From the IMG/VR virus record IMGVR_UViG_3300046167_000870: DNA of 64,000 nt. The stretch is one strand, 5' to 3'. The notes under the pieces were generated by a model. The model was not told where the DNA came from. It did no database searches and saw only the letters and a list, made by a program, of their open reading frames with translations. The DNA comes from a virus. Positions 1 to 64,000 of this stretch are shown piece by piece; position 1 is the first letter of the stretch; each line of letters begins with the position of its first letter. The translations under genes and the position numbers were made by a program.

Positions 1-599
1 TCTAAAACTTCTTTTAATATTTTTTGTTCTTTAACTACATTATTAACGTATCCAAAAATTTCTTCTGCTTCTTCATCTGTTACTTCTTTTGGTAATAATG
101 GTCTTAATTTTTCTACTGATATTTTAGCTGCATTTCTAGCTGCAGTTCCCGATGCCCCACTTTGTGTTACTGTAGTTCCTACTCTTAAATTAGGGTAATT
201 ATCTACTGATTTAGTTCTTTTAGCTATATCAGCAAAATCATCTTCATTACCTTCTCTAGCTCCAAGTATGAATATTACATTTTCATCTGGGTGTTCTTTA
301 GCATAATTGTATACTGCTTGGATTGGAGGTTTAGAACTTAATTTTACTTCTACATTAATTGGTAAATATTGTTTATAAATGTCCCATATAATAAGTGATT
401 CTTCTGGTGTTACTCCGTCTCTTTCTTTACCACCAATTAAAATAATAAACTTATCTATTTCAGGATTATTTTTTATTGCTGTTTTTACAACTTGAAAATG
501 ACCATTTGTAGGAGGTTTAAAACCACCTCCATATACTGCTACCGTTCTTTTTTCTTCCTCGGGTAATAGTCCTTTTATAATTTCTTTAACTAAACTCAT
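1..599 (-). CDS. HxGH-type nucleotidyltransferase (cytidyltransferase-like); 3' end lies outside the window
   Basis: Not in ORF track. Manual translation from ATG 599 (TAATG overlap with upstream stop) gives MSLVKEIIKGLLPEEEKRTVAVYGGGFKPPTNGHFQVV..., with the GGFxPPTxGH motif and SGTAAR near the C-terminus. Confidence 0.8.
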   Translation of the reverse strand, partial: MSLVKEIIKGLLPEEEKRTVAVYGGGFKPPTNGHFQVVKTAIKNNPEIDKFIILIGGKERDGVTPEESLIIWDIYKQYLPINVEVKLSSKPPIQAVYNYAKEHPDENVIFILGAREGNEDDFADIAKRTKSVDNYPNLRVGTTVTQSGASGTAARNAAKISVEKLRPLLPKEVTDEEAEEIFGYVNNVVKEQKILKEVL

Positions 600-1441
600 T
601 ATTTATTTAAAAATTTTGAAATTGCTCTTTGTGCTTCTTCTCTTGAAATTGAATTATCAATTATATCTTTAACGCCCTGATCTGATAGTAATTTTCTTAT
701 TTGACTATTAACTTTTTCTTTTTGTTTAGCTGCATATGCTGCTCTAGCTGGGGATTTAGGTTTAGTGTTTTTAGGAGAATAAGGTTTTAAATATTTATCT
801 ACTATTGCATCTAAATCTTCTAATTTTTCATCTTCTAAAGTATTAGCAACTGATATAAAATTGTCATCACCAAATAAATTTCTATATGGAGCATAGTTTT
901 GAGTCACGTTATTCCATGTTTTTAACACGATTGCAGGCGCTAAACTTCTATCTTTACCATCTGATGCCTGAAATCTAAGTTCATTTTGTTTTAACGATCT
1001 TTCTAAATCAGTATAAACATAAAGCATAAATACTTCATACCCTACCTTTTTTAGTTCATTAACTAATTCTTCTGTTTTTTTATATGAAGCTGCTGTACCA
1101 TCTAATATAAATGATTCTTTACCTGCTATTGTAGCTTCTACTTTACCTTTAAATTCTTTATTGGCGTCTGCCATTGCTATTGCCTGTTTGCTTCTTTCTT
1201 CAGGACCAGCATTTTTTAAATCTAATGATACATTTGCTTTTTTTAGATTTTGAATATAAGTATCATCTATATTTAATACTTTAAATCCTCCGATATTTAA
1301 ACCTTTTAAAACAAATCCTTTACCAGCACCAGGAGCACCAGCTAATATAATTGCTTTAGGTTTATCTTGTCCACCAATAGCCCCAGCATTTACTCCTGCG
1401 GCATTGGTTACTTCTTTTAGTAAGTTATTTAGTTCTATCAT
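599..1441 (-). CDS. P-loop kinase, zeta-toxin/AAA_33-like
   Basis: Walker A GAPGAGKG, followed by NIDD, ESFILDGT and an RSLKQNELR lid-like segment. Confidence 0.75.
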   Translation of the reverse strand: MIELNNLLKEVTNAAGVNAGAIGGQDKPKAIILAGAPGAGKGFVLKGLNIGGFKVLNIDDTYIQNLKKANVSLDLKNAGPEERSKQAIAMADANKEFKGKVEATIAGKESFILDGTAASYKKTEELVNELKKVGYEVFMLYVYTDLERSLKQNELRFQASDGKDRSLAPAIVLKTWNNVTQNYAPYRNLFGDDNFISVANTLEDEKLEDLDAIVDKYLKPYSPKNTKPKSPARAAYAAKQKEKVNSQIRKLLSDQGVKDIIDNSISREEAQRAISKFLNK

Positions 1442-1444
1442 ATA

Positions 1445-1454
1445 TTATAAATAT
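1445..1454 (-). promoter_or_regulatory. Putative late promoter motif ATATTTATAA
   Basis: One of 9 exact copies found just upstream of minus-strand start codons; here 3 nt before ATG 1441. Confidence 0.55.
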
Positions 1455-1460
1455 CGAAGT

Positions 1461-1589
1461 TTAAATCATGTTCATCTTTTTTAAAAACTCTAATTCTTCT
1501 TTAGTTACATCCATAACATTTTTCTGCATTATTTCTTGAGCACGTTTATATTCTTGCTCTTCCCAATAAATTTCTTCGCTACTCATCAT
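1461..1589 (-). CDS. Small hypothetical protein (42 aa)
   Basis: Manual ORF MMSSEEIYWEEQEYKRAQEIMQKNVMDVTKEELEFLKKMNMI fills the gap directly after the 1591..1845 stop. Confidence 0.6.
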   Translation of the reverse strand: MMSSEEIYWEEQEYKRAQEIMQKNVMDVTKEELEFLKKMNMI

Positions 1590-1590
1590 A

Positions 1591-1845
1591 CTAAAATAAT
1601 TTTTCAAAAAGTTTATCAATATCTTCTTTTGATTGCCATCCTAATGGATCATTATCTCCAACCATTACTTCGAAAGAAGCAGCATCTTCAATACTATCAC
1701 ACGCAGCTCTGTTACCAGCTCGGGATGTACTGTACATATTTTCTCCACATACAATAGAAATTCGAGTACCATCATCTGTGAATACTTGAGAAATAATTCC
1801 TTTTACAACTGGGTGTTTAATAAAACCTAAATTTTTGAATTTCAT
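1591..1845 (-). CDS. Hypothetical protein (early-type)
   Basis: 84-aa ORF with an AT-rich leader ending AAAGGTC-ATG and an early-type promoter upstream. Confidence 0.7.
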   Translation of the reverse strand: MKFKNLGFIKHPVVKGIISQVFTDDGTRISIVCGENMYSTSRAGNRAACDSIEDAASFEVMVGDNDPLGWQSKEDIDKLFEKLF

Positions 1846-1879
1846 GACCTTTATTTTATATTATTACTTATTTACCCTG

Positions 1880-1910
1880 TAAATATACGACTCCTATTTC
1901 AGGTATCCTA
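1880..1910 (-). promoter_or_regulatory. Early/host-sigma-type promoter TAGG-N17-CGTATATTTA
   Basis: Same 17-nt spacing and -7 box as the copies at 58787, 59251 and 63788. Confidence 0.7.
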
Positions 1911-2442
1911 ATTCTTCCACGAGAGTCTTATATATACTGTAGCTGGTTGTTTTAATATCAATGTTAGGATTTATTTTTAGAATTGATTCTTTTACACAAT
2001 CTAAATTATTACTATCCATATCTTCTTCAATTAAAATATTACTTTTAAAAAAAGGTACAAGATCACTATAGTGGTCTGATAATATACGTTCACAACTAGA
2101 ACTTTGGATTAGATAAATAACATCTCCATTTTTTATATCATGGATGATGTTATTATATCTTTTTAAGTATTTCTTTTTAGTAGTAGATAATTTATCTTCT
2201 TTTTCATGAATAAACATCATTTTATAGGTTTTATCCCATATTTGTTTGTTTTCAAATAAACCACTATTTACTATTTCAACATCATCAAATATGTCATCTA
2301 ATCCATTATCTAAAATATAAGATACAGTTTTATAAGAATTACCACTCCAATCAAAAGGGTAATTTTTTACTCTTACTTTTGCTTCATTTGCAGCATAAGC
2401 TGCTGTGCATACCTTACCTATTGGAAAATATACTATTCTCAC
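1894..2442 (-). CDS. DUF1796-like putative papain-like cysteine peptidase
   Basis: N-terminal PIGKVCTAA...RVKNYPFDW pattern (GxxC...R...PFDW) and a later F-x-H. Confidence 0.55.
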   Translation of the reverse strand: MRIVYFPIGKVCTAAYAANEAKVRVKNYPFDWSGNSYKTVSYILDNGLDDIFDDVEIVNSGLFENKQIWDKTYKMMFIHEKEDKLSTTKKKYLKRYNNIIHDIKNGDVIYLIQSSSCERILSDHYSDLVPFFKSNILIEEDMDSNNLDCVKESILKINPNIDIKTTSYSIYKTLVEELGYLK

Positions 2443-3207
2443 ACTGATCTTTTTACTGTTGTTTTAAAGCTTTGTGTAGCTGGTTTATGTTTGGGATTTT
2501 CAATATCAAATATACTTTTTACTGCTTTATAAATATCTATATTTTCTTCTTGAGTTCTTGGTGACTCATATACTTCCCAATTTTTACCTTTTAATCTAGT
2601 ACCTGATCTATCAGCTCCTCTAGATTTTGATTTTAACCATAATACACCTACACGATCAGCTGTTTTACCAAAACATTCTTTATAACATTGAGCATAAGCT
2701 GCACCCTGTAGATCATAAGTTGTTTGTAAATGGTTACTAGTTTTAAAATCAATAACCCCATAATTCACCATCAATTTCACAAATTAAATCACAAGTACCA
2801 GCTACTTTAAGTTCTTCACTAAATAAATGTACCTCTGTTTCAATTAATGTTGGTTTATGTGTTTCCCAAAAGTCAACAAAACGTAAAAACATTTGCCATA
2901 CATTAGGATCCATTTTTGGATAACCACTATCATTTAGATAAGTTAATTCCGCTCCTGTAAAATACTCTTCAATCATTTCATGTACCTTAGTACCTTCTTC
3001 TGATGCCTTCTTAACAATCCAATCTGCACTATGCCCTACCTTTTTTAGCCAGTCTTGAAAATACTTGCCTTTTGGATAACAATTTAAAACATAAGTAATA
3101 GATGGATAATATTCACCATTACGTCTGTAATACCTTGAATCTGGTAAGGTAATTTGTTTGTGATCGTCTGAGATCTCTAGAATTCTGTTGTAAGATTTCT
3201 TTATCAT
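2439..3207 (-). CDS. PD-(D/E)XK exonuclease (Cas4/RecB-like), about 255 aa, split by a +1 frameshift at 2756-2759
   Basis: YPSITYVL, GTKVH, AGTCD. Removing one base restores W-V-I-D-F-K-T and QGAAY. Confidence 0.85.
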
Positions 3208-4133
3208 ATAGATAGTTTTTGTTCCATTAAATTATAATAGGTTAAAGGAACTGTTTTTTGAATCAGTTTTGTGAAATTTTTAAAACCCATTTCACTCGGA
3301 TCCTTATCTTGTAAATCTACAAGATAGACTTCTTTACCTTCTGCCATTAATTTTTCACAGAATTTTAAAGCTTGTTTAATTGCATCCCTATCTAACGCAA
3401 TATAAATTTTGTCTACTACTGAAGTAACTATTTTCTTCATTAAGTTACTTTGAATGTTTTTACCTAATAAAGGTATTGCATTTCTTTTTATAGCCATAGC
3501 ATCAAATAGTCCCTCACATAATATAATTGGTAAATTCCAATTAATAAAATGTTCGTTAGGGATTATGTCTCTTGATACTTGAGGATTTCTATATTTTATA
3601 AATGCATCCTTTTCAAATGAACGGGCGGTATAATAATTTATATTTCCATCTTTATCATAAGTTGGTAATATAATCATGTTTTTATATAAACCATCTTCAC
3701 AATAACCAATATTATATTTACTAATATCCGTCATACTAATACCGCGTTTATTTAAATACGCTAAGGCATGGCGTTTAATTATACTATTGTTATCTGACTG
3801 GTCTAAACGTGTATATTCGCTTGGTAATTTTAATACATTTACAACTTTTTCTTTAGTAGTATATGTAACATCCTTTACATAAGTTTTTGCTTCAGCTATT
3901 TTATCTTGTGATGCTCCTGCTTTTCTAAGTAAATGTAATATGGATTTACCTTTTTTATCACATACCCAACAATGCCATGGATTATTACCTTCTTTATTTT
4001 CAGTAAAATTAATTTCTAATTTAGGTTTGTGATGATTACAATGAGGACAAGTATATGCCATATTGCCACGGGCAGTCTGCTTGCCTGTACCTAATACTGA
4101 ATTTACTAAAGTAACTAATAACTGGTTTACCAT
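3204..4133 (-). CDS. DNA primase (Zn finger plus TOPRIM)
   Basis: CPHC...HCWVC zinc finger, CEGLFDAM and LDRDA TOPRIM motifs. Start moved to ATG 4133, just downstream of a promoter. Confidence 0.9.
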   Translation of the reverse strand: MVNQLLVTLVNSVLGTGKQTARGNMAYTCPHCNHHKPKLEINFTENKEGNNPWHCWVCDKKGKSILHLLRKAGASQDKIAEAKTYVKDVTYTTKEKVVNVLKLPSEYTRLDQSDNNSIIKRHALAYLNKRGISMTDISKYNIGYCEDGLYKNMIILPTYDKDGNINYYTARSFEKDAFIKYRNPQVSRDIIPNEHFINWNLPIILCEGLFDAMAIKRNAIPLLGKNIQSNLMKKIVTSVVDKIYIALDRDAIKQALKFCEKLMAEGKEVYLVDLQDKDPSEMGFKNFTKLIQKTVPLTYYNLMEQKLSI

Positions 4134-4139
4134 AACGAT

Positions 4140-4170
4140 ATAATATACATTAATGTATTTTAATTTCCAA
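4140..4170 (-). promoter_or_regulatory. Early-type promoter TTGG-N17-TGTATATTAT (primase)
   Basis: Conserved spacing; ends 6 nt before ATG 4133. Confidence 0.6.
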
Positions 4171-4635
4171 AGGGTCTTCATATTCAATATCCTCTAAATC
4201 TTTAGTAAAGAATTTACCTAGGATATTATCATTGAAAAATTCATCCGGTCTTTCTAACACCTGATATAACATTTGGTATTTTAATTCAAAATAAGTTAAT
4301 GCTTTTTTATTAGGTACACATTTTAATATAGTACGTTCAAATTCATCTTTTTTTCCTTCACGTAATAATTGTTTAATATCTTTTTGGGAACCATAATAAT
4401 TCTTCCAATCCGATTCTTTAACTGCTATTTTATATGAAGGGCGACGACCAACTACTCCTGTTAGGGCAGCTAGTTCTTTTTTCCCAAGTTTTACTTTTTT
4501 AGTAAATTGTAAAACTTTTTTTCCGATATATGATTTCCCTGAAGGTATGTGTTTGTTTATATAAACGAATCCATAAGTGTTTTCTGGGAACTGAGTGATA
4601 TCGACCATTTTTTGGTTTTGATAGGTCCAACTCAT
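4150..4635 (-). CDS. GIY-YIG nuclease-like protein (Seg-like)
   Basis: GFVY...SYIGKK, YYGS, FERTIL, E...Q and a C-terminal NDNI. Confidence 0.7.
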   Translation of the reverse strand: MSWTYQNQKMVDITQFPENTYGFVYINKHIPSGKSYIGKKVLQFTKKVKLGKKELAALTGVVGRRPSYKIAVKESDWKNYYGSQKDIKQLLREGKKDEFERTILKCVPNKKALTYFELKYQMLYQVLERPDEFFNDNILGKFFTKDLEDIEYEDPLEIKIH

Positions 4636-4680
4636 AATATTTGTTTTAGTTAATTTAAGTTAACGTAACGTTAATAAATA

Positions 4681-5941
4681 TTAATTTTTATTATTTAATA
4701 TATAATTTTTAGCATATAATACTCTCTTTCCAATGTCAACATTTACATTTTTGACATATTTAGAATGAACCCACCAATCCTCATATGGGCTATTTTCATC
4801 AGGAGAAATATTTTCTGCTACTAAAACATAACCTGCTTCAGTAAGTAATTGTTGAGATTTGCTTTTATAACTTTTAGTATTATCACAATAGTAATCATGT
4901 TCATATGTAATAACTCCAAATTCTAATTTATCAAATGGAATTCTTTCTAATGTTCTATATGTGTTATATGCAGGATCAACATCTAATTGTAAGTAATCTA
5001 TTTGACGAGTTCCAATATAATTATCTGCAATATCTAGATAGTCAGCTGATAATGAATTTTGATCTAAAATTGTATCAAGACTTCTTCTTTTCTTCCATTC
5101 CTCTATAAATTCTTTAGATATGTCTAAAGATGCTCCTTTCCATCCCCACTGTGTAAGTAAAAGTGTATTATTACCATATGTCGGATGTCCTGCTCCTATT
5201 TCTAAATAAGTACCATTTTTCTTTCCATTTAAAGCAGTTAAAGCAAATAAATCCTGATAACATTGTGAATAATTTTCTTCAACTAAATTTGCACCTTTAA
5301 ATTTTTTAGATAATGTTTTATAATGTGTTTTTTTATAAGGTAATAAATCATGCCATGTTGTTAATACAGGTCTTTCTTTAATTAAATCAAAATTAATACA
5401 ATTATTTATAACAAGTTCTCTATGGTTTTCATCTACATAAGGATCATTATATAATTCTAACCATAATTTATGTGATTTATCTCTTTGACCTATATACCAA
5501 CATACAAATGCTTTTTGAAATTTTAATTCCCAATCACCTTTATAACCAATATCATATGGTAAAGGTTCTTTTCCTATATGTTGTAGACCTAAATCAGCAT
5601 ATAAATTAGCAGTTTTCCAATCCTTTCTACTACTATACCATTTACATAAAAATAAATAACCTTCAGGTCTAGTAGGGTAAATATGCTATAGCCGTTTCTA
5701 ATTGACCTTTTTCATAATTTGCTCTACGTGTAGTTTTATTTAGTTGGAGCCATGTTTTTAAAATACCATTATAAGCTAGTATAGGATCAGTATCATGTGT
5801 TAATTCTGATGCTCTTAAAAAATAAGATAACGCAGCCGCTCCTTGACCTATGTTTTCATACTCTTGACCTAATTCAGCATTTATATAAGGATCTAAAGGA
5901 TCCTGAATGTATTTGTGTAAATATTCTTTTAGTCTTTCCAT
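4681..5941 (-). CDS. TPR-like N-terminus plus FkbM/Methyltransf_21-like SAM methyltransferase, about 419 aa, +1 frameshift at 5675-5677
   Basis: After correction: LPTRPEGY...NYSQCYQDLF...GTYLEIGAGHPTYGNNT...GWKGASLD...IDYLQLDVD...ITYEHD...EDWWVH. Most of the gene is missing from the ORF track. Confidence 0.8.
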
Positions 5942-6957
5942 TATAATCCGTTATTTGTCCATGACCTTCTATTTAACCACCCTAAATTGTCTAATAATTT
6001 AGTTGGCATTTTTAATGCATAAGCAGCATTATCTTGATAACCATATGTAATAATAAAATTATCATCTTTTAAAGCTAAACCACAAGCAAATTCAATTTTA
6101 GCTGCCATGAATTTAAATGGTTCTGATACTGCTTCTAAATTCCAATCTTTATCCCATATAACAAACCTATGATAATAGTGAGCATCTTTATGTTGTCCTG
6201 GGTTGTGATAAAAATCTACTTCATGTGTTACACATATTCTACTTCCATTTTTCCAAGGTATAACTTGTGACCCTCCTCTTAATTCAAAAGGAACTTCAGC
6301 ATTATATTCTTTTGTTATAACAATTTCACTTGTTTTATTAACTGGGTCTATTTTAGCTATTTCTAGGTTATTAGTCCATTTGATAAAATGCATTGGCATG
6401 TCTAATATAGGCATCCAATTTTTTTCTAAATAAGTTGGTTTTGGTGGTTCAATTCTATCTCTAGTTACTTCTTCACATACATTACTAGTCCAATTTATTT
6501 CACATAACTCCATTCTACCTTCACCATCAGGTTTTACATCACGTCTTACACCACAAGCATATAATATATCATTCCATCTAAATACCCTAACATCTTCTAA
6601 TCCAATAAAAGTCCATACAGGTTTGATATCATGTTTTGAAGTATCAATTTTTTGATGTGTTTTAACTTCTAAAGTATCAGGGTCTAATTTACATAAATAA
6701 TTTCCTGTTCTTAATACAACATCATCTTCAGGGTTTAAATAAGCTAAACAACCCCAAACACAATAAAAGTTTTGGTTAAATTCACTATGATATAAAGAAT
6801 AATGTACGTGTCTAATATTAGCTATAATATCATCATTATCATCTATAAAAACCGATACATTACATAAACCGGTACCATCAGTTAAGTCTCCTGGGATAAT
6901 GAGAGGTGCTATAGAACCACCATTATCTATTACTAATTTTGCTAAATTATCTATCAT
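5941..6957 (-). CDS. Five-bladed beta-propeller glyco-enzyme (GH130/DUF377/GT108-like)
   Basis: Motifs GLEDVRVF, EKNWMP, LRGGSQ, IEFACGL and YGYQD. Confidence 0.65.
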   Translation of the reverse strand: MIDNLAKLVIDNGGSIAPLIIPGDLTDGTGLCNVSVFIDDNDDIIANIRHVHYSLYHSEFNQNFYCVWGCLAYLNPEDDVVLRTGNYLCKLDPDTLEVKTHQKIDTSKHDIKPVWTFIGLEDVRVFRWNDILYACGVRRDVKPDGEGRMELCEINWTSNVCEEVTRDRIEPPKPTYLEKNWMPILDMPMHFIKWTNNLEIAKIDPVNKTSEIVITKEYNAEVPFELRGGSQVIPWKNGSRICVTHEVDFYHNPGQHKDAHYYHRFVIWDKDWNLEAVSEPFKFMAAKIEFACGLALKDDNFIITYGYQDNAAYALKMPTKLLDNLGWLNRRSWTNNGL

Positions 6958-6960
6958 ATA

Positions 6961-7554
6961 TTATTTATAATGTCCTCCACCTAACCATAATACGAAAGAT
7001 TTTCTGGTTCCCCTAGTAACTGGTGTAACTCTGTGCATCATATAAGAAGGGAATAAAAACACACAACCAGCATTTCTTTCAGCTTGTATAAAAGGACCGT
7101 TCATACTTCCACCTCTAAATAATTCTAAATTACCACCTTCATATTCATCTGGTTCTGATAGTTGAACTGTAATAGATACTTTTCTTAATGATAATTCTCT
7201 TGGACCTATATCAGCATGCCAATCATAATGACCAGCAGGTGCATGATATTCGGTATATTGAATTTGTTCTGGTATTTGGTGTAAATCAAATTTCCAAAGT
7301 GAATTATTAGCTTCTATAGCCATATTTGCTAGTTTTTCATATAACCAAAACCAATCATCATTTTGAGGAATCCACTTAATATTAGATTTTCTATTTGTAT
7401 CTTTATCACCAGCAGCGGTTGATGCTATATGCCAGGGTAAACTTTTAATGTTTTTAGATATTTTTTTTAATTCATCTTTACTAAATCCCTCTTTATAATA
7501 GAAGTAATTTTGTGAATCTGTTTGTTCTTGTTCAAATGTATAGTTTAAGTTCAT
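6961..7554 (-). CDS. 2OG-Fe(II) oxygenase (P4Hc/PKHD-type hydroxylase)
   Basis: WHAD (HxD), RKVSITVQLS, YEGG, FPSYMMHRVTPVTRGTRKS. Confidence 0.9.
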   Translation of the reverse strand: MNLNYTFEQEQTDSQNYFYYKEGFSKDELKKISKNIKSLPWHIASTAAGDKDTNRKSNIKWIPQNDDWFWLYEKLANMAIEANNSLWKFDLHQIPEQIQYTEYHAPAGHYDWHADIGPRELSLRKVSITVQLSEPDEYEGGNLELFRGGSMNGPFIQAERNAGCVFLFPSYMMHRVTPVTRGTRKSFVLWLGGGHYK

Positions 7555-8444
7555 TATAGATCTTTTATATTAAATATATTTTCGGTTTTTGTATATGGGA
7601 TATTATCCAATGGTTCTTGTAGGTTATAACCACTATAGCAATTCATATCTGTATGTAATTCATAAGGATTAGCTTTAATATTCTCATGAATTTCATAACC
7701 TAAAACATCAGGATTTGTTGTTATCCAGCATACAGTAGAAGGTAATTCTAAAGCTGCTGCCATATGTTGTGCAAAACTATCTATTAATATCCTTTTATCT
7801 GCCTGTAATAATAATGAAATTATACCTCGTAAGTTAAATTCTGCTGGTATTGCTCCTTCATATGATTGAGGTTGACTAGAATGTTTAATATAATAAATAG
7901 TATAATCATCTTTATACTTTTCTATTAATTTTTTAGTTAATTTTAATGGTAAATCTCTTGACCAATTATAATATAAAGGTTTTGTATAATAACTAATTAG
8001 CTGGATATGTTCATTTTTTGCTAATGCTCCACCATGAGGATGGATTACTAATATAGGTTTTTTATTTATTAGCTTTACAGGAGTATTTTTTTCTTCTTCA
8101 CTAAGATATAATTTAGGTTTTTCACCATTATATTCTAAATCATACATTTTAGCCCAAATTTCATATATGCTAGCCTTACTGCTTATGTAATCGGGTTCAT
8201 TATAGACCTCCTTTACTAATATTAAACAATTATCTAAATTATTATGTACATATTTTTCTAAAATATCAACTCTTCCTTCAAAATCAGTTAATATATCTAA
8301 GTGGGGATTATTAAAGAATATATCTTTAGCATCTGATATTACTATTATTTTATCATTAGGATATTTCTTTCTAAGTAATTCAAGTATTACAGTAGCAATA
8401 ATATTTTTACCTACCCCTCCGCTTATTTCAAAAACTATATTCAT
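7554..8444 (-). CDS. GT-B glycosyltransferase, GT9 (heptosyltransferase)-like
   Basis: GGVGKNI, IHPHGG, IDSFAQHMAAALELPSTVCW. Confidence 0.75.
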   Translation of the reverse strand: MNIVFEISGGVGKNIIATVILELLRKKYPNDKIIVISDAKDIFFNNPHLDILTDFEGRVDILEKYVHNNLDNCLILVKEVYNEPDYISSKASIYEIWAKMYDLEYNGEKPKLYLSEEEKNTPVKLINKKPILVIHPHGGALAKNEHIQLISYYTKPLYYNWSRDLPLKLTKKLIEKYKDDYTIYYIKHSSQPQSYEGAIPAEFNLRGIISLLLQADKRILIDSFAQHMAAALELPSTVCWITTNPDVLGYEIHENIKANPYELHTDMNCYSGYNLQEPLDNIPYTKTENIFNIKDL

Positions 8445-9118
8445 GCTTGTATATTAAAATTAATTACTGCTCTTTGTTTTTTACCATAAAATGGCTCTAC
8501 AGAATGTACTATATCATGCGGCCAAATTAATAACATTCCTGCTTTAGGCCTAACAAAATGTTTTTCTCCTCTAATATGAAAAGCAAATACACCACTATAA
8601 GGGTGATCTGGGTGAGGTTCTCCATCACTTAAATAATAACCACCTGAATACATTTTAGGTTTTTCTTCTTCATATTGCCATCTGTTATGATTATGAGCAT
8701 TATGTCCTCTACCTTCCGTTGGTTCATAATATTGTAACCAACTTTCTGTTACTGTACCTTCTTCACCTACTAATTCTTTAAAACCAGCTAATATTCTTCG
8801 TTTAATAACATCTACATCTGAGTTTTCTACGTCTAAAAAATCATTAGGTTTAACATAAAATCTACTTCCTATAGGTTGTAACTCATGACTTTCAATCCAT
8901 TCTTCTCGCCTATCATAATTAACTTCATATGTAGAATACCTTTCACTATCCCATCTATCAACTAATTCTTGACCCATTCTCCTTTGTTCTGCATCTAATA
9001 TTCGTAAACCAAAATCATAAGCTTTATTAGTTACAATATCATCTTCATATATCCTTTTGTAAACAGGGATAGGTGCTAAATTAAATATATTTTCCTTATT
9101 CGTTGGATGAAATATCAT
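8441..9118 (-). CDS. Putative 2OG-Fe(II) oxygenase (TIGR02466-like)
   Basis: SW...HNAHNH, SGGYY, PKAGMLLIWPHDIVHSVEP, RAVINFNI. Confidence 0.8.
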   Translation of the reverse strand: MIFHPTNKENIFNLAPIPVYKRIYEDDIVTNKAYDFGLRILDAEQRRMGQELVDRWDSERYSTYEVNYDRREEWIESHELQPIGSRFYVKPNDFLDVENSDVDVIKRRILAGFKELVGEEGTVTESWLQYYEPTEGRGHNAHNHNRWQYEEEKPKMYSGGYYLSDGEPHPDHPYSGVFAFHIRGEKHFVRPKAGMLLIWPHDIVHSVEPFYGKKQRAVINFNIQA

Positions 9119-9692
9119 AGTTTTCTAAAGTTGTTATATCCGAGTCTTCACCTGGGTTATGACCAAAATACGAAATATTTGCCTGGTCTCCACGGAAATC
9201 TTTAGATTTTCTTAAATCCCAAAACGCCCAATCTAAACCTCGTCTTAATTTAGAGACATTTTCTACATAATCAATCATCTTTTTAGCACCTTCAGGCCAT
9301 ACAATATAAGCTGCTACACTAGGTTCATTTGGAATAAACCAAAAGGCATCTAAATCTGTTACTGATGCTAATGTCTCAAAATAATTTTCTGGTGTTTTTT
9401 CGTCTTCATTTAAGAATACATCATCTTCAAATATAAAGAATGGTAAATCTTGTTTTGAACATTCTTCTAATAAATTTAAATGCATATATTGAGCACAAAC
9501 CATAGATGGGATATGTATTCCATATTTTTCGTAATCATTGCCTTTAATAAATTCTTTATCAAATTCTGTTAGTTCATAAGTTTTTCCATCTATTCCATCA
9601 CAAAATTCAAAATCTATATGTTGGAACATATGAGCTATTTTTTTACGTCTGTCTTCACGTTTTGGAAGAGATATTACTTTTAATTTATACAT
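9096..9692 (-). CDS. GT25 family glycosyltransferase
   Basis: VISLPKREDRR, FCDGIDG, IFEDDV, AYIV...GAKK, LDW. Confidence 0.85.
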   Translation of the reverse strand: MYKLKVISLPKREDRRKKIAHMFQHIDFEFCDGIDGKTYELTEFDKEFIKGNDYEKYGIHIPSMVCAQYMHLNLLEECSKQDLPFFIFEDDVFLNEDEKTPENYFETLASVTDLDAFWFIPNEPSVAAYIVWPEGAKKMIDYVENVSKLRRGLDWAFWDLRKSKDFRGDQANISYFGHNPGEDSDITTLENYDISSNE

Positions 9693-10467
9693 GCTCTAAA
9701 TAGGGTTTATAGTTAATTTTATTTTTTATATATTTATTAAATCTTTTTTGTGTTACTGATATAGTATAATTTTGATATTTTAATTCTTCATCTGATACAC
9801 CTAATACATAATCAGGTTGGTATTCATTTATATATTCTTCTAGTGAACAATTAGCATATTTCCACATTGCAAATTCTTCTACTAATCCTTTTATATCATT
9901 TTCTTCTACTATTTTAAGTAAATCTTTACCTAAATCTTTATTTCTAGAATAAACACAACCAAAGTTAGGAATGATTAAAGCATCTTGCCATACCCAATGA
10001 TAATGTTGTATTTGTGATTCTAATGTTGATAAATCATCAATTAAATTAAAATAAGTTTCATCATAATGTAAAATTGGGTGATGGTCAGGTATTGCTTCTA
10101 GTAATGCAAACATAGGTTCTTTATAATGAGCATATAAAGGGATTTGAGTTTCCTTTTGCCTCAGTAAATTATAAAAATCTTTATCTAATGGTTTTAAAAT
10201 AAGACAATCCCAATCTAACATTAATACTTCTCCCCAATGTTTTAGAGCTATATCTAATACTTGTAATTTTTTCCCATATATGTTATTACCTGAGTAATTA
10301 TTATCTCCCATAGCAACACAAGCGTATCCTCTTGATTCTAATTCCTCTTTATTTTTATCACCCCAAACATATACTATTTCATTATTATATAAAGGTTTTA
10401 TTGGAACATCTTCCCATTTATCTGAGTCATTACCCCACCAACTTCTTATTATTTTTATATTAGACAT
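9685..10467 (-). CDS. Putative GT-A glycosyltransferase (DxD), paralogue of 10460..11218
   Basis: MLDWDC, PNFGCVY and a C-terminal YLEHV shared with the neighbour. Confidence 0.6.
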   Translation of the reverse strand: MSNIKIIRSWWGNDSDKWEDVPIKPLYNNEIVYVWGDKNKEELESRGYACVAMGDNNYSGNNIYGKKLQVLDIALKHWGEVLMLDWDCLILKPLDKDFYNLLRQKETQIPLYAHYKEPMFALLEAIPDHHPILHYDETYFNLIDDLSTLESQIQHYHWVWQDALIIPNFGCVYSRNKDLGKDLLKIVEENDIKGLVEEFAMWKYANCSLEEYINEYQPDYVLGVSDEELKYQNYTISVTQKRFNKYIKNKINYKPYLEHV

Positions 10468-11218
10468 GCTCGAAATAATTAGTTATATCAACTTTAGTAT
10501 CTAACCATTTACTAAATTTTCTTGATAGTTTATGTATTCTAGTATCATATATTATCATTTGATCTGATCTACCTTTTACTACTCGAGGAACATATTTTTC
10601 AATATATTCTTCTAAAGTACAATCAACATAAATTAAAGTAGCAAATTCATCTACTACACTATTTAAATTATGTTCTAATGCTATATCAACTAATTTTTTA
10701 CCAAATGATTTATCTCTACAATATACAAAACCAAAATTAGGAGCTATTACTCCCTCTTCCCATTCCCATCCATACTTATTCATTCCTACTTCTAAATCTT
10801 CTAATTCTCTTAATAATGAGGGACTTTGATCTTTTACTAACATCTCCAATACAGCATTTTTAGTATCTTTATGTTGAATGTATAATGGTATTTGTATTGG
10901 TTTTTCTTTTAAAGAATCATAAAAGTTTTTATCAAATGGTTTTAATATAAAACAATCCCAATCTAATAATAATACTTCACCAAATTCTTGTAATGCTAAA
11001 TCTAAAGCTTGTAATTTTCTTCCAAATTTATTATATCCTTTTTTACCATCAAATTTTGTATCTTTTACTAATTTAGCTTCATATCCCAGTTCTTGAATAA
11101 ACCAAAATGATTCATAATCAAAACAGTATACTACTTCTTGTTCAGGATATAATGGTATTCTGGGTATTTCATGGTTTACATTACCACCCCATAATACTCT
11201 AATTATTTTTATTTTCAT
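10460..11218 (-). CDS. Putative GT-A glycosyltransferase (DxD), paralogue of 9685..10467
   Basis: LLDWDC, PNFGFVY, YFEHV. Confidence 0.6.
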   Translation of the reverse strand: MKIKIIRVLWGGNVNHEIPRIPLYPEQEVVYCFDYESFWFIQELGYEAKLVKDTKFDGKKGYNKFGRKLQALDLALQEFGEVLLLDWDCFILKPFDKNFYDSLKEKPIQIPLYIQHKDTKNAVLEMLVKDQSPSLLRELEDLEVGMNKYGWEWEEGVIAPNFGFVYCRDKSFGKKLVDIALEHNLNSVVDEFATLIYVDCTLEEYIEKYVPRVVKGRSDQMIIYDTRIHKLSRKFSKWLDTKVDITNYFEHV

Positions 11219-12176
11219 GATATTTGTCCCAATGTTTTTGCCATCTTACATCTTTTGTAAAAACTTCTCCAACCTTAAAATCGTCAACTAATTCTCTAAA
11301 CCATTTTTCTGTTTTTAAATGCATAGTGTTAATTTTATCTAACCAAATATGTTTAAAATTAACTTCTTTTTCTAAATCTGGGTTTTCAGGTAAGTACCAT
11401 TTTTCTGCTTTACCTTTATATCTTGTATGAGGTTCAACACAATTATGATGTGATAATGATATTTTATTAGTTAAAGTATTTACATGATAATCGTTTTCTC
11501 TAATAATATGACCTAAAATACCTTGATCAGTTAATAACCAAAACCATTCAGGTATATTTTCACCATTAGTTGTAACTAATTTTTTATGCCATTGATGATA
11601 TTCTTTTAATAGTTCTATGTTATTAAAACATAAGAATGATGTATTAGGTGACCAATCATCTACATTATAATTTTCAATCCAAGGTATATGAGTAATTTCT
11701 CTTTCAAATTTTTCTTTATCAAAGTAATAATAACCTCTACCTATTTCCCAATGTGCTATCGTTAAATCGTTAGTTCTAACATATTCAGGTAATTTTTCTT
11801 TGATTATCATATCATTATCAAGGAATACAAAAGGTTCTGTTTGATTTGCTAAACATTTTATTTTACCACTTGTCCAAAAATAAGCTGCATCTACTTTTGA
11901 TTTTGAATAACTATTTAAAAAATCTATATCTACCTCATCATATAGATCTAATATTTTAAATCTATGATAAAAAGCTGCTCCTACAGAATCAGTATATAAT
12001 TTAATAGGACCATTATGTCTTTGCCAATTTACTATAGATAATACTGTATATAGAATTTGATGATCAGTCATATTGTATGTGTCTGATTCTAGTCCCCTCA
12101 TGGATTCAAAACCATGGCCTCTTAACCTCTCTTTATGAAAGTAAGGTTTAGTCCAATTAACGTGTATAGCCTTCAT
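11199..12176 (-). CDS. Putative GT-A glycosyltransferase (DUF6734-like)
   Basis: LYTD, FWTSGKI, PFVFLDND, NTSF, DQG, FKHIW. Confidence 0.6.
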   Translation of the reverse strand: MKAIHVNWTKPYFHKERLRGHGFESMRGLESDTYNMTDHQILYTVLSIVNWQRHNGPIKLYTDSVGAAFYHRFKILDLYDEVDIDFLNSYSKSKVDAAYFWTSGKIKCLANQTEPFVFLDNDMIIKEKLPEYVRTNDLTIAHWEIGRGYYYFDKEKFEREITHIPWIENYNVDDWSPNTSFLCFNNIELLKEYHQWHKKLVTTNGENIPEWFWLLTDQGILGHIIRENDYHVNTLTNKISLSHHNCVEPHTRYKGKAEKWYLPENPDLEKEVNFKHIWLDKINTMHLKTEKWFRELVDDFKVGEVFTKDVRWQKHWDKYHENKNN

Positions 12177-13031
12177 TTAGTCTTTTTGTTTTATTATCCA
12201 GTCATCATATAAACTCCATTTATCTTTTTGTATAGAGTTAATACACCTAAATAAATACATCATTTCAGTATGATCTATTTCTTTTTTTAACACACCATAA
12301 TGCTTGTAATATAATGAAGATTCTTTGAGATTCCAAATACCTCCATCATCTACTATAGTACCATAATCTACATCTTTACAATTAAAAACGTTTTTGGATA
12401 ATGTTTTATGTGGGATATTTTCTTTATATAACATTTGTTTTAACATAAACTGTTCAGACAATATCATATAATTAGTATCCTTTACTCCCATTGAAGTAAA
12501 TTCTTTATGATTTTGTAAAGTTTGTTTAGCGTATTTATTAGCAAATTTATAATCAGGAAGATAGAATAAAGATACATTTGCTGCTCTATCAATTATATAG
12601 TCAATTGGTGTTGTTAATCCTTTACAATATTTAGTATTTTCTTTAGGATACCAATTATCTGATAATTCGTTATATGTAAATAGAACATTATCATTTAAAT
12701 GTTCATCTATGTTTTTAAATATTAAAAAATCATGATCAACAATTAGTATTGGGTTTGTTGCTTTACTTATTATTTTTGTTTTACTACTTGACCAAAATAC
12801 TTCCCTATCAATTTCATCATCATACTTTAAAGGTTTTATTTCATCAAATAAATCAAGTAATGGTGTTCCTTTATAATAATCTTTAGTAAGATCATCAGCA
12901 TATAGTACTGTTTTATGGTTAGGGTGATACCTTTTCCATAAACAGACGGATGCTGCTAATAGTAGTGTAAATTGTTTTGTATAAAAATCTTCAGAACGCT
13001 TAACGTTTTCAATTACCCATAATACTTCCAT
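12177..13031 (-). CDS. Putative GT-A glycosyltransferase (DUF6734-like), paralogue of 11199..12176
   Basis: LYAD, FWSSSKT, PILIVDHD, NVSL, EQ, YKHY. Start set at MEVLW (13031). Confidence 0.6.
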   Translation of the reverse strand: MEVLWVIENVKRSEDFYTKQFTLLLAASVCLWKRYHPNHKTVLYADDLTKDYYKGTPLLDLFDEIKPLKYDDEIDREVFWSSSKTKIISKATNPILIVDHDFLIFKNIDEHLNDNVLFTYNELSDNWYPKENTKYCKGLTTPIDYIIDRAANVSLFYLPDYKFANKYAKQTLQNHKEFTSMGVKDTNYMILSEQFMLKQMLYKENIPHKTLSKNVFNCKDVDYGTIVDDGGIWNLKESSLYYKHYGVLKKEIDHTEMMYLFRCINSIQKDKWSLYDDWIIKQKD

Positions 13032-13806
13032 AAACCTTTTTAAATGTAACATCAATTTTAGAATAATCTACCATTAAATATCCATCAGAATGCATAATAG
13101 ATGCTTGAGGTACTTCTTGTGCCATAACACCTTGAAATACTCCTTTACCATCTCTTTCTTGGTTTTTATAAGTCCAAGTATAAATGTTTATTCCTGATAG
13201 TGATCTACCAACTAATCTAATATTTTCTTTTAGTCTTCTATCTGATTTAACAATTCCAAATGCAGCATGAAGTGTATCTATATAAGCGAAGTTTTTACCA
13301 CCGTAAGTACTATTATAATACCAATTTACTGCTGCCGTTGATGTTAAAACTGTTCCAAATGCGTTTTCTAATCTCCAACCATTAAACTGATATCCATAAC
13401 CTGCAACAGCATTTGTTCCAATATAATTTTGAGTATTACTCATTGATTGGTTTTTATATGCTGCAATACTAGTTCCCATAGCTGCCTGAGCTGAAAAAGG
13501 GGAGGAGAAGGATATAACAGAAAGTGAAGAACCTCCACCTGACATTGCTAAATTAACATGAAACATTCTATCTTTATACCTATATCCTGTGTTCATTGAT
13601 ATATTAGAAGTACCTGTTTGTGTTGTATTTAATTTGGGATCTGTATTTTGTTTCCAAGCTGAGTATAAACTATAGTTTCCATTAACCCCCCAGTTAGAAC
13701 AAATGCCCCACATACCACTATAATACCCACAAGCTAATGTGGGATTTTGTATAGTTGAGGTATTAGATACCATGTGTAATTGACTAGTGACTTGTCCGTA
13801 GTACAT
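13009..13806 (-). CDS. Short fibre/tip protein with C-terminal peptidase S74 intramolecular chaperone
   Basis: SDRRLKENI...IYTWTY...GVMAQEV...VDYSKI. Confidence 0.8.
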   Translation of the reverse strand: MYYGQVTSQLHMVSNTSTIQNPTLACGYYSGMWGICSNWGVNGNYSLYSAWKQNTDPKLNTTQTGTSNISMNTGYRYKDRMFHVNLAMSGGGSSLSVISFSSPFSAQAAMGTSIAAYKNQSMSNTQNYIGTNAVAGYGYQFNGWRLENAFGTVLTSTAAVNWYYNSTYGGKNFAYIDTLHAAFGIVKSDRRLKENIRLVGRSLSGINIYTWTYKNQERDGKGVFQGVMAQEVPQASIMHSDGYLMVDYSKIDVTFKKVYGSIMGN

Positions 13807-13807
13807 A

Positions 13808-14350
13808 CTATATTAGGTCTTTTACATTACCTTCACCAAAAATATCCTTATAATGATTTTTAACTTTTTCATAAGTGTACTCAAAAAGGCTACCAGTAAT
13901 TATATTAATGTTTATTTTAGATTTAGTTACCATTTCACTTCCAGTAGTAATTGTTTCTATAGATTCTGTACGATAAGCTGATATTTCGTTACCATCATCA
14001 TCAAAATCAATATATTCTACTGTTTGATCTTCCCATGAAGAAGAATATGTTACTTGTTCTACTTGTACACTTTCAGTAAGTGGAAATTCTAATGGATAAG
14101 AATTATTATGAATTTCATCATCAAATGTATAGTTAGGAGATAACATACCAGAAGCATCTAGTCCTATATAATCTTCTTTATATACTGGGTGTCCTGATGA
14201 AGATTCTTTACTTACATAATGTTGTGTATTTGCAAGTATATCTCCTGTTGTTTTATGTAATACGTAATTTTCGATCCTAACATAGAAGCTACTTACTTCT
14301 CTATTAGCTCCTCCGTTTTCCGTAATTGAACCTGTAACTATAAATCCCAT
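13808..14350 (-). CDS. Hypothetical protein (possible fibre accessory)
   Basis: 180-aa acidic ORF, translationally coupled to the collagen gene; carries TGS/SSS motifs. Confidence 0.6.
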   Translation of the reverse strand: MGFIVTGSITENGGANREVSSFYVRIENYVLHKTTGDILANTQHYVSKESSSGHPVYKEDYIGLDASGMLSPNYTFDDEIHNNSYPLEFPLTESVQVEQVTYSSSWEDQTVEYIDFDDDGNEISAYRTESIETITTGSEMVTKSKININIITGSLFEYTYEKVKNHYKDIFGEGNVKDLI

Positions 14351-17300
14351 TATTTTTTATTTAATTTGTTTACTTTATCATTTAATTCTTTAATAGCTTC
14401 TATTAATATTGCTACTAATTTTTCATATTGAACTGTGATATAATTTTCACCTGTTAAACTAGCTCCTTTATCTCCATCAGCATCAAATGGTGCTTGTCTA
14501 ATTATTTCAGGGAAATGTTTTTTAACTTGTTGTGCTATTACCCCAATATGTCGATCTTTTTTATCATATCCAAATTGTTCTGCTAATTCATTAGATCTGT
14601 AATAAATACCATCTAATTCCATTACTTTATCTAAAGCACTTTCAATTCTACCTTCAATATCTTTTAATCTCTCATCTGAGTAATATGCAACAACATCACC
14701 TGTTGATCTTACTGTACCAAACTGAACTGTATCTGTAGTTCTAGTATATTGGTTCATCGCAGTAGCATAAGTATTTGATGTACCTGATGCACCTTTTGCT
14801 CCAGTAGGTCCTGTTCCACCTGTTGCACCTTGAGATCCTGTTCCTCCAGTACCACCTGCTTGACCTTTTTGTCCTTTAGCACCACCACCACCAGTTGGTC
14901 CTGTTGCTCCTTTTTGTCCTTTTGGTCCTGTTGGTCCTGTTGAACCACCTGAACCTGAAGGACCTGTAGCACCTTGAGGTCCTGTGTTTCCAGTTCCACC
15001 TCCTTGACCTTTCTGTCCTTTAGCACCCGTAGAACCTTTAGCACCACCGCCACCAGTTGGTCCTGTTCCACCTGTTGCACCTTGAGGTCCTGTTGAACCT
15101 GTTCCACCTGCTTGACCTTTTTGTCCTTTAGGTCCAGTTGGTCCTGTTCCTCCAGTTCCACCTGTAGCACCTGTAGTACCTTGTGGTCCTGTTGGTCCTG
15201 TACCTCCAGTACCACCTGTTTGTCCTTTTTGTCCTTTTGGTCCTGTTGCACCACCACCACCTGTAGCACCTGTTGTACCTTGTGGTCCAGTTGATCCATT
15301 TGAACCTCCTTGACCTTTCTGTCCTTTAGCACCTGTTCCACCACCTGGTCCTGTTGCACCTGTAGTACCTTGAGGTCCTGTTGAACCATTAGATCCATTT
15401 GAACCTGCTTGTCCTTTTTGTCCTTTTGGTCCAGTTGGTCCTGTTCCACCACCTGCTCCTGTAGCTCCTTTTGCTCCAGTAGGTCCTGTTCCACCTGTTG
15501 CACCTGTTGTACCTTGAGAACCAGTTGAACCTGTATTACCATTTTGACCTTTTTGTCCTTTTGGTCCTGTTGCACCACCACCACCTGTTGCACCTGTAGT
15601 ACCTTGAGAACCACCTGGTCCTGTTGCACCTGTAGCACCTTTTTGTCCTGTTGTACCTTGAGATCCGGTTGAACCAGTAGCACCTTTAGCACCTGTTGGT
15701 CCTGTTCCTCCAGTTCCACCTGTAGGTCCTGTTGCACCTGTAGCACCCTGAGAACCTGTTGGTCCAGTATTACCTGTAGCTCCTTTTGCTCCAGTTGGTC
15801 CTGTATTACCTACTGTACCTTGAGGACCATTATTTCCTTGTTGTCCTTTTTGTCCTTTCGTACCAGTAGTACCTTGTGGTCCAGTTGCTCCAGTTGGTCC
15901 TGTTCCTCCTGTAGCACCTTTAGCACCAGTTTCACCTGTTTGGCCTATAGCACCTTGTGAACCAGTAACACCTATTGAACCTTTTTGTCCTTTAGGTCCT
16001 GTTGGTCCTGTATTTCCTGTAGTACCTTGTGGTCCTGTTGGTCCATTAGCACCTTTTTGTCCTTTTGCTCCAGTATCTCCTTTATCACCTGTTGATACAA
16101 ATGAAATTAAAACATCTTCATTATTTGTAAATGGAGCAACTGCTGATCCTGCTTCATTTGTGATTGCTAATTCCCAATAACTTCCATCATCAGTTAAATC
16201 TGAAATAGCAAATGTTAAGAATTGTGTTGCATCCGTTCTATTAGAAATCCTAATATGTCCTTTAACAGCTGAAGTAACACTATCTATAGTTGAAAGTGTA
16301 CTTTCTATATTATTACCATCATCATCTGTAACATTAACATATGCTTTTGATGCTATATTTTGTGTTGTACTATTTAATCTTATTCTACCTGTGCCTGGAT
16401 TTGAATCCCCTGTTGCACTATCAAATGTATAATCAAACGAGTTACCACCAAAGTTACCATCTGTACCTTGTGTACCTGTAGCACCTTGTGATCCTGTTTG
16501 ACCTAATTGTCCTTTTTGTCCTTTTGCACCTGTAGTACCTTGTGATCCTACTTCACCTTTCTGTCCTTTTGTACCTGTAGTACCTTGAGCACCAGTTGGA
16601 CCAGTTGGTCCTGTTGCTCCTTTTTGACCAGTTGTACCTTGAGATCCGGTAGCACCAGTAGCACCTTTGGCACCTGTAACACCAACTTCACCTTTTTGTC
16701 CTTTAGTACCTATAGTACCCTGTGAACCAGTTGGTCCTGTTGGACCAGTTGCTCCTGTAGCACCTTTAGCACCTGTAGCACCTTGTGGTCCTGTAGGTCC
16801 TGTTGGACCATCATCACCAACTGCACCTTGTGAACCAGTAGGTCCTGTATTACCATTTGCACCTTGAGGTCCAGTAACACCTAATTGTCCTTTTTGTCCT
16901 TTTGTACCTATAGTACCTTGTGAACCTGTTGGTCCTGTTGGTCCAGTAGCACCTGTTGCACCTTTAGCACCAGTTGTTCCTTGTGAACCTGTTGGTCCAG
17001 TTGGACCATCATTTCCTACTGTACCTTGAGCACCAGTAGGTCCTGTTTGACCTGTAGCTCCTTTTGCTCCAGTAGGTCCTGTTTGACCTGTAGCACCTTG
17101 AGAACCAGTATTACCTGTAGCACCTTTTTGTCCATCTGTACCCTTGTGTACCTGTTGCTCCTGTAGCACCTTTAGCACCTGTAGGCCCTGTTGGTCCTGT
17201 AGCACCTTGAATACCTTGATCACCTTGATCTCCTTGAGCACCTTTTTGTCCTGTTGTTCCTTGTGAACCTGTTGGTCCAGTATTACCTGTAGCACCTTTT

Positions 17301-18247
17301 TGTCCATCTGTACCTTGAGCACCAGTTGGTCCTGTATTACCTACAGCACCTTGAGCACCTGTTGGACCAGTTGGTCCTGTAGCTCCTATAGCACCTTGAG
17401 CACCTGTAGTACCTACTGTACCTTGAGAACCTGTTGGCCCTGTTGGACCATCTGCACCTTGTGCACCAGTTGGTCCTGTTGGTCCTACTGCTCCTTTTTG
17501 TCCTTGGTTACCTACTGAACCTTGAGCACCATCTGCTCCTTGAGCTCCAGTTGGTCCTGTTGGACCTGTTGGTCCTACTACACCTTTTTGACCAGTTGTA
17601 CCTTGAGTACCTGTTGTTCCTTGTGGACCAGTAGGTCCTGTAGCACCTGTAGCTCCTTTTTGTCCATTTGTACCTTGAGCACCAACATCACCTTGATCTC
17701 CAGTAGCACCTTTAGCACCAGTTGAACCTGTTGGTCCTGTTGGTCCTGTTGCTCCTTTAGATCCTTGTGGTCCTGTAGCACCTTGTGGTCCTACTACACC
17801 TTTAGCACCTGTAGAACCTTGTGTTCCGTCAGCACCTTGTGCACCTGTAGGTCCAGTTAAGGATAAATCTGTTCTATATTTTATATCACCCGATGTATTT
17901 GAAACTAATATTCGAGTTTCTGATGTTCCATTTGATAAATTGTTTATATGTAAATTACTACCTGTAAGTGAAGTTGAAGCAACGATATTACTACCTGTAA
18001 TAAACCCTGCAGAGGTAATATTTCCAATTACATTAAGGCCACCTGCTGGATACCAAAATAGTTTACTTTGTGAGTCTTTATATAAAGTATCAAAATTATC
18101 TCCCGAAGATGTATCAAAAAATGGAATTTGATAAGCTTTAGAGGGTGATGATCCTGAACCTGTGGGACGTACGAAATACTTCCCTGCTTTAATTTTGTTT
18201 AAATCTGCATCACTACCGGATACAACTACTTTTTTCCAATTTGGCAT
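14350..18247 (-). CDS. Collagen-like fibre 1 with C-terminal S74 chaperone, about 1298 aa, +1 frameshift at 17141-17143
   Basis: N-terminus [12 protein letters not shown]; long GPT/GAT/GQK/GAK repeats; one globular insert; SDERLKDI...IGVIAQQV...VQYEKL...coiled coil. Confidence 0.9.
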
Positions 18248-18260
18248 GTCAATCTTTTTA

Positions 18261-18305
18261 TTATGGTTGGTTACTCATTGAGCCCACTTCCGTTATGGCC
18301 TATAA
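18261..18305 (-). ncRNA. Candidate structured 5' leader RNA of the collagen operon
   Basis: GC-rich 45-mer TTATAGGCCATAACGGAAGTGGGCTCAATGAGTAACCAACCATAA in AT-rich intergenic DNA; can be folded by hand into a small multi-stem junction. Confidence 0.35.
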
Positions 18306-18310
18306 TATAG

Positions 18311-18353
18311 TCATACATATGAATAATATACGGAAAAACAAATAAAAACTCAA
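18311..18353 (-). promoter_or_regulatory. Tandem promoters: early-type TTGA-N17-CGTATATTAT (18353-18323) and late-type ATATGTATGA (18320-18311)
   Basis: Variants of both motif families, upstream of 18247. Confidence 0.5.
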
Positions 18354-18359
18354 ATAATT

Positions 18360-19542
18360 TTATAATTGGAACCAGCCTGTTGGTTTAACATAAGGCGACA
18401 TACATGATCCAGTTCTTTCTACATTATGATTAATATTATTAGGGTCAATTGGGGAGAGAGAACGAGATACCATTAATTGAGTATACTGGTAAGTACTATT
18501 ATCTTGATAAGTAAATGGTGATACATAATGTATTTCTCGTGGGAAATCTGATGGTGATAAGGTTACTACGCTTCCTTCAATATTACCAGCTCTATTTACT
18601 ATAAATGATCTAACATAGTCATTTGCAGAATTAACATAAAAGAAAGAACTTGAAGCCCATTGAAATGGATAACTATAATTAGACTGAGATATATTTACAA
18701 CTGTACAATTTACGAATGATTTATTTGCAAAAGGATAAGGGTCAATACCTAACTCTTCCTCTATACAAAAAGAAGAGGTTGATGTTGCTGATGCCAAATC
18801 ATAGGGTCTAGATAAATGGAAAATAGTACAACAAGTCCACATAGGATCATTTTCTGCAGTAAAATCAACTTCTCTGTGGAATTGATATAAATGAGAACCA
18901 GTATAACCAAAAGATATTTGATCAACATTTTGAGTTAATGATTGGGTTACTGCTGCTATTCGTCTAACAGTTCCTAGTACTGGTGTTTAAAGTGGTTATA
19001 TCAAAATTTGAATTTAATTGATATTGTGTTATGTTTGATAATGCTGATCCTTGTCTAACCCCGAATTGTACCACAGAACCAGTATCTGGTACTTGTATTG
19101 ATTGTATAGCTCCAAATGCAGGTGATAATCCAGATCCTAATGTAGCTGCATTTAATGTTAACGATGCTGTATTATTAGTTGGACTTTGCCAAAGTTCAAA
19201 ACTACCAAGATTTGGAGCTGTAGAATCTGAGGAAGAATACATATACTGATAAACTAATTGTTTATATGGAGCACCATCTGAAAAAGATGAGGTACCCCAC
19301 CAACTAGTGTACATATAATGAACCAAACTAGCGTCACCACCATCATAACGTGAATTTATTGCTTGTTGTTGGTGATATAATCCACTATAATTTTTAAAAC
19401 TTTGATAATTTGGGAATTGTGCTGGGGTAGCAGTTGCAAAATCTCCTAATTCTAATTGACAAGTAAGTACAGGCCAATCAGCTTCTGATGTAACTTGCCA
19501 AGTTCCTCCTTGCATTACCCTAAAGAAATTTTGATTTGCCAT
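18360..19542 (-). CDS. Hypothetical virion-associated protein, about 393 aa, +1 frameshift at 18986-18988
   Basis: Correction joins ORFs 18964..19542 and 18360..18842 (…TTLTPVLGTVRRIAAVTQS…DPMWT); Ser/Thr-rich. Confidence 0.65.
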
Positions 19543-22500
19543 TATTTACCTTTTAATTGATCTATTTGGATTTGTTGTTCCTTAATAGCTTCAATTAATA
19601 AGGCAACAATTTTTTCATACCTAACAGCTTTATATCCATTTTCTCTTGTAGTTACGATTTCAGGTAAAATTTCTTCTATTTCTTGAGCTATTACTCCAAT
19701 ATCATGTCCTTCGTTACTGTGTAACCAAATCTTTTGTTCCTCAGTTAATGGTCTCCAATCAAACTCAACACCACTTACTTGTTTTATTTTTTCTAAAGCA
19801 TTAGAAATAGGTATAATATTATCTTTAAATCTTTTATCTGATGATGCAAATGCTACAACGTCATTTGTAGCTGTAATTTTACCTACTGTTGCTGGGACTA
19901 CTGCTGATCCAACATGAAGTCCACCAGCTGATACTGTTAAATGATCTCCATTGAATACTAAATTAGCTTCACCATTAATACCTGCTGCACCTGTTGCTGT
20001 TACAACTCTATCATTTGAACCATTTGTAAATGCTGTTACTGCACCACCTGGACCTGATGGTCCATCTGCACCTTGAGCTCCACCTGCTCCTTGAGGTCCT
20101 GCTGCTGTTGAATCTGCACCTGTAGCACCTTGAGCACCTTGTGTTGAATTATCTGCTCCATCTGCACCTTGTGGTCCATCTGCTCCTTGAGTAGAGTTAT
20201 CTGCTCCATCTGCACCTTGTGGTCCATCTGCACCTTGAGTTCCTGTACCATCTATACCTTGTTTACCTTGAGCACCCTGAGTAGAATTATCTGCACCTGG
20301 TTCTCCTTTTCCACCTGTTGCTCCTTGAGTTGAATTATCAGCTCCTGTTGCACCTTGTGGTCCTGCTCCTGTTGCACCTTGTGGTCCTGCTCCTGTTGCA
20401 CCTTGTGGTCCTGCACCTGTTGCACCTTGTGGTCCTGCTCCTGTTGTACCTTGAGTACCATTTGTACCTTGAGTACCATTTGTACCTTGAGTACCACTTG
20501 CACCTTGTGGTCCTGTTCCTCCTGGTGCACCTTTAGTACCTAAACTAGCTGTAGAACCAACTGTGTAGAAGAAATCTGTGCCATCACAATATATTCCAAT
20601 TACAACTTGTGAACTTAAAGTAGTAGGCATTGTAAATGCACTACCATTTAAATATACATTACTACCCGCTGAAGGTGTAAATGTTACTGTTCTGGCTGTA
20701 GATGCACTTTGTTTTATTCTTATAACACCTGTATCACCAGCTTCCCAATGATTTGCTCTATCAAGTGTAATTGTTAAATTACCTGTTAATGCTGCTACTG
20801 TTGCATTTGAACCATCTTTAGGATTAAATGCTACTGTACCTGTTGTTAATAATGCTTGTTGATCAATTGTTAACTTACCATTTAAGTATGATGTAGATCC
20901 ATCAAATGTAAAATTAGGTTCACCAACTAATCCTCCACTACCATCTGCTGTTACTAATCTATCACTTACATCACCTGATAAATTAGCTACTCCTGTTGCA
21001 CCTTTTTGTCCTTTAGCTCCATTATTAGTAAACTGTATTCTTACACTCTCACCATTAGAAAAAGTACCAGCAGCTTGTACATCTGCAGCACTAACATCTA
21101 ATAATGCTCTTGTTGCATTAATAGTATTAATACTATAATCAGCAACTGTAATAATATCACCTGAACTTTCACCAGTAATTATTAATTGTGATTGTTTTGA
21201 CCATAAATTATTGTGATTAACACCATCGGCATCTTCTAATGCTAATGAAATTTGAGTAGCTGATCCAATTGTAGTATTATTAAACCTAATTGCACCCGCA
21301 GCACCAGCCATATTTGTACTGGTTTCATAATCATAATTTAATCCTGCATTATTTCCAGGAGCACCTTTTGTACCTGCGGGTCCTGTTCCTCCATCATCAC
21401 CTACAACACTAAAAGATAAATATAATTTATCCCCATTAGAAAAAGGTGTTGTTGAAGAATAAGCTTCATCTGCTATAGTAAAAGTTTTTATATTAGTACC
21501 ATCACTTATATTTGTTATTTTAAATAATATAAATTTACTAGAATCACCCTTTAATGAAACTTGCATATATGCTTTAGCAGTTGTATTACTTACAGCATCT
21601 ATAGCATCATAAAAAGTAGCCCAATCATCTCCATTAACATCTGTATCTCTTACATAAGCGCTAGTAGCATTTGCTATAGTAGAATTACTAAATCTTATAT
21701 TACCATTTCCTACTGAAGAGTCAGGAGTGGTAGTTTGATCGTAGGTATATGGAGCTGTTATTGCACCTGAACTACCAATTGTTCCTTGAGTTCCAACTCC
21801 TGTTATACCTTGAGTACCTTGGGCTCCTTGAGTTGAATTATCTGGTCCAGTAGCACCTTGAGCACCTTGAGTTGAATTATCAGCACCATCTGTTCCTTGG
21901 GCTCCTTGTGTAGAGTTATCTGGTCCTATAGTACCTTGTACACCTTGTGCTCCCTGAGTAGAATTATCTGCTCCGTCTGCACCTTGGGCTCCTTGTGTAG
22001 AGTTATCTGGTCCTGTTGTACCCTGAGCACCTTGAGTTGAATTGTCTGGTCCAGTAGCACCTTGAGCACCTTGTGTTGAATTATCTGGTCCAGTAGCACC
22101 TTGTGCTCCTTGAGTTGAGTTATCTGGTCCAGTTAAACCTTGAGTACCTTGAGCTCCTTGAGTTGAGTTATCTGCACCATCTGCTCCTTGTGCTCCTTGT
22201 GCTCCAGTATCACCTTTATCACCTGTTACTTGGAATGAAACAACTATATCATCTGTATTGGCAAATGGGCTAGTTGCTGATGATGCTTCATTTGCTACTG
22301 TTAAAATATACCAAGCGTTTGTATCTTGACCTGCTACAGCACTTATTTGGAATAATAAGAAATCATTTGTATTAGACTTTTCTGATATTCTAACATGACC
22401 TTTTATTGTAGATGAAGCATTAGCAATTGTTGTCATAAATGAAACAATACTATTACTACTATCATCTGTAGCATCAATATAAATTGCAGTTGCAGTATTT

Positions 22501-25135
22501 TGATTTGTCTGGTTTAATTGTAATATACCCGTTCCTGGATCTGAAGGTACACCTGGTACTGTTGTACTAAATGTATAATCAAATGAAGCACCTCCAAAAT
22601 TACCATCTGCACCTGTATCACCTTTAGCTCCTGTTGCACCTTGTGTTGAATTATCTGGGACCTGTTAAACCTTGAGTACCTTGAGCACCCTGAGTTGAAT
22701 TATCTGGTCCTGTAGCACCCTGTGCCCCCTGAGTAGAATTATCTGCTCCATCTGCACCTTGAGCACCTTGAGTTGAATTGTCAGGACCTGTAGTACCTTG
22801 AGCACCCTTGTGTTGAATTATCTGGCCCTATTGTACCTTGTACACCTTGTGCTCCTTGTGTAGAATTATCTGCACCATCTGCACCTTGAGCACCTTGAGT
22901 TGAATTGTCTGGTCCAGTTGCTCCTTGAGCACCTTGAGTAGAATTATCAGCACCATCTGTTCCTTGGGCTCCTTGAGTTGAATTATCTGGTCCTGTTAAA
23001 CCTTGTATACCCTGAGCACCTTGTGTAGAATTATCTGCACCATCTGCACCTTGAGCACCTTTAGCTCCTGTTGCACCTTGTGTTGAATTATCTGGTCCAG
23101 TTGCTCCTTGAGCACCTTGTGTTGAATTATCTGGTCCAGTAGCACCTTGTGCTCCAGTATCACCTTTAGCACCTGATTCTATAAATGATATTGCTATATC
23201 TGAAGTATTACCAAATGGATTGGCTGCACTACTAGCTGTAACACTACCAACACAAGTAATTATATTACTAGTTGGTCCTGATACACTTGTAATTGAAAAT
23301 GTTATAAATTCAGAATAATCGTTTCTATCTCTAATTGTTAATATACCTGGAGCTGTTGGTGTTGGAATACCATTACCATCAGCATCTCTATAATCAAATA
23401 CAATTTGAGTAGCTAAATTTGTTTGTGAGTTATTTGTTCTTACTATTCCAGTTGCTGGGTCTCCACTAGTTGCTGTACTAAAGTTATAAGAATAGGTATT
23501 TGCTCCATCAGCTCCAATTGAACCTTTAGCACCACCTACACCTTGACTACCTACATTACCTTCTTCACCTTGTATACCTGTGTTACCTTGTGCACCAGTA
23601 TCTCCTTGAGCACCAGTATCTCCTTGGGCACCTGTAGCTCCTTGAGTTCCAACTCCTGTTATACCTTGTGTACCTTGTGTACCATCTGTACCTTGAGTTC
23701 CATCTGTACCTTGTGCTCCAGTTGCTCCTTGAATACCTTGTTCACCTTTTGTTCCATCTCCACCTTGAACACCATCTTGACCTTTTTGGCCTTTTTCACC
23801 TTTTGTACCTGTACCACCTTGAGTACCAATATCACCTTGTACTCCATCAGTACCTTGAGTACCTTGAGCACCATCTGCTCCTTGAGTACCATTTGTTCCT
23901 TGAGTACCATCTGTACCTTGTGATCCAGTATCACCTTGTGCTCCTACTTCACCTTTTTGTCCTTTTGTACCTTTTTCACCATTTAAACCTTGAATACCAG
24001 TTTCACCTTGTGTTCCTGTTGAACCTTGTGATCCAGTATCACCTTGTGTTCCATCTGTACCTTGAGTACCTGTAGGTCCTTGAGGACCAGTTACACCTTG
24101 TGTACCAAATCCTGTTATACCTTGTATACCTGTATTACCTTGTGCACCTTGAGATCCTATTCCTTCTGCACCTTTTTGTCCTTTTTGTCCTTTATCACCT
24201 GTAGTGACAAAAGAAACTAATATATCTTCTGAGTTGGTAAATGGAGAATCTGTTGAGAAAGCTTGGTATGCTATTGTGATTGACCACCAACCAGTATTAT
24301 CATCTAAGTCCGTTATACTATATAATATAAATTGCGTAGCATCCGTTCTATTTGCCACTTTAACGTGACCTTTAACAGCTGACGTGACTGCAGCAATTGA
24401 TGATAAAAATGACTGAATACTATTGCCATCATCATCTTCAACATCGATGTACATTTTAGTAGCACCTTTTTGTCCTGCTGCTGATCCTGCTGCTGAATTT
24501 AATTGTAATTTACCTGTTCCTGGGTCTGCTGGAGTTCCTGGAACTGTAGAATCAAAAGTATAATCAAATGAAGCACCTCCAAAATTACCATCTGTACCTT
24601 GTGTACCATCTGTACCCTGAGTTCCATCTGTACCTTGTGCTCCTGTTAAACCTTGAATACCTGTTTGTCCTTGGGCACCTGTTCCACCTTGAACACCTGC
24701 ACCACCTGGACCACCTGTAGCACCTTGAAGACCTGGTTCTCCTTTATTACCTAAATCACCACCAATACCTTGAGCACCTGTAGCACCTTGAGTTCCTACA
24801 CCTGTAGTACCTTGAGCACCATCTGCACCTTGTGTTCCGTCTGTTCCTTGAGTTCCGTCTGTTCCTTGGGTTCCATCTGTACCTTGAGTACCACCTGCAC
24901 CTTGTGTTCCATTTGCTCCTTGAGCACCTGTTGCACCTTGAGGTCCTGTATCTTTATTTACAAAGCTTAAATTACCAGAGCCATCGGTTTGAATAACCTG
25001 TGTATTTGCTCCATCTGAGGATGGATATATTAAACCACTTGCTGTTAAACCTGTCTTTATATCGGCTTGTGAAGACGTTACAGACCTTAAGTCAGCGTCA
25101 GATCCGCTTATAATTATTTCTCTCCAATTTGCCAT
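19542..25135 (-). CDS. Collagen-like fibre 2 with C-terminal S74 chaperone, about 1863 aa, +1 frameshifts at 22805-22807 and 22657-22659
   Basis: N-terminus [12 protein letters not shown]; GAQ/GTQ/GTD repeats; about 25 DNSTQ interruptions; five globular inserts; SDKRFKDNI...IGVIAQEIE...VRYEKI. Confidence 0.9.
20341..20446. repeat. 24-bp tandem repeat (x4 plus partial) encoding GPQGATGA
   Basis: Unit gctcctgttgcaccttgtggtcct, near-identical copies. Confidence 0.85.
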
Positions 25136-25149
25136 AGTAAATTATATGG

Positions 25150-25159
25150 TTATAAATAT
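25150..25159 (-). promoter_or_regulatory. Putative late promoter ATATTTATAA
   Basis: Exact motif 14 nt upstream of ATG 25135. Confidence 0.6.
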
Positions 25160-25359
25160 TAGGATGTTTCTATTTCTTGAGAAGGTGGAGTATTTTCTGC
25201 TATGCCCGCTTCTATAGACTGAATATGTGTATTTATTTTAATTTGTAAGTCTCTAATAAACGCAGCGTCGATTCCATTTATGTTAATAGTATCTAAGGCA
25301 ACCCTTAATGCTCTAATTTCTCTTATAGTAAATCCCTCTAAATCGTATTTTTCTTCCAT
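25159..25359 (-). CDS. Small hypothetical protein
   Basis: 66 aa; resembles the neighbour (T.xE...L..I...G.D...I..L..K.). Confidence 0.7.
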   Translation of the reverse strand: MEEKYDLEGFTIREIRALRVALDTININGIDAAFIRDLQIKINTHIQSIEAGIAENTPPSQEIETS

Positions 25360-25565
25360 TATTTTGAATCTTTAAATTTATTTAAATCTACGTACATTTT
25401 TTGGAGTTTCAAAGTTAAATTATAAATTTTCTCCATATCCGCTCCTTCAAATTTGTGTGTACGAATTATATCTAATAAATAAAAAACTTCTTCCTGAGTT
25501 AAGATTGGCAGACCCATAAGTGGGTCTGCCTTTCCTATTGATGTATTTCCTGCTTTAAAACCCAT
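25359..25565 (-). CDS. Small hypothetical protein
   Basis: 68 aa; TAATG-coupled to 25159..25359. Confidence 0.7.
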   Translation of the reverse strand: MGFKAGNTSIGKADPLMGLPILTQEEVFYLLDIIRTHKFEGADMEKIYNLTLKLQKMYVDLNKFKDSK

Positions 25566-25582
25566 TAATTTGATTTATTTTA

Positions 25583-27283
25583 TTATGAATAAATCCAAAT
25601 TTCCTGGTTATTAGCTACGAATATGTTACCTTTCTTAGTATATTTAGCTACTACTGCTGTTGGATCATTTGCTGCTCCTTCAACTACAGTTGCCATAAAT
25701 GCATCTGGTGTATAAGATTCTGTTGCAGGGTTAAATGAACCTGTAACACTCCATCTTAATTTTGCAGCATCATAAGCAAATGCTTCACCATTAGCTGGAC
25801 CATTTTGTTGAACAACAATACCACCATCTCCTACTGCAGTTGAACCAGAAGCTAAACGAATAAATCTATCCGCTACATCTAAATTATCTGCATGTTGGAA
25901 TGAAGCTGTACCTTGTACTACTAAGTTTCCGTTTACTGTTAAATTTCTACCAACTGTTCCATCTCTAGTTACTGTTAGATCCTGTCCAATTGTAATATCA
26001 TCTGCTAAACTTACAGCACCTGATGATACTCCGAAATCCGCTGATGCGAATGAAGCAATACCTTTGTTAGATGTTGTAGCATCTTCTCCACTAATAGTAA
26101 CTGTTTGAGAACCAGCGACTGTATTAATACCTTCACCTGCAGCTATTGTTAATGTTTGAGTTTTTAATGCTACTGCTCCTGTACCTGATTCACCAGCTAC
26201 GTTTAATGTACTTGCTACACCAGTTAATCCTGAACCATCTCCAACAAATGAACCTGTAAATGAACCAGTAATTTTAGTATTTGCTACTGTACCACTGTTT
26301 ACAATGTTTGTTGCTGTTACACCAGTTGATGTAATAGATGTTAAACCTGCAATTGTTGTTGCTGAAGCACCTAATGCGATAGATGTTGAACCAACTGTTA
26401 CTGAACTGTTAGCTAATTTAGCATTTGCAATTGATCCTGCTAACATTGCGTTAGTAACACCTAATGCTTTTACTCTTAAACTATCAGTATTAATTTCAAT
26501 TGAAGAATCATCTACTTGTACTGATAATGCTGTTCCAGCACCACCTGCTAATCCATCTCCTGCAACTGAAGCATTTAATTGAGTTGCTGTAATTCCTGCA
26601 TCTGCTACTTTAACTCCACCTGCTCCTACAGCTAATGTAGTACCATCTGCTTCTACTGCTACTGCTGCAGCTGAAGAACCATCATAAGTGAAATCTGCAA
26701 TACCATTACCATCTGTTAAATCTGGGAGGTTTGTTGTTCCAACAAAGTTACCTTGGAATGAACCACTAAATGAACCTGAAGCTGTTAAGCCAGTTATTGT
26801 AGCTGCTGTAGCACCTAATGCTACTGAAGTTGATCCAATTGTTACACTACTGTTAGATAATTGTGAATTTGTAACTCCTGATAAAGCACCACCTAATGTA
26901 ATAGTTGGGTTAACACTATCTCCATCTGATGATAATGTAATACCATTTTCATTTCCAGTTGCTGATACAGATTGTACTGTACCTGAACCTAGTCCTGAAG
27001 CTGCGATAGTAATTCCACCTGCTGAATTTGTTACTGTAATATTTGCACCACCAGTTAAAGTTGCTAATACTGGGTCAGCACCAGTACTACCAATAACTAA
27101 TTGACCGTTTGTAGCTTGACCTAGGGCAGTAATTGCTCCAGTTCCACTACCTAGAAGTACACCACCATCTGTGAGGGTTGCTGCTCCTGTACCACCCGAG
27201 GATACGGGTAAGGCTGTATCTAATGCCAGAGAGTCTAAGACTGCTGCTGATCCGGATACGATTACTTTTTTCCAAGTTGCCAT
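25583..27283 (-). CDS. Non-collagenous fibre/structural protein
   Basis: N-terminus MATWKKVIVSGS; G/A/T/S-rich beta repeats; GSFxGSFxG twice; LxNSSVTxGST twice. Confidence 0.75.
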   Translation of the reverse strand: MATWKKVIVSGSAAVLDSLALDTALPVSSGGTGAATLTDGGVLLGSGTGAITALGQATNGQLVIGSTGADPVLATLTGGANITVTNSAGGITIAASGLGSGTVQSVSATGNENGITLSSDGDSVNPTITLGGALSGVTNSQLSNSSVTIGSTSVALGATAATITGLTASGSFSGSFQGNFVGTTNLPDLTDGNGIADFTYDGSSAAAVAVEADGTTLAVGAGGVKVADAGITATQLNASVAGDGLAGGAGTALSVQVDDSSIEINTDSLRVKALGVTNAMLAGSIANAKLANSSVTVGSTSIALGASATTIAGLTSITSTGVTATNIVNSGTVANTKITGSFTGSFVGDGSGLTGVASTLNVAGESGTGAVALKTQTLTIAAGEGINTVAGSQTVTISGEDATTSNKGIASFASADFGVSSGAVSLADDITIGQDLTVTRDGTVGRNLTVNGNLVVQGTASFQHADNLDVADRFIRLASGSTAVGDGGIVVQQNGPANGEAFAYDAAKLRWSVTGSFNPATESYTPDAFMATVVEGAANDPTAVVAKYTKKGNIFVANNQEIWIYS

Positions 27284-27321
27284 TGATTAATTGTTTTTTG
27301 AGTTAATTAAAATTTGTTTTA

Positions 27322-27331
27322 TTATACATAT
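27322..27331 (-). promoter_or_regulatory. Putative late promoter variant ATATGTATAA
   Basis: One mismatch to the motif, intergenic; the same variant occurs at 56423-56432. Confidence 0.5.
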
Positions 27332-27336
27332 ACAAC

Positions 27337-27360
27337 CGGAACAATAAAGTTCTGTTTTTT
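27337..27360 (+). terminator. Possible plus-strand (antisense) intrinsic terminator
   Basis: CGGAAC-aataaa-GTTCTG stem with one G-U pair, followed by T6. Confidence 0.3.
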
Positions 27361-27371
27361 AAAATTTTTTT

Positions 27372-28406
27372 TTATTTTATTCCTATATAAGCAGATGCTG
27401 TAGTAAAGTATAAACCTCCTTCAACTGCTGTTGGAGCAGATCCATCTGGTTGTACTCTAAATGTAGCAACTCCTTCATTGTTTATATTAAATAAACTTTG
27501 TGATGTTGCTTGAGCATTTGATATTAAGAAATTTTCGTTTGAGTTTAATAGTATTTTTGCACTACCAGTCATATCAATACTACCTGATATTCCTGCTGAA
27601 CCTGTGTATGGGAAAGCTGCACCACCACCTGAACCAGATGTTAAAGCATCCATTACATTAGCTGCCATTATTTGACCTGGTGCAAATCCGAATGCATTAG
27701 ATATACTAGCATCCTGACCCTGGAACATTGGACCTACTTTATTTGCAGATCCTATTTGATATAATACACATTGTGATGTACTACCAAAATAAGTCATACC
27801 TGTTGGTAAACCATTCATATCTCCTCCACTTGAAGTAAGATACATATTTACTTCAACTCCTGAAACTCCAGCTGGTCTACTTTGTACATTTGATAATGAA
27901 AATTGAGCAAATTGTCCTACTCTTTGTGTTGAAGAATTTCCGTCTAATGCTACTGGGATAGCAATACCCCATTCTAAATCTCCTTCTTGGTATTGTGTAT
28001 CAGAACTACCTGTAACACTACTTGCATTAATATTAGTTTGACCCGCAGGGAATGTCATTGAACCTGATTCAATAAATATTTGTCCTGGTCCTGGGTCTAC
28101 TCTTAATAGTTGTCCTGTATTTGAAGATTGAGCGTTACCACTTACTGTTATAGTTGCGTTTGGTGAAGCACCTGTTATATTAGTAATTGTTACTTTAGAA
28201 GGAAAGGGTCCTGAAGATATTAACTCCATACCTACCCTTAATTCTGATACACCAAAATAGTTAACACCGTTATCGGCTACATTAGTAATAGTGTTTGAAC
28301 TATTAGTTGTATTTCCATTTAACCTAATAAATTGGTTCGCTCCTAGAGTGTTTGTAAAGATTGAACCTATACTTACACTACCAAATAATAATTGTTCTGT
28401 AGCCAT
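27372..28406 (-). CDS. Putative virion structural protein
   Basis: G/S/T-rich; C-terminal FPYTGSAGISGS...PTAVEGGLYF. Confidence 0.65.
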   Translation of the reverse strand: MATEQLLFGSVSIGSIFTNTLGANQFIRLNGNTTNSSNTITNVADNGVNYFGVSELRVGMELISSGPFPSKVTITNITGASPNATITVSGNAQSSNTGQLLRVDPGPGQIFIESGSMTFPAGQTNINASSVTGSSDTQYQEGDLEWGIAIPVALDGNSSTQRVGQFAQFSLSNVQSRPAGVSGVEVNMYLTSSGGDMNGLPTGMTYFGSTSQCVLYQIGSANKVGPMFQGQDASISNAFGFAPGQIMAANVMDALTSGSGGGAAFPYTGSAGISGSIDMTGSAKILLNSNENFLISNAQATSQSLFNINNEGVATFRVQPDGSAPTAVEGGLYFTTASAYIGIK

Positions 28407-28431
28407 TTATATAATTTTGTTTTTATAATTA

Positions 28432-30204
28432 TTATAATGTGTAACCTTTAATAACCATAGGTGCAAATTCTCCTACACCTGTAATTGTTGCAACATTCTG
28501 ATTTGATGCTCTACCATATTTAACTTGTGGTACAATCTGTGTTGTATAAGTACCACCACCAGAATCTTTTTGTGCTGCAAAATTCATTGGGTTGATACTT
28601 TGAAAATTAACAGCAGCAAACCCTGCTCCTTCATTTAATCCAGGAGCTGGGAATGTAATTGCAATATCATCTCCTTGACCTGCAGCATATAATTTCATTG
28701 TATTTAATTGAGCACTAGCACTTATTGATCCTGGAGCTGTAATAGTAATTGCTGTAACACTATCTGTTCCATTTAATGTTAAACTTGCACTAAATCCTGG
28801 TATATAAGCTGCTTCTGTTCCTGTAGTTGCACCTGAGTTAGCTGCATTTACTCTAAATATGTTTGGATCTGTTATTGTAACAGCCTCTGATTTTGTTACA
28901 CCATTTGTATTAACATATGTAACAACATCTCCATTTGATAAACCGTGAGCTGAGGAAGTAATAAACAATTCTGTATTTATTCTATTCCAAGAACATCCAC
29001 CCATATAATTTCCTGTAGATTGTAATTCAAGTATTACATCAGATGTTTGATACACTTTATATCTTCTTTGTGTATTAAATACTGTAGCTGAACCACCACC
29101 TGTTCCTTCAGCACCTTGTGCTCCACCTGCACCTTGAGGTCCGTTTGAACCATCTGTACCTTGTGTTCCTACACCAGTTGCACCTTGAGGTCCTGCTGGT
29201 CCTGATGGACCATCACCTCCTGTAGCACCTTGTGATCCAGGTCCTCCATTATTACCATCTGCACCTTGAGGTCCTGCTGTACCATTGGTACCTTGAGCAC
29301 CATTTGCACCTTGAGGTCCTGCTACTGTTGAATCTGCACCAGTTGCACCTTGAGGTCCATTTGGTCCTGTTGTACCATCTGTTCCTTGAGCACCACCTGC
29401 ACCTTGTGTTCCGTCAGCACCTTGAGCACCTGTAACAGAAGCTCCTTGTTGACCTTGAGCACCATCTGTTCCTTGTGTTCCTGCAGGTCCTGTTCCTCCA
29501 TCTGCTCCTTGAGCACCTTGTGTTCCTGCACCTGTAGCACCTTGTGAACCTGCTGGTCCTCCTGCACCTACAGCACCTTGAGCACCTGTATTACCTGTAG
29601 TACCTTGAGAACCTACTCCAGGAGCACCTTTTGTACCATCTGTACCTTGTGGTCCATTTGATCCTTCAGCACCTTGAGCACCTGCTGAACCATTTGTACC
29701 TTCTGTACCTTGAGGACCTACTGGTCCTGATCCACCTTGAGCACCTGATCCACCTTGAGTACCAGCACTACCTGCTGTACCTTGTGAACCATTTGATCCA
29801 GGAGCACCTGTAGCACCTTGTGAACCTGCTGGTCCTGTATTTCCTTGAACTCCACCTGCACCTTGAGTACCTGTGGAACCGTTTGTTCCTTGTGTACCAG
29901 TAGCACCTTGAGCACCCGTTGATGCACTAGCTGAGTATAATAAACCTGACGAATCAATGGCAACAAAACCATATGAACCTGGTAGAGCTGAACCTGTGTT
30001 CATTGCTACTTGTTTCAGTTGTATGTTTGATACATTGCCTGCTGATCCCGATTGTTGAATAAATGATCCTGTTAGGATAAGAGAACCTGATACTTGAATA
30101 TCATATGCTTCTGCTGAGGTAAGAGCTTGAACAGATTGCGAGACTTGGGATGCTTCTATTGTCTGCCCTGTTGCTATACCATTAATTGTAAATTTCTTTG
30201 CCAT
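28432..30204 (-). CDS. Collagen-like fibre 3 (no S74 domain)
   Basis: About 270 aa of Gly-X-Y repeats; C-terminal beta domain containing HGLSNGD. Confidence 0.85.
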   Translation of the reverse strand: MAKKFTINGIATGQTIEASQVSQSVQALTSAEAYDIQVSGSLILTGSFIQQSGSAGNVSNIQLKQVAMNTGSALPGSYGFVAIDSSGLLYSASASTGAQGATGTQGTNGSTGTQGAGGVQGNTGPAGSQGATGAPGSNGSQGTAGSAGTQGGSGAQGGSGPVGPQGTEGTNGSAGAQGAEGSNGPQGTDGTKGAPGVGSQGTTGNTGAQGAVGAGGPAGSQGATGAGTQGAQGADGGTGPAGTQGTDGAQGQQGASVTGAQGADGTQGAGGAQGTDGTTGPNGPQGATGADSTVAGPQGANGAQGTNGTAGPQGADGNNGGPGSQGATGGDGPSGPAGPQGATGVGTQGTDGSNGPQGAGGAQGAEGTGGGSATVFNTQRRYKVYQTSDVILELQSTGNYMGGCSWNRINTELFITSSAHGLSNGDVVTYVNTNGVTKSEAVTITDPNIFRVNAANSGATTGTEAAYIPGFSASLTLNGTDSVTAITITAPGSISASAQLNTMKLYAAGQGDDIAITFPAPGLNEGAGFAAVNFQSINPMNFAAQKDSGGGTYTTQIVPQVKYGRASNQNVATITGVGEFAPMVIKGYTL

Positions 30205-30223
30205 GGTTGAAAGTTATATTTTA

Positions 30224-30233
30224 TTATAAATAT
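30224..30233 (-). promoter_or_regulatory. Putative late promoter ATATTTATAA
   Basis: Exact intergenic motif. Confidence 0.6.
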
Positions 30234-30240
30234 ATTAAAG

Positions 30241-31338
30241 TTATTGTCTATCTATGTTTACTAATATAGTTGTGTCAGTTGTTCTTGAAGTGGGCAAGGG
30301 CTGCGCTAACTTTCCAACTGCTAACAACTCATTATCGTTATTATACATACCAACTGTCGTTACGAATGGTGAAAAGTAAGATGAAGTTACAAAATTGTAA
30401 ACTGTACCATCATTACTAGAACCTGATATTGTAGTTGGATTTAATGAATAATTAAATTCGTCTTCGTTTATAGTACATTTGTACTGCGTCTCATAAATAG
30501 TAAACGATGATGAGAATGAACAAGTAATATTAGAAGTAGTTGCAAAATTTTCTATATCTAATAATCCTATTGTTCTACCGCCATAAATTGAATCTGGGTC
30601 TCCAAATTCTGATGTACCATATAATGTTTGTTCTCCAGTTGCTGTTTGTCTATCGCCACCTGTAAAAACAACCATTCCGTGTTCGTATATAACATTTCCT
30701 ACTGGAATTGGGCCTGATGCTGAAGGTGATATTCTCATAAGAACTCCTTCCCCATCATCATAATAACTACCACTATCAGCATTTATTTTTAAAGATTTAG
30801 GTTGAATATAATCTCCAAACATTGCTTTAGGTATTGACATTACTGCCATTGAAGCATTTATAGTAGCTTTTCCATAAATAGCTTCACCATATGATGAGCT
30901 AGGATTACCATATTCTGCTAAACCTACTGTAGTTGTGTATGAACTAGTAGGCCAATATTTTTGTGGGTTTAAATCTGTTTGAGGGTAATTATAATAATTA
31001 TTTCCATCTATTTTACCTATTACAAGCCCATCAGGTTGAAATGATGGTGTATTAACATTTTGAACTTCACCATTGCTACCTGATAGGTAGTTTTTATAGT
31101 AAAGTTGCTCTATAGAAAAATATACTTGTGATTGTGAATATTGATTTGATCCAGTTGAAAACTGTTTAGTTATTGAATCAAACGTTGCAGATGCTGTTGT
31201 ATTAAATTTATTTCCTGTATAGCGTTGGATATTAACATCAGTAGTAATTAAACCACTACCGCTAAATGCAAATGCCTTAGTAACCTCTAGAGGTGATACT
31301 ATTATATCCTGTGAATTTAATGTTTTGTACGCCGCCAT
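30241..31338 (-). CDS. Baseplate/tail-fibre attachment protein (tail-collar-like C-terminus)
   Basis: PFVTTVGMYNNDNELLAVGKLAQP, paralogous to the C-terminus of 31345..32388. Confidence 0.6.
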   Translation of the reverse strand: MAAYKTLNSQDIIVSPLEVTKAFAFSGSGLITTDVNIQRYTGNKFNTTASATFDSITKQFSTGSNQYSQSQVYFSIEQLYYKNYLSGSNGEVQNVNTPSFQPDGLVIGKIDGNNYYNYPQTDLNPQKYWPTSSYTTTVGLAEYGNPSSSYGEAIYGKATINASMAVMSIPKAMFGDYIQPKSLKINADSGSYYDDGEGVLMRISPSASGPIPVGNVIYEHGMVVFTGGDRQTATGEQTLYGTSEFGDPDSIYGGRTIGLLDIENFATTSNITCSFSSSFTIYETQYKCTINEDEFNYSLNPTTISGSSNDGTVYNFVTSSYFSPFVTTVGMYNNDNELLAVGKLAQPLPTSRTTDTTILVNIDRQ

Positions 31339-31344
31339 TCATTC

Positions 31345-32388
31345 TTAAAAATCTAATTTAACCCTAATAAGTGCTTCTTTTGTAAAGTCTTTATTTAGTG
31401 GTTTTGAAAGTTTAGCTACAGCTAACAATTCATTGCTATCATTATATAAACCTACTGTTGTCATATAAGTTTGAGGATTATTTATAAAATAGTTATAAAC
31501 AACTTCACCAGTTGATCCTGAAATATATGATGGGTTTTCACTATAGTTAAATTCTGAGTTTCTAGCTCTAATAAATACAAAATCAGATGTAATAGTTTCT
31601 TCTGAGTTTAAAGCAAATCCTGATCCAGATTGCATTGGGCCTAATAATCTTAGTGGATTATTACCTGGTGTATTTAATGAAGTATTTGTACCTAAATTTA
31701 AACCTTCTTCAGAATCTAAATCTAATGCTGCTCCATTTAATAGTATAGTTCCAATATCTGGTAAGAATAAACCATATGAACCTTCTGATGTAGTGTAACC
31801 TAAACCACCTGATCCTGAATTGTATGCTATACCATCTGAACCACTAATTACTTGATATGCTCTAGTTGTACCATAATAAGTTGGTACTGTTACCATTTTA
31901 GAGTTATCTGTTAATTGTAATGTTTTATTTGCATTTGAAGAAATAGAGCTACTTAAAGTTAAGTTAAACGAACCTGGGAATAATGCTTGTTTATATCTTG
32001 CTCTTTCTACACTAATTGCGTATATTGAACTTTGGGATACTTCTCCAAATACGAATTGTGCATTTTCATCTTCTAATACTAATGTTCTATACTGCCCATA
32101 AATTGTTGAAGCAGGTGAAACGCCTGGTGCCGCAGTATTGTTAAATGCTAAAGCACCTCCTCCTGTTGAATTACCATAGGCAATTTCAAACTGAGCTGCA
32201 AAATCAGGAGCGCCTGATTGTGTGTTAAAAACTGTTGCGTAATATACTCCAGACTGACCATTAATTTGGTTTGATTGTGTAAACATACTAGTTGCTAATA
32301 ATGCAGGTTCGTTACCTGTCCAGCATGTAGCTGTTTGTGCTTGTGCACTTACTACGAAATCGTCTGCTTCTAATCTTTTAAATCCCAT
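31345..32388 (-). CDS. Baseplate/tail-fibre attachment protein (tail-collar-like C-terminus)
   Basis: EFNYSENP...TYMTTVGLYNDSNELLAVAKLSKP. Confidence 0.6.
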   Translation of the reverse strand: MGFKRLEADDFVVSAQAQTATCWTGNEPALLATSMFTQSNQINGQSGVYYATVFNTQSGAPDFAAQFEIAYGNSTGGGALAFNNTAAPGVSPASTIYGQYRTLVLEDENAQFVFGEVSQSSIYAISVERARYKQALFPGSFNLTLSSSISSNANKTLQLTDNSKMVTVPTYYGTTRAYQVISGSDGIAYNSGSGGLGYTTSEGSYGLFLPDIGTILLNGAALDLDSEEGLNLGTNTSLNTPGNNPLRLLGPMQSGSGFALNSEETITSDFVFIRARNSEFNYSENPSYISGSTGEVVYNYFINNPQTYMTTVGLYNDSNELLAVAKLSKPLNKDFTKEALIRVKLDF

Positions 32389-32398
32389 TGTTTTTTAT

Positions 32399-33064
32399 TT
32401 ATGTTGTTGATTTAGTTATAGTAATTGGAATAGTCATTCTAGCTCCACTATCTAAACCTGTTACAGTTATTGTACTTAATAATGTTGAATTGGATCCAAA
32501 TAAAGTATTTACTGTAGTTGCTCTTAAATTAATTTGAGTACCTACTACTGTTGATGATACATTTGTTCCAATTGTTTGTGTAGCAACTGCATTTGCATCT
32601 GAAGCTGCTTGTGTATTAATACCAGTGGCATTAAAAGTATTTAACAATCTAACATCTGCAATTGTAGCTGCATATCCTGCTGTTTCAAATACTTGATCAT
32701 TACCTAAATAGTTTAAGGTTTGAGGTGTTATTGCTAACTGTGCTCCTTGTTGTAATGAAATTGCTGTGTATCCTAAATCTAGTACTGGTAATTTAGCTGT
32801 ACCTCTTGGTAATGTAGCTAATTTATACTTCATTATTTGTGATTCTTCTGGGAATGCTTCTAATAATGGCATCCCATCAATTGCTTCACCATAATATGCT
32901 GATCCAGATGGATGATTTGGATTATATAAAGTGTAATCGATTTCATCATCTGCTAAAGCAAATTGTGTGATTCGAAATGCACCATTATTGGCTGCTAACA
33001 ATTCTCTACCTTTAGTTGTCAAGATAGCATCAACTGTTATTACTGAATTATTTAAATATCCCAT
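32399..33064 (-). CDS. Baseplate structural protein
   Basis: DAILTTKGRELLA...ITQFALADDEIDY resembles tail-collar N-termini. Confidence 0.55.
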   Translation of the reverse strand: MGYLNNSVITVDAILTTKGRELLAANNGAFRITQFALADDEIDYTLYNPNHPSGSAYYGEAIDGMPLLEAFPEESQIMKYKLATLPRGTAKLPVLDLGYTAISLQQGAQLAITPQTLNYLGNDQVFETAGYAATIADVRLLNTFNATGINTQAASDANAVATQTIGTNVSSTVVGTQINLRATTVNTLFGSNSTLLSTITVTGLDSGARMTIPITITKSTT

Positions 33065-33076
33065 TGTGTTATTTTT

Positions 33077-33105
33077 ATATAAATATTGTTATATGTTATA
33101 AATAT
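33077..33105 (-). promoter_or_regulatory. Two tandem late-type motifs (ATATTTATAA 33105-33096; ATATTTATAT 33086-33077)
   Basis: Intergenic, upstream of ATG 33064. Confidence 0.55.
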
Positions 33106-33106
33106 G

Positions 33107-36100
33107 TTAAGTTATAAGTTTCTTGTCTCTTAAGTCACGTATTATTTCATCTGGCGCAACATCTATTCCTTCTACTGGGTATTCTGGTTTTAAAATACCA
33201 GTAGGTGTATTATCTCTTTTCAATAATGGTTTTATATATTCTATAAAACTTCCTGATGTTTCTATTATTGTTGTTGAACCTGTTGCTGCTGCTCCTGTTG
33301 AAGGTCCACTTGCATCATTATACGTTAATATATTATTACCCGAAGGTACGAACTCTTTTATGGTAGGCAACGAACCATAAGGGAAAACTCTATCTACTAA
33401 TATTGCGTTAGGTGCTGGTATGTATCTTCTAATTAAGAAGAAATTCAAATCAATAGATGATTGTATAGGTCTATCAACAGTTAATTGTAATTTATTTCTA
33501 CCATTTATCATAAAGTTTTGCTCCGGTGTTAATACTTTTACAATTTTATAAGAAAATCTTTCATCATTTTGAAATCTAATTTCATCATTAATTTGGAAAG
33601 CATATGGTACATTTGGTAAAGGCCAAGCTGTATCTTGTGGTTCAAAACCTCCTGGGAAGTTTAGATTTTGTGATGCAGTATAAGGTAAATAACCTTGATA
33701 ATATCCTAGACCATAATTATTATTACCATTATCTGATAGTAATTCAATTACTGTATTATCTAATTGTACAGTTCCAGTTGATGAACCTGTTGTAAATTGT
33801 ATTCTTATATTATCTGAACTGTTGTTAAATGGGTTATTATATTGACCTATGTTACCTGAGTTAGTTAAATCATTATATAATTCTAATGTTGCTATAGTTT
33901 GACCTCCATTTAATGATACATTAGTAATACTAGATGTCATATTATGGTTTGGGTTACCTACTTCTTCCATTAATAATTCACCATGATCATTTCCAGCTCC
34001 TATAGCAGATAAATTTGTAAAGAAAGTACCTAAACTACGACCTAATTGATCTACACTTCTAATTACAATTTTATTAGTTCCTTTTTGATTATTAATAATA
34101 TAATCATCTGTTAGGGTAAAAACCAAATCTTGATTTACAGTACCAAAGGATAGGTCTAACATAATTTTAGCGAATGTAATAGTATCCCCAGCAATAAATC
34201 CACCACCACTAATACTTCCACCATTACCAATTAAACTAATATTTTGAATAGTACCACCTGCAGATGCATTCATAGCCCAGAAACAGTTTTGAATAAGTCC
34301 TTTACCTGATGTTGAAGATGCAAACCCAAAGAAACTACCATTTGAAGTAACTGTTGCTTGTTGAGATATTGCACCATCCCAAGTTTGTAAATTATTTGGA
34401 GTAATTCTTAATGAACCTGAAGCTGCTAAAAATGCCATATTAGTTGCACCTGGGTCAGAAATCGCACTATTATTATTAAATGGTACTGATGATGGAGATA
34501 GTCCCATTTGGAAGGCATTGGTTGCTGTTGATCCAGTTACAAAATCCCAGTATGGAAAATTAAGTGCATTTGATTGTAAACTAGATGCTACTTGATTTCC
34601 AATTACATTCATTGAAACATAAGGACCTTGTGATGGGAATGAATCTTGAAACACTATAGGATTTGCTGGAGATCCTCCGTGTGCACCATCCCCATTTTCT
34701 GGTAGATAAGTTGGATTAAATCTATTAATTTGTGGTTCATCTGTTTGATGATCTGGTTCATCATCAAATTCTCCTTCAAATCTAAATCTATATCTTCTAT
34801 CTGATTTAAGGGTTATATTTGATTGGAATGCAAAATTATAAGAAACATATTGTACATCTGAATATGCTTCATTTCTATTTGCTGAGAACCAACCTTGAGT
34901 ATCGTTTGATTCTACATCATAAAAATATTCTTTATTTGACCTAAACCCATAATTATCTGATAGTTCGGATAATGGAGCATCAAATGTATTTCCATTTGTT
35001 GTACCATTAACATTACCCATATAAAAAGTCATTGTTGGTTCTTGAACTCCTGAGGTTGAACCATTTGATAACCATGTAAATTCTTCTGGATCCCAATCTG
35101 AAGACCCTAAATTTAAATCATCACTATCAGTAGATTCAAAAGCAAATCTCATAGTACCTACTCTACCAGTTACATGCTTTGTTTTCTTTTTATTTCCTTT
35201 TTTCTTAAATTTTTTCTTTTTATATGCACTAGGTGTTGTTGCTGGGATTACAAATGTACCTCTAATCATATAATCATCACTTAAATCCCCTGAACCTGAA
35301 CCTAATGGATCTGTTGTAAAGAAAATTTCACCTGGATTACCAAAATATTCATCTCCAAATACGTTTGTTGGTGGTACATATGATCCAATAGATGCTGTAA
35401 TAATAGGTAATTCTATTACTCCATTTACATCAGGACTTCCCCTTTGAACACCAAAACCTGATGATGAGGTAAAATTAAATTGAAGATCATTAAATGTACC
35501 TGGTGATTGAGGGAATATTTGACCTACTTGAGATGCAATACCTTGAGCAATGTTATAATATACAACATTAAATGCATTGTTATATGCTTCTACTTTACTT
35601 GAACCTTGAGATGACATATCATATTCTATAAATGAAGAAGTCACTCCTGATACTTGTTCTGCGTTACCCGCAATTGGAATTGCAATAGTAAAATCATTTG
35701 CAGAGGTTTGTGAATATAATAATGGTATAGCTTGTTGTCCTACTTTAAATGTTGTTTGGAATCCGTTTAGAGCATCAAACTGGGTTGAACCTGAAACCTG
35801 ATTAATACCTACTTGTCCTAATCCTCCTTCATCCCATGTACCTAACACATCATAAGCTGTGTAAGGTGAAATTAATGGGTTTAGAGCATCACCACCAGGA
35901 TTAACCATATATAATATGTTAAACTGAGTTTTACTGTTAACTACTGGATAAGGATCTGTTACCTGATCACAATAAGCTAAATAAGCTCTTTTATATTCAA
36001 TTACTGGAGATAAACCATATCCACCTGCTAAACCTTGTACTGAATTTACATTATGAGCAGATGTAAATGAACCATTATATCTAGGATTTATCCAACAATC

Positions 36101-38389
36101 TTGAAAATAATTTGATTCTGGTACAGTTGATCTTGCAGCTGTTCCTGATAATATTAATTGGAAATTACTTGGGTCATATGGGTCATCATTATATTCTATT
36201 AATTGAATATCTGGGTTGTTTCTTTCTTGTACTACATTATTTAATGTTGGTTGACAATCAGGTGCGTTTGAGAAACCACCTGTACCTCTAAATGAATTGT
36301 CTATAAATGTAGGAACTCTACCATCTCCACCCTCTAATTCTGCTGCATTTCTAAATTCTAAATAATATTCACTTACTATAAGTGAGTTTTCAATTGATTC
36401 CGATGCATAAGATCCAGATTCAACTGCTAAAGATAATCTAAGACAATCTTGAAATGATATTGATTCTGATGGTATTATAAAACTAGTTGTTATAGCAAGA
36501 CCCGCGATATGAATATCAGGATCTTTAAACGTTTCTGAGTGTAAAGGTGTATCTCCTTCTCTAGGTACAGAAGTTGGATAGTTACCTTTATATATGTTAA
36601 TAGAACAAGTAGGCCAAGTTGGTCCATCACCTGCTTCTCCTGCACCATATAATGGTGGATTTGGAGATAAAGAATATGTTGTTTCTATATTAGATGATTT
36701 AGCATTTGGATCAACATACTTAGGTGCATCTGGGGCATCACTACCTGTCCATGCATTTACAAACATTGAAGCTGTTACAGCAATATCTTCTGAAGGTAAT
36801 TGATTAAATATATATAAACCATCTATTGAATTAGTTAATGATGAAGAAAGTGATAAATAAACATCACTTATTCTAGTTGAATAAATATCTCCAATTGGTG
36901 TACCTGATTCTGATGGTGATATTACTTCTAATGTAAATGTTGAACTACCATCATCACCTGAGGCTGATACTGTTCCTGCTGCTGCAACAAATGAAATATT
37001 AAATCCTGGACTACAAGTACTAAAATTTGGAACCCCACCTGAACCTGTATAAGTTACTGTTACATCTCCTGAGTTTACACTTTGTACTGTTGCTTTATAT
37101 TCTACATAATCTGCTAAAGAAGTATATAATCCAAATTCACTTGATCCTGTTGCTGCTGTTCCATCTGCTGATGTTGTATCAAATGCACTAGCAGTAAAAG
37201 TATAAGCGGCATTTTGCATTTTTACATTACTAAAATTTGGAGCAAGATTAGCTTGAGCTCCTCTTTGTTGTGTTAGTGTTGTTACTAACATAGGACCATC
37301 CATAGACATTGAAACATTTGTTGTATTTGATGGAGGCCAGGGACCAGTTGAAGTACCATTACTAACATTAATTAGTGTTGCTGTTGGATTTGATGTAACA
37401 TCTATATCTCCAACATCATATGTTACTCTAGTTAATGGGTTTCCTTGTGTTTGAAATCTTATTTTACCTTTTGGTTTACCAAAATGACCTGATTGGCTTA
37501 CTGCATTTATTATTTGATTTTGAGCTCCAAAAAATACACCTAATTTAGATATTGCTATCTGAGTAGTACTAGATGGGGATGCATTATTAGCAGCAAATTG
37601 TCCTGCTTGTACTGTTAAGTTTGTTGCAGAATTAAATTCCATTACTGGATTTCTTTCTTGCATATAATTTGCTGTACTTGAAGTTTCACAAAATACATTC
37701 CAAGCTGACCCTACTGCTGGAGGTAAACCTAATGATGAATACATTGTAAAACACCAAGGGGAAACTTCTTGACTTCCTCCAAATATTGTAAATGAACCCG
37801 AATCTCTAGATTGAGAAATTAATGCTGGATTTGCAGTTGCATTATTATTACTAACAACACCTAATTGTTTTACATTATAATAACCTGAAAATCCTTGAGA
37901 TCCTGCTCCAGTTGTTTGGTCATTAAAAACTGCTCCAAATGGTAACCATGGTTTAGATCCTATACCTGATCCCGTTTCTGTTAGCATATATAACTTGTAA
38001 GGTCGATGTAGATAAGCGTTATATTGCGTGTGATTTGAATCTCCTGGACCAGCATTTGTTGGTGTATTTGCTGGCGTAGTATTAATGGGTTGTATGCCTC
38101 TATATACCCATAATTCCTGATCATCTTCGATAGGAATTTCAAATCCTTCTATCCCAGTATATCCAGCACTTGCTGAATTGTATACAACATCACTTTTATA
38201 AGATATAGCTTGGCCAATTGATTTTATTTTGGCTACTGTTAAAGGATCAGTTAATGGTACAGCTGTCTTACTTGAAGTAAGAAGGGCGTTCATACCAGCC
38301 ACATTGGTAATAGAATTACCAGCTGCACCCGCTAGGATTTGATTAGTATCTTGTTTATAGTAATAATATACTTGTGGTTGTACTGGCAT
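33107..38389 (-). CDS. Large virion structural protein (1760 aa), baseplate/fibre region
   Basis: S/T/G/N-rich and mosaic; shares modules with the collagen fibres and the 2300-aa protein. Confidence 0.7.
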   Translation of the reverse strand: MPVQPQVYYYYKQDTNQILAGAAGNSITNVAGMNALLTSSKTAVPLTDPLTVAKIKSIGQAISYKSDVVYNSASAGYTGIEGFEIPIEDDQELWVYRGIQPINTTPANTPTNAGPGDSNHTQYNAYLHRPYKLYMLTETGSGIGSKPWLPFGAVFNDQTTGAGSQGFSGYYNVKQLGVVSNNNATANPALISQSRDSGSFTIFGGSQEVSPWCFTMYSSLGLPPAVGSAWNVFCETSSTANYMQERNPVMEFNSATNLTVQAGQFAANNASPSSTTQIAISKLGVFFGAQNQIINAVSQSGHFGKPKGKIRFQTQGNPLTRVTYDVGDIDVTSNPTATLINVSNGTSTGPWPPSNTTNVSMSMDGPMLVTTLTQQRGAQANLAPNFSNVKMQNAAYTFTASAFDTTSADGTAATGSSEFGLYTSLADYVEYKATVQSVNSGDVTVTYTGSGGVPNFSTCSPGFNISFVAAAGTVSASGDDGSSTFTLEVISPSESGTPIGDIYSTRISDVYLSLSSSLTNSIDGLYIFNQLPSEDIAVTASMFVNAWTGSDAPDAPKYVDPNAKSSNIETTYSLSPNPPLYGAGEAGDGPTWPTCSINIYKGNYPTSVPREGDTPLHSETFKDPDIHIAGLAITTSFIIPSESISFQDCLRLSLAVESGSYASESIENSLIVSEYYLEFRNAAELEGGDGRVPTFIDNSFRGTGGFSNAPDCQPTLNNVVQERNNPDIQLIEYNDDPYDPSNFQLILSGTAARSTVPESNYFQDCWINPRYNGSFTSAHNVNSVQGLAGGYGLSPVIEYKRAYLAYCDQVTDPYPVVNSKTQFNILYMVNPGGDALNPLISPYTAYDVLGTWDEGGLGQVGINQVSGSTQFDALNGFQTTFKVGQQAIPLLYSQTSANDFTIAIPIAGNAEQVSGVTSSFIEYDMSSQGSSKVEAYNNAFNVVYYNIAQGIASQVGQIFPQSPGTFNDLQFNFTSSSGFGVQRGSPDVNGVIELPIITASIGSYVPPTNVFGDEYFGNPGEIFFTTDPLGSGSGDLSDDYMIRGTFVIPATTPSAYKKKKFKKKGNKKKTKHVTGRVGTMRFAFESTDSDDLNLGSSDWDPEEFTWLSNGSTSGVQEPTMTFYMGNVNGTTNGNTFDAPLSELSDNYGFRSNKEYFYDVESNDTQGWFSANRNEAYSDVQYVSYNFAFQSNITLKSDRRYRFRFEGEFDDEPDHQTDEPQINRFNPTYLPENGDGAHGGSPANPIVFQDSFPSQGPYVSMNVIGNQVASSLQSNALNFPYWDFVTGSTATNAFQMGLSPSSVPFNNNSAISDPGATNMAFLAASGSLRITPNNLQTWDGAISQQATVTSNGSFFGFASSTSGKGLIQNCFWAMNASAGGTIQNISLIGNGGSISGGGFIAGDTITFAKIMLDLSFGTVNQDLVFTLTDDYIINNQKGTNKIVIRSVDQLGRSLGTFFTNLSAIGAGNDHGELLMEEVGNPNHNMTSSITNVSLNGGQTIATLELYNDLTNSGNIGQYNNPFNNSSDNIRIQFTTGSSTGTVQLDNTVIELLSDNGNNNYGLGYYQGYLPYTASQNLNFPGGFEPQDTAWPLPNVPYAFQINDEIRFQNDERFSYKIVKVLTPEQNFMINGRNKLQLTVDRPIQSSIDLNFFLIRRYIPAPNAILVDRVFPYGSLPTIKEFVPSGNNILTYNDASGPSTGAAATGSTTIIETSGSFIEYIKPLLKRDNTPTGILKPEYPVEGIDVAPDEIIRDLRDKKLIT

Positions 38390-38934
38390 TAAATGGTATG
38401 TTTATTGTTATAAATATATTCAGACATTTTTTGTACTCCAAGCTTATATTTTCCTTCTTTTATCATTTTTCTAGCAAATTTAATTGATTTACCTGGTTTA
38501 TGGAATTTTTGTTGGAATAAATTTGGGTATATTTCTTCCCCTTCATATTTTCTGAATATATGTTCCTCTAGAGTTTGTTTCTCAATTTCATTAAAATTTC
38601 TTATCCTTTTATAAGGGTGAAATTTTTTTATAGGATCTACTATTTTATCTTGCCAAACTATATCAATTAATAACCAACGTTTAAATCCTATAGTTATACC
38701 TTCATCTAAAACATGTTTTAAATCTGCAGGATATTTAAACTCACCTGTAAGAATAACATCTACATCCCAAGTTTCAGTACCTTCAACTACTCCACCACAT
38801 ATCCATACATCAAATTGGTCTAAATGTTTGGTTTTTTGAAAATCCTCCCACCATACTGCTACTGCCTCATAACTTGGTCTATCCCAAGGTCTTAATGTAG
38901 CATGCTCTCCTATTCTATAAAACTGTTTTTTCAT
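38389..38934 (-). CDS. Pol-beta superfamily minimal nucleotidyltransferase-like protein
   Basis: WICGG...TWDVDVIL with a third Asp in LIDI. Confidence 0.55.
   Translation of the reverse strand: MKKQFYRIGEHATLRPWDRPSYEAVAVWWEDFQKTKHLDQFDVWICGGVVEGTETWDVDVILTGEFKYPADLKHVLDEGITIGFKRWLLIDIVWQDKIVDPIKKFHPYKRIRNFNEIEKQTLEEHIFRKYEGEEIYPNLFQQKFHKPGKSIKFARKMIKEGKYKLGVQKMSEYIYNNKHTI
38408..38417 (-). promoter_or_regulatory. Putative late promoter ATATTTATAA
   Basis: Lies in the 3' end of the NTase gene, 18 nt upstream of ATG 38389. Confidence 0.55.
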
Positions 38935-38939
38935 AATTT

Positions 38940-41900
38940 TTATGATGAACCATATCCACCACCACCTCCTGATAGTTCGTAGAATTGTGTTATTGTTATT
39001 CCCATTACATTTTGTGATGGATTTGTTATATTTGTAAAATTAACTATTGCTTGTCTTGTAAATGTACTAGTGCTTCCACCTCCTTGATATCCTGGGTCTA
39101 CTGTAAATTGTACTACACCATTACCTGTTTGTGTTTGGTTTTGGGGTGGGGAAAGTGTTGATAACCATCCTAGTCCATCTAAGTAATTAATACTATATTG
39201 CCATTGACCCTGAGATAAACTACAAGTTACTTGTATTTGTGTATTAGAAATTCCATTATTACCAAGAATTGTTAAGTTGTTTTGAGGGAGTACTGTAACG
39301 ATATTTACTCCACCTCCACTACCACCTTTTGGTCCACCACCACCACCTGGAAGTGAATTTTGTACTTCAGGTATACTAGCTAATACTGGGCTTGGTACAA
39401 CATATTCTTGGAATGAAATTGGAATTCTTTCAGATGATGCTGTTATTGATCCTGTATAGAATTGTAGGTCTAATGCTCCATTACCTCCTAATATTGATGA
39501 AGCACTTAATATTTGGTGTGTTGAACCACCATTTCCTCCTGTGTCTCCAGCATTCATAAACCAAGGATATGTACTTACTTGATAAGGATTTTCTTGATCA
39601 TTATTTGTTTCATTAGATCCTGTATTGAAGTTATTTAATGGATCGTATAAGAAACCTAAATTACCTGCTTCTGCTAAACCACCGTCATTTGTAATATCCC
39701 ACCAGTTTGCTGATGCCCATCCTCTAAAGAATGATTCAGTTGACCATAAAGATGTAGCTGAATCTGCTTCAGGAGGGAAATAACCTTGAGCTACTGATCT
39801 AGTAATCCCAGTTTCATGTACTACGTTTGGATCTTCTCCTGATGATGTAGCGTAATAAACAAATTGACCACTTGCACTAAATGAGAAATCATAGAATAGT
39901 TCATCATATGAAGTTACTGCATTAGTTGAAGGTGGTTGATTAACAAATATTAAAGCACTTTGATTATTATTAAGTGGGTTATCTTGTATTGAAACATTAC
40001 TTATATAATAAGTTTCAAAACCATCTTCTATTACTACATTTAAATAGTTTGCTGCACCTGTTAAAGTATAGGTTACAAAACCTGAATCTTGAATAAATGC
40101 TAAAACATCTTCACCATTAATGTCTTCATCAGACATTTTTATATATTTTATTTTATTTGAAGGTGGTGGGTCTAATTGTTGTCCACCTAAAGTTGCTTCT
40201 AAATTACCACTAGCACCTGAGAATCCTGCAGCTACTAATGCTGTTTGAGTTATTGTAATAGTTCTACCACCATTATATTTTTTAGTAGCACCAGAAAATA
40301 AATCATCTTCTCTAAGTGTAATTACAACTTGTCCTGAACCATTTCCAAATGTACCTGCTGCAAAAGTAATTGTATCACCTACATCATACAAACTACCTGT
40401 TTCTATACATTCTATTGTTGATACAGATTGTACTGTAACTGTTGCTTTAAATCTTGCTGTTCCATCACCTGTTCCTGATGTTGAAGATGCTGCTATATTA
40501 TTATATTCACCGTTTACACCATTAACTATATTAGTAGTTATTGCTTGTGTTAAACTTGTTTCATTTGGTACAATAGATGTATTTACAAAATACACTGAAT
40601 CAATTTGTTTTGGACCAACGTTATTACCTGGGGTAATAGGTCTACTTACTAATTCAATTACCCCACCAATACCTTCAGCACCTGGTCCTGCATAAGAAAA
40701 ATTCTTTGTTCTAAAAGTTCCTTCTGTTTGGGTTGTAACAAAATATTCAAGAGTTAGTTGGTTATTATTTCCAGCTGCTGGGTATGATACCGTGTCAGCC
40801 CAAAACCAGTTATTACCTGGTTGTGGTTGGAATCCTTGTAAATCAGATATAAAGTTTTCTTCTTTTATTAAGTTATCATTAAACCATTGAATATAGAAAA
40901 AATAATCAATTCTACTATCTTGTCCAAAAAATGCTTTACAAGGTTCGGATTCAAGTATTCCTGGTACTAATGTATTTATGAATTCACCATTATAAAATTC
41001 TCTCTGATCAAATCTATCATATGAATGAGGGGCTTGACCATAGATATTACTTGTTGATGATGTAATACTAGAACCCATAGGCATTCCAATACCTAAATTT
41101 GTTGAGAAAGGTTCTTGGAATTGTTGTACAAATTCTGGGTATTGATAATAAAATTCAGATGCAGATACTTCTGCATTTGTTAAACCACTATATGCCCCCT
41201 CACTTATTTCAAATTTAGCAGTATAAGATGCTGTTATTGGAGATTGTGGGTTGTATACTTCAGATGGAGGTGATGAAAACCCTGTATAACGTGGTATTAA
41301 TTCTGTAAACGATGAAGAAACATAGTTACCTGAGCTAAAAGCTACGGAAATTGGTGTTACACTCATATCCCAATATCCTGTATTACCTGTTGAAGATTGG
41401 TTTGAATCTCTAACTTCAACTATTAAATCTTCATCAAATATTGAGGGGAATCCTGCTGATTGTAAAGCTGCAGAGGTAATTGTCATAAATTCTCCGGCAT
41501 TATAATCTAATCCTATATCTTGTAATTGACAAGATACTGCTGTATAAGTTGTTGGGCCTGGACCTCCGAAAAATGCAATCATTGTAACTTTTATAGTTGC
41601 ACCTGTACCATTACCTGTAGTTGAAGAAACTGGTATTGTAAATGGACCAACTAAAGTTGTTGTACCACCAGTTATAGGTTGTTGTCTAACTATTAAGTTA
41701 GTACCTGTTACTAAAGGTGGAGAAATGTAATTTAACGATGTAACTAAATATTTTGCTCTTAAATCGTTAGCATATTGATTTTTTAGTGGGTTATATATTT
41801 TGTCAACAAATTGTGTTAACTGTCCAAAATCAACTGTTATACCTGAAGCACCGTAACCCGCTGCTAATGAAGCACTTACTCGAGTTAAAGGATCATATAT

Positions 41901-44900
41901 ATTTGGACTATAATCTGAATGTGGTCTATTACCATTTGATAATGAACTTATAAATATTTTTGATGCTGTAGCTCCATCTTGACTATTAAAGGCAAAAAAT
42001 GCTCCTGAAGCTGATGCTATTGATGTACTTGAAATAGAATGTGTATACTGATAAAAGTAATTAAAGAAATCTGAAGATTCACTTACTGGAGCAGCATATA
42101 AATTATTAAATGGTTCAAATACACCTCCAGTACCTCCACTATATCTATAAATTGATGAACCACTTGCATAATTTTGTTGTGGGAAAATCTGAATTAGGGC
42201 TTAAAACTGGTGCTAAATCTTTTTCTACTACTGTATATACAACATCATTTGCTACAGATGTTGGGGAATTAGGTGTTACTTGTAATGATGCAATTGATGC
42301 TGAAATTGATTCAGATGTAAATGTTAAAATTTCTCCTAATTGATAATCACTACCAGTTTCTCTTATTTGAAAAGATCTTACTTGAACAAAACCACCACCA
42401 ACAGTTCTTACTAATGGTATAAATGTAGCACCTGATCCTGACATATTACTACTAGCTGTAATTGGTGTTCCATTACCAATCCCATAATTAACTACATTTT
42501 GACCTGATGCGAATATTACATCATCATTAATAAATGAATTACCTGGTCTTTCTATTGCATAATGTACATTATAATCTCTTGCAAAGGATTTAACTGAACC
42601 TGTATATGTTACATTTCCAAACGACATTGAAGGTGGAGCCTGTACATTTCTTTCTAGTAAGTTTTGTTTTACTACTACACCTGAGGTTAGTGTTGTTCTA
42701 GCAGGTGTAAAATCTTCTATCATTTTGAATAATGAATTATCAAAGAATTTAATTAACCTAATAAAATCATTTACATCATAACTGTTTATATATTTTGTAA
42801 AATATTCATCTCTTAAAGCATCTAATTGTGGGTAAGATGTTTTAGATTCGGATATTTGTCTTGGGTCACCTATATATTCTCCTAAATTGAAATCTCCAAT
42901 TTGAGCAATAATATCATCATTAATTTGATTTTGAGGTGAAAATGCTACTTCTAAATAATTAATACTTGGGTTACTACCACTTGGGAAAGATTCTTGTTGT
43001 ACTGACCTGTAAGGTGATAGTGTTGAACCTGATGGTATAATTGTATCTACAATTCTTACTCTATCAGATACTCTATTTTTTATACCTCCTGGAGTTTGAT
43101 TGTAATATATTGATTCCGTATTTTGTAACCAACTATCTGATCCAGTTTTTAAGTAAAAAGCACTTGTATTATTTGAAAAGGATTGTGTTATGTCCCAAGA
43201 TCCTGTTATTTTAGGATGTATTGATTCTCTACTTCCTGTATTTAATTCTGTACCTAGATCTGCTCTAAATATTAGTTCTTGTGGAGTTGAATTTATACTA
43301 TTACCTTGTGTTGAATAAGGGTTAACTACATAATCATAAAATAAGCTTTCACTTAAAACAACATCCCAATATCTAACTTCCTGTAAAGAACCAGTTAGTG
43401 GTTGATAATCAATACTAGCTAAACCATATAATTCTTCACCATATTTTGCTACACCATAAACATCACTTGCAATTGGTCCTAAGGTTAATGCACTACCACT
43501 TGGTAAATGTGCTGTTTGTGCCGTTGACCAATATTGTGGGTCAGTTACTGTAATTGATGCTTTATCTGAGAATCCAATTTCTTCACCAATTCTATTAGCA
43601 CCATAAAGATAAGCTACTTTATCACCTGGAGCGTCATAATCAAATGATGCTTGTATTGCCCACCATCCTCCATCGAAGAAAGGTAAATCAATTTGAGCAA
43701 ATTTTCCTTGAGTATGTCCTATAGCACCTTCAGGATAAAATCTTAATTGACCATAAGCATTATTATTAATAGGAATAGAACCACTATATGATCCGCTTTC
43801 AAGTCCTGATCCAGTATATGAAAGTGTTATAAATGTTTTATTATTTTCTCCAACCCAAACTTGTTGATAAAGTGATGATGTTGGTATTCCTGGTGTTTGA
43901 AATCTAAATTGTAATGATTGTGGTGAATTATCTCCTGAGTTTTCTATCCACTTACTGTTCATTAAAAATGATGAGGATATATATGTTGGATTCTTTTCTC
44001 CCTCTAAATGGAATTTATAATTAAATACCTCTTGCTTTAAATCCCAATCTAATGTGTAATCTCTATCTCTACCTCCAAATTCACTTATTCTTAAAACAGT
44101 ATCTGGGATACCATAAGAAGTGATTAATGCTTTTAAACCAGCAATTGTACCTTTTCTTTTAAGTAATTGAGGTACATTGTGGTAAATACGTTTATATAAC
44201 TGCTGTTGTATTTGGTTTTGTGGTATTATGTCATTCGATGCTGATATTTCAGTATTCACGTATTCATACCCAGAAGGTGTGTCAACTACGCCACCAATTG
44301 ACCCCGTCATATATGGGAAAGGGAATGTACTACCTGATGGAGTAATTCCTAAAAATGCTGTGTATAAATCATCAGTATTAAAATTACTTGAATATAATTT
44401 AATTCCAAAATCTTTAATTGCATCCGCAACTAAATCTCTAGATATACCATAATCTAATCTGTTATCAGCATTAAATCTGTTTGTTAAGTCCTTAGTATAT
44501 AACCAGGTATTATCATATTGTTGAGCAACCATGTCAACAAATAATTCATATTTTTCGTTACTTGGATCTGATCTTAAATACTCAGGTATTGCATTATATA
44601 AATAATTTTCATTATTTAAATCATAAAATGATGCTGAGTATGCTTGCCCTGTTTCATCCGTTGCACTACCTAACCAAGATATAGCTTCAGTACTACCTGT
44701 GGTTGCTAAAATATATGGTTGAGTGGACGTTGTTTTAGGCCATGATTTTGCAGATCCACTATTGAAATATAAAAAATATTCATACCCATCAAAATTTTTA
44801 ATTATTTCATTTATTTGGGTAGTTAATACTGCTTTACTTGAACTATATTCTGTATTAGTAGATTCAGTACCAATTATACTATTCATTTGGTTAGTATAAT

Positions 44901-45843
44901 TTTCAATTAAACCTACTTTATAAGCAAAGTTTTCTAATCTTGTGTATGCTGAAGAAAAGTGAACAAAATTTTCATATTCTTCATAATTAACATTTATAGT
45001 TACTTCTTTTTTATCTAATAAACTGTCAAGTTGATTAAATGAACTTGTTAAATCTGTACCTATTAATGTATTAAAATCATATTCTTGACCCGCTGCACCT
45101 TGTTGTCCTATTACTTTTATACTATAGTTTGGACCTGATATTACTTGGTAATCATTTGGTTCAAATTCAGGATAAGGTAAAGTTACATTATATGCTTGTG
45201 GGGTTGATATATCTCTTACAACCCATAATGTAGATTTAACTTGAAATTGTGGAGGAAGTGGATCGTATAATTTAATTAAAAACGAAGGTTCCTCTAATTG
45301 AGTATCTACTTTAAAGTTATTAGCTATTACTTGTTGGTCTTGTCCAAAGTTAAGTAAAAAATCATAGAAAAAATCTGATTCTTCCCTTGTGGTAACAAAA
45401 TCGTTACCAACTTGAATCATTTCTTCATCTGAAATAGCATTACTTTTTAATCTTAATTCTGTTCTATCACTACTAATTTCACTAATATAATAATTTGTAG
45501 TAATATCTGATGCTAATAATTTTCTGTAAAAATTGTATGTTGAAAAATATTTACCTACATCATATCCTATTTCATTAATATCTTGAGCTGGATAAAGGCA
45601 AGTATCTCCTTCTATAACAGAGTATGTTTTTACTTCTACTGCTCTTACGTTAGAGTCTATTGGAAATATTAAATTCTTATTTTCATCATAAGCATAATAT
45701 TCTATGTAATCTGTTGAGGAAGAAAAAGCAGTATCTAACCTTGAGGAGGATATTAAAATATTATCCTCTTCAGTATATTGTTGAAATTCAAAAGTAGTAG
45801 GATCTACTTGAACAATAATTGGTTTATTTTTTTCTTCTGCCAT
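38940..45843 (-). CDS. Giant baseplate wedge protein (gp7/P2-gpI-like region), about 2300 aa, +1 frameshift at 42181-42183
   Basis: IPEYL...LLKRKGTIAGLKALITSYG wedge motif. The corrected frame (DFPQQNYASGS...) runs without a stop into ORF 38940..41582. Confidence 0.75.
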
Positions 45844-45844
45844 T

Positions 45845-46348
45845 TTAGTATCCTGGGTTTGTATTTGCACTTACCGATTGAGGGTTAGTGGTTGTTAACT
45901 CTGGGTTTGCTCTTTCTTGATCGTTAAATGCTTTTTGGATAGAATTAAAATCTGTTATCTGTTCTACACTATCAGCTACATTTAAATTAATTTTCTCTCC
46001 AGTTACAGCTTCAGCTAATTTAATTTGTTCTTGTAATAAATCTTGTCTTAATTGAGCTATTTCTTTTTGTAATGCTTCTATTATTTCATTATCTTGATCA
46101 AAATTAATATATTCACCACTTGTCTTAACTAAATATTCATGTGAATTAGTTGGACCATAAGCAGGTATTTCGTAAAATAATTCGTTATATTTTTGGAAAA
46201 ATTCTTCAACTGTAAAAGTATCTTCGATTTGATTAGGGACGGATGTAACACCCAATTGACTAAATTTAGTGTCAATTATTTTTGGATATTCCGTTTTAGA
46301 ATATACTTTTTTAATAAGGTCTACTCTCTCCTTTGACGCGTTTCCCAT
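45845..46348 (-). CDS. Hypothetical baseplate-region protein with coiled coil
   Basis: 167-aa ORF in the operon. Confidence 0.65.
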   Translation of the reverse strand: MGNASKERVDLIKKVYSKTEYPKIIDTKFSQLGVTSVPNQIEDTFTVEEFFQKYNELFYEIPAYGPTNSHEYLVKTSGEYINFDQDNEIIEALQKEIAQLRQDLLQEQIKLAEAVTGEKINLNVADSVEQITDFNSIQKAFNDQERANPELTTTNPQSVSANTNPGY

Positions 46349-46361
46349 TTTACAATTTTAT

Positions 46362-47880
46362 TTAACCGTTAACTACTTTAAAATAGTAATTTTCATCCAA
46401 CACAACAGTATTTCCATCCACCTCAGTTTGTATCAAGATACTATAATATCTTTCAGGCTCCAACCCATTCATATAAACTGTAAAATAACTACTAGTAGCA
46501 TCACAACTTATTTGAGTGTATGTTTTGTCAAAGTCAACTACAAACTCATTCGTATCTAAATCTTTAATTGCATAATACGATGAGGTAGTTAAGGCATGTT
46601 GTTTAGTATCTAGCGAACCTGTTTTAAAAGTTCTTGCTGGGAATTCTGGTCTTACATTTAATCTAAATTGATTAATACTTTCACTATAAAATACTCCTGC
46701 ATTATTATCTAAAGCACAGTATATATCTGGTGTATCAATTACATCTAATTGTTGTATATCATATGTTGATATTGTTACAGTAGCTGTTCCTGTTGCTCCT
46801 GAAACTCCATCTAATGCATTTAATGTTGTAGCATTCCAGACTAATTGATCTCCTGCTTTATATCCTAATCCTAAATCTTTAATAAATACATTTAACATTG
46901 AAGAACTATTAAAAGTAGCTCCAAATGTAGCTCCATTTCCATTTCCATTATTTGAATCAGGTGCTGGTAGGGATTGTGTATAAGAACAAGAGATTGAACT
47001 CGTGAGATTTGTTGGATATGAACCTGTTAATATTCTTCCTTGTTTAAAATCACCACTACTAGTAGCATAGGTATAATCTATCCATTTAAATTCTAATTGT
47101 GGAGGGATATATTGTGTTAGTATCAACTGAGTAGAAACTTAGTTGTGGTGATACTGCACTTTCGGTAACAAATTCCTGAGCGTCAGCCCATTTAATAATA
47201 AACCCATCATTTGGTTTACTAACTAAACCTGCTATATTAACAGCTCCTGATGATGAATACCACATTGTAACCATATCAGAAACTTCTACATTTAAATCTT
47301 TATCTGATCTTAAAGTATATTGTTGTGAAGCGGTAATATTTAAAGGTGTTCCTGCTCTTACAAATCCAGCTGAACCTGTATACCATGATCCACCTGACCC
47401 TGTTGCTAATGCTTTTGAATTACTCCAATTCTTATCAAAAGATCCAGTTGATAAAGGTGACCAACCACCTGCTGGCCAGACATCTGCTGAACCTGAATAG
47501 TCTTCATATTTCCAACTTACACCTGTTCCATTAATAAGTTTATCTAAATATTGTCCTGAACCATTATTCCAAGAAGATGATATTGGGTAAACTTCTACTG
47601 ATGAATCTATAATTACATTTGTTGCTTTTGCTACATATAATCTTAAATGTGCATCCCATGTACCCCAAGCAGAGCTTCCTGTTACTTGAGCAATATTTTC
47701 TAGTAAATTATTTATTTCACCCTGATCAAATTTTACTAAGGATCTAGCCACTTGAGCAACTGGATTTCTATTTGTTACCAAGTTAGCTACATCTAAGATA
47801 GCATCTAAACCTGTATTCATTGCTGAGTAAGCACTGTATATCGAGGCATCTTTTTCGGGAAATAATTTATATACTGCCAT
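46362..47880 (-). CDS. Virion structural protein (DNRLRE-like N-terminus), about 505 aa, +1 frameshift at 47104-47106
   Basis: KDASIYS...NTGLD...RSLVKFD; correction restores TNTIYPPQLEFKW. Confidence 0.65.
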
Positions 47881-47882
47881 GA

Positions 47883-49727
47883 TTAAAATAGATTTACTAC
47901 TCTACCTTTAATATCAGTATTCGGATATTTTAACTCAAATATACTAGGATCTAATGAAGGGAATATTGTGCCATTTTGGTTAGCAGCATTCATATCATAA
48001 GCCCATTGTGAGTATCCTTGTGAAGTACCGGTTTTATTGGTAAAATTAATTTGTTTTACTGTTTGTACACCATCAATTGCATCTAATAATACAAATAAAT
48101 CTGGTGTTATAATTGGTTGATTAATTTGCCATCTATCTAATACAAAATAATTTTGTAATGCTACAAAACATCTTTGTAATACTTGATTATTATTATAATT
48201 AGGATAGGTTATTATTTCAAAATCAATAGCAAAATTAATGACAAATGCATCTTTAATACTAATAGTATCTCCAATCATTCTATATTCATTAATATAATTT
48301 TTTAAGTTAGTTTTTAATGTTCTTGAAGCAGTAGTTAATTTGTTATCATTATTCATAGATAACACATATATATCTAAAGTAGTATTTGCTTCATCTGCAT
48401 TAGGTTTTTGTGTAAATGCTTTTGCAATGGTACCAAATTTAGAAGGCATACTTAATGCTCTAACTAAATAATCATCTTGAGTTACGTTTCTTAACTGAGT
48501 TGAAAACTGAGATATTGAATTATTTCTTATTTCTTCAATTGTATCTCCATCTTGACCTCCACTTGCAGCTAAAGGATTATTTGAAGCTACTGAATCAAAT
48601 ACATACTGAGAAGTAGTTGGATTAAGTCCTCCTTTTAAAAATTGTACTGTTGATTTATTTACATTAGTTAATGTATTTGCTAATATATTTGATTTAACAC
48701 CCCCACCTGTTAAATATCTTACAGTTAATGTAGTATTAGTAGGTGTGTTTCCATATGTGCTTGTAAATATAAAATTAGTTGGACTATAAGCTGTTGTTAA
48801 TTTATTTTGTCCAAATGGTAATCCTAAACCTACATTAAATGGATTTGGAATTACTTCTTCAGTTGTTGTAGCAGGCGAACCAGCTCCAAATTGAATTTGT
48901 AATAATGTATTTGATAAAAATCTAGTTGCAAATCTATTTTGTACTGATTTTGTTTGTAATAAATAAGGTGTATCTGAGTCTGTATATGTGTTAGGATCAT
49001 TTGTATTAGTATTTTTAATACCATCAAAAACTAGATCCTGTCCTAAATAATCTACTTCATACCAAACATTTCCATCAGCATCTACTATATCTATAATTCC
49101 AGCTATATTAGCATCATTAATTGTTACTGTTGAAAATTCTCTAGGGGCACCAAATGAAAACTCTGTTGATTTAATTGTACCTGAGTAGGCATTAGCTGTT
49201 TTCTTTAATAAATAATAATCAGGAACCCCACTTGTAATTTGGGCTACAGAAACAGTTGTTGGATTATCCGAACTTGATACTGTGAAATCAATTGGGTCCT
49301 CAGTTGTAAATGTTTGAGGGTCTCCTGATGTAGTATTTGTTTGTGTATTGGCGTTAAAATATAATGCATAATCATAATCTGGTTCTGCTATATTATTAAC
49401 TAATTTTCTAGGTACTTGTTGATAAAAGTCAACTCTTACAGTTGCTAAACCTGTTGATTTAGGTTTGTACCCATACATATACGCTAAGTCATATAAATTA
49501 CTTGGTTGTCTTGCGTATTGTAAATAATTTTCTTGTATTTGATTATCTAAATAAAATGATAAAACATCTCCTACATAAGCAGCTTGTTCCATAAACATCA
49601 TACCTGGAGATGTTGGAGTAAAGTCTGTATATGTTGTAGGGAAATAAGTTTGAGAATAGTTAATCAATTGATTTCTATACTCAGAAAAATCCTTATTTAT
49701 ATAATTTATTGTTCTATTAACTGCCAT
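47883..49727 (-). CDS. Baseplate wedge subunit (T4 gp6/BppJ-like)
   Basis: YINKDF...TDF...SPGMM...AYVGDVLSFYLD; IQFG; Y..GGG..SN; ASGG.D; QLRNVTQDDY. Confidence 0.9.
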   Translation of the reverse strand: MAVNRTINYINKDFSEYRNQLINYSQTYFPTTYTDFTPTSPGMMFMEQAAYVGDVLSFYLDNQIQENYLQYARQPSNLYDLAYMYGYKPKSTGLATVRVDFYQQVPRKLVNNIAEPDYDYALYFNANTQTNTTSGDPQTFTTEDPIDFTVSSSDNPTTVSVAQITSGVPDYYLLKKTANAYSGTIKSTEFSFGAPREFSTVTINDANIAGIIDIVDADGNVWYEVDYLGQDLVFDGIKNTNTNDPNTYTDSDTPYLLQTKSVQNRFATRFLSNTLLQIQFGAGSPATTTEEVIPNPFNVGLGLPFGQNKLTTAYSPTNFIFTSTYGNTPTNTTLTVRYLTGGGVKSNILANTLTNVNKSTVQFLKGGLNPTTSQYVFDSVASNNPLAASGGQDGDTIEEIRNNSISQFSTQLRNVTQDDYLVRALSMPSKFGTIAKAFTQKPNADEANTTLDIYVLSMNNDNKLTTASRTLKTNLKNYINEYRMIGDTISIKDAFVINFAIDFEIITYPNYNNNQVLQRCFVALQNYFVLDRWQINQPIITPDLFVLLDAIDGVQTVKQINFTNKTGTSQGYSQWAYDMNAANQNGTIFPSLDPSIFELKYPNTDIKGRVVNLF

Positions 49728-50143
49728 TATGCAAAGTTTAATGTTAATTCATCTGTAATTCCAGTATTCCTAACTGAATAATATATCTCTACTGTTATAT
49801 TATTGTTATCCGTGTTTTCTGGCCCACCATCTACATTTAATTCATTTAAAATTACATTTGGAAATTCAGTTGATAATTTACTTTGAATATCTTCTATTAA
49901 ATAATCTATATTACTTGTTGAAATCTGACTAAAAATAAATCTTCTTAAACCACCTCCAAATGAAGGGTTACCTGGTCTTTCACCTGGGTTTGTTAAGAAA
50001 TAATTAATTAAATTACTTTTAATCGATTCTGCTGTGGTATAATTAGGAGTAAATACCCCACCTTGTGAAAAAGGTATATCTACACCAATACCTACTCTAG
50101 GTCTAGTGTCATTAGGGAATCTATTTACTGCTCCAAATGCCAT
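49727..50143 (-). CDS. Baseplate wedge/sheath initiator (gp25-like)
   Basis: IKSNLINYFLTNPGERPGNPSFGGGLRRFIF. Confidence 0.9.
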   Translation of the reverse strand: MAFGAVNRFPNDTRPRVGIGVDIPFSQGGVFTPNYTTAESIKSNLINYFLTNPGERPGNPSFGGGLRRFIFSQISTSNIDYLIEDIQSKLSTEFPNVILNELNVDGGPENTDNNNITVEIYYSVRNTGITDELTLNFA

Positions 50144-50145
50144 TT

Positions 50146-50493
50146 TTATCCTTTACTATTCATTAATCCCATAATTTGATCCATACTAACATTTCCATTT
50201 GGTAGACTACCATTTGGTGATGTTGTATCTCCTCCTGTTACTTGTAATGGAACATCTGCTGATGTTGCATTTAATGTACCATTAGCTCCAGGTCTCATTC
50301 CATCTAAAACACTCATCATGTTTTCTCTTAACTTTAACTTATCAGTTTCAGGAAGTGGTTTACTTTCTGCTACTGGGGCTGCTACTACTTGTTTGGGAGT
50401 TTTAATAGCTTCTAGTAAAATATCCTTCATTTCTTCTTGAATAGCTTCTTTTACTGCTTGTTTTACTATGCTTTTTAATTGATTTAATTTCAT
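50146..50493 (-). CDS. Hypothetical late protein
   Basis: MKLNQLKSIVKQAVKEAIQEE; late motif at 50512-50521. Confidence 0.7.
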   Translation of the reverse strand: MKLNQLKSIVKQAVKEAIQEEMKDILLEAIKTPKQVVAAPVAESKPLPETDKLKLRENMMSVLDGMRPGANGTLNATSADVPLQVTGGDTTSPNGSLPNGNVSMDQIMGLMNSKG

Positions 50494-50525
50494 GTTAAAA
50501 ATATTAATTTATTATAAATATTGGG

Positions 50526-52046
50526 TTAATCTGCTTTTAAATTATTTTGTACTATATAAAATGCTAACTCGTCAATTAATATTTGATCTGCTGCACTAAA
50601 TGATGGTTCTCCTTTTAAGATCACAACCCCTTGTGAATTTGTTGCGGTTGCATATCTTCTATAATATCCATCTATTTCTTCTCTAGTATCTTCAACTACC
50701 GCCATTGTAAACCCATTTACTATTTTTAATGGTGGTGTTCCTTGTTCTGTATTTTCTTTTTGTAAATCTAATAATTCTTCATTAATTTCTACCATATCTA
50801 AGTCACTAGGAATAGAACATTTAAGTATTAATGCATCAATTTTCTTAAGATACCTTAATATTATTATTAGTGAAATTATTAAAAATATTAACGATATCAA
50901 AAGAGCTTTTCTAAGGTCTTTATTTATGTTAGCTAACATCTCAAATTTTTCTTTTATATCTTCTAATAATGCAACTAAACTATAAGGTACACCAACTCCA
51001 GGAGGTACAGCTACAGGAAAACCAAGTGAACTAATTTGTATTTTACCTGATTTAAATAAACTAGTTAAATATAAAAATATACCTGCTAAAACTGTGTTTG
51101 CTATTATTACAATCCATATTTGGTTTATTTGTCTTACAATAGAATTTCTTCTTTTAATAGCCATTCTTAGTAATTCATCACTTGGACATCTACCTTCAGC
51201 TACTTCGGCTCTTACATTTGCTGCTGCTACTTTTGTTATACCAAATATAATCATTAACCCTATAGCTAATGGAAATAATTTATTTTGAACTACGGATGCA
51301 AATTTTAATACTTGTTCTTTAATAGCTAATAATGCTGCTTCTACTGCACTTAATGCTGCTTTACTTACTGCTGCTATGGCTGCATTTGCTTCTGCTTTTA
51401 ATCTATTTATAGCCTCTTCTGATGCATCATCTATATTAATTAAAGCTTTAATAGGTAATTCTTGTAACACTTCATTATTACCTGTAACTAAAGTTTGAAA
51501 ATCTGGTGCATATTCTGGGCTTTCATATAATACAATAGGTTTTACTAAAATTGTATCACCTAATTTAGGTAAAGTAGGAACACCAAATCTAATATCATAT
51601 TCACCTTCTTCATTAGTTTTAATAGTAGGTGGGGTTGCTTTATCATCCCAAACATATTCTTTATATGTTTCCTCAATTTTTATTTTTTTAACTTTACCTG
51701 TTAATTTGTTTTTTTCACCACTAGGATCATCTATTTTTACTTTTCTGGTTTTAGTTTCTAATACCATAGGAAGTAAAGCTAGCATAGGTTTTACTTCAAT
51801 TCCAACTGCTGGTTCGTTGGTTGCTTTATTATATAACCTACCTTTAGTAGAAAATGTTTTTATTACTGGGGTGTTATCGTCTATTAATTTTCTTACTTGT
51901 TTAGCATCATCAAGAAAAGCAACTACATCTACTACACCACTAGCTACTGCTAATTTTTCTAGTATAGCTTTACCTGCAGGAGATAATAAAAATTGTTTTC
52001 CTGCTGCTATTAAGGTGTCTTTAAGATTTTGTTTTTCTTCTGCCAT
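50526..52046 (-). CDS. Hypothetical protein with about 3 hydrophobic segments, baseplate hub region
   Basis: Hydrophobic stretches LFPLAIGLMIIFGI, IWIVIIANTVLAGIFLYL and LLISLIFLIISLIIIL. Confidence 0.65.
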   Translation of the reverse strand: MAEEKQNLKDTLIAAGKQFLLSPAGKAILEKLAVASGVVDVVAFLDDAKQVRKLIDDNTPVIKTFSTKGRLYNKATNEPAVGIEVKPMLALLPMVLETKTRKVKIDDPSGEKNKLTGKVKKIKIEETYKEYVWDDKATPPTIKTNEEGEYDIRFGVPTLPKLGDTILVKPIVLYESPEYAPDFQTLVTGNNEVLQELPIKALINIDDASEEAINRLKAEANAAIAAVSKAALSAVEAALLAIKEQVLKFASVVQNKLFPLAIGLMIIFGITKVAAANVRAEVAEGRCPSDELLRMAIKRRNSIVRQINQIWIVIIANTVLAGIFLYLTSLFKSGKIQISSLGFPVAVPPGVGVPYSLVALLEDIKEKFEMLANINKDLRKALLISLIFLIISLIIILRYLKKIDALILKCSIPSDLDMVEINEELLDLQKENTEQGTPPLKIVNGFTMAVVEDTREEIDGYYRRYATATNSQGVVILKGEPSFSAADQILIDELAFYIVQNNLKAD

Positions 52047-53362
52047 TATGATGTTTTTACTCTTTGAGATTTAAAGGAATTAATCATATCTTTTATAGGA
52101 CGAATAACATCAATTGACATACGAGCTACAGCACCTGCAGCTGGGACTTGTGGTTCATCTTTTAAGGCAACACATAAATTATCTAAGGTTTGTAATATTG
52201 CTTCAAATTGAAGTAAAAATTTATCCCCTAATATAACAGATTCAGATGCATTTTGTTTACCTAAACTAACTATACCATTGGGAGCTAAAATATTTGTGTT
52301 TTTTGCTTGTGATTTAATAGCTAAATCTTCTATAGATTCTAATACTATAGATTTTTTAGATGAGAATAATATATTATCTGCTGTAGTATTAAATAATAAT
52401 CTACCTGAGTTTAGAATTACTTGGGGTGCATTATATGCCTTAGGTGATATTGGTGTTTTTTTAATGGTATTTGAAAAAGGTACTGTTGAACCTTCTCCTT
52501 CAATTTTATCTTTATTTACAGAAACAGCAACTTCAATTGGAATTTGTTGAGTTGAAGTTAAATACATCGATGCTAAATCTTTGTTAACATCTTCAGTTAT
52601 AGGTATCCACCCTTCATCACTAACGTCTTCAGGTTGACCATTTCTTATAATTGAAATAGGGCTACCATCTTTACCTGAATTAGACCAATTATTTTTTACT
52701 TCACCTGCTACTTTAGATGTATTTCCTAATCTAATACTATTACCAAATCTACCTTCTACAATAACATCTCCTGCAAATGGTAATACTGGATGTATGTTTG
52801 ATTGTTCTTCAAATGTTCCACCACTAAGACCATTTAAATCTATAGGTGTAACTTGTTGGGTTGTTCTATTTACATTACCAGCTTCAATTTCTGCATATGA
52901 TTTATTATTTGAAGGTGATGTTGCTCCACTATTATCAGAATATATATCTGGGTATGGATTGCAATTTGGGGCATTCCATAATGAAATAGGGTTTAGATAA
53001 TAATAAGAAGCCTTAGTTGTTGCTTGTGAAGCGTTAGTATTAGGCAATTTAAATAATAATACTATTTCATTTATTAATGGATAGTTTTTTATGTTTGGAA
53101 GTAATGGTTTTGCATAGTTAGTAACTGTATCCCTAGTACTATTATCTTGTTTTGTAGGGGTTCCAATTAATTGAAATTTTATAGTACCAATAGCTCCCCA
53201 TTCACCTACTTCACTCCACATAGCAGAATTTGAGTTAAGAGAAATATCTACAACCCTAGCGGATTGTATTCTATCTTTTATCTCATCTACACCAGCAGTA
53301 TCATTCCTACTACTAAAAGAGGTGATCCCACTAAATAGTGAAGTAATCGGATTATTAGCCAT
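52046..53362 (-). CDS. Baseplate central spike/hub protein (gp5/gpV-like)
   Basis: OB-fold-like AKPL...YPLINEIV, GDVIVEGRFGNSIRLG, beta-helix-like C-terminus, ILGD; adjacent to gp25. Confidence 0.65.
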   Translation of the reverse strand: MANNPITSLFSGITSFSSRNDTAGVDEIKDRIQSARVVDISLNSNSAMWSEVGEWGAIGTIKFQLIGTPTKQDNSTRDTVTNYAKPLLPNIKNYPLINEIVLLFKLPNTNASQATTKASYYYLNPISLWNAPNCNPYPDIYSDNSGATSPSNNKSYAEIEAGNVNRTTQQVTPIDLNGLSGGTFEEQSNIHPVLPFAGDVIVEGRFGNSIRLGNTSKVAGEVKNNWSNSGKDGSPISIIRNGQPEDVSDEGWIPITEDVNKDLASMYLTSTQQIPIEVAVSVNKDKIEGEGSTVPFSNTIKKTPISPKAYNAPQVILNSGRLLFNTTADNILFSSKKSIVLESIEDLAIKSQAKNTNILAPNGIVSLGKQNASESVILGDKFLLQFEAILQTLDNLCVALKDEPQVPAAGAVARMSIDVIRPIKDMINSFKSQRVKTS

Positions 53363-53715
53363 TATTCTTCTTTTTTGTCTGGAAAGTCAGCGTTTAATTT
53401 ATCTAATTCAGCTAGTAATTCATCTTTTTCTGCTTCAGATATACCTAATGAATCTTCATTATTAGAATTATTTACTACACGTTGTATAATTGTAGCCATT
53501 TTAATTAATTGCTCATCATTTCTAACGCCAATTTCTAAATATTCTTTAATAAGAGGTACAATTAAAGTTGCGTCACCTATGTCTGATATTAGGGGTTTTA
53601 ACTCAGAAATTAATCCAGATATTTGTTGTTTTTTTTCTGTTTGGTTGTCATAAATCTCACTTAAAATATCTGAGAATTTTTTCTTACCAAATACTATGTT
53701 ATCTAATGCTCCCAT
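53362..53715 (-). CDS. Hypothetical protein
   Basis: Helical 117-aa ORF; late motif at 53726-53735. Confidence 0.7.
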   Translation of the reverse strand: MGALDNIVFGKKKFSDILSEIYDNQTEKKQQISGLISELKPLISDIGDATLIVPLIKEYLEIGVRNDEQLIKMATIIQRVVNNSNNEDSLGISEAEKDELLAELDKLNADFPDKKEE

Positions 53716-53751
53716 AATGTTTTTATTATAAATATGGATATAGGATAAGTG

Positions 53752-54459
53752 TTAAAACTTACACCAACCGTTTTCTAAAAAGAAAACATATTGAGATTTA
53801 AATATATCGTGGAGTTTATCTGCTATTTTTGTTATTTTAGGTGTTTTAACATCAACCATCTCACGAATATAGATGTAAAGAGCTTTTTTGTTAAATACCT
53901 CTATCGTTTCCCTTTTCCTAAATAGTTCTAAAATGGCATCTGCTATTTGAGCGTCATTTTTCTTAGGAAATAATTCAAATATATTTTCTGTAGTATATTC
54001 TAAAAATAATTCTATATATTCGCTTAATTCGTCTTTTTCTTTAGCATAATCTCCTTGCTCATAAGTGTAGGTTGAGTTATCTTTTGTTAAATAATCAACA
54101 TCTACTTTTTTAATTTTTTTACTATAATTTTTAGTATTATATAAGATTAACCAACGCTTAACAATAGTACCGAAATAAGAATAGGCTTTGGCCCCTCTAG
54201 TTGGGTCAAATAAATGAATTTTTGATAACAAAAAGGTTATTATTTCATGTTGTAAGTGCTCTAAATTACTAACCTCTGTATGGTAGAATTTAAATGTATG
54301 AATAATATTTTCTGTTAATTTAAAGAAAGGATAATGAATTTCCTTTGCATAAATATCACTACGCATTTTCGGATCTGGAGTGTTATTGTACAACACTATA
54401 GCGTTTTCCGTATCTTGAGTAAAATAATTTTTACTCTTTTTTCGTCTTTTTCTTACCAT
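53752..54459 (-). CDS. Late-transcription sigma factor (T4 gp55-like)
   Basis: N-terminal NYF and sigma region-2-like KIHLFDPTRGAKAYSYFGTIVKR. Confidence 0.65.
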   Translation of the reverse strand: MVRKRRKKSKNYFTQDTENAIVLYNNTPDPKMRSDIYAKEIHYPFFKLTENIIHTFKFYHTEVSNLEHLQHEIITFLLSKIHLFDPTRGAKAYSYFGTIVKRWLILYNTKNYSKKIKKVDVDYLTKDNSTYTYEQGDYAKEKDELSEYIELFLEYTTENIFELFPKKNDAQIADAILELFRKRETIEVFNKKALYIYIREMVDVKTPKITKIADKLHDIFKSQYVFFLENGWCKF

Positions 54460-54728
54460 TAGTTGATTTTAAACCTTGATATACCATCTTGTATTACCTT
54501 TATTTGATTAAAAAACCAACCAATCTCATCATCACTTTTAAATAATCCTTTTTCGTCTACTTTTTTAAGACGTTCATCCGCAATGTCAATTTGTTTGTTA
54601 AATTCTTTTATATATTCATCATACTGCAAAATAATATCTTCTTGTTTTTCAATTTTACGTAATAAATTCCACGTAGTATATGATAAAACAACCGTTAAAA
54701 TACTTAATATTATTATTGCTATTTCCAT
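54459..54728 (-). CDS. Small membrane-anchored coiled-coil protein
   Basis: N-terminal TM helix; FKSDDEIGWFF. Confidence 0.7.
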   Translation of the reverse strand: MEIAIIILSILTVVLSYTTWNLLRKIEKQEDIILQYDEYIKEFNKQIDIADERLKKVDEKGLFKSDDEIGWFFNQIKVIQDGISRFKIN

Positions 54729-54732
54729 AAAA

Positions 54733-55504
54733 TTATAAATTATCTAACATACTCTTTAACCCTGGGCTCGAAATTGTATTAAGTGCTTTGGATTTGGTAC
54801 TCTTATTTGACGACAATGTATAATTCTTCTTTGGCGTAGCCACGCTATCTTTAGAAAACTTTGGGAGCCATTCAATTTCAAACTCAATACGTGCAGCCAT
54901 CATATCAGCTTGGTGTAATATAAATGGTAAAGATGTACGAGGTTTAGTTTCTGGCATGAATGATTTTAAATATTTTTCATTAGCAGGATCATATAAACCA
55001 TCATGTGTCTGAATGGCTAACATTTCATTAAATGTATATTTGATATCATGTGATTGTAGTAAAAATAATCCACGATCTGGGAACAGCAGCAAATGCAATC
55101 TTCTTGTTGTGCATATATTCTTCCCCTAATTTATCTCGTCTCCATTGATCAGTTTGAGGGATATAAGATTCATTTTCTTCATCACCCATTTTACCTAAAT
55201 CATGATTAATAGCCGAAAATACTAATTCTTCTTGTGTGAATGTAGTCATATCACAACCAAAACCTTCCCACACAGCAGACATTGATAATGCTGCTTTAAC
55301 TACTCGGTTAACATGGTCAACATATCCACCTGGAAATGCTGAGTGGTATTCTTTTTTATGTGATGCGGGCATTAAAATAATACGGTCTTCGTATTTTTTA
55401 TAGAAATTAAGTAATTTCTGTTTACGGTCACCCGTAATATATGTTTCGATGTTGGTATTAAATTCTACCCAATTTGCTTGAATTTGTTCGGCTGTTAGCT
55501 TCAT
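54733..55504 (-). CDS. HD-domain phosphohydrolase (YhaM-like), about 256 aa, +1 frameshift at 55079-55081
   Basis: PAS...YHSAFPGGYVDH, NHDLGK, AIQTHDG, LHQAD. Confidence 0.85.
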
Positions 55505-55597
55505 AACTTTTATTATTTATTTTAATTATAACGTTTAATCCCTTTATCCCCTGGTGCCTTTGTTTCAATTCCCATTTTTTCCAAAAACCCTGTATCT

Positions 55598-55628
55598 CCA
55601 AGGTAATGGAGCTCTTTTAGATAGGCAC
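55598..55628 (-). promoter_or_regulatory. Possible early-type promoter GTGC-N17-ATTACCTTGG
   Basis: The -7 box is close to TAnnTTTG; the -33 box is degenerate. Confidence 0.35.
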
Positions 55629-56069
55629 GGAATTTTCAATATCTCTTTTAAATGTTTTTATTTTTAATAACTTTGCACATCTTTCATATTGTTCAACATG
55701 CGGTTTTTGAAAATATTCTATAGCCTGATCTAATGATTGCATAAATGGTTTTGTTTTAAAATCCATTATAGCTTCTAAATGATTTCTATCCTCTAAATCT
55801 ATCTTTGATATATAAAACCAAGCTCTATTAAATACAGTATACTCAGAGGCGCGTCTAGCTTCTTCAACATCATAATCAGGTTTTTCAGCTTTTAAAAATT
55901 TCTCTAATTTTAAGTGAAAAACATTATGATTAATGATGAGTTTAGTAAACATTCCAATTTTAGTAAATGGTTCTTCTAATAAAGAATTACTCATACTTAC
56001 TAATTGTTTCCCATCTCCTGGTTCTTCAGGTTGTTCAAACATTGAAAATACTTTATCTTTATCTATCAT
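55617..56069 (-). CDS. Hypothetical protein with C-terminal UVR-like motif
   Basis: AIEYF...EQYERCAKL. Confidence 0.65.
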   Translation of the reverse strand: MIDKDKVFSMFEQPEEPGDGKQLVSMSNSLLEEPFTKIGMFTKLIINHNVFHLKLEKFLKAEKPDYDVEEARRASEYTVFNRAWFYISKIDLEDRNHLEAIMDFKTKPFMQSLDQAIEYFQKPHVEQYERCAKLLKIKTFKRDIENSVPI

Positions 56070-56410
56070 CTTTTTCCTCCATGGTATGCAACAGCATGAC
56101 CTTCAGTAATTAATAAATCATTTAGGTTTTGATCACCGAAAAATATATTTCCTAAACATCTTCCGTATTTACCAACACCTTGTGAGTGTAATATAAAAAC
56201 ATTGTTATGCTTTTCAAACATATCCACAACAAAATCTTTAGCAGCTAATCCTCTAGCTTTTTCCTCTAAATCTCTTGTTCTTGATTCTGGTGTGTTAATA
56301 CCAACTAATCTTATTCTAATGAACTTCCAGGTATCAAACCCTAAATCTACCGTAGCATCAACAGTATCACCGTCAACTACTCTATCTAATTTTGCGTTGT
56401 AAATATACAT
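56066..56410 (-). CDS. Thermonuclease (SNase-like)
   Basis: RVVDGDT, RIRLVGINTPES, GKYGRCLG, LITEGHA. Confidence 0.9.
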   Translation of the reverse strand: MYIYNAKLDRVVDGDTVDATVDLGFDTWKFIRIRLVGINTPESRTRDLEEKARGLAAKDFVVDMFEKHNNVFILHSQGVGKYGRCLGNIFFGDQNLNDLLITEGHAVAYHGGKR

Positions 56411-56434
56411 AATCTATTTTGATTATACATATTG

Positions 56435-56629
56435 TTACTCCAGCTCCTGATCCCTAAGTTTTTGGATATATTGAGCTTTTTGTTTTTGTTTACGTTTAAT
56501 TTCACTAGGTTTTACGAATTCCTTACGTTTCCTAATTTCCTTAAGCGTACCCACATCCCTAAACTTTCTTTTTAGTTTTTTTAGAGCTTGCTCTATTTTT
56601 TGTCCTTTTTTTACTTTAACTATTAGCAT
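56435..56629 (-). CDS. rpsU: Ribosomal protein bS21 (phage-encoded, Bacteroidota-type)
   Basis: IEQALKKLKRK...G.LKEIRKRKEFVKPS..KR...KAQY; 64 aa, basic. Confidence 0.92.
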   Translation of the reverse strand: MLIVKVKKGQKIEQALKKLKRKFRDVGTLKEIRKRKEFVKPSEIKRKQKQKAQYIQKLRDQELE

Positions 56630-56816
56630 CTAATTCTTTTAAATCACCTTCTATCTTAGCTTTTATTGCTTCCAATTTAGCATATTCCTCAACAACATTT
56701 TCTTGTTTTGGGTTTGCGGGGTGGAATCTCCAATAATCATCCATTATTGTTGATACTGCTACTAAATCGTTAATTGCTTCGATTTTAGGATCTGGTTTTT
56801 GTGTATTTTCACTCAT
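56616..56816 (-). CDS. Hypothetical protein
   Basis: 66 aa, YWRFHPANP. Confidence 0.7.
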   Translation of the reverse strand: MSENTQKPDPKIEAINDLVAVSTIMDDYWRFHPANPKQENVVEEYAKLEAIKAKIEGDLKELDANS

Positions 56817-56823
56817 AATCTAT

Positions 56824-57294
56824 TTATTTAAAGTTTTTACCTATTAATTCAATTGTTTCTATCACTTCATCTAAGCCAATTTGAAAAAATTCCCTTTGGT
56901 TATTAACGCGATAATTTTTTAAGGCATGGTGTACTTCGCCTTCCAATAGTTCGCCGTTATAACAACGGAAAGCCCATGCTACTTCGTATGGAAGTGGCAC
57001 ACCTGTTGCCGTAGAAATCTGTTTAGCTCGTTCATCTGGTGTCAATTTTGTATATCCTATTTTTAGGAGTCCTGGTAGTGTTTTGTTTTTTAAAACATAA
57101 ACCCATTGATCACCTTCACCCTTCTTGTTATAAATACCACGTTTCTTAGTAGTATAATAAGTTACTGTTTCCCAACCATCTCCCATTTCTGAGGGAGTTA
57201 GTGTGAAATATGAAGCATATTCAACTTCTGTATTACCATAGTTTTCTTTTAATGGTATAAATTCCTGTGCTTGTTCTACTGTTATTCTTTCCAT
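56824..57294 (-). CDS. T5orf172/GIY-YIG domain protein
   Basis: WVYVL...LLKIGYT...ERAKQI...TGVP...E..VH...REFF. Confidence 0.9.
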   Translation of the reverse strand: MERITVEQAQEFIPLKENYGNTEVEYASYFTLTPSEMGDGWETVTYYTTKKRGIYNKKGEGDQWVYVLKNKTLPGLLKIGYTKLTPDERAKQISTATGVPLPYEVAWAFRCYNGELLEGEVHHALKNYRVNNQREFFQIGLDEVIETIELIGKNFK

Positions 57295-57941
57295 TAGTGT
57301 ACTATTATTTTAAATTTATTTTCTACTTCAATCCTTTCACCTACATCACTATTAAAAAGTGTTTTGGTAAAAACCTGTAAAGTATCGCCAATCATTTCAT
57401 TATCTAAATAAAATTGTTGACGAGGATTATAATTATATTTACTGTATGTACCTAATAATGTTTCAGCATATGGACATTCCCAACAAAAATTCTTTTGTAT
57501 TTGATAACCAGCTATATTAAGAGGTGGCATAATTTGGGCTAAATCGGTTAAAGTATAAGTTTGATCACCAATTGGTATTAAATTATTATAATCTCCATTA
57601 CTAAACCAACTTAATACTGAATACGTAGGTACTGTAAATTGAATAGTATCAAAGGCTACCCAATAATCTGAATCATATTGTGTTTCTATTAATGGAACCT
57701 TATTAATAACATATTCATCTGCTAATTCATCTAATTCACCTCTAATAGTAAAATACTTAGGCCCATAAAATTCAATATGCCAATAACCATTATCATCCTG
57801 ATATGCATTAGGTTGAACTTGCTCATCTATATAAAATCGAGCATTGCAATCTCCATCCAAACAAGGGTATGGAGCGATTTCCTCCTTGCTACAACTAGCA
57901 AGAAGAAAACCTAATCCAAGTGTAAATAATAATAATCTCAT
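57294..57941 (-). CDS. Lipoprotein
   Basis: Signal peptide with lipobox LLAS-C, followed by SKEE. Confidence 0.75.
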   Translation of the reverse strand: MRLLLFTLGLGFLLASCSKEEIAPYPCLDGDCNARFYIDEQVQPNAYQDDNGYWHIEFYGPKYFTIRGELDELADEYVINKVPLIETQYDSDYWVAFDTIQFTVPTYSVLSWFSNGDYNNLIPIGDQTYTLTDLAQIMPPLNIAGYQIQKNFCWECPYAETLLGTYSKYNYNPRQQFYLDNEMIGDTLQVFTKTLFNSDVGERIEVENKFKIIVH

Positions 57942-58750
57942 TATGCTACTAATTCTAATGCTTTACTAAACATTTTCTTATTCACGTCCTGATCTTGCTT
58001 AAAGTTTTTAATAACTCTAGCTTGACGTAATTTTCCTGATGGTGTTTTGTATTCAAAATTACCTTCAATAATATTTTCCTGAATTCTATTAAATACTTCC
58101 CAAAGCATATTTCCTTCATCTGCTTTACGTTGAACATTTAAAACGTCTTCAATTGCTTGATTATCGTAAGTATTTTTAGTACCTTCTACTCTAATATCTA
58201 GAAATGATTTAGCAAGATTAAACATTTGCTCTTCTTCTAATTCAACAGCTTTCATTTTATTCATTGAATCAACTGTTAAAGGTAATTTCTCAACGATATT
58301 CTTAATTAATACTTGTAAATCTTCAAACGTATAACCCATATGACGCATTTTAATATCATCAAATTGAGTATCTGAAATAACTAATCCATTTTCACAAACC
58401 ATTCTAAACAATCCAGCTGTAAATTGGAAACAATTTTTCCCATCATGAGAATTAGTCATTACGATTTGTGGAAAAACTGTATCTCCATCTTCACCATTAA
58501 TAACAACATCATTATTTCTAAAAACAACTAAATGCTTCTGAACACCTTGTGTTTTTTGAGTTCTAGCTTTTACTTGCTTAACATCAACAACACCCCAACC
58601 TAACAATTCCATATCATCAATAACTTTTTCAGTTGGAATATGTGTATACTTTTCAGTAACATCACTTGAAGGCTTCATTGTAAAAATACTTGGAGCAATT
58701 TGATTCATTTCTTCTTTGCTCATAAACTCTACTTTTTGTAAATCTAACAT
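57941..58750 (-). CDS. DUF932/DUF945-family protein
   Basis: APSIF...YTHIPT, KHLVVFR, NSHDG...AGLFRMVCENGL, LWEVFNRIQEN. Confidence 0.9.
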   Translation of the reverse strand: MLDLQKVEFMSKEEMNQIAPSIFTMKPSSDVTEKYTHIPTEKVIDDMELLGWGVVDVKQVKARTQKTQGVQKHLVVFRNNDVVINGEDGDTVFPQIVMTNSHDGKNCFQFTAGLFRMVCENGLVISDTQFDDIKMRHMGYTFEDLQVLIKNIVEKLPLTVDSMNKMKAVELEEEQMFNLAKSFLDIRVEGTKNTYDNQAIEDVLNVQRKADEGNMLWEVFNRIQENIIEGNFEYKTPSGKLRQARVIKNFKQDQDVNKKMFSKALELVA

Positions 58751-58786
58751 AACTTTTATTTATTTAATTAATTATTTATTTATACC

Positions 58787-58836
58787 TAAATATACGAAAG
58801 GCTGCTTGGGAAGCCAAGCTTCCCGTGCATTACTTT
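58787..58836 (-). promoter_or_regulatory. Early promoter TTGG-N17-CGTATATTTA with conserved upstream extension (repeat copy A)
   Basis: Shares AAAGTAATGC.C.GGAAGCTTGGCT with the 59251-59300 copy. Confidence 0.75.
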
Positions 58837-58849
58837 CAATTACTTTTAA

Positions 58850-59197
58850 TTATTTTTTAACTAACAATCCTGGAGAAACTGTATATTCACCACCAATTCT
58901 ACCATTATCAACATTAATAGCTCTAACTTTAATGTTTTTATTATTAATTTTAATAATTTCAAATTCTTGGCTTGAATCCATTTTCTTGTGGTTGATTGTA
59001 ACTGTATCTCCTACTTGGAAATCATCCTTACTAGCTTTAACAGCTTTAGGACCTTTAACAGCCATCATTTTACCTCTTAAACCTTGAGAATCAAATCTAA
59101 TTGTACCTAAACTGATACTTACACCGAATTGATCTTCTAATGATTGAACTGCTTTTTCGAACTCTGATCTGAATTTAATAACTTCTTGCTTTGTCAT
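58850..59197 (-). CDS. Hypothetical early protein with SH3/KOW-like C-terminus
   Basis: FQVGDTVTI...IIKINNKNIKV...YTVSPGLL. Confidence 0.7.
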   Translation of the reverse strand: MTKQEVIKFRSEFEKAVQSLEDQFGVSISLGTIRFDSQGLRGKMMAVKGPKAVKASKDDFQVGDTVTINHKKMDSSQEFEIIKINNKNIKVRAINVDNGRIGGEYTVSPGLLVKK

Positions 59198-59250
59198 AAT
59201 ATAACCTTTATTTAATTAATTAGTGTTGCAACTTCATTATTACAACATGG

Positions 59251-59300
59251 TAAATATACGACCCCTATCTCGGGTAGCCAAGCTTCCGGCGCATTACTTT
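59251..59300 (-). promoter_or_regulatory. Early promoter TTGG-N17-CGTATATTTA (repeat copy B), followed by an 8-bp 5' hairpin (59247-59224)
   Basis: Direct repeat with copy A; hairpin TGTTGTAA/TTGCAACA. Confidence 0.75.
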
Positions 59301-59653
59301 TAAGAAATTGTTAAAGTAACACCATCAGTAGCTCTTAACATTGAACTACTTACAGCAATATTGGTTGTTGGGTTAAATTGAAAAGAACCACCTCCATCAG
59401 GAACAACTACAGAGGCAATATAAGATGAAGTAACTAAAGTATCAACATCAATACTAGTAAAATTAGTATAAGCACCTAATGCATTAGTTGGCTGACCAGC
59501 ATAAGAACCACTATAATTTCTAACTGTTTCTATAGTAAAATAAGCACTACCCGATATACTAGCTGGTTTAGTAAATGTAAATGTTTTATTACCCGCAAGC
59601 GCTTCAGTGGGTGTACCTGCTCCTCTTAATTGTTCTGCTGTATAAGCTGCCAT
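59300..59653 (-). CDS. Putative small virion protein
   Basis: S/T/G-rich with SGS/TSS/SSS motifs; late motif at 59667-59676. Confidence 0.6.
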   Translation of the reverse strand: MAAYTAEQLRGAGTPTEALAGNKTFTFTKPASISGSAYFTIETVRNYSGSYAGQPTNALGAYTNFTSIDVDTLVTSSYIASVVVPDGGGSFQFNPTTNIAVSSSMLRATDGVTLTIS

Positions 59654-59675
59654 GGTTTATATTTTATTATAAATA

Positions 59676-60477
59676 TTAAAAGAAAAACTCCCAACCATGA
59701 AGTACTTTAGTTTGAAAACCTCTATTGGATTGTCGGTAACTTTTAGGTTTCATAAATCTAGATGTTTTAATATTTTTATCCCACCCATCTGGATTATCAG
59801 CATCTTCTAAGGTATAATGCATAAATTCTTTCTCAACCATAACATTGTCTAAATAGTGGTGGATATGTTTTTGAATAAAAATAGATTTACCCTACAGTAA
59901 TATGGAGAAATGGAGAAAACTCAAGTCTAACATCAGCAGCAAATTTTACTTTTTCAGTATTATCATAAAACCACTGAGCACTTTTTCTATTTAAAACATA
60001 AGCATGACCAGCATATTGACCACCATGATGTCTAGCTGCATTAAAGAAATGTTTACTTATTCTATCATTTTTATATATAGATTCTACATATTTACCATAC
60101 CAACAAACACCCCATTCTAACATGTTTAGTTCGTTTCTTACTTCACTAAAATCATATTCATATACACGATTAGTAAATTCAACATCATCTTCTAAAAATA
60201 ACGCTGTTTCCGCACCTGAGTCTAAAAATTGTTTGTAAGCTTTGCGATGTGACATTGCACAACATAAAATAGCTAAAGTACATCTACCTGCTGGATCCCA
60301 AAATACCTCATTCATATTCTTAAAAAACTCTGGGTCGTTACGGTAGTCTTGATTATCATAACCTTCTACAAACTCAAAATCAAATCCCCATTGATCTGCT
60401 TGACTTTGAATATTATTTCTTCGTAACTTGTGTCTTTTAAGATTTATTACATAAACTTTGTCTACTCCTAAATCCAT
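59676..60477 (-). CDS. GT25 family glycosyltransferase, about 266 aa, +1 frameshift at 59890-59892
   Basis: DKVYVINLKRHKLRR, CAMSH, LFLEDDV, HAYVL, AAD. Confidence 0.85.
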
Positions 60478-60488
60478 AACTTTTTATT

Positions 60489-61232
60489 TTACCATCTATC
60501 TCTTTCTTTCCAAGATGCATTAATTATATTAAACCATAATCCTTTATGTATAACATCATTTTCACTATCTACTTCAAATTTATTAATAGGTAAACCTAAA
60601 TAATCACCTAAATCTTTAAAGTAATCTCCACCATTTTCTTCGTCCCAATATCCAAAAAGTTCATCTGTTGGGATAGATTTTAAATGGGGATTATCTATAG
60701 TAAAATTAGTTAGGTAATTATGGGCATGGTAATGTTTATTATATATATCCACATCATACATTTCATCTTCATAATCAAAGACATCATGCATTAAATTAAA
60801 TCTCTTCCACCAATAATTATTATTATCATGTTGATCTAAAGCAGCACAATGTTTTTTCCAATTCCAATCTACATCTGAAGTTCTGATTATTAGTACTTTA
60901 TCAAATTTAGGCATAAAATCAGCTAAAAATGCATCCTCGGTAATACCACCAGGTAATTTATGCCATGTAACATTATGAACACATATAACATTATCTTCTA
61001 TTTCATCAGGATAGTTATATCCAAAATCATCTAATACCGGAGTACTTCCTTTAGGTATATCATAAGTAGTATATACAATACCTCCATCTTCACCTAAAGA
61101 AGGTATAGTTTGTTTTAGTGGAACTAAATGATCCATTGGATCTAGAATATGCTTATATCCAAAATCATCACATAATGCCCTAGCAAATTTATTAGCTCCA
61201 TTATAAGGTTGAGTTAAAATCAGTATCTTCAT
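60489..61232 (-). CDS. Sulfotransferase-like P-loop protein (degenerate)
   Basis: ILILTQPYNGANKF...ILDP resembles the xxPRSGST...EP PAPS-binding start; late motif at 61245-61254. Confidence 0.4.
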   Translation of the reverse strand: MKILILTQPYNGANKFARALCDDFGYKHILDPMDHLVPLKQTIPSLGEDGGIVYTTYDIPKGSTPVLDDFGYNYPDEIEDNVICVHNVTWHKLPGGITEDAFLADFMPKFDKVLIIRTSDVDWNWKKHCAALDQHDNNNYWWKRFNLMHDVFDYEDEMYDVDIYNKHYHAHNYLTNFTIDNPHLKSIPTDELFGYWDEENGGDYFKDLGDYLGLPINKFEVDSENDVIHKGLWFNIINASWKERDRW

Positions 61233-61253
61233 AAAAAATGTTTATTATAAATA

Positions 61254-61835
61254 TTACCCTTTCACTTCAGCTAACCAACTACTATCCATAAAAGGTAAAA
61301 CGTTATCAAAACTCTCATTAACTGCCTTTAAAACTCCAGGCCATTCATCTTGATAATCATGTCCTCCTATTAGTTTTTTAGTCTTAGGCAACCAATCTAT
61401 TATATCTCTTTTAACACTATCATAAGAATGAGCAGCATCAATATAAATAAAATCAAAAGTATCCATCTTCAAATTTATCTACCATATTATAACTGTAATC
61501 TTGATGGTGATGAATTATATCTTTAAACTGTCCTAGTATTAGTCCAAAATTCTCTTTTAACATCAGACCAAGTTTCATTAAAAGTTGTTAAGGCAGGTTC
61601 ATCTCCTTCCCAAGGATCTATAGTATGTACTTCATCAAATAAACCTAAACAAGAAAAAATAAAGGCTCCTTCTCCTTTATATGTTCCTATCTCCAACATT
61701 TTAAAATTATTTCCCATTACCTAAAAATGAATGTAATTCAAATCCTAACCCAACAAGCCCTAAAAAGTGATTATTACCATTATATCTCCATTTTTCGGGT
61801 ATTCTAAATCTAAGTGATTCTTTTGATCTTTCCAT
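61254..61835 (-). CDS. SAM-dependent methyltransferase (Methyltransf_24-like), about 192 aa, three +1 frameshifts (61713-15, 61532-33, 61455-58)
   Basis: MLEIGTYKGEG, TIDPW, FDFIYIDAAHSYDSV, GGHDY...PGV..AV. Confidence 0.8.
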
Positions 61836-61925
61836 ATATCTTAATTTAAATCTAAGGAGCTAAACTCCTCTTCCTCTTAACAATAATGCATATGTCGATA
61901 CGTATATATCGCTCACATTATAGTA

Positions 61926-61975
61926 ATAAGATACGAAGAATTGTTTGGATAACCAAATAATTGTTATTATATTGG
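61926..61975. promoter_or_regulatory. Interlocked divergent promoters sharing the palindrome TTTGG-ATAA-CCAAA
   Basis: Minus strand: TTGG(61956-53)-N17-CGTATCTTAT. Plus strand: TTGG(61945-48)-N17-ATTATATTGG. Confidence 0.65.
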
Positions 61976-61980
61976 ACCAT

Positions 61981-62274
61981 ATGAATGAGGTAATAGAACT
62001 AGTTGAGGATAACTTGGTCGAATATATGAGTGACCCAAGTGTAATAGTAGCATTCACACAAAAAACGTGTGGTGCATGTGTTAAGATAAAACCTAAACTA
62101 TATGAAATACCTAAAGAACACACAGTCGTAATAGTGGATTGTGACAAGTTCTTTCGTTCATCAAAACTAATGCCAGGTGGAATTAATTTTTACCCTACAT
62201 TTGGTTTATTTAAAAACGGGTATTTTATAAAGGAACTAACACAAAAAGATATTATTAATCAAACATTAGACTAG
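61981..62274 (+). CDS. Thioredoxin-like protein
   Basis: CGAC (CxxC) and YPTF cis-Pro motif. Start moved to ATG 61981 because 61945 lies within the promoter. Confidence 0.8.
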   Translation: MNEVIELVEDNLVEYMSDPSVIVAFTQKTCGACVKIKPKLYEIPKEHTVVIVDCDKFFRSSKLMPGGINFYPTFGLFKNGYFIKELTQKDIINQTLD

Positions 62275-62276
62275 TT

Positions 62277-62693
62277 ATGGAATTATTTTTATTTATTTTA
62301 TCATTTATATCTGGCGGAGTCATTCTCACCGTCGCATTTACTACCTACCTCACCACTACAACGAAAACAAAACAGGATAAATTGGCTTTCTTGCAAGATG
62401 AATTGATAAAGGTGCAAAAACAACAATTTAAGGATTTTGATACTCAACATTCAAAAGTTTTATCTGAATTAGTTGATATAAGATCGAGAATGGAAGGGGA
62501 TCAATATAGAGATATAGCGAGGACAAATCAAAGGATTAGTAACGTGGATTCGAAGCTGGATATATTAATTAGTGATGTGGCGAAAATGAACCAAGAGAAT
62601 AGGGAGATCATAGGAAATATAAATAATGAAATTCAGAATAGGATAGTTACGGTGGAGAAGCTAGTGGGTAACGAACTAAAACAAAACTACTAA
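62277..62693 (+). CDS. Membrane-anchored coiled-coil protein
   Basis: N-terminal TM helix followed by a heptad-rich region. Confidence 0.7.
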   Translation: MELFLFILSFISGGVILTVAFTTYLTTTTKTKQDKLAFLQDELIKVQKQQFKDFDTQHSKVLSELVDIRSRMEGDQYRDIARTNQRISNVDSKLDILISDVAKMNQENREIIGNINNEIQNRIVTVEKLVGNELKQNY

Positions 62694-62846
62694 ATGGAAA
62701 AAGATAAGTATATAATAGAGTTTACGTGGGGTGAAAATATAGTACATGAATCTATGGAAATTGAAACGGACGATATAAATTGGAGTCTTGATCAAATAGG
62801 TAGACATAGGAACAATATACATTTTACTAAAGTAGAACGAATATAA
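62694..62846 (+). CDS. Small hypothetical protein (50 aa)
   Basis: Manual ORF MEKDKYIIEFTWGENIVHESMEIETDDINWSLDQIGRHRNNIHFTKVERI, coupled to genes on both sides. Confidence 0.7.
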   Translation: MEKDKYIIEFTWGENIVHESMEIETDDINWSLDQIGRHRNNIHFTKVERI

Positions 62847-63454
62847 TGAAACCTATATTATGTTTAGTTGCCGTTGGGGAAGAATATAATAAGTATATAC
62901 CTTCATCGATCGAAAAACTTTCGAAAAAATACGATTTGTGTATTTTGACTGATCGACCCATTAGGCTATTTGGGGTTCTCGACCAAGAAATTTATAAAGA
63001 GACGATTTTTACATATTTTGCCAAATTAACTTTTTCTGTAAGAATGGCCCTTAAACATAAACGTGGGGTCTATTACTGTGATATAAATAAACTGCACGAG
63101 TTAGATAATCTTGATGTTACTGATAAATACCAATTTAAGTATATACGAGAATGGACAAATGGAGAAAAAAGTGCTGTATATTTTTCCCAAATACAAGATG
63201 CTCCTTATTGGAGAAAATTGATTTGGTTTTGGTTAGCTGAAGATTATGACTATAGTTCAACTAAATTAATTGAAGAGCATGCTTTCTATATGCCTTATCA
63301 CAAACAAAGTAAAAAACTTCTATATACAATAGAAAAAATAAAACCTATATTTGAATATATCTCTATAACAAATACAACTCCTTATAAAGGAATTGGTAAT
63401 GGTGAAGGACTTGCCTTAAGTTATGCACTAGATGTGTGTAATATGATCAAATAA
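62846..63454 (+). CDS. Putative GT-A glycosyltransferase (GT6-like start)
   Basis: CLVAVGEEY, CILTD, YYCDIN, GEGLALS. Confidence 0.45.
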   Translation: MKPILCLVAVGEEYNKYIPSSIEKLSKKYDLCILTDRPIRLFGVLDQEIYKETIFTYFAKLTFSVRMALKHKRGVYYCDINKLHELDNLDVTDKYQFKYIREWTNGEKSAVYFSQIQDAPYWRKLIWFWLAEDYDYSSTKLIEEHAFYMPYHKQSKKLLYTIEKIKPIFEYISITNTTPYKGIGNGEGLALSYALDVCNMIK

Positions 63455-63787
63455 ATATAAGTATATACAATCGATGGTGTAGGATCGTGTTCGAGCTTTA
63501 AATGGCTCCCAACCCTTTTCTCGCGTATACACGTATATATGGACAGTAACGCGTATGGGATATATTGGTATGTATGCGTACGGTATGCCGGCGGACGAGA
63601 TATATAATATAATATTCAGTATGGACATAGGTATTCCCACCGTATGATTTATCACGGTGTAAGGTATAATTATTTATGTTGTAAGTATGTTGTAAGGTAT
63701 AAGTAGTTCTGTACCCGGTGCTGAATTATCTATTATTATCGTAGCACCTCCCCTAGCATTGGTATGTATTCCTTTATTTCATATATG

Positions 63788-63818
63788 TAAATATACGACC
63801 CTTTATTACGGTAGCCAA
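63788..63818 (-). promoter_or_regulatory. Early promoter TTGG-N17-CGTATATTTA
   Basis: Matches the 59251 copy (TTGGCTACC...GGGTCGTATATTTAC). Confidence 0.7.
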
Positions 63819-63836
63819 ATGTTACCGCATGTTTCG

Positions 63837-64000
63837 TTATGAAATGTCATGAAATTTATTTGGATTTGCAATATCCTCATTGTCACATGCGGAACGTTGT
63901 TGTATCCTCCTATGTTCACTGTGAAACGTTGTGAACACCTCAATGTTCGCAAGTATATACTCGTCGAGTCGAAAGTGGTTGGCTTGCGATGTCAAGGGGT
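63837..64000 (-). CDS. 3' end of a possible hypothetical CDS entering from outside the window
   Basis: Open frame ...PLTSQANHFRLDEYILANIEVFTTFHSEHRRIQQRSACDNEDIANPNKFHDIS*. Confidence 0.35.
   Translation of the reverse strand, partial: PLTSQANHFRLDEYILANIEVFTTFHSEHRRIQQRSACDNEDIANPNKFHDIS

Follow-up and report, generated by a model that had tools for sequence, protein, structure and literature searches.

Directly behind a collagen-like fibre gene, an uncultured marine phage carries a row of enzyme genes, and the question that this locus raises is whether those enzymes modify the fibre. In the window, the whole 64,000-nt stretch of DNA that was analysed, the cluster consists of 13 co-oriented genes on the minus strand, running from 18247 to 4681: a collagen-S74 fibre, an accessory protein and an S74 fibre, then ten soluble enzymes. 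At each of the 12 gene junctions the neighbours either share 1–47 nt or stand no more than 3 nt apart (for example 14350/14350, 12177/12176, 8441/8444, 7554/7554 and 5941/5941), as the initial annotation of this DNA had described. Sizeable gaps occur only at the cluster edges: the upstream one, at 18247, measures 112 nt and the downstream one, at 4681, measures 46 nt. No cultured phage was matched when the cluster was searched by megablast.

The initial annotation also placed promoter motifs only at the head of the cluster, which could be checked in part. The promoter-like motif CGTATATT is enriched in the window (7 copies vs. 1.4 expected), and its single copy within 4000–19000 lies on the minus strand at 18325–18332, in the gap ahead of the collagen start, which makes it a candidate promoter. 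A sigma-70 scan, however, was uninformative in this AT-rich DNA (105 sites vs. 84 expected). Promoter and terminator scanning of the window stayed at shuffled expectation, and an Rfam search of the leader returned nothing above threshold. The tight packing and the one copy of the enriched motif at the head suggest that the 13 genes may form a single transcription unit.

The first gene (14350–18247) encodes a collagen-like fibre of ~1299 amino acids with a C-terminal S74 self-cleaving chaperone domain. Its long uninterrupted Gly-X-Y repeats match Pfam Collagen (PF01391) in both ORFs covering the gene, 14350–17322 and 17111–18247 (E 2e-71 and 1e-38), and the former also matches Peptidase_S74 (E 1e-11). 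Among the 254 triplets counted in runs of at least five, Thr occupies 44–48% and Lys 11–21% of Y positions, and Pro 22–25% of X positions, so the composition first noted for this protein is correct. Prokaryotic collagens ordinarily combine Thr in Y with Pro in X (PMC8968730), and composition alone is therefore no sign of modification. Three fibres in the window match Peptidase_S74 (E 1e-11, 5e-9 and 2e-16) and carry SDERLK, SDRRLK and SDKRFK, as read in their translations; the SDxRxK cleavage motif is thus intact, with SDERLK in the collagen fibre, in keeping with the self-cleavage proposed earlier. One of them is the short fibre protein of 265 amino acids at 13009–13806 (E 5e-9, SDRRLK). Between the two fibres in the cluster, and coupled to the collagen stop codon, lies the accessory protein (13808–14350, 180 aa), which had no match in a Pfam search and follows collagen-S74 genes in 13 related loci. 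The initial annotation had read the collagen as a coat. We found no support for this: the genes sit in the tail and fibre module, and the protein is therefore more likely a tail fibre.

Two genes of the cluster are split in the window, the collagen gene by one extra G (GGG at 17141–17143) and the gene at the other end, which encodes a TPR-methyltransferase, by one extra C (CCC at 5675–5677). Programmed frameshifting was considered for both and rejected, since both products are intact in relatives that are 93% identical (1311 aa for the collagen, 418 aa for the TPR-methyltransferase), and at the latter site relatives read straight through with one base fewer. The neighbouring fibre in the window contains at least two more frame breaks. 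Given the intact relatives and these further breaks, sequencing or assembly error, or a strain mutation, is the more likely explanation.

Most of the enzyme identities proposed initially were confirmed, namely two oxygenases, a GT25 protein and two GT-A proteins. The gene at 6961–7554 encodes a PiuC/P4H-type 2OG-Fe(II) oxygenase and a candidate collagen prolyl hydroxylase (phrog_61). It falls in the P4Hc/PKHD branch, matching 2OG-FeII_Oxy_3 (PF13640) with E 4e-13 and 50.6 bits against a cut-off of 27, and it scores far below the cut-offs of the NCBIfam PKHD equivalogs. Its HxD...H...RxS set is intact, and H113, D115, H174, R184 and S186 are invariant in 61 homologues. The nearest solved relative in the PDB is PiuC (E 6e-8), not a collagen P4H. 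PiuC itself has no known substrate. Since distant family members (~30% identity) in cultured cyanophages adjoin the uvsW helicase and not collagen, the substrate cannot be deduced from the family alone. The second oxygenase (8441–9118) is of the Oxy_5/TIGR02466 type (2OG-FeII_Oxy_5, PF13759, 28 bits; phrog_81), and H139, H142, H144, H205 and R216 are invariant in its family alignment. Sequence searches of Pfam, NCBIfam and the PDB brought up no TET/JBP-type base dioxygenase for either oxygenase.

Six glycosyltransferases had been claimed, of which three are firm, two probable and one weak. The firm ones are the GT25 protein and two GT-A paralogues that are 41% identical, a (9685–10467) and b (10460–11218, DWD motif). 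The predicted structure of paralogue a (pLDDT 93.7) has a GT-A fold and is GT8-like, of the retaining type; its best matches are glycogenin (Z 12.9, rmsd 3.5 over 182 residues), UGGT, XXYLT1, the Skp1 alpha-galactosyltransferase and PBCV-1 A64R, and the GT-A domain of LH3 is also among the fold matches. In the family alignment, of which paralogue b is a member, K67, D85, D87 and E198 are invariant, giving both proteins the conserved DxD, with the fold taken from the paralogue a model. A profile search of the PDB with the paralogue alignment (A2) gave no match, so this fold comes from structure prediction only, and no CAZy family membership was seen at the sequence level. The family is small (143 clusters), and 11 of 49 members have weak Pfam matches to GT71, GT8 and GT77. 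The 198-aa GT25 protein (9096–9692) matches PF01755 with 57 bits against a cut-off of 24, covering profile positions 5–107 of 199; E89, D90 and D91 are invariant in its family, and its match to a GT25 protein in the PDB reaches E 0.025 only. Searching cultured phages by tblastn with the GT25 protein and the DxD paralogue gave no match.

Both DUF6734 proteins may well be GT-A glycosyltransferases too. Protein a (11199–12176, DND motif) matches DUF6734 (PF20508) with 60 bits, and its Atlas clusters are DUF6734 and mostly viral; protein b (12177–13055, DHD motif) reaches 22 bits, below the cut-off of 27 that applies to both. Aligned by hhalign, the DUF6734 profile and the GT-A DxD family gave a probability of 66% (E 5.5e-5), vs. 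less than 1% for controls. The sixth protein (7554–8444) is GT9-like, or heptosyltransferase-like, by a weak assignment: PF01075 matches below cut-off (E 0.016) and the top PDB match of its profile is 3tov (E 0.085). An Atlas sister cluster has PF01075 in 45% of its members, and JGI annotates the homologues as heptosyltransferase.

The identities of the last two enzymes are less firm. The gene at 5941–6957 encodes a five-bladed propeller of GH130/GT108 type, a candidate beta-mannosyl transferase or phosphorylase. Its sequence has no match in Pfam or the PDB, and the assignment comes from a structure model (pLDDT 79.5) whose top Foldseek matches are Leishmania MPT-4, MPT-2 and beta-1,2-mannoside phosphorylases (E 7e-10, TM 0.5–0.56). 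Behind it, at 4681–5941, lies the ~424-aa protein with a TPR region and an FkbM-like SAM methyltransferase, in which a SAM-binding motif, LEIGAG, is present. In its family, 13 of 31 members match PF05050 (best E 3e-5) and one relative has TPR_17 above cut-off; the window protein itself matches only Methyltransf_23 (E 0.009–0.015). Many of the 2687 propeller homologues are fused to a methyltransferase, and in many loci propeller, TPR and methyltransferase form one polypeptide. Fused relatives carry a precomputed PF05050 annotation, and BLAST found no similarity between the window methyltransferase and the PF05050 domain of one of them (P0105). One TPR variant carries a WavE LPS-synthesis domain. 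Profile searches of the PDB with alignments A1 and A5 gave no match, the folds in the cluster having come from structure prediction only, and single-sequence PDB searches with the propeller, the methyltransferase, the GT9-like protein and Oxy5 returned nothing useful.

If these enzymes serve the fibre, they should accompany collagen genes in other phages, and the initial annotation would have fallen had they been unlinked. They are linked. In viral and metagenome contigs, 94 unique loci extend 3 kb or more upstream of the propeller, and a collagen ORF is found in that stretch in 69 of them. For equal amounts of DNA in the first 80 loci, collagen was found upstream in 33/45 and downstream in 2/55; the 33 upstream collagens share the strand without exception, and for 16 the distance is within 61 nt. 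The linkage is seen in six of nine propeller clusters at 65% identity, and the T4-like cyanophage DSL-LC02 has it as well. In line with it, collagen and enzymes are both missing from the corresponding genome position of Flavobacterium phage immuto, the closest cultured relative. In a minority lineage the propeller follows a small non-collagen protein rich in Gly, Ser and Thr. The propeller and methyltransferase are a conserved pair, often fused, directly behind collagen genes.

The P4H-like gene adds a link to the residues of the collagen. In the 24 loci that have it, Pro makes up 7–60% of X positions (mean 32%), vs. 0–10% (mean 1.3%) in the 57 loci that lack it (Mann-Whitney p 9e-13, the strongest of ~38 residue/position tests). 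The propeller tree contains seven changes of P4H state. Every sister contrast goes in the expected direction, and of six independent pairs on the tree 4.9–5.5 agree and none is opposite, with a borderline sign test (p 0.03–0.06). P4H and collagen could partly move as one recombination block, in which case these events are less independent than the tree suggests. The control pairings of P4H with Lys and of the GT9-like gene with Lys gave no signal in independent contrasts. A raw association of Lys in Y with the GT9-like gene (p 1.5e-6) was rejected when it vanished under the same contrasts. The GT-A, GT25 (present in few loci), DUF6734 and Oxy5 genes have no clear link to any collagen residue. 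Because the P4H gene occurs only where the neighbouring collagen has proline, across ~80 fragments, the phage probably modifies its own fibre. The hydroxylated and glycosylated collagen of the initial annotation is partly supported, by the linked enzymes and the covariation with proline, but lysine hydroxylation followed by GT25 galactosylation gained no support: no module enzyme tracks Lys in Y once phylogeny is controlled, and at locus L052, which has Oxy5, the visible part of the collagen contains neither Lys nor Pro.

From the gene order, the enzyme folds and families, the conserved linkage and fusion, and the covariation of P4H with proline, all directly seen, we infer the chemical steps, acceptor residues, sugars and co-transcription of a late fibre-linked module, which we consider the probable function of the cluster. 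Soluble cytoplasmic enzymes co-expressed with the collagen tail fibre would modify its chains before or during trimerisation. The PiuC/P4H-type oxygenase would hydroxylate X-position prolines (G-P-T, G-P-Q, G-P-K). The propeller and the TPR/FkbM-like methyltransferase, the core of the module, may then attach a sugar of the (beta-)mannose type and methylate it, probably with Thr as acceptor, since the pair also adjoins proline-free collagens. The GT-A, DUF6734, GT25 and GT9-like proteins and the second oxygenase could elaborate the glycan as lineage-specific additions. Finally, the C-terminal S74 domain would nucleate the trimer and cut itself off. As a tentative generalisation, for which we see somewhat less than an even chance, aquatic tailed phages may share a widespread two-part system, working in the bacterial cytoplasm and of an origin separate from the animal pathway, in which an X-Pro hydroxylase acts together with a propeller-TPR-methyltransferase that adds methylated mannose-type sugars.

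Glycosyltransferases in the host-recognition cluster of pelagimyophages and cyanomyophages are ordinarily read as modifying the host surface (PMC7029224), and the S-SCSM2R propeller ('MGP') has been published with the same reading (PMC12801897). Applied here, the glycosyltransferases, propeller and methyltransferase would act in the infected cell on LPS, capsule or some other envelope glycan of the host, with effects such as a block to superinfection or progeny that do not stick to debris, and adjacency to the fibre would only reflect a variable 'host recognition' island. The GT25, GT9 and GT8-like families do include LPS enzymes, and the WavE domain of the one TPR variant points the same way. 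However, this account leaves unexplained both the restriction of the P4H-type gene to proline-containing collagen neighbours and the strict same-strand position right behind the collagen. Genes for a membrane-bound initiating transferase, a flippase, a polymerase or sugar-nucleotide synthesis are also missing from the cluster, no membrane segment was found in any of its enzymes, and apparent expression with late structural genes fits superinfection exclusion poorly. We regard host-surface remodelling as unlikely.

Assembly factors are often encoded right behind fibre genes, and the collagen fibre has no obvious distal head after S74 cleavage. The products might thus be fibre-assembly chaperones or tip proteins with no catalytic role, or enzymes whose targets are phage proteins other than the collagen helix: the S74 fibre, for instance, or the accessory protein, or the kinked fibre at 19542–25135. 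At locus L099 a distant GT-A family member belongs to a second glycosyltransferase island that follows a 6237-aa non-collagen S74 fibre directly, and the minority lineage with the Gly/Ser/Thr-rich protein is a similar case; the L099 island also speaks for a tie between such enzymes and fibre genes, as in the reading we favour. Yet the oxygenases, the GT-A proteins and GT25 keep their catalytic residues without variation, a protein fused to a SAM-dependent methyltransferase is more plausibly an intracellular enzyme, and the proline covariation points to the collagen itself, which makes this alternative quite improbable. Hydroxylation and glycosylation of phage DNA bases by the same enzymes, evading restriction, is very improbable. 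Glycosylation of DNA is common for phage glycosyltransferases, as cited in PMC12619734 and PMC10202952, and in the window the cluster also abuts a replication module (SegE, primase); but the oxygenases are of PiuC/P4H and Oxy_5 types with no TET/JBP-type match in the searches above, relatives tie the cluster to upstream collagen genes and not to replication genes, and the proline covariation would go unexplained.

Modification of the fibre would matter beyond this phage. Few 'auxiliary' genes are as common in marine phage genomes as those for prolyl-hydroxylase-like proteins and glycosyltransferases, and the literature calls their use cryptic (PMC9301287) or attributes it to modification of the host surface (PMC7029224, PMC12801897). 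If fibre modification is correct, the abundant 'cryptic' P4H gene of marine viromes would be explained as a collagen prolyl hydroxylase, and many such annotations would need changing. Post-translational chemistry would then underlie host recognition and fibre stability in abundant ocean phages, and a compact, soluble enzyme set for hydroxylated or glycosylated collagen, working in bacterial cells, would be at hand. Given the covariation between gene and substrate, a handful of recombinant proteins would suffice for a direct test of the idea. Our literature search on phage collagen with FkbM, hydroxyproline or glycosyltransferases found no paper making the link.

How does the module compare with known systems? 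For the propeller, the best structural matches are Leishmania GT108 enzymes (MPT-1, -2, -4) and GH130 beta-mannoside phosphorylases, at an identity of only 10–17% and TM 0.5–0.56, and the known enzymes act on free mannans, not proteins. A P4H-family oxygenase acting on protein together with a GT-A enzyme has parallels in Skp1 modification (PhyA P4H; Dictyostelium, Toxoplasma) and in the chlorovirus PBCV-1 (P4H, and capsid glycosylation with A64R). In the Skp1 pathway, hydroxylation is followed by glycosylation. The substrates there are not collagen, however, and the likeness to the DxD paralogue is one of shared fold only. The Bacillus exosporium protein BclA is, like the phage protein, a G-P-T-rich prokaryotic collagen, and its collagen region is O-glycosylated; the P4H of Bacillus anthracis is a bacterial enzyme that hydroxylates collagen-like peptides (PMC8968730). 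BclA differs in that the enzymes glycosylating it come from the rhamnose/anthrose pathway and have no such place next to the collagen gene, in having no propeller or FkbM pair, and in its non-phage host. Mycobacteriophages use glycosyltransferases of their own on their structural proteins (Freeman 2023, as cited by PMC12619734 and PMC12801897). As described in those citing papers, that case is experimental, whereas ours is predicted from genes, and it concerns the C-termini of capsid and tail-tube proteins, with no collagen, hydroxylase or methyltransferase.

A viral precedent is mimivirus, which encodes collagens together with 2OG oxygenase and glycosyltransferase modifiers, the L230 lysyl hydroxylase-glucosyltransferase and the R699 glucosyltransferase (PMC9546862, PMC12003778, PMC8968730); its collagen hydroxylase/glycosyltransferases were described in PMC9546862 and in Luther 2011 as cited in PMC8968730. 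As with LH3/PLOD3 and COLGALT in animals, a GT25-family gene is present here, and the LH3 GT-A domain appears among the fold matches of the DxD paralogue. In contrast to both pathways, this is a tailed phage of bacteria, its residue signal is X-position Pro and not Lys, and its oxygenase is PiuC-like and unlike their lysyl hydroxylases. The core of the phage module, the GH130/GT108 propeller with the TPR-FkbM methyltransferase, has no counterpart in either.

The window derives from an uncultured myophage whose primase shares 46% identity with that of Flavobacterium phage vB_FspM_immuto; a search of cultured phages found none that is near-identical. As the initial annotation had described, the genes of the enzyme cluster are tightly packed: 13 minus-strand genes run from 18247 to 4681, and each junction is either a 1–47 nt overlap or a gap of at most 3 nt. 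More fiber, tail and structural genes lie on the 5′ side of the cluster. On the 3′ side, a SegE-type GIY-YIG homing endonuclease (4150–4635, minus strand; Pfam E 3e-23) separates it from the primase, a position shared by the related contigs L013–L016. Promoter motifs had been claimed at the head of the cluster only. This holds for CGTATATT, whose sole copy between 4000 and 19000 lies in the 112-nt gap upstream of 18247, and a generic sigma-70 scan was uninformative in DNA of such high AT content. The octamer is enriched across the window, with 7 copies vs. 1.4 expected (1882, 2081, 18325, 58789, 59253 and 63790 on the minus strand, 32019 on the plus strand), six of the seven on the coding strand, and may correspond to the −10-like element of a late phage promoter. 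An Rfam search of the collagen-gene leader (18260–18306) returned nothing above threshold, and the sole match nearby, an L20 leader slightly upstream at 18330–18423, scored 22 bits vs. a gathering score of 59.

Pfam detected Collagen and Peptidase_S74 in the long fiber at the head of the cluster, and S74 in a 265-aa fiber (185 aa in close relatives at 93% identity). The large fiber farther upstream (19542–25135, minus strand) is a single collagen/S74 protein of ~1860 aa, in which the Gly-X-Y register is often interrupted by G-[PA]-D-N-S-T-Q and three similar globular inserts occur. All three S74 domains contain the self-cleavage motif S-D-x-R-x-K. A collagen ‘coat’ had been proposed, but the genes sit in the tail and fiber module, which argues for a tail fiber instead. 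Composition alone says little about modification of the collagen, since Thr at Y with Pro at X is general in prokaryotic collagens (PMC8968730).

The gene map needed correction for broken reading frames. The collagen gene is split over two frames that join at an extra G (GGG, 17141–17143), and an almost identical copy of the repeat, lying 170 nt upstream of the break, reads GG. Likewise, the TPR-methyltransferase gene is interrupted by an extra C (CCC, 5675–5677) at a site where L013 and L017 read uninterrupted through GCT TAT TTA CCT ACT AGA (A-Y-L-P-T-R). Both genes are intact in relatives at 93% identity, with products of 1311 aa (collagen) and 418 aa (TPR-methyltransferase), and the 19542–25135 fiber has two more frame breaks near 22664–22827. 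Because relatives are intact at both genes and the neighboring fiber is also broken twice, we rejected programmed frameshifting and ascribe the breaks to errors in sequencing or assembly, or to mutations in the strain.

None of the cluster enzymes has a predicted membrane segment. The gene at 6961–7554 (minus strand) encodes a 2OG-Fe(II) oxygenase of the P4Hc/PKHD branch (PF13640, E 4e-13; phrog_61; PDB PiuC, E 6e-8), with H113, D115, H174, R184 and S186 invariant among 61 homologs. Distant family members (~30% identity) in cultured T4-like cyanophages such as Syn9, S-RIM2 and Syn19 occupy a different, also conserved setting, as immediate neighbors of the uvsW helicase gene rather than of collagen, so any inference about substrate is limited to the subfamily found in the window. 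A viral P4H gene has been called ‘cryptic’ (PMC9301287). Family profiles assign a second oxygenase, Oxy5 (8441–9118, minus strand), to the Oxy_5/TIGR02466 type.

The glycosyltransferases include a GT25 enzyme (9096–9692, minus strand; 57 bits vs. a cut-off of 24), in which an EDD motif is invariant, and two DxD paralogs (9685–10467 and 10460–11218, minus strand) that had no Pfam match. A confident structure prediction (pLDDT 93.7) gave a retaining GT-A fold. The closest fold to this model was glycogenin (Z 12.9), followed by UGGT, XXYLT1, Skp1 galactosyltransferase, NleB and PBCV-1 A64R. D85-x-D87 is invariant in the paralog family, which is small (143 clusters among 1.8 billion representatives). 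Profile–profile comparison matched two DUF6734 proteins to this family with 66% probability, vs. <1% for controls. The gene at 7554–8444 appears, from sequence, weakly GT9-like. In close relatives (93% identity), an extra 345-aa gene absent from the window (L013:6246–7283; no match in a Pfam search) lies between a DxD paralog and GT25. A second kind of fiber-plus-glycosyltransferase block is found on a Logan contig (L099:1–20768), where a 6237-aa non-collagen, Thr/Ser-rich S74 fiber precedes a co-oriented glycosyltransferase island comprising an Anp1-like gene, a DxD-family member, a radical SAM gene and two fusions of GT7 with laminin-G.

The last two genes of the cluster form its core pair. 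The predicted structure of the first (5941–6957, minus strand) is a five-bladed propeller whose top matches were Leishmania GT108 mannosyltransferase/phosphorylases and GH130 β-1,2-mannoside phosphorylases (E 7e-10, TM 0.5–0.56). It belongs to a very large family (2687 matches, chiefly in marine and freshwater metagenomes). Family profiles identify the second (4681–5941, minus strand) as a TPR protein with a class-I SAM methyltransferase; an FkbM model matched 13 of 31 family members, the window protein not being among them. In 79 of 80 loci of our first set the next ORF after the propeller encodes a TPR, a methyltransferase or both. The methyltransferase domain as such could be recognized in 97 of 172 unique loci, and many loci combine all three parts, propeller included, in one ORF of ~740 aa. 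In one lineage (L035:5499–6899; also L038, L043 and L046) the TPR part is retained but its catalytic partner is exchanged, with a WavE domain of the LPS-synthesis type standing in for the methyltransferase. Animal collagen P4H, too, binds peptides through a TPR domain, which serves only as a lead. A distant propeller homolog (27% identity) in Actinomycetia phage DSL-LC01 (L097:5802–8332) occurs with a TauD/TfdA dioxygenase and a methyltransferase; replication and repair genes are close, and no collagen gene is nearby.

Is the cluster linked to collagen in related phages? We fetched 217 loci (172 unique) from IMG/VR and JGI/Tara contigs. In the first set, a collagen ORF lay upstream, always on the same strand, in 33 of the 45 loci whose upstream DNA spans 3 kb or more, and 16 of the 33 ORFs end no more than 61 nt from where the propeller begins; over an equal amount of downstream DNA, only 2 of 55 loci had one. 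Among all unique loci, 69 of the 94 with that much upstream DNA had a collagen ORF there, and the apparent exceptions include interrupted collagens and short S74 fibers missed by our filter. Linkage is kept in six of nine propeller clusters (65% identity), and the core pair sits immediately next to three collagen genes in T4-like cyanophage DSL-LC02. At the same genome position, immuto, the closest cultured relative, carries ordinary fiber and spike genes, with no collagen and none of the cluster's enzymes. The module is graded. Of 71 unique loci with 6 kb or more of upstream DNA, 42 contain the core pair only; the P4H gene is added in 7, P4H together with the GT9-like gene in 8 (the accessory protein or S74 fiber being present in some of these), and the window's full enzyme set occurs in 7.

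Phages with a proline-free collagen should be able to do without the P4H-type gene if its product acts on that collagen. Across 81 unique loci with a visible upstream collagen, X-position proline was 7–60% (mean 32%) in the 24 with the P4H gene and 0–10% (mean 1.3%) in the 57 without it; proline at Y was essentially never seen. This was the strongest of ~38 residue/position associations (p 2e-12). With the window added (82 rows) and a 6% proline cut-off, 25 loci had both, none P4H only, 3 proline only and 54 neither. P4H state changes seven times on the propeller tree, and in six independent pairs on well-supported branches proline was concordant in 4.9–5.5 and opposite in none (sign test p 0.03–0.06). 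The explicit sister contrasts were all concordant in X-position proline, for example L123 (0.36) vs. L125 (0.05), L043 (0.53) vs. L042 (0.07), L162 (0.21) vs. L167 and L172 (0.00), and L197 and L199 (0.33–0.44) vs. L031, L177, L188 and L191 (0.00). The same procedure gave nothing for P4H vs. Lys or the GT9-like gene vs. Lys, so the method does not itself create associations. Collagen and P4H may travel as one recombination block, in which case these events are less independent than the propeller tree implies.

We consider it rather likely that this is a phage module modifying its own collagen-like tail fiber. Prolyl hydroxylation, in which the PiuC/P4H-type enzyme would hydroxylate collagen prolines, is the best-supported prediction, and methyl-mannosylation of the fiber would be a plausible core step. 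The main rival, in which the enzymes remodel host glycans, seems improbable to us given the collagen linkage and the proline covariation, even though such glycosyltransferases and the propeller (‘MGP’) of aquatic phages have both been assigned to host cell-surface modification (PMC7029224, PMC12801897). Our literature search found no paper tying these enzymes to phage collagen. The observation of the initial annotation stands, with corrections, and its interpretation is supported in part. Its route from lysine through hydroxylysine to GT25-linked galactose found no support in covariation; L052 carries Oxy5, yet the visible part of its collagen has neither Lys nor Pro.

Virus-encoded collagen modification is established in mimivirus (PMC9546862; also Luther 2011, as cited in PMC8968730), as is virion glycosylation by phage glycosyltransferases in mycobacteriophages (Freeman 2023, as cited in PMC12619734), and BclA is a glycosylated G-P-T collagen of bacteria (PMC8968730). 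The enzyme set of the window differs from the animal and mimivirus systems in that its oxygenase is PiuC-like, its signal concerns X-position proline, and its core consists of a GH130/GT108-like propeller and a TPR-FkbM-like methyltransferase.
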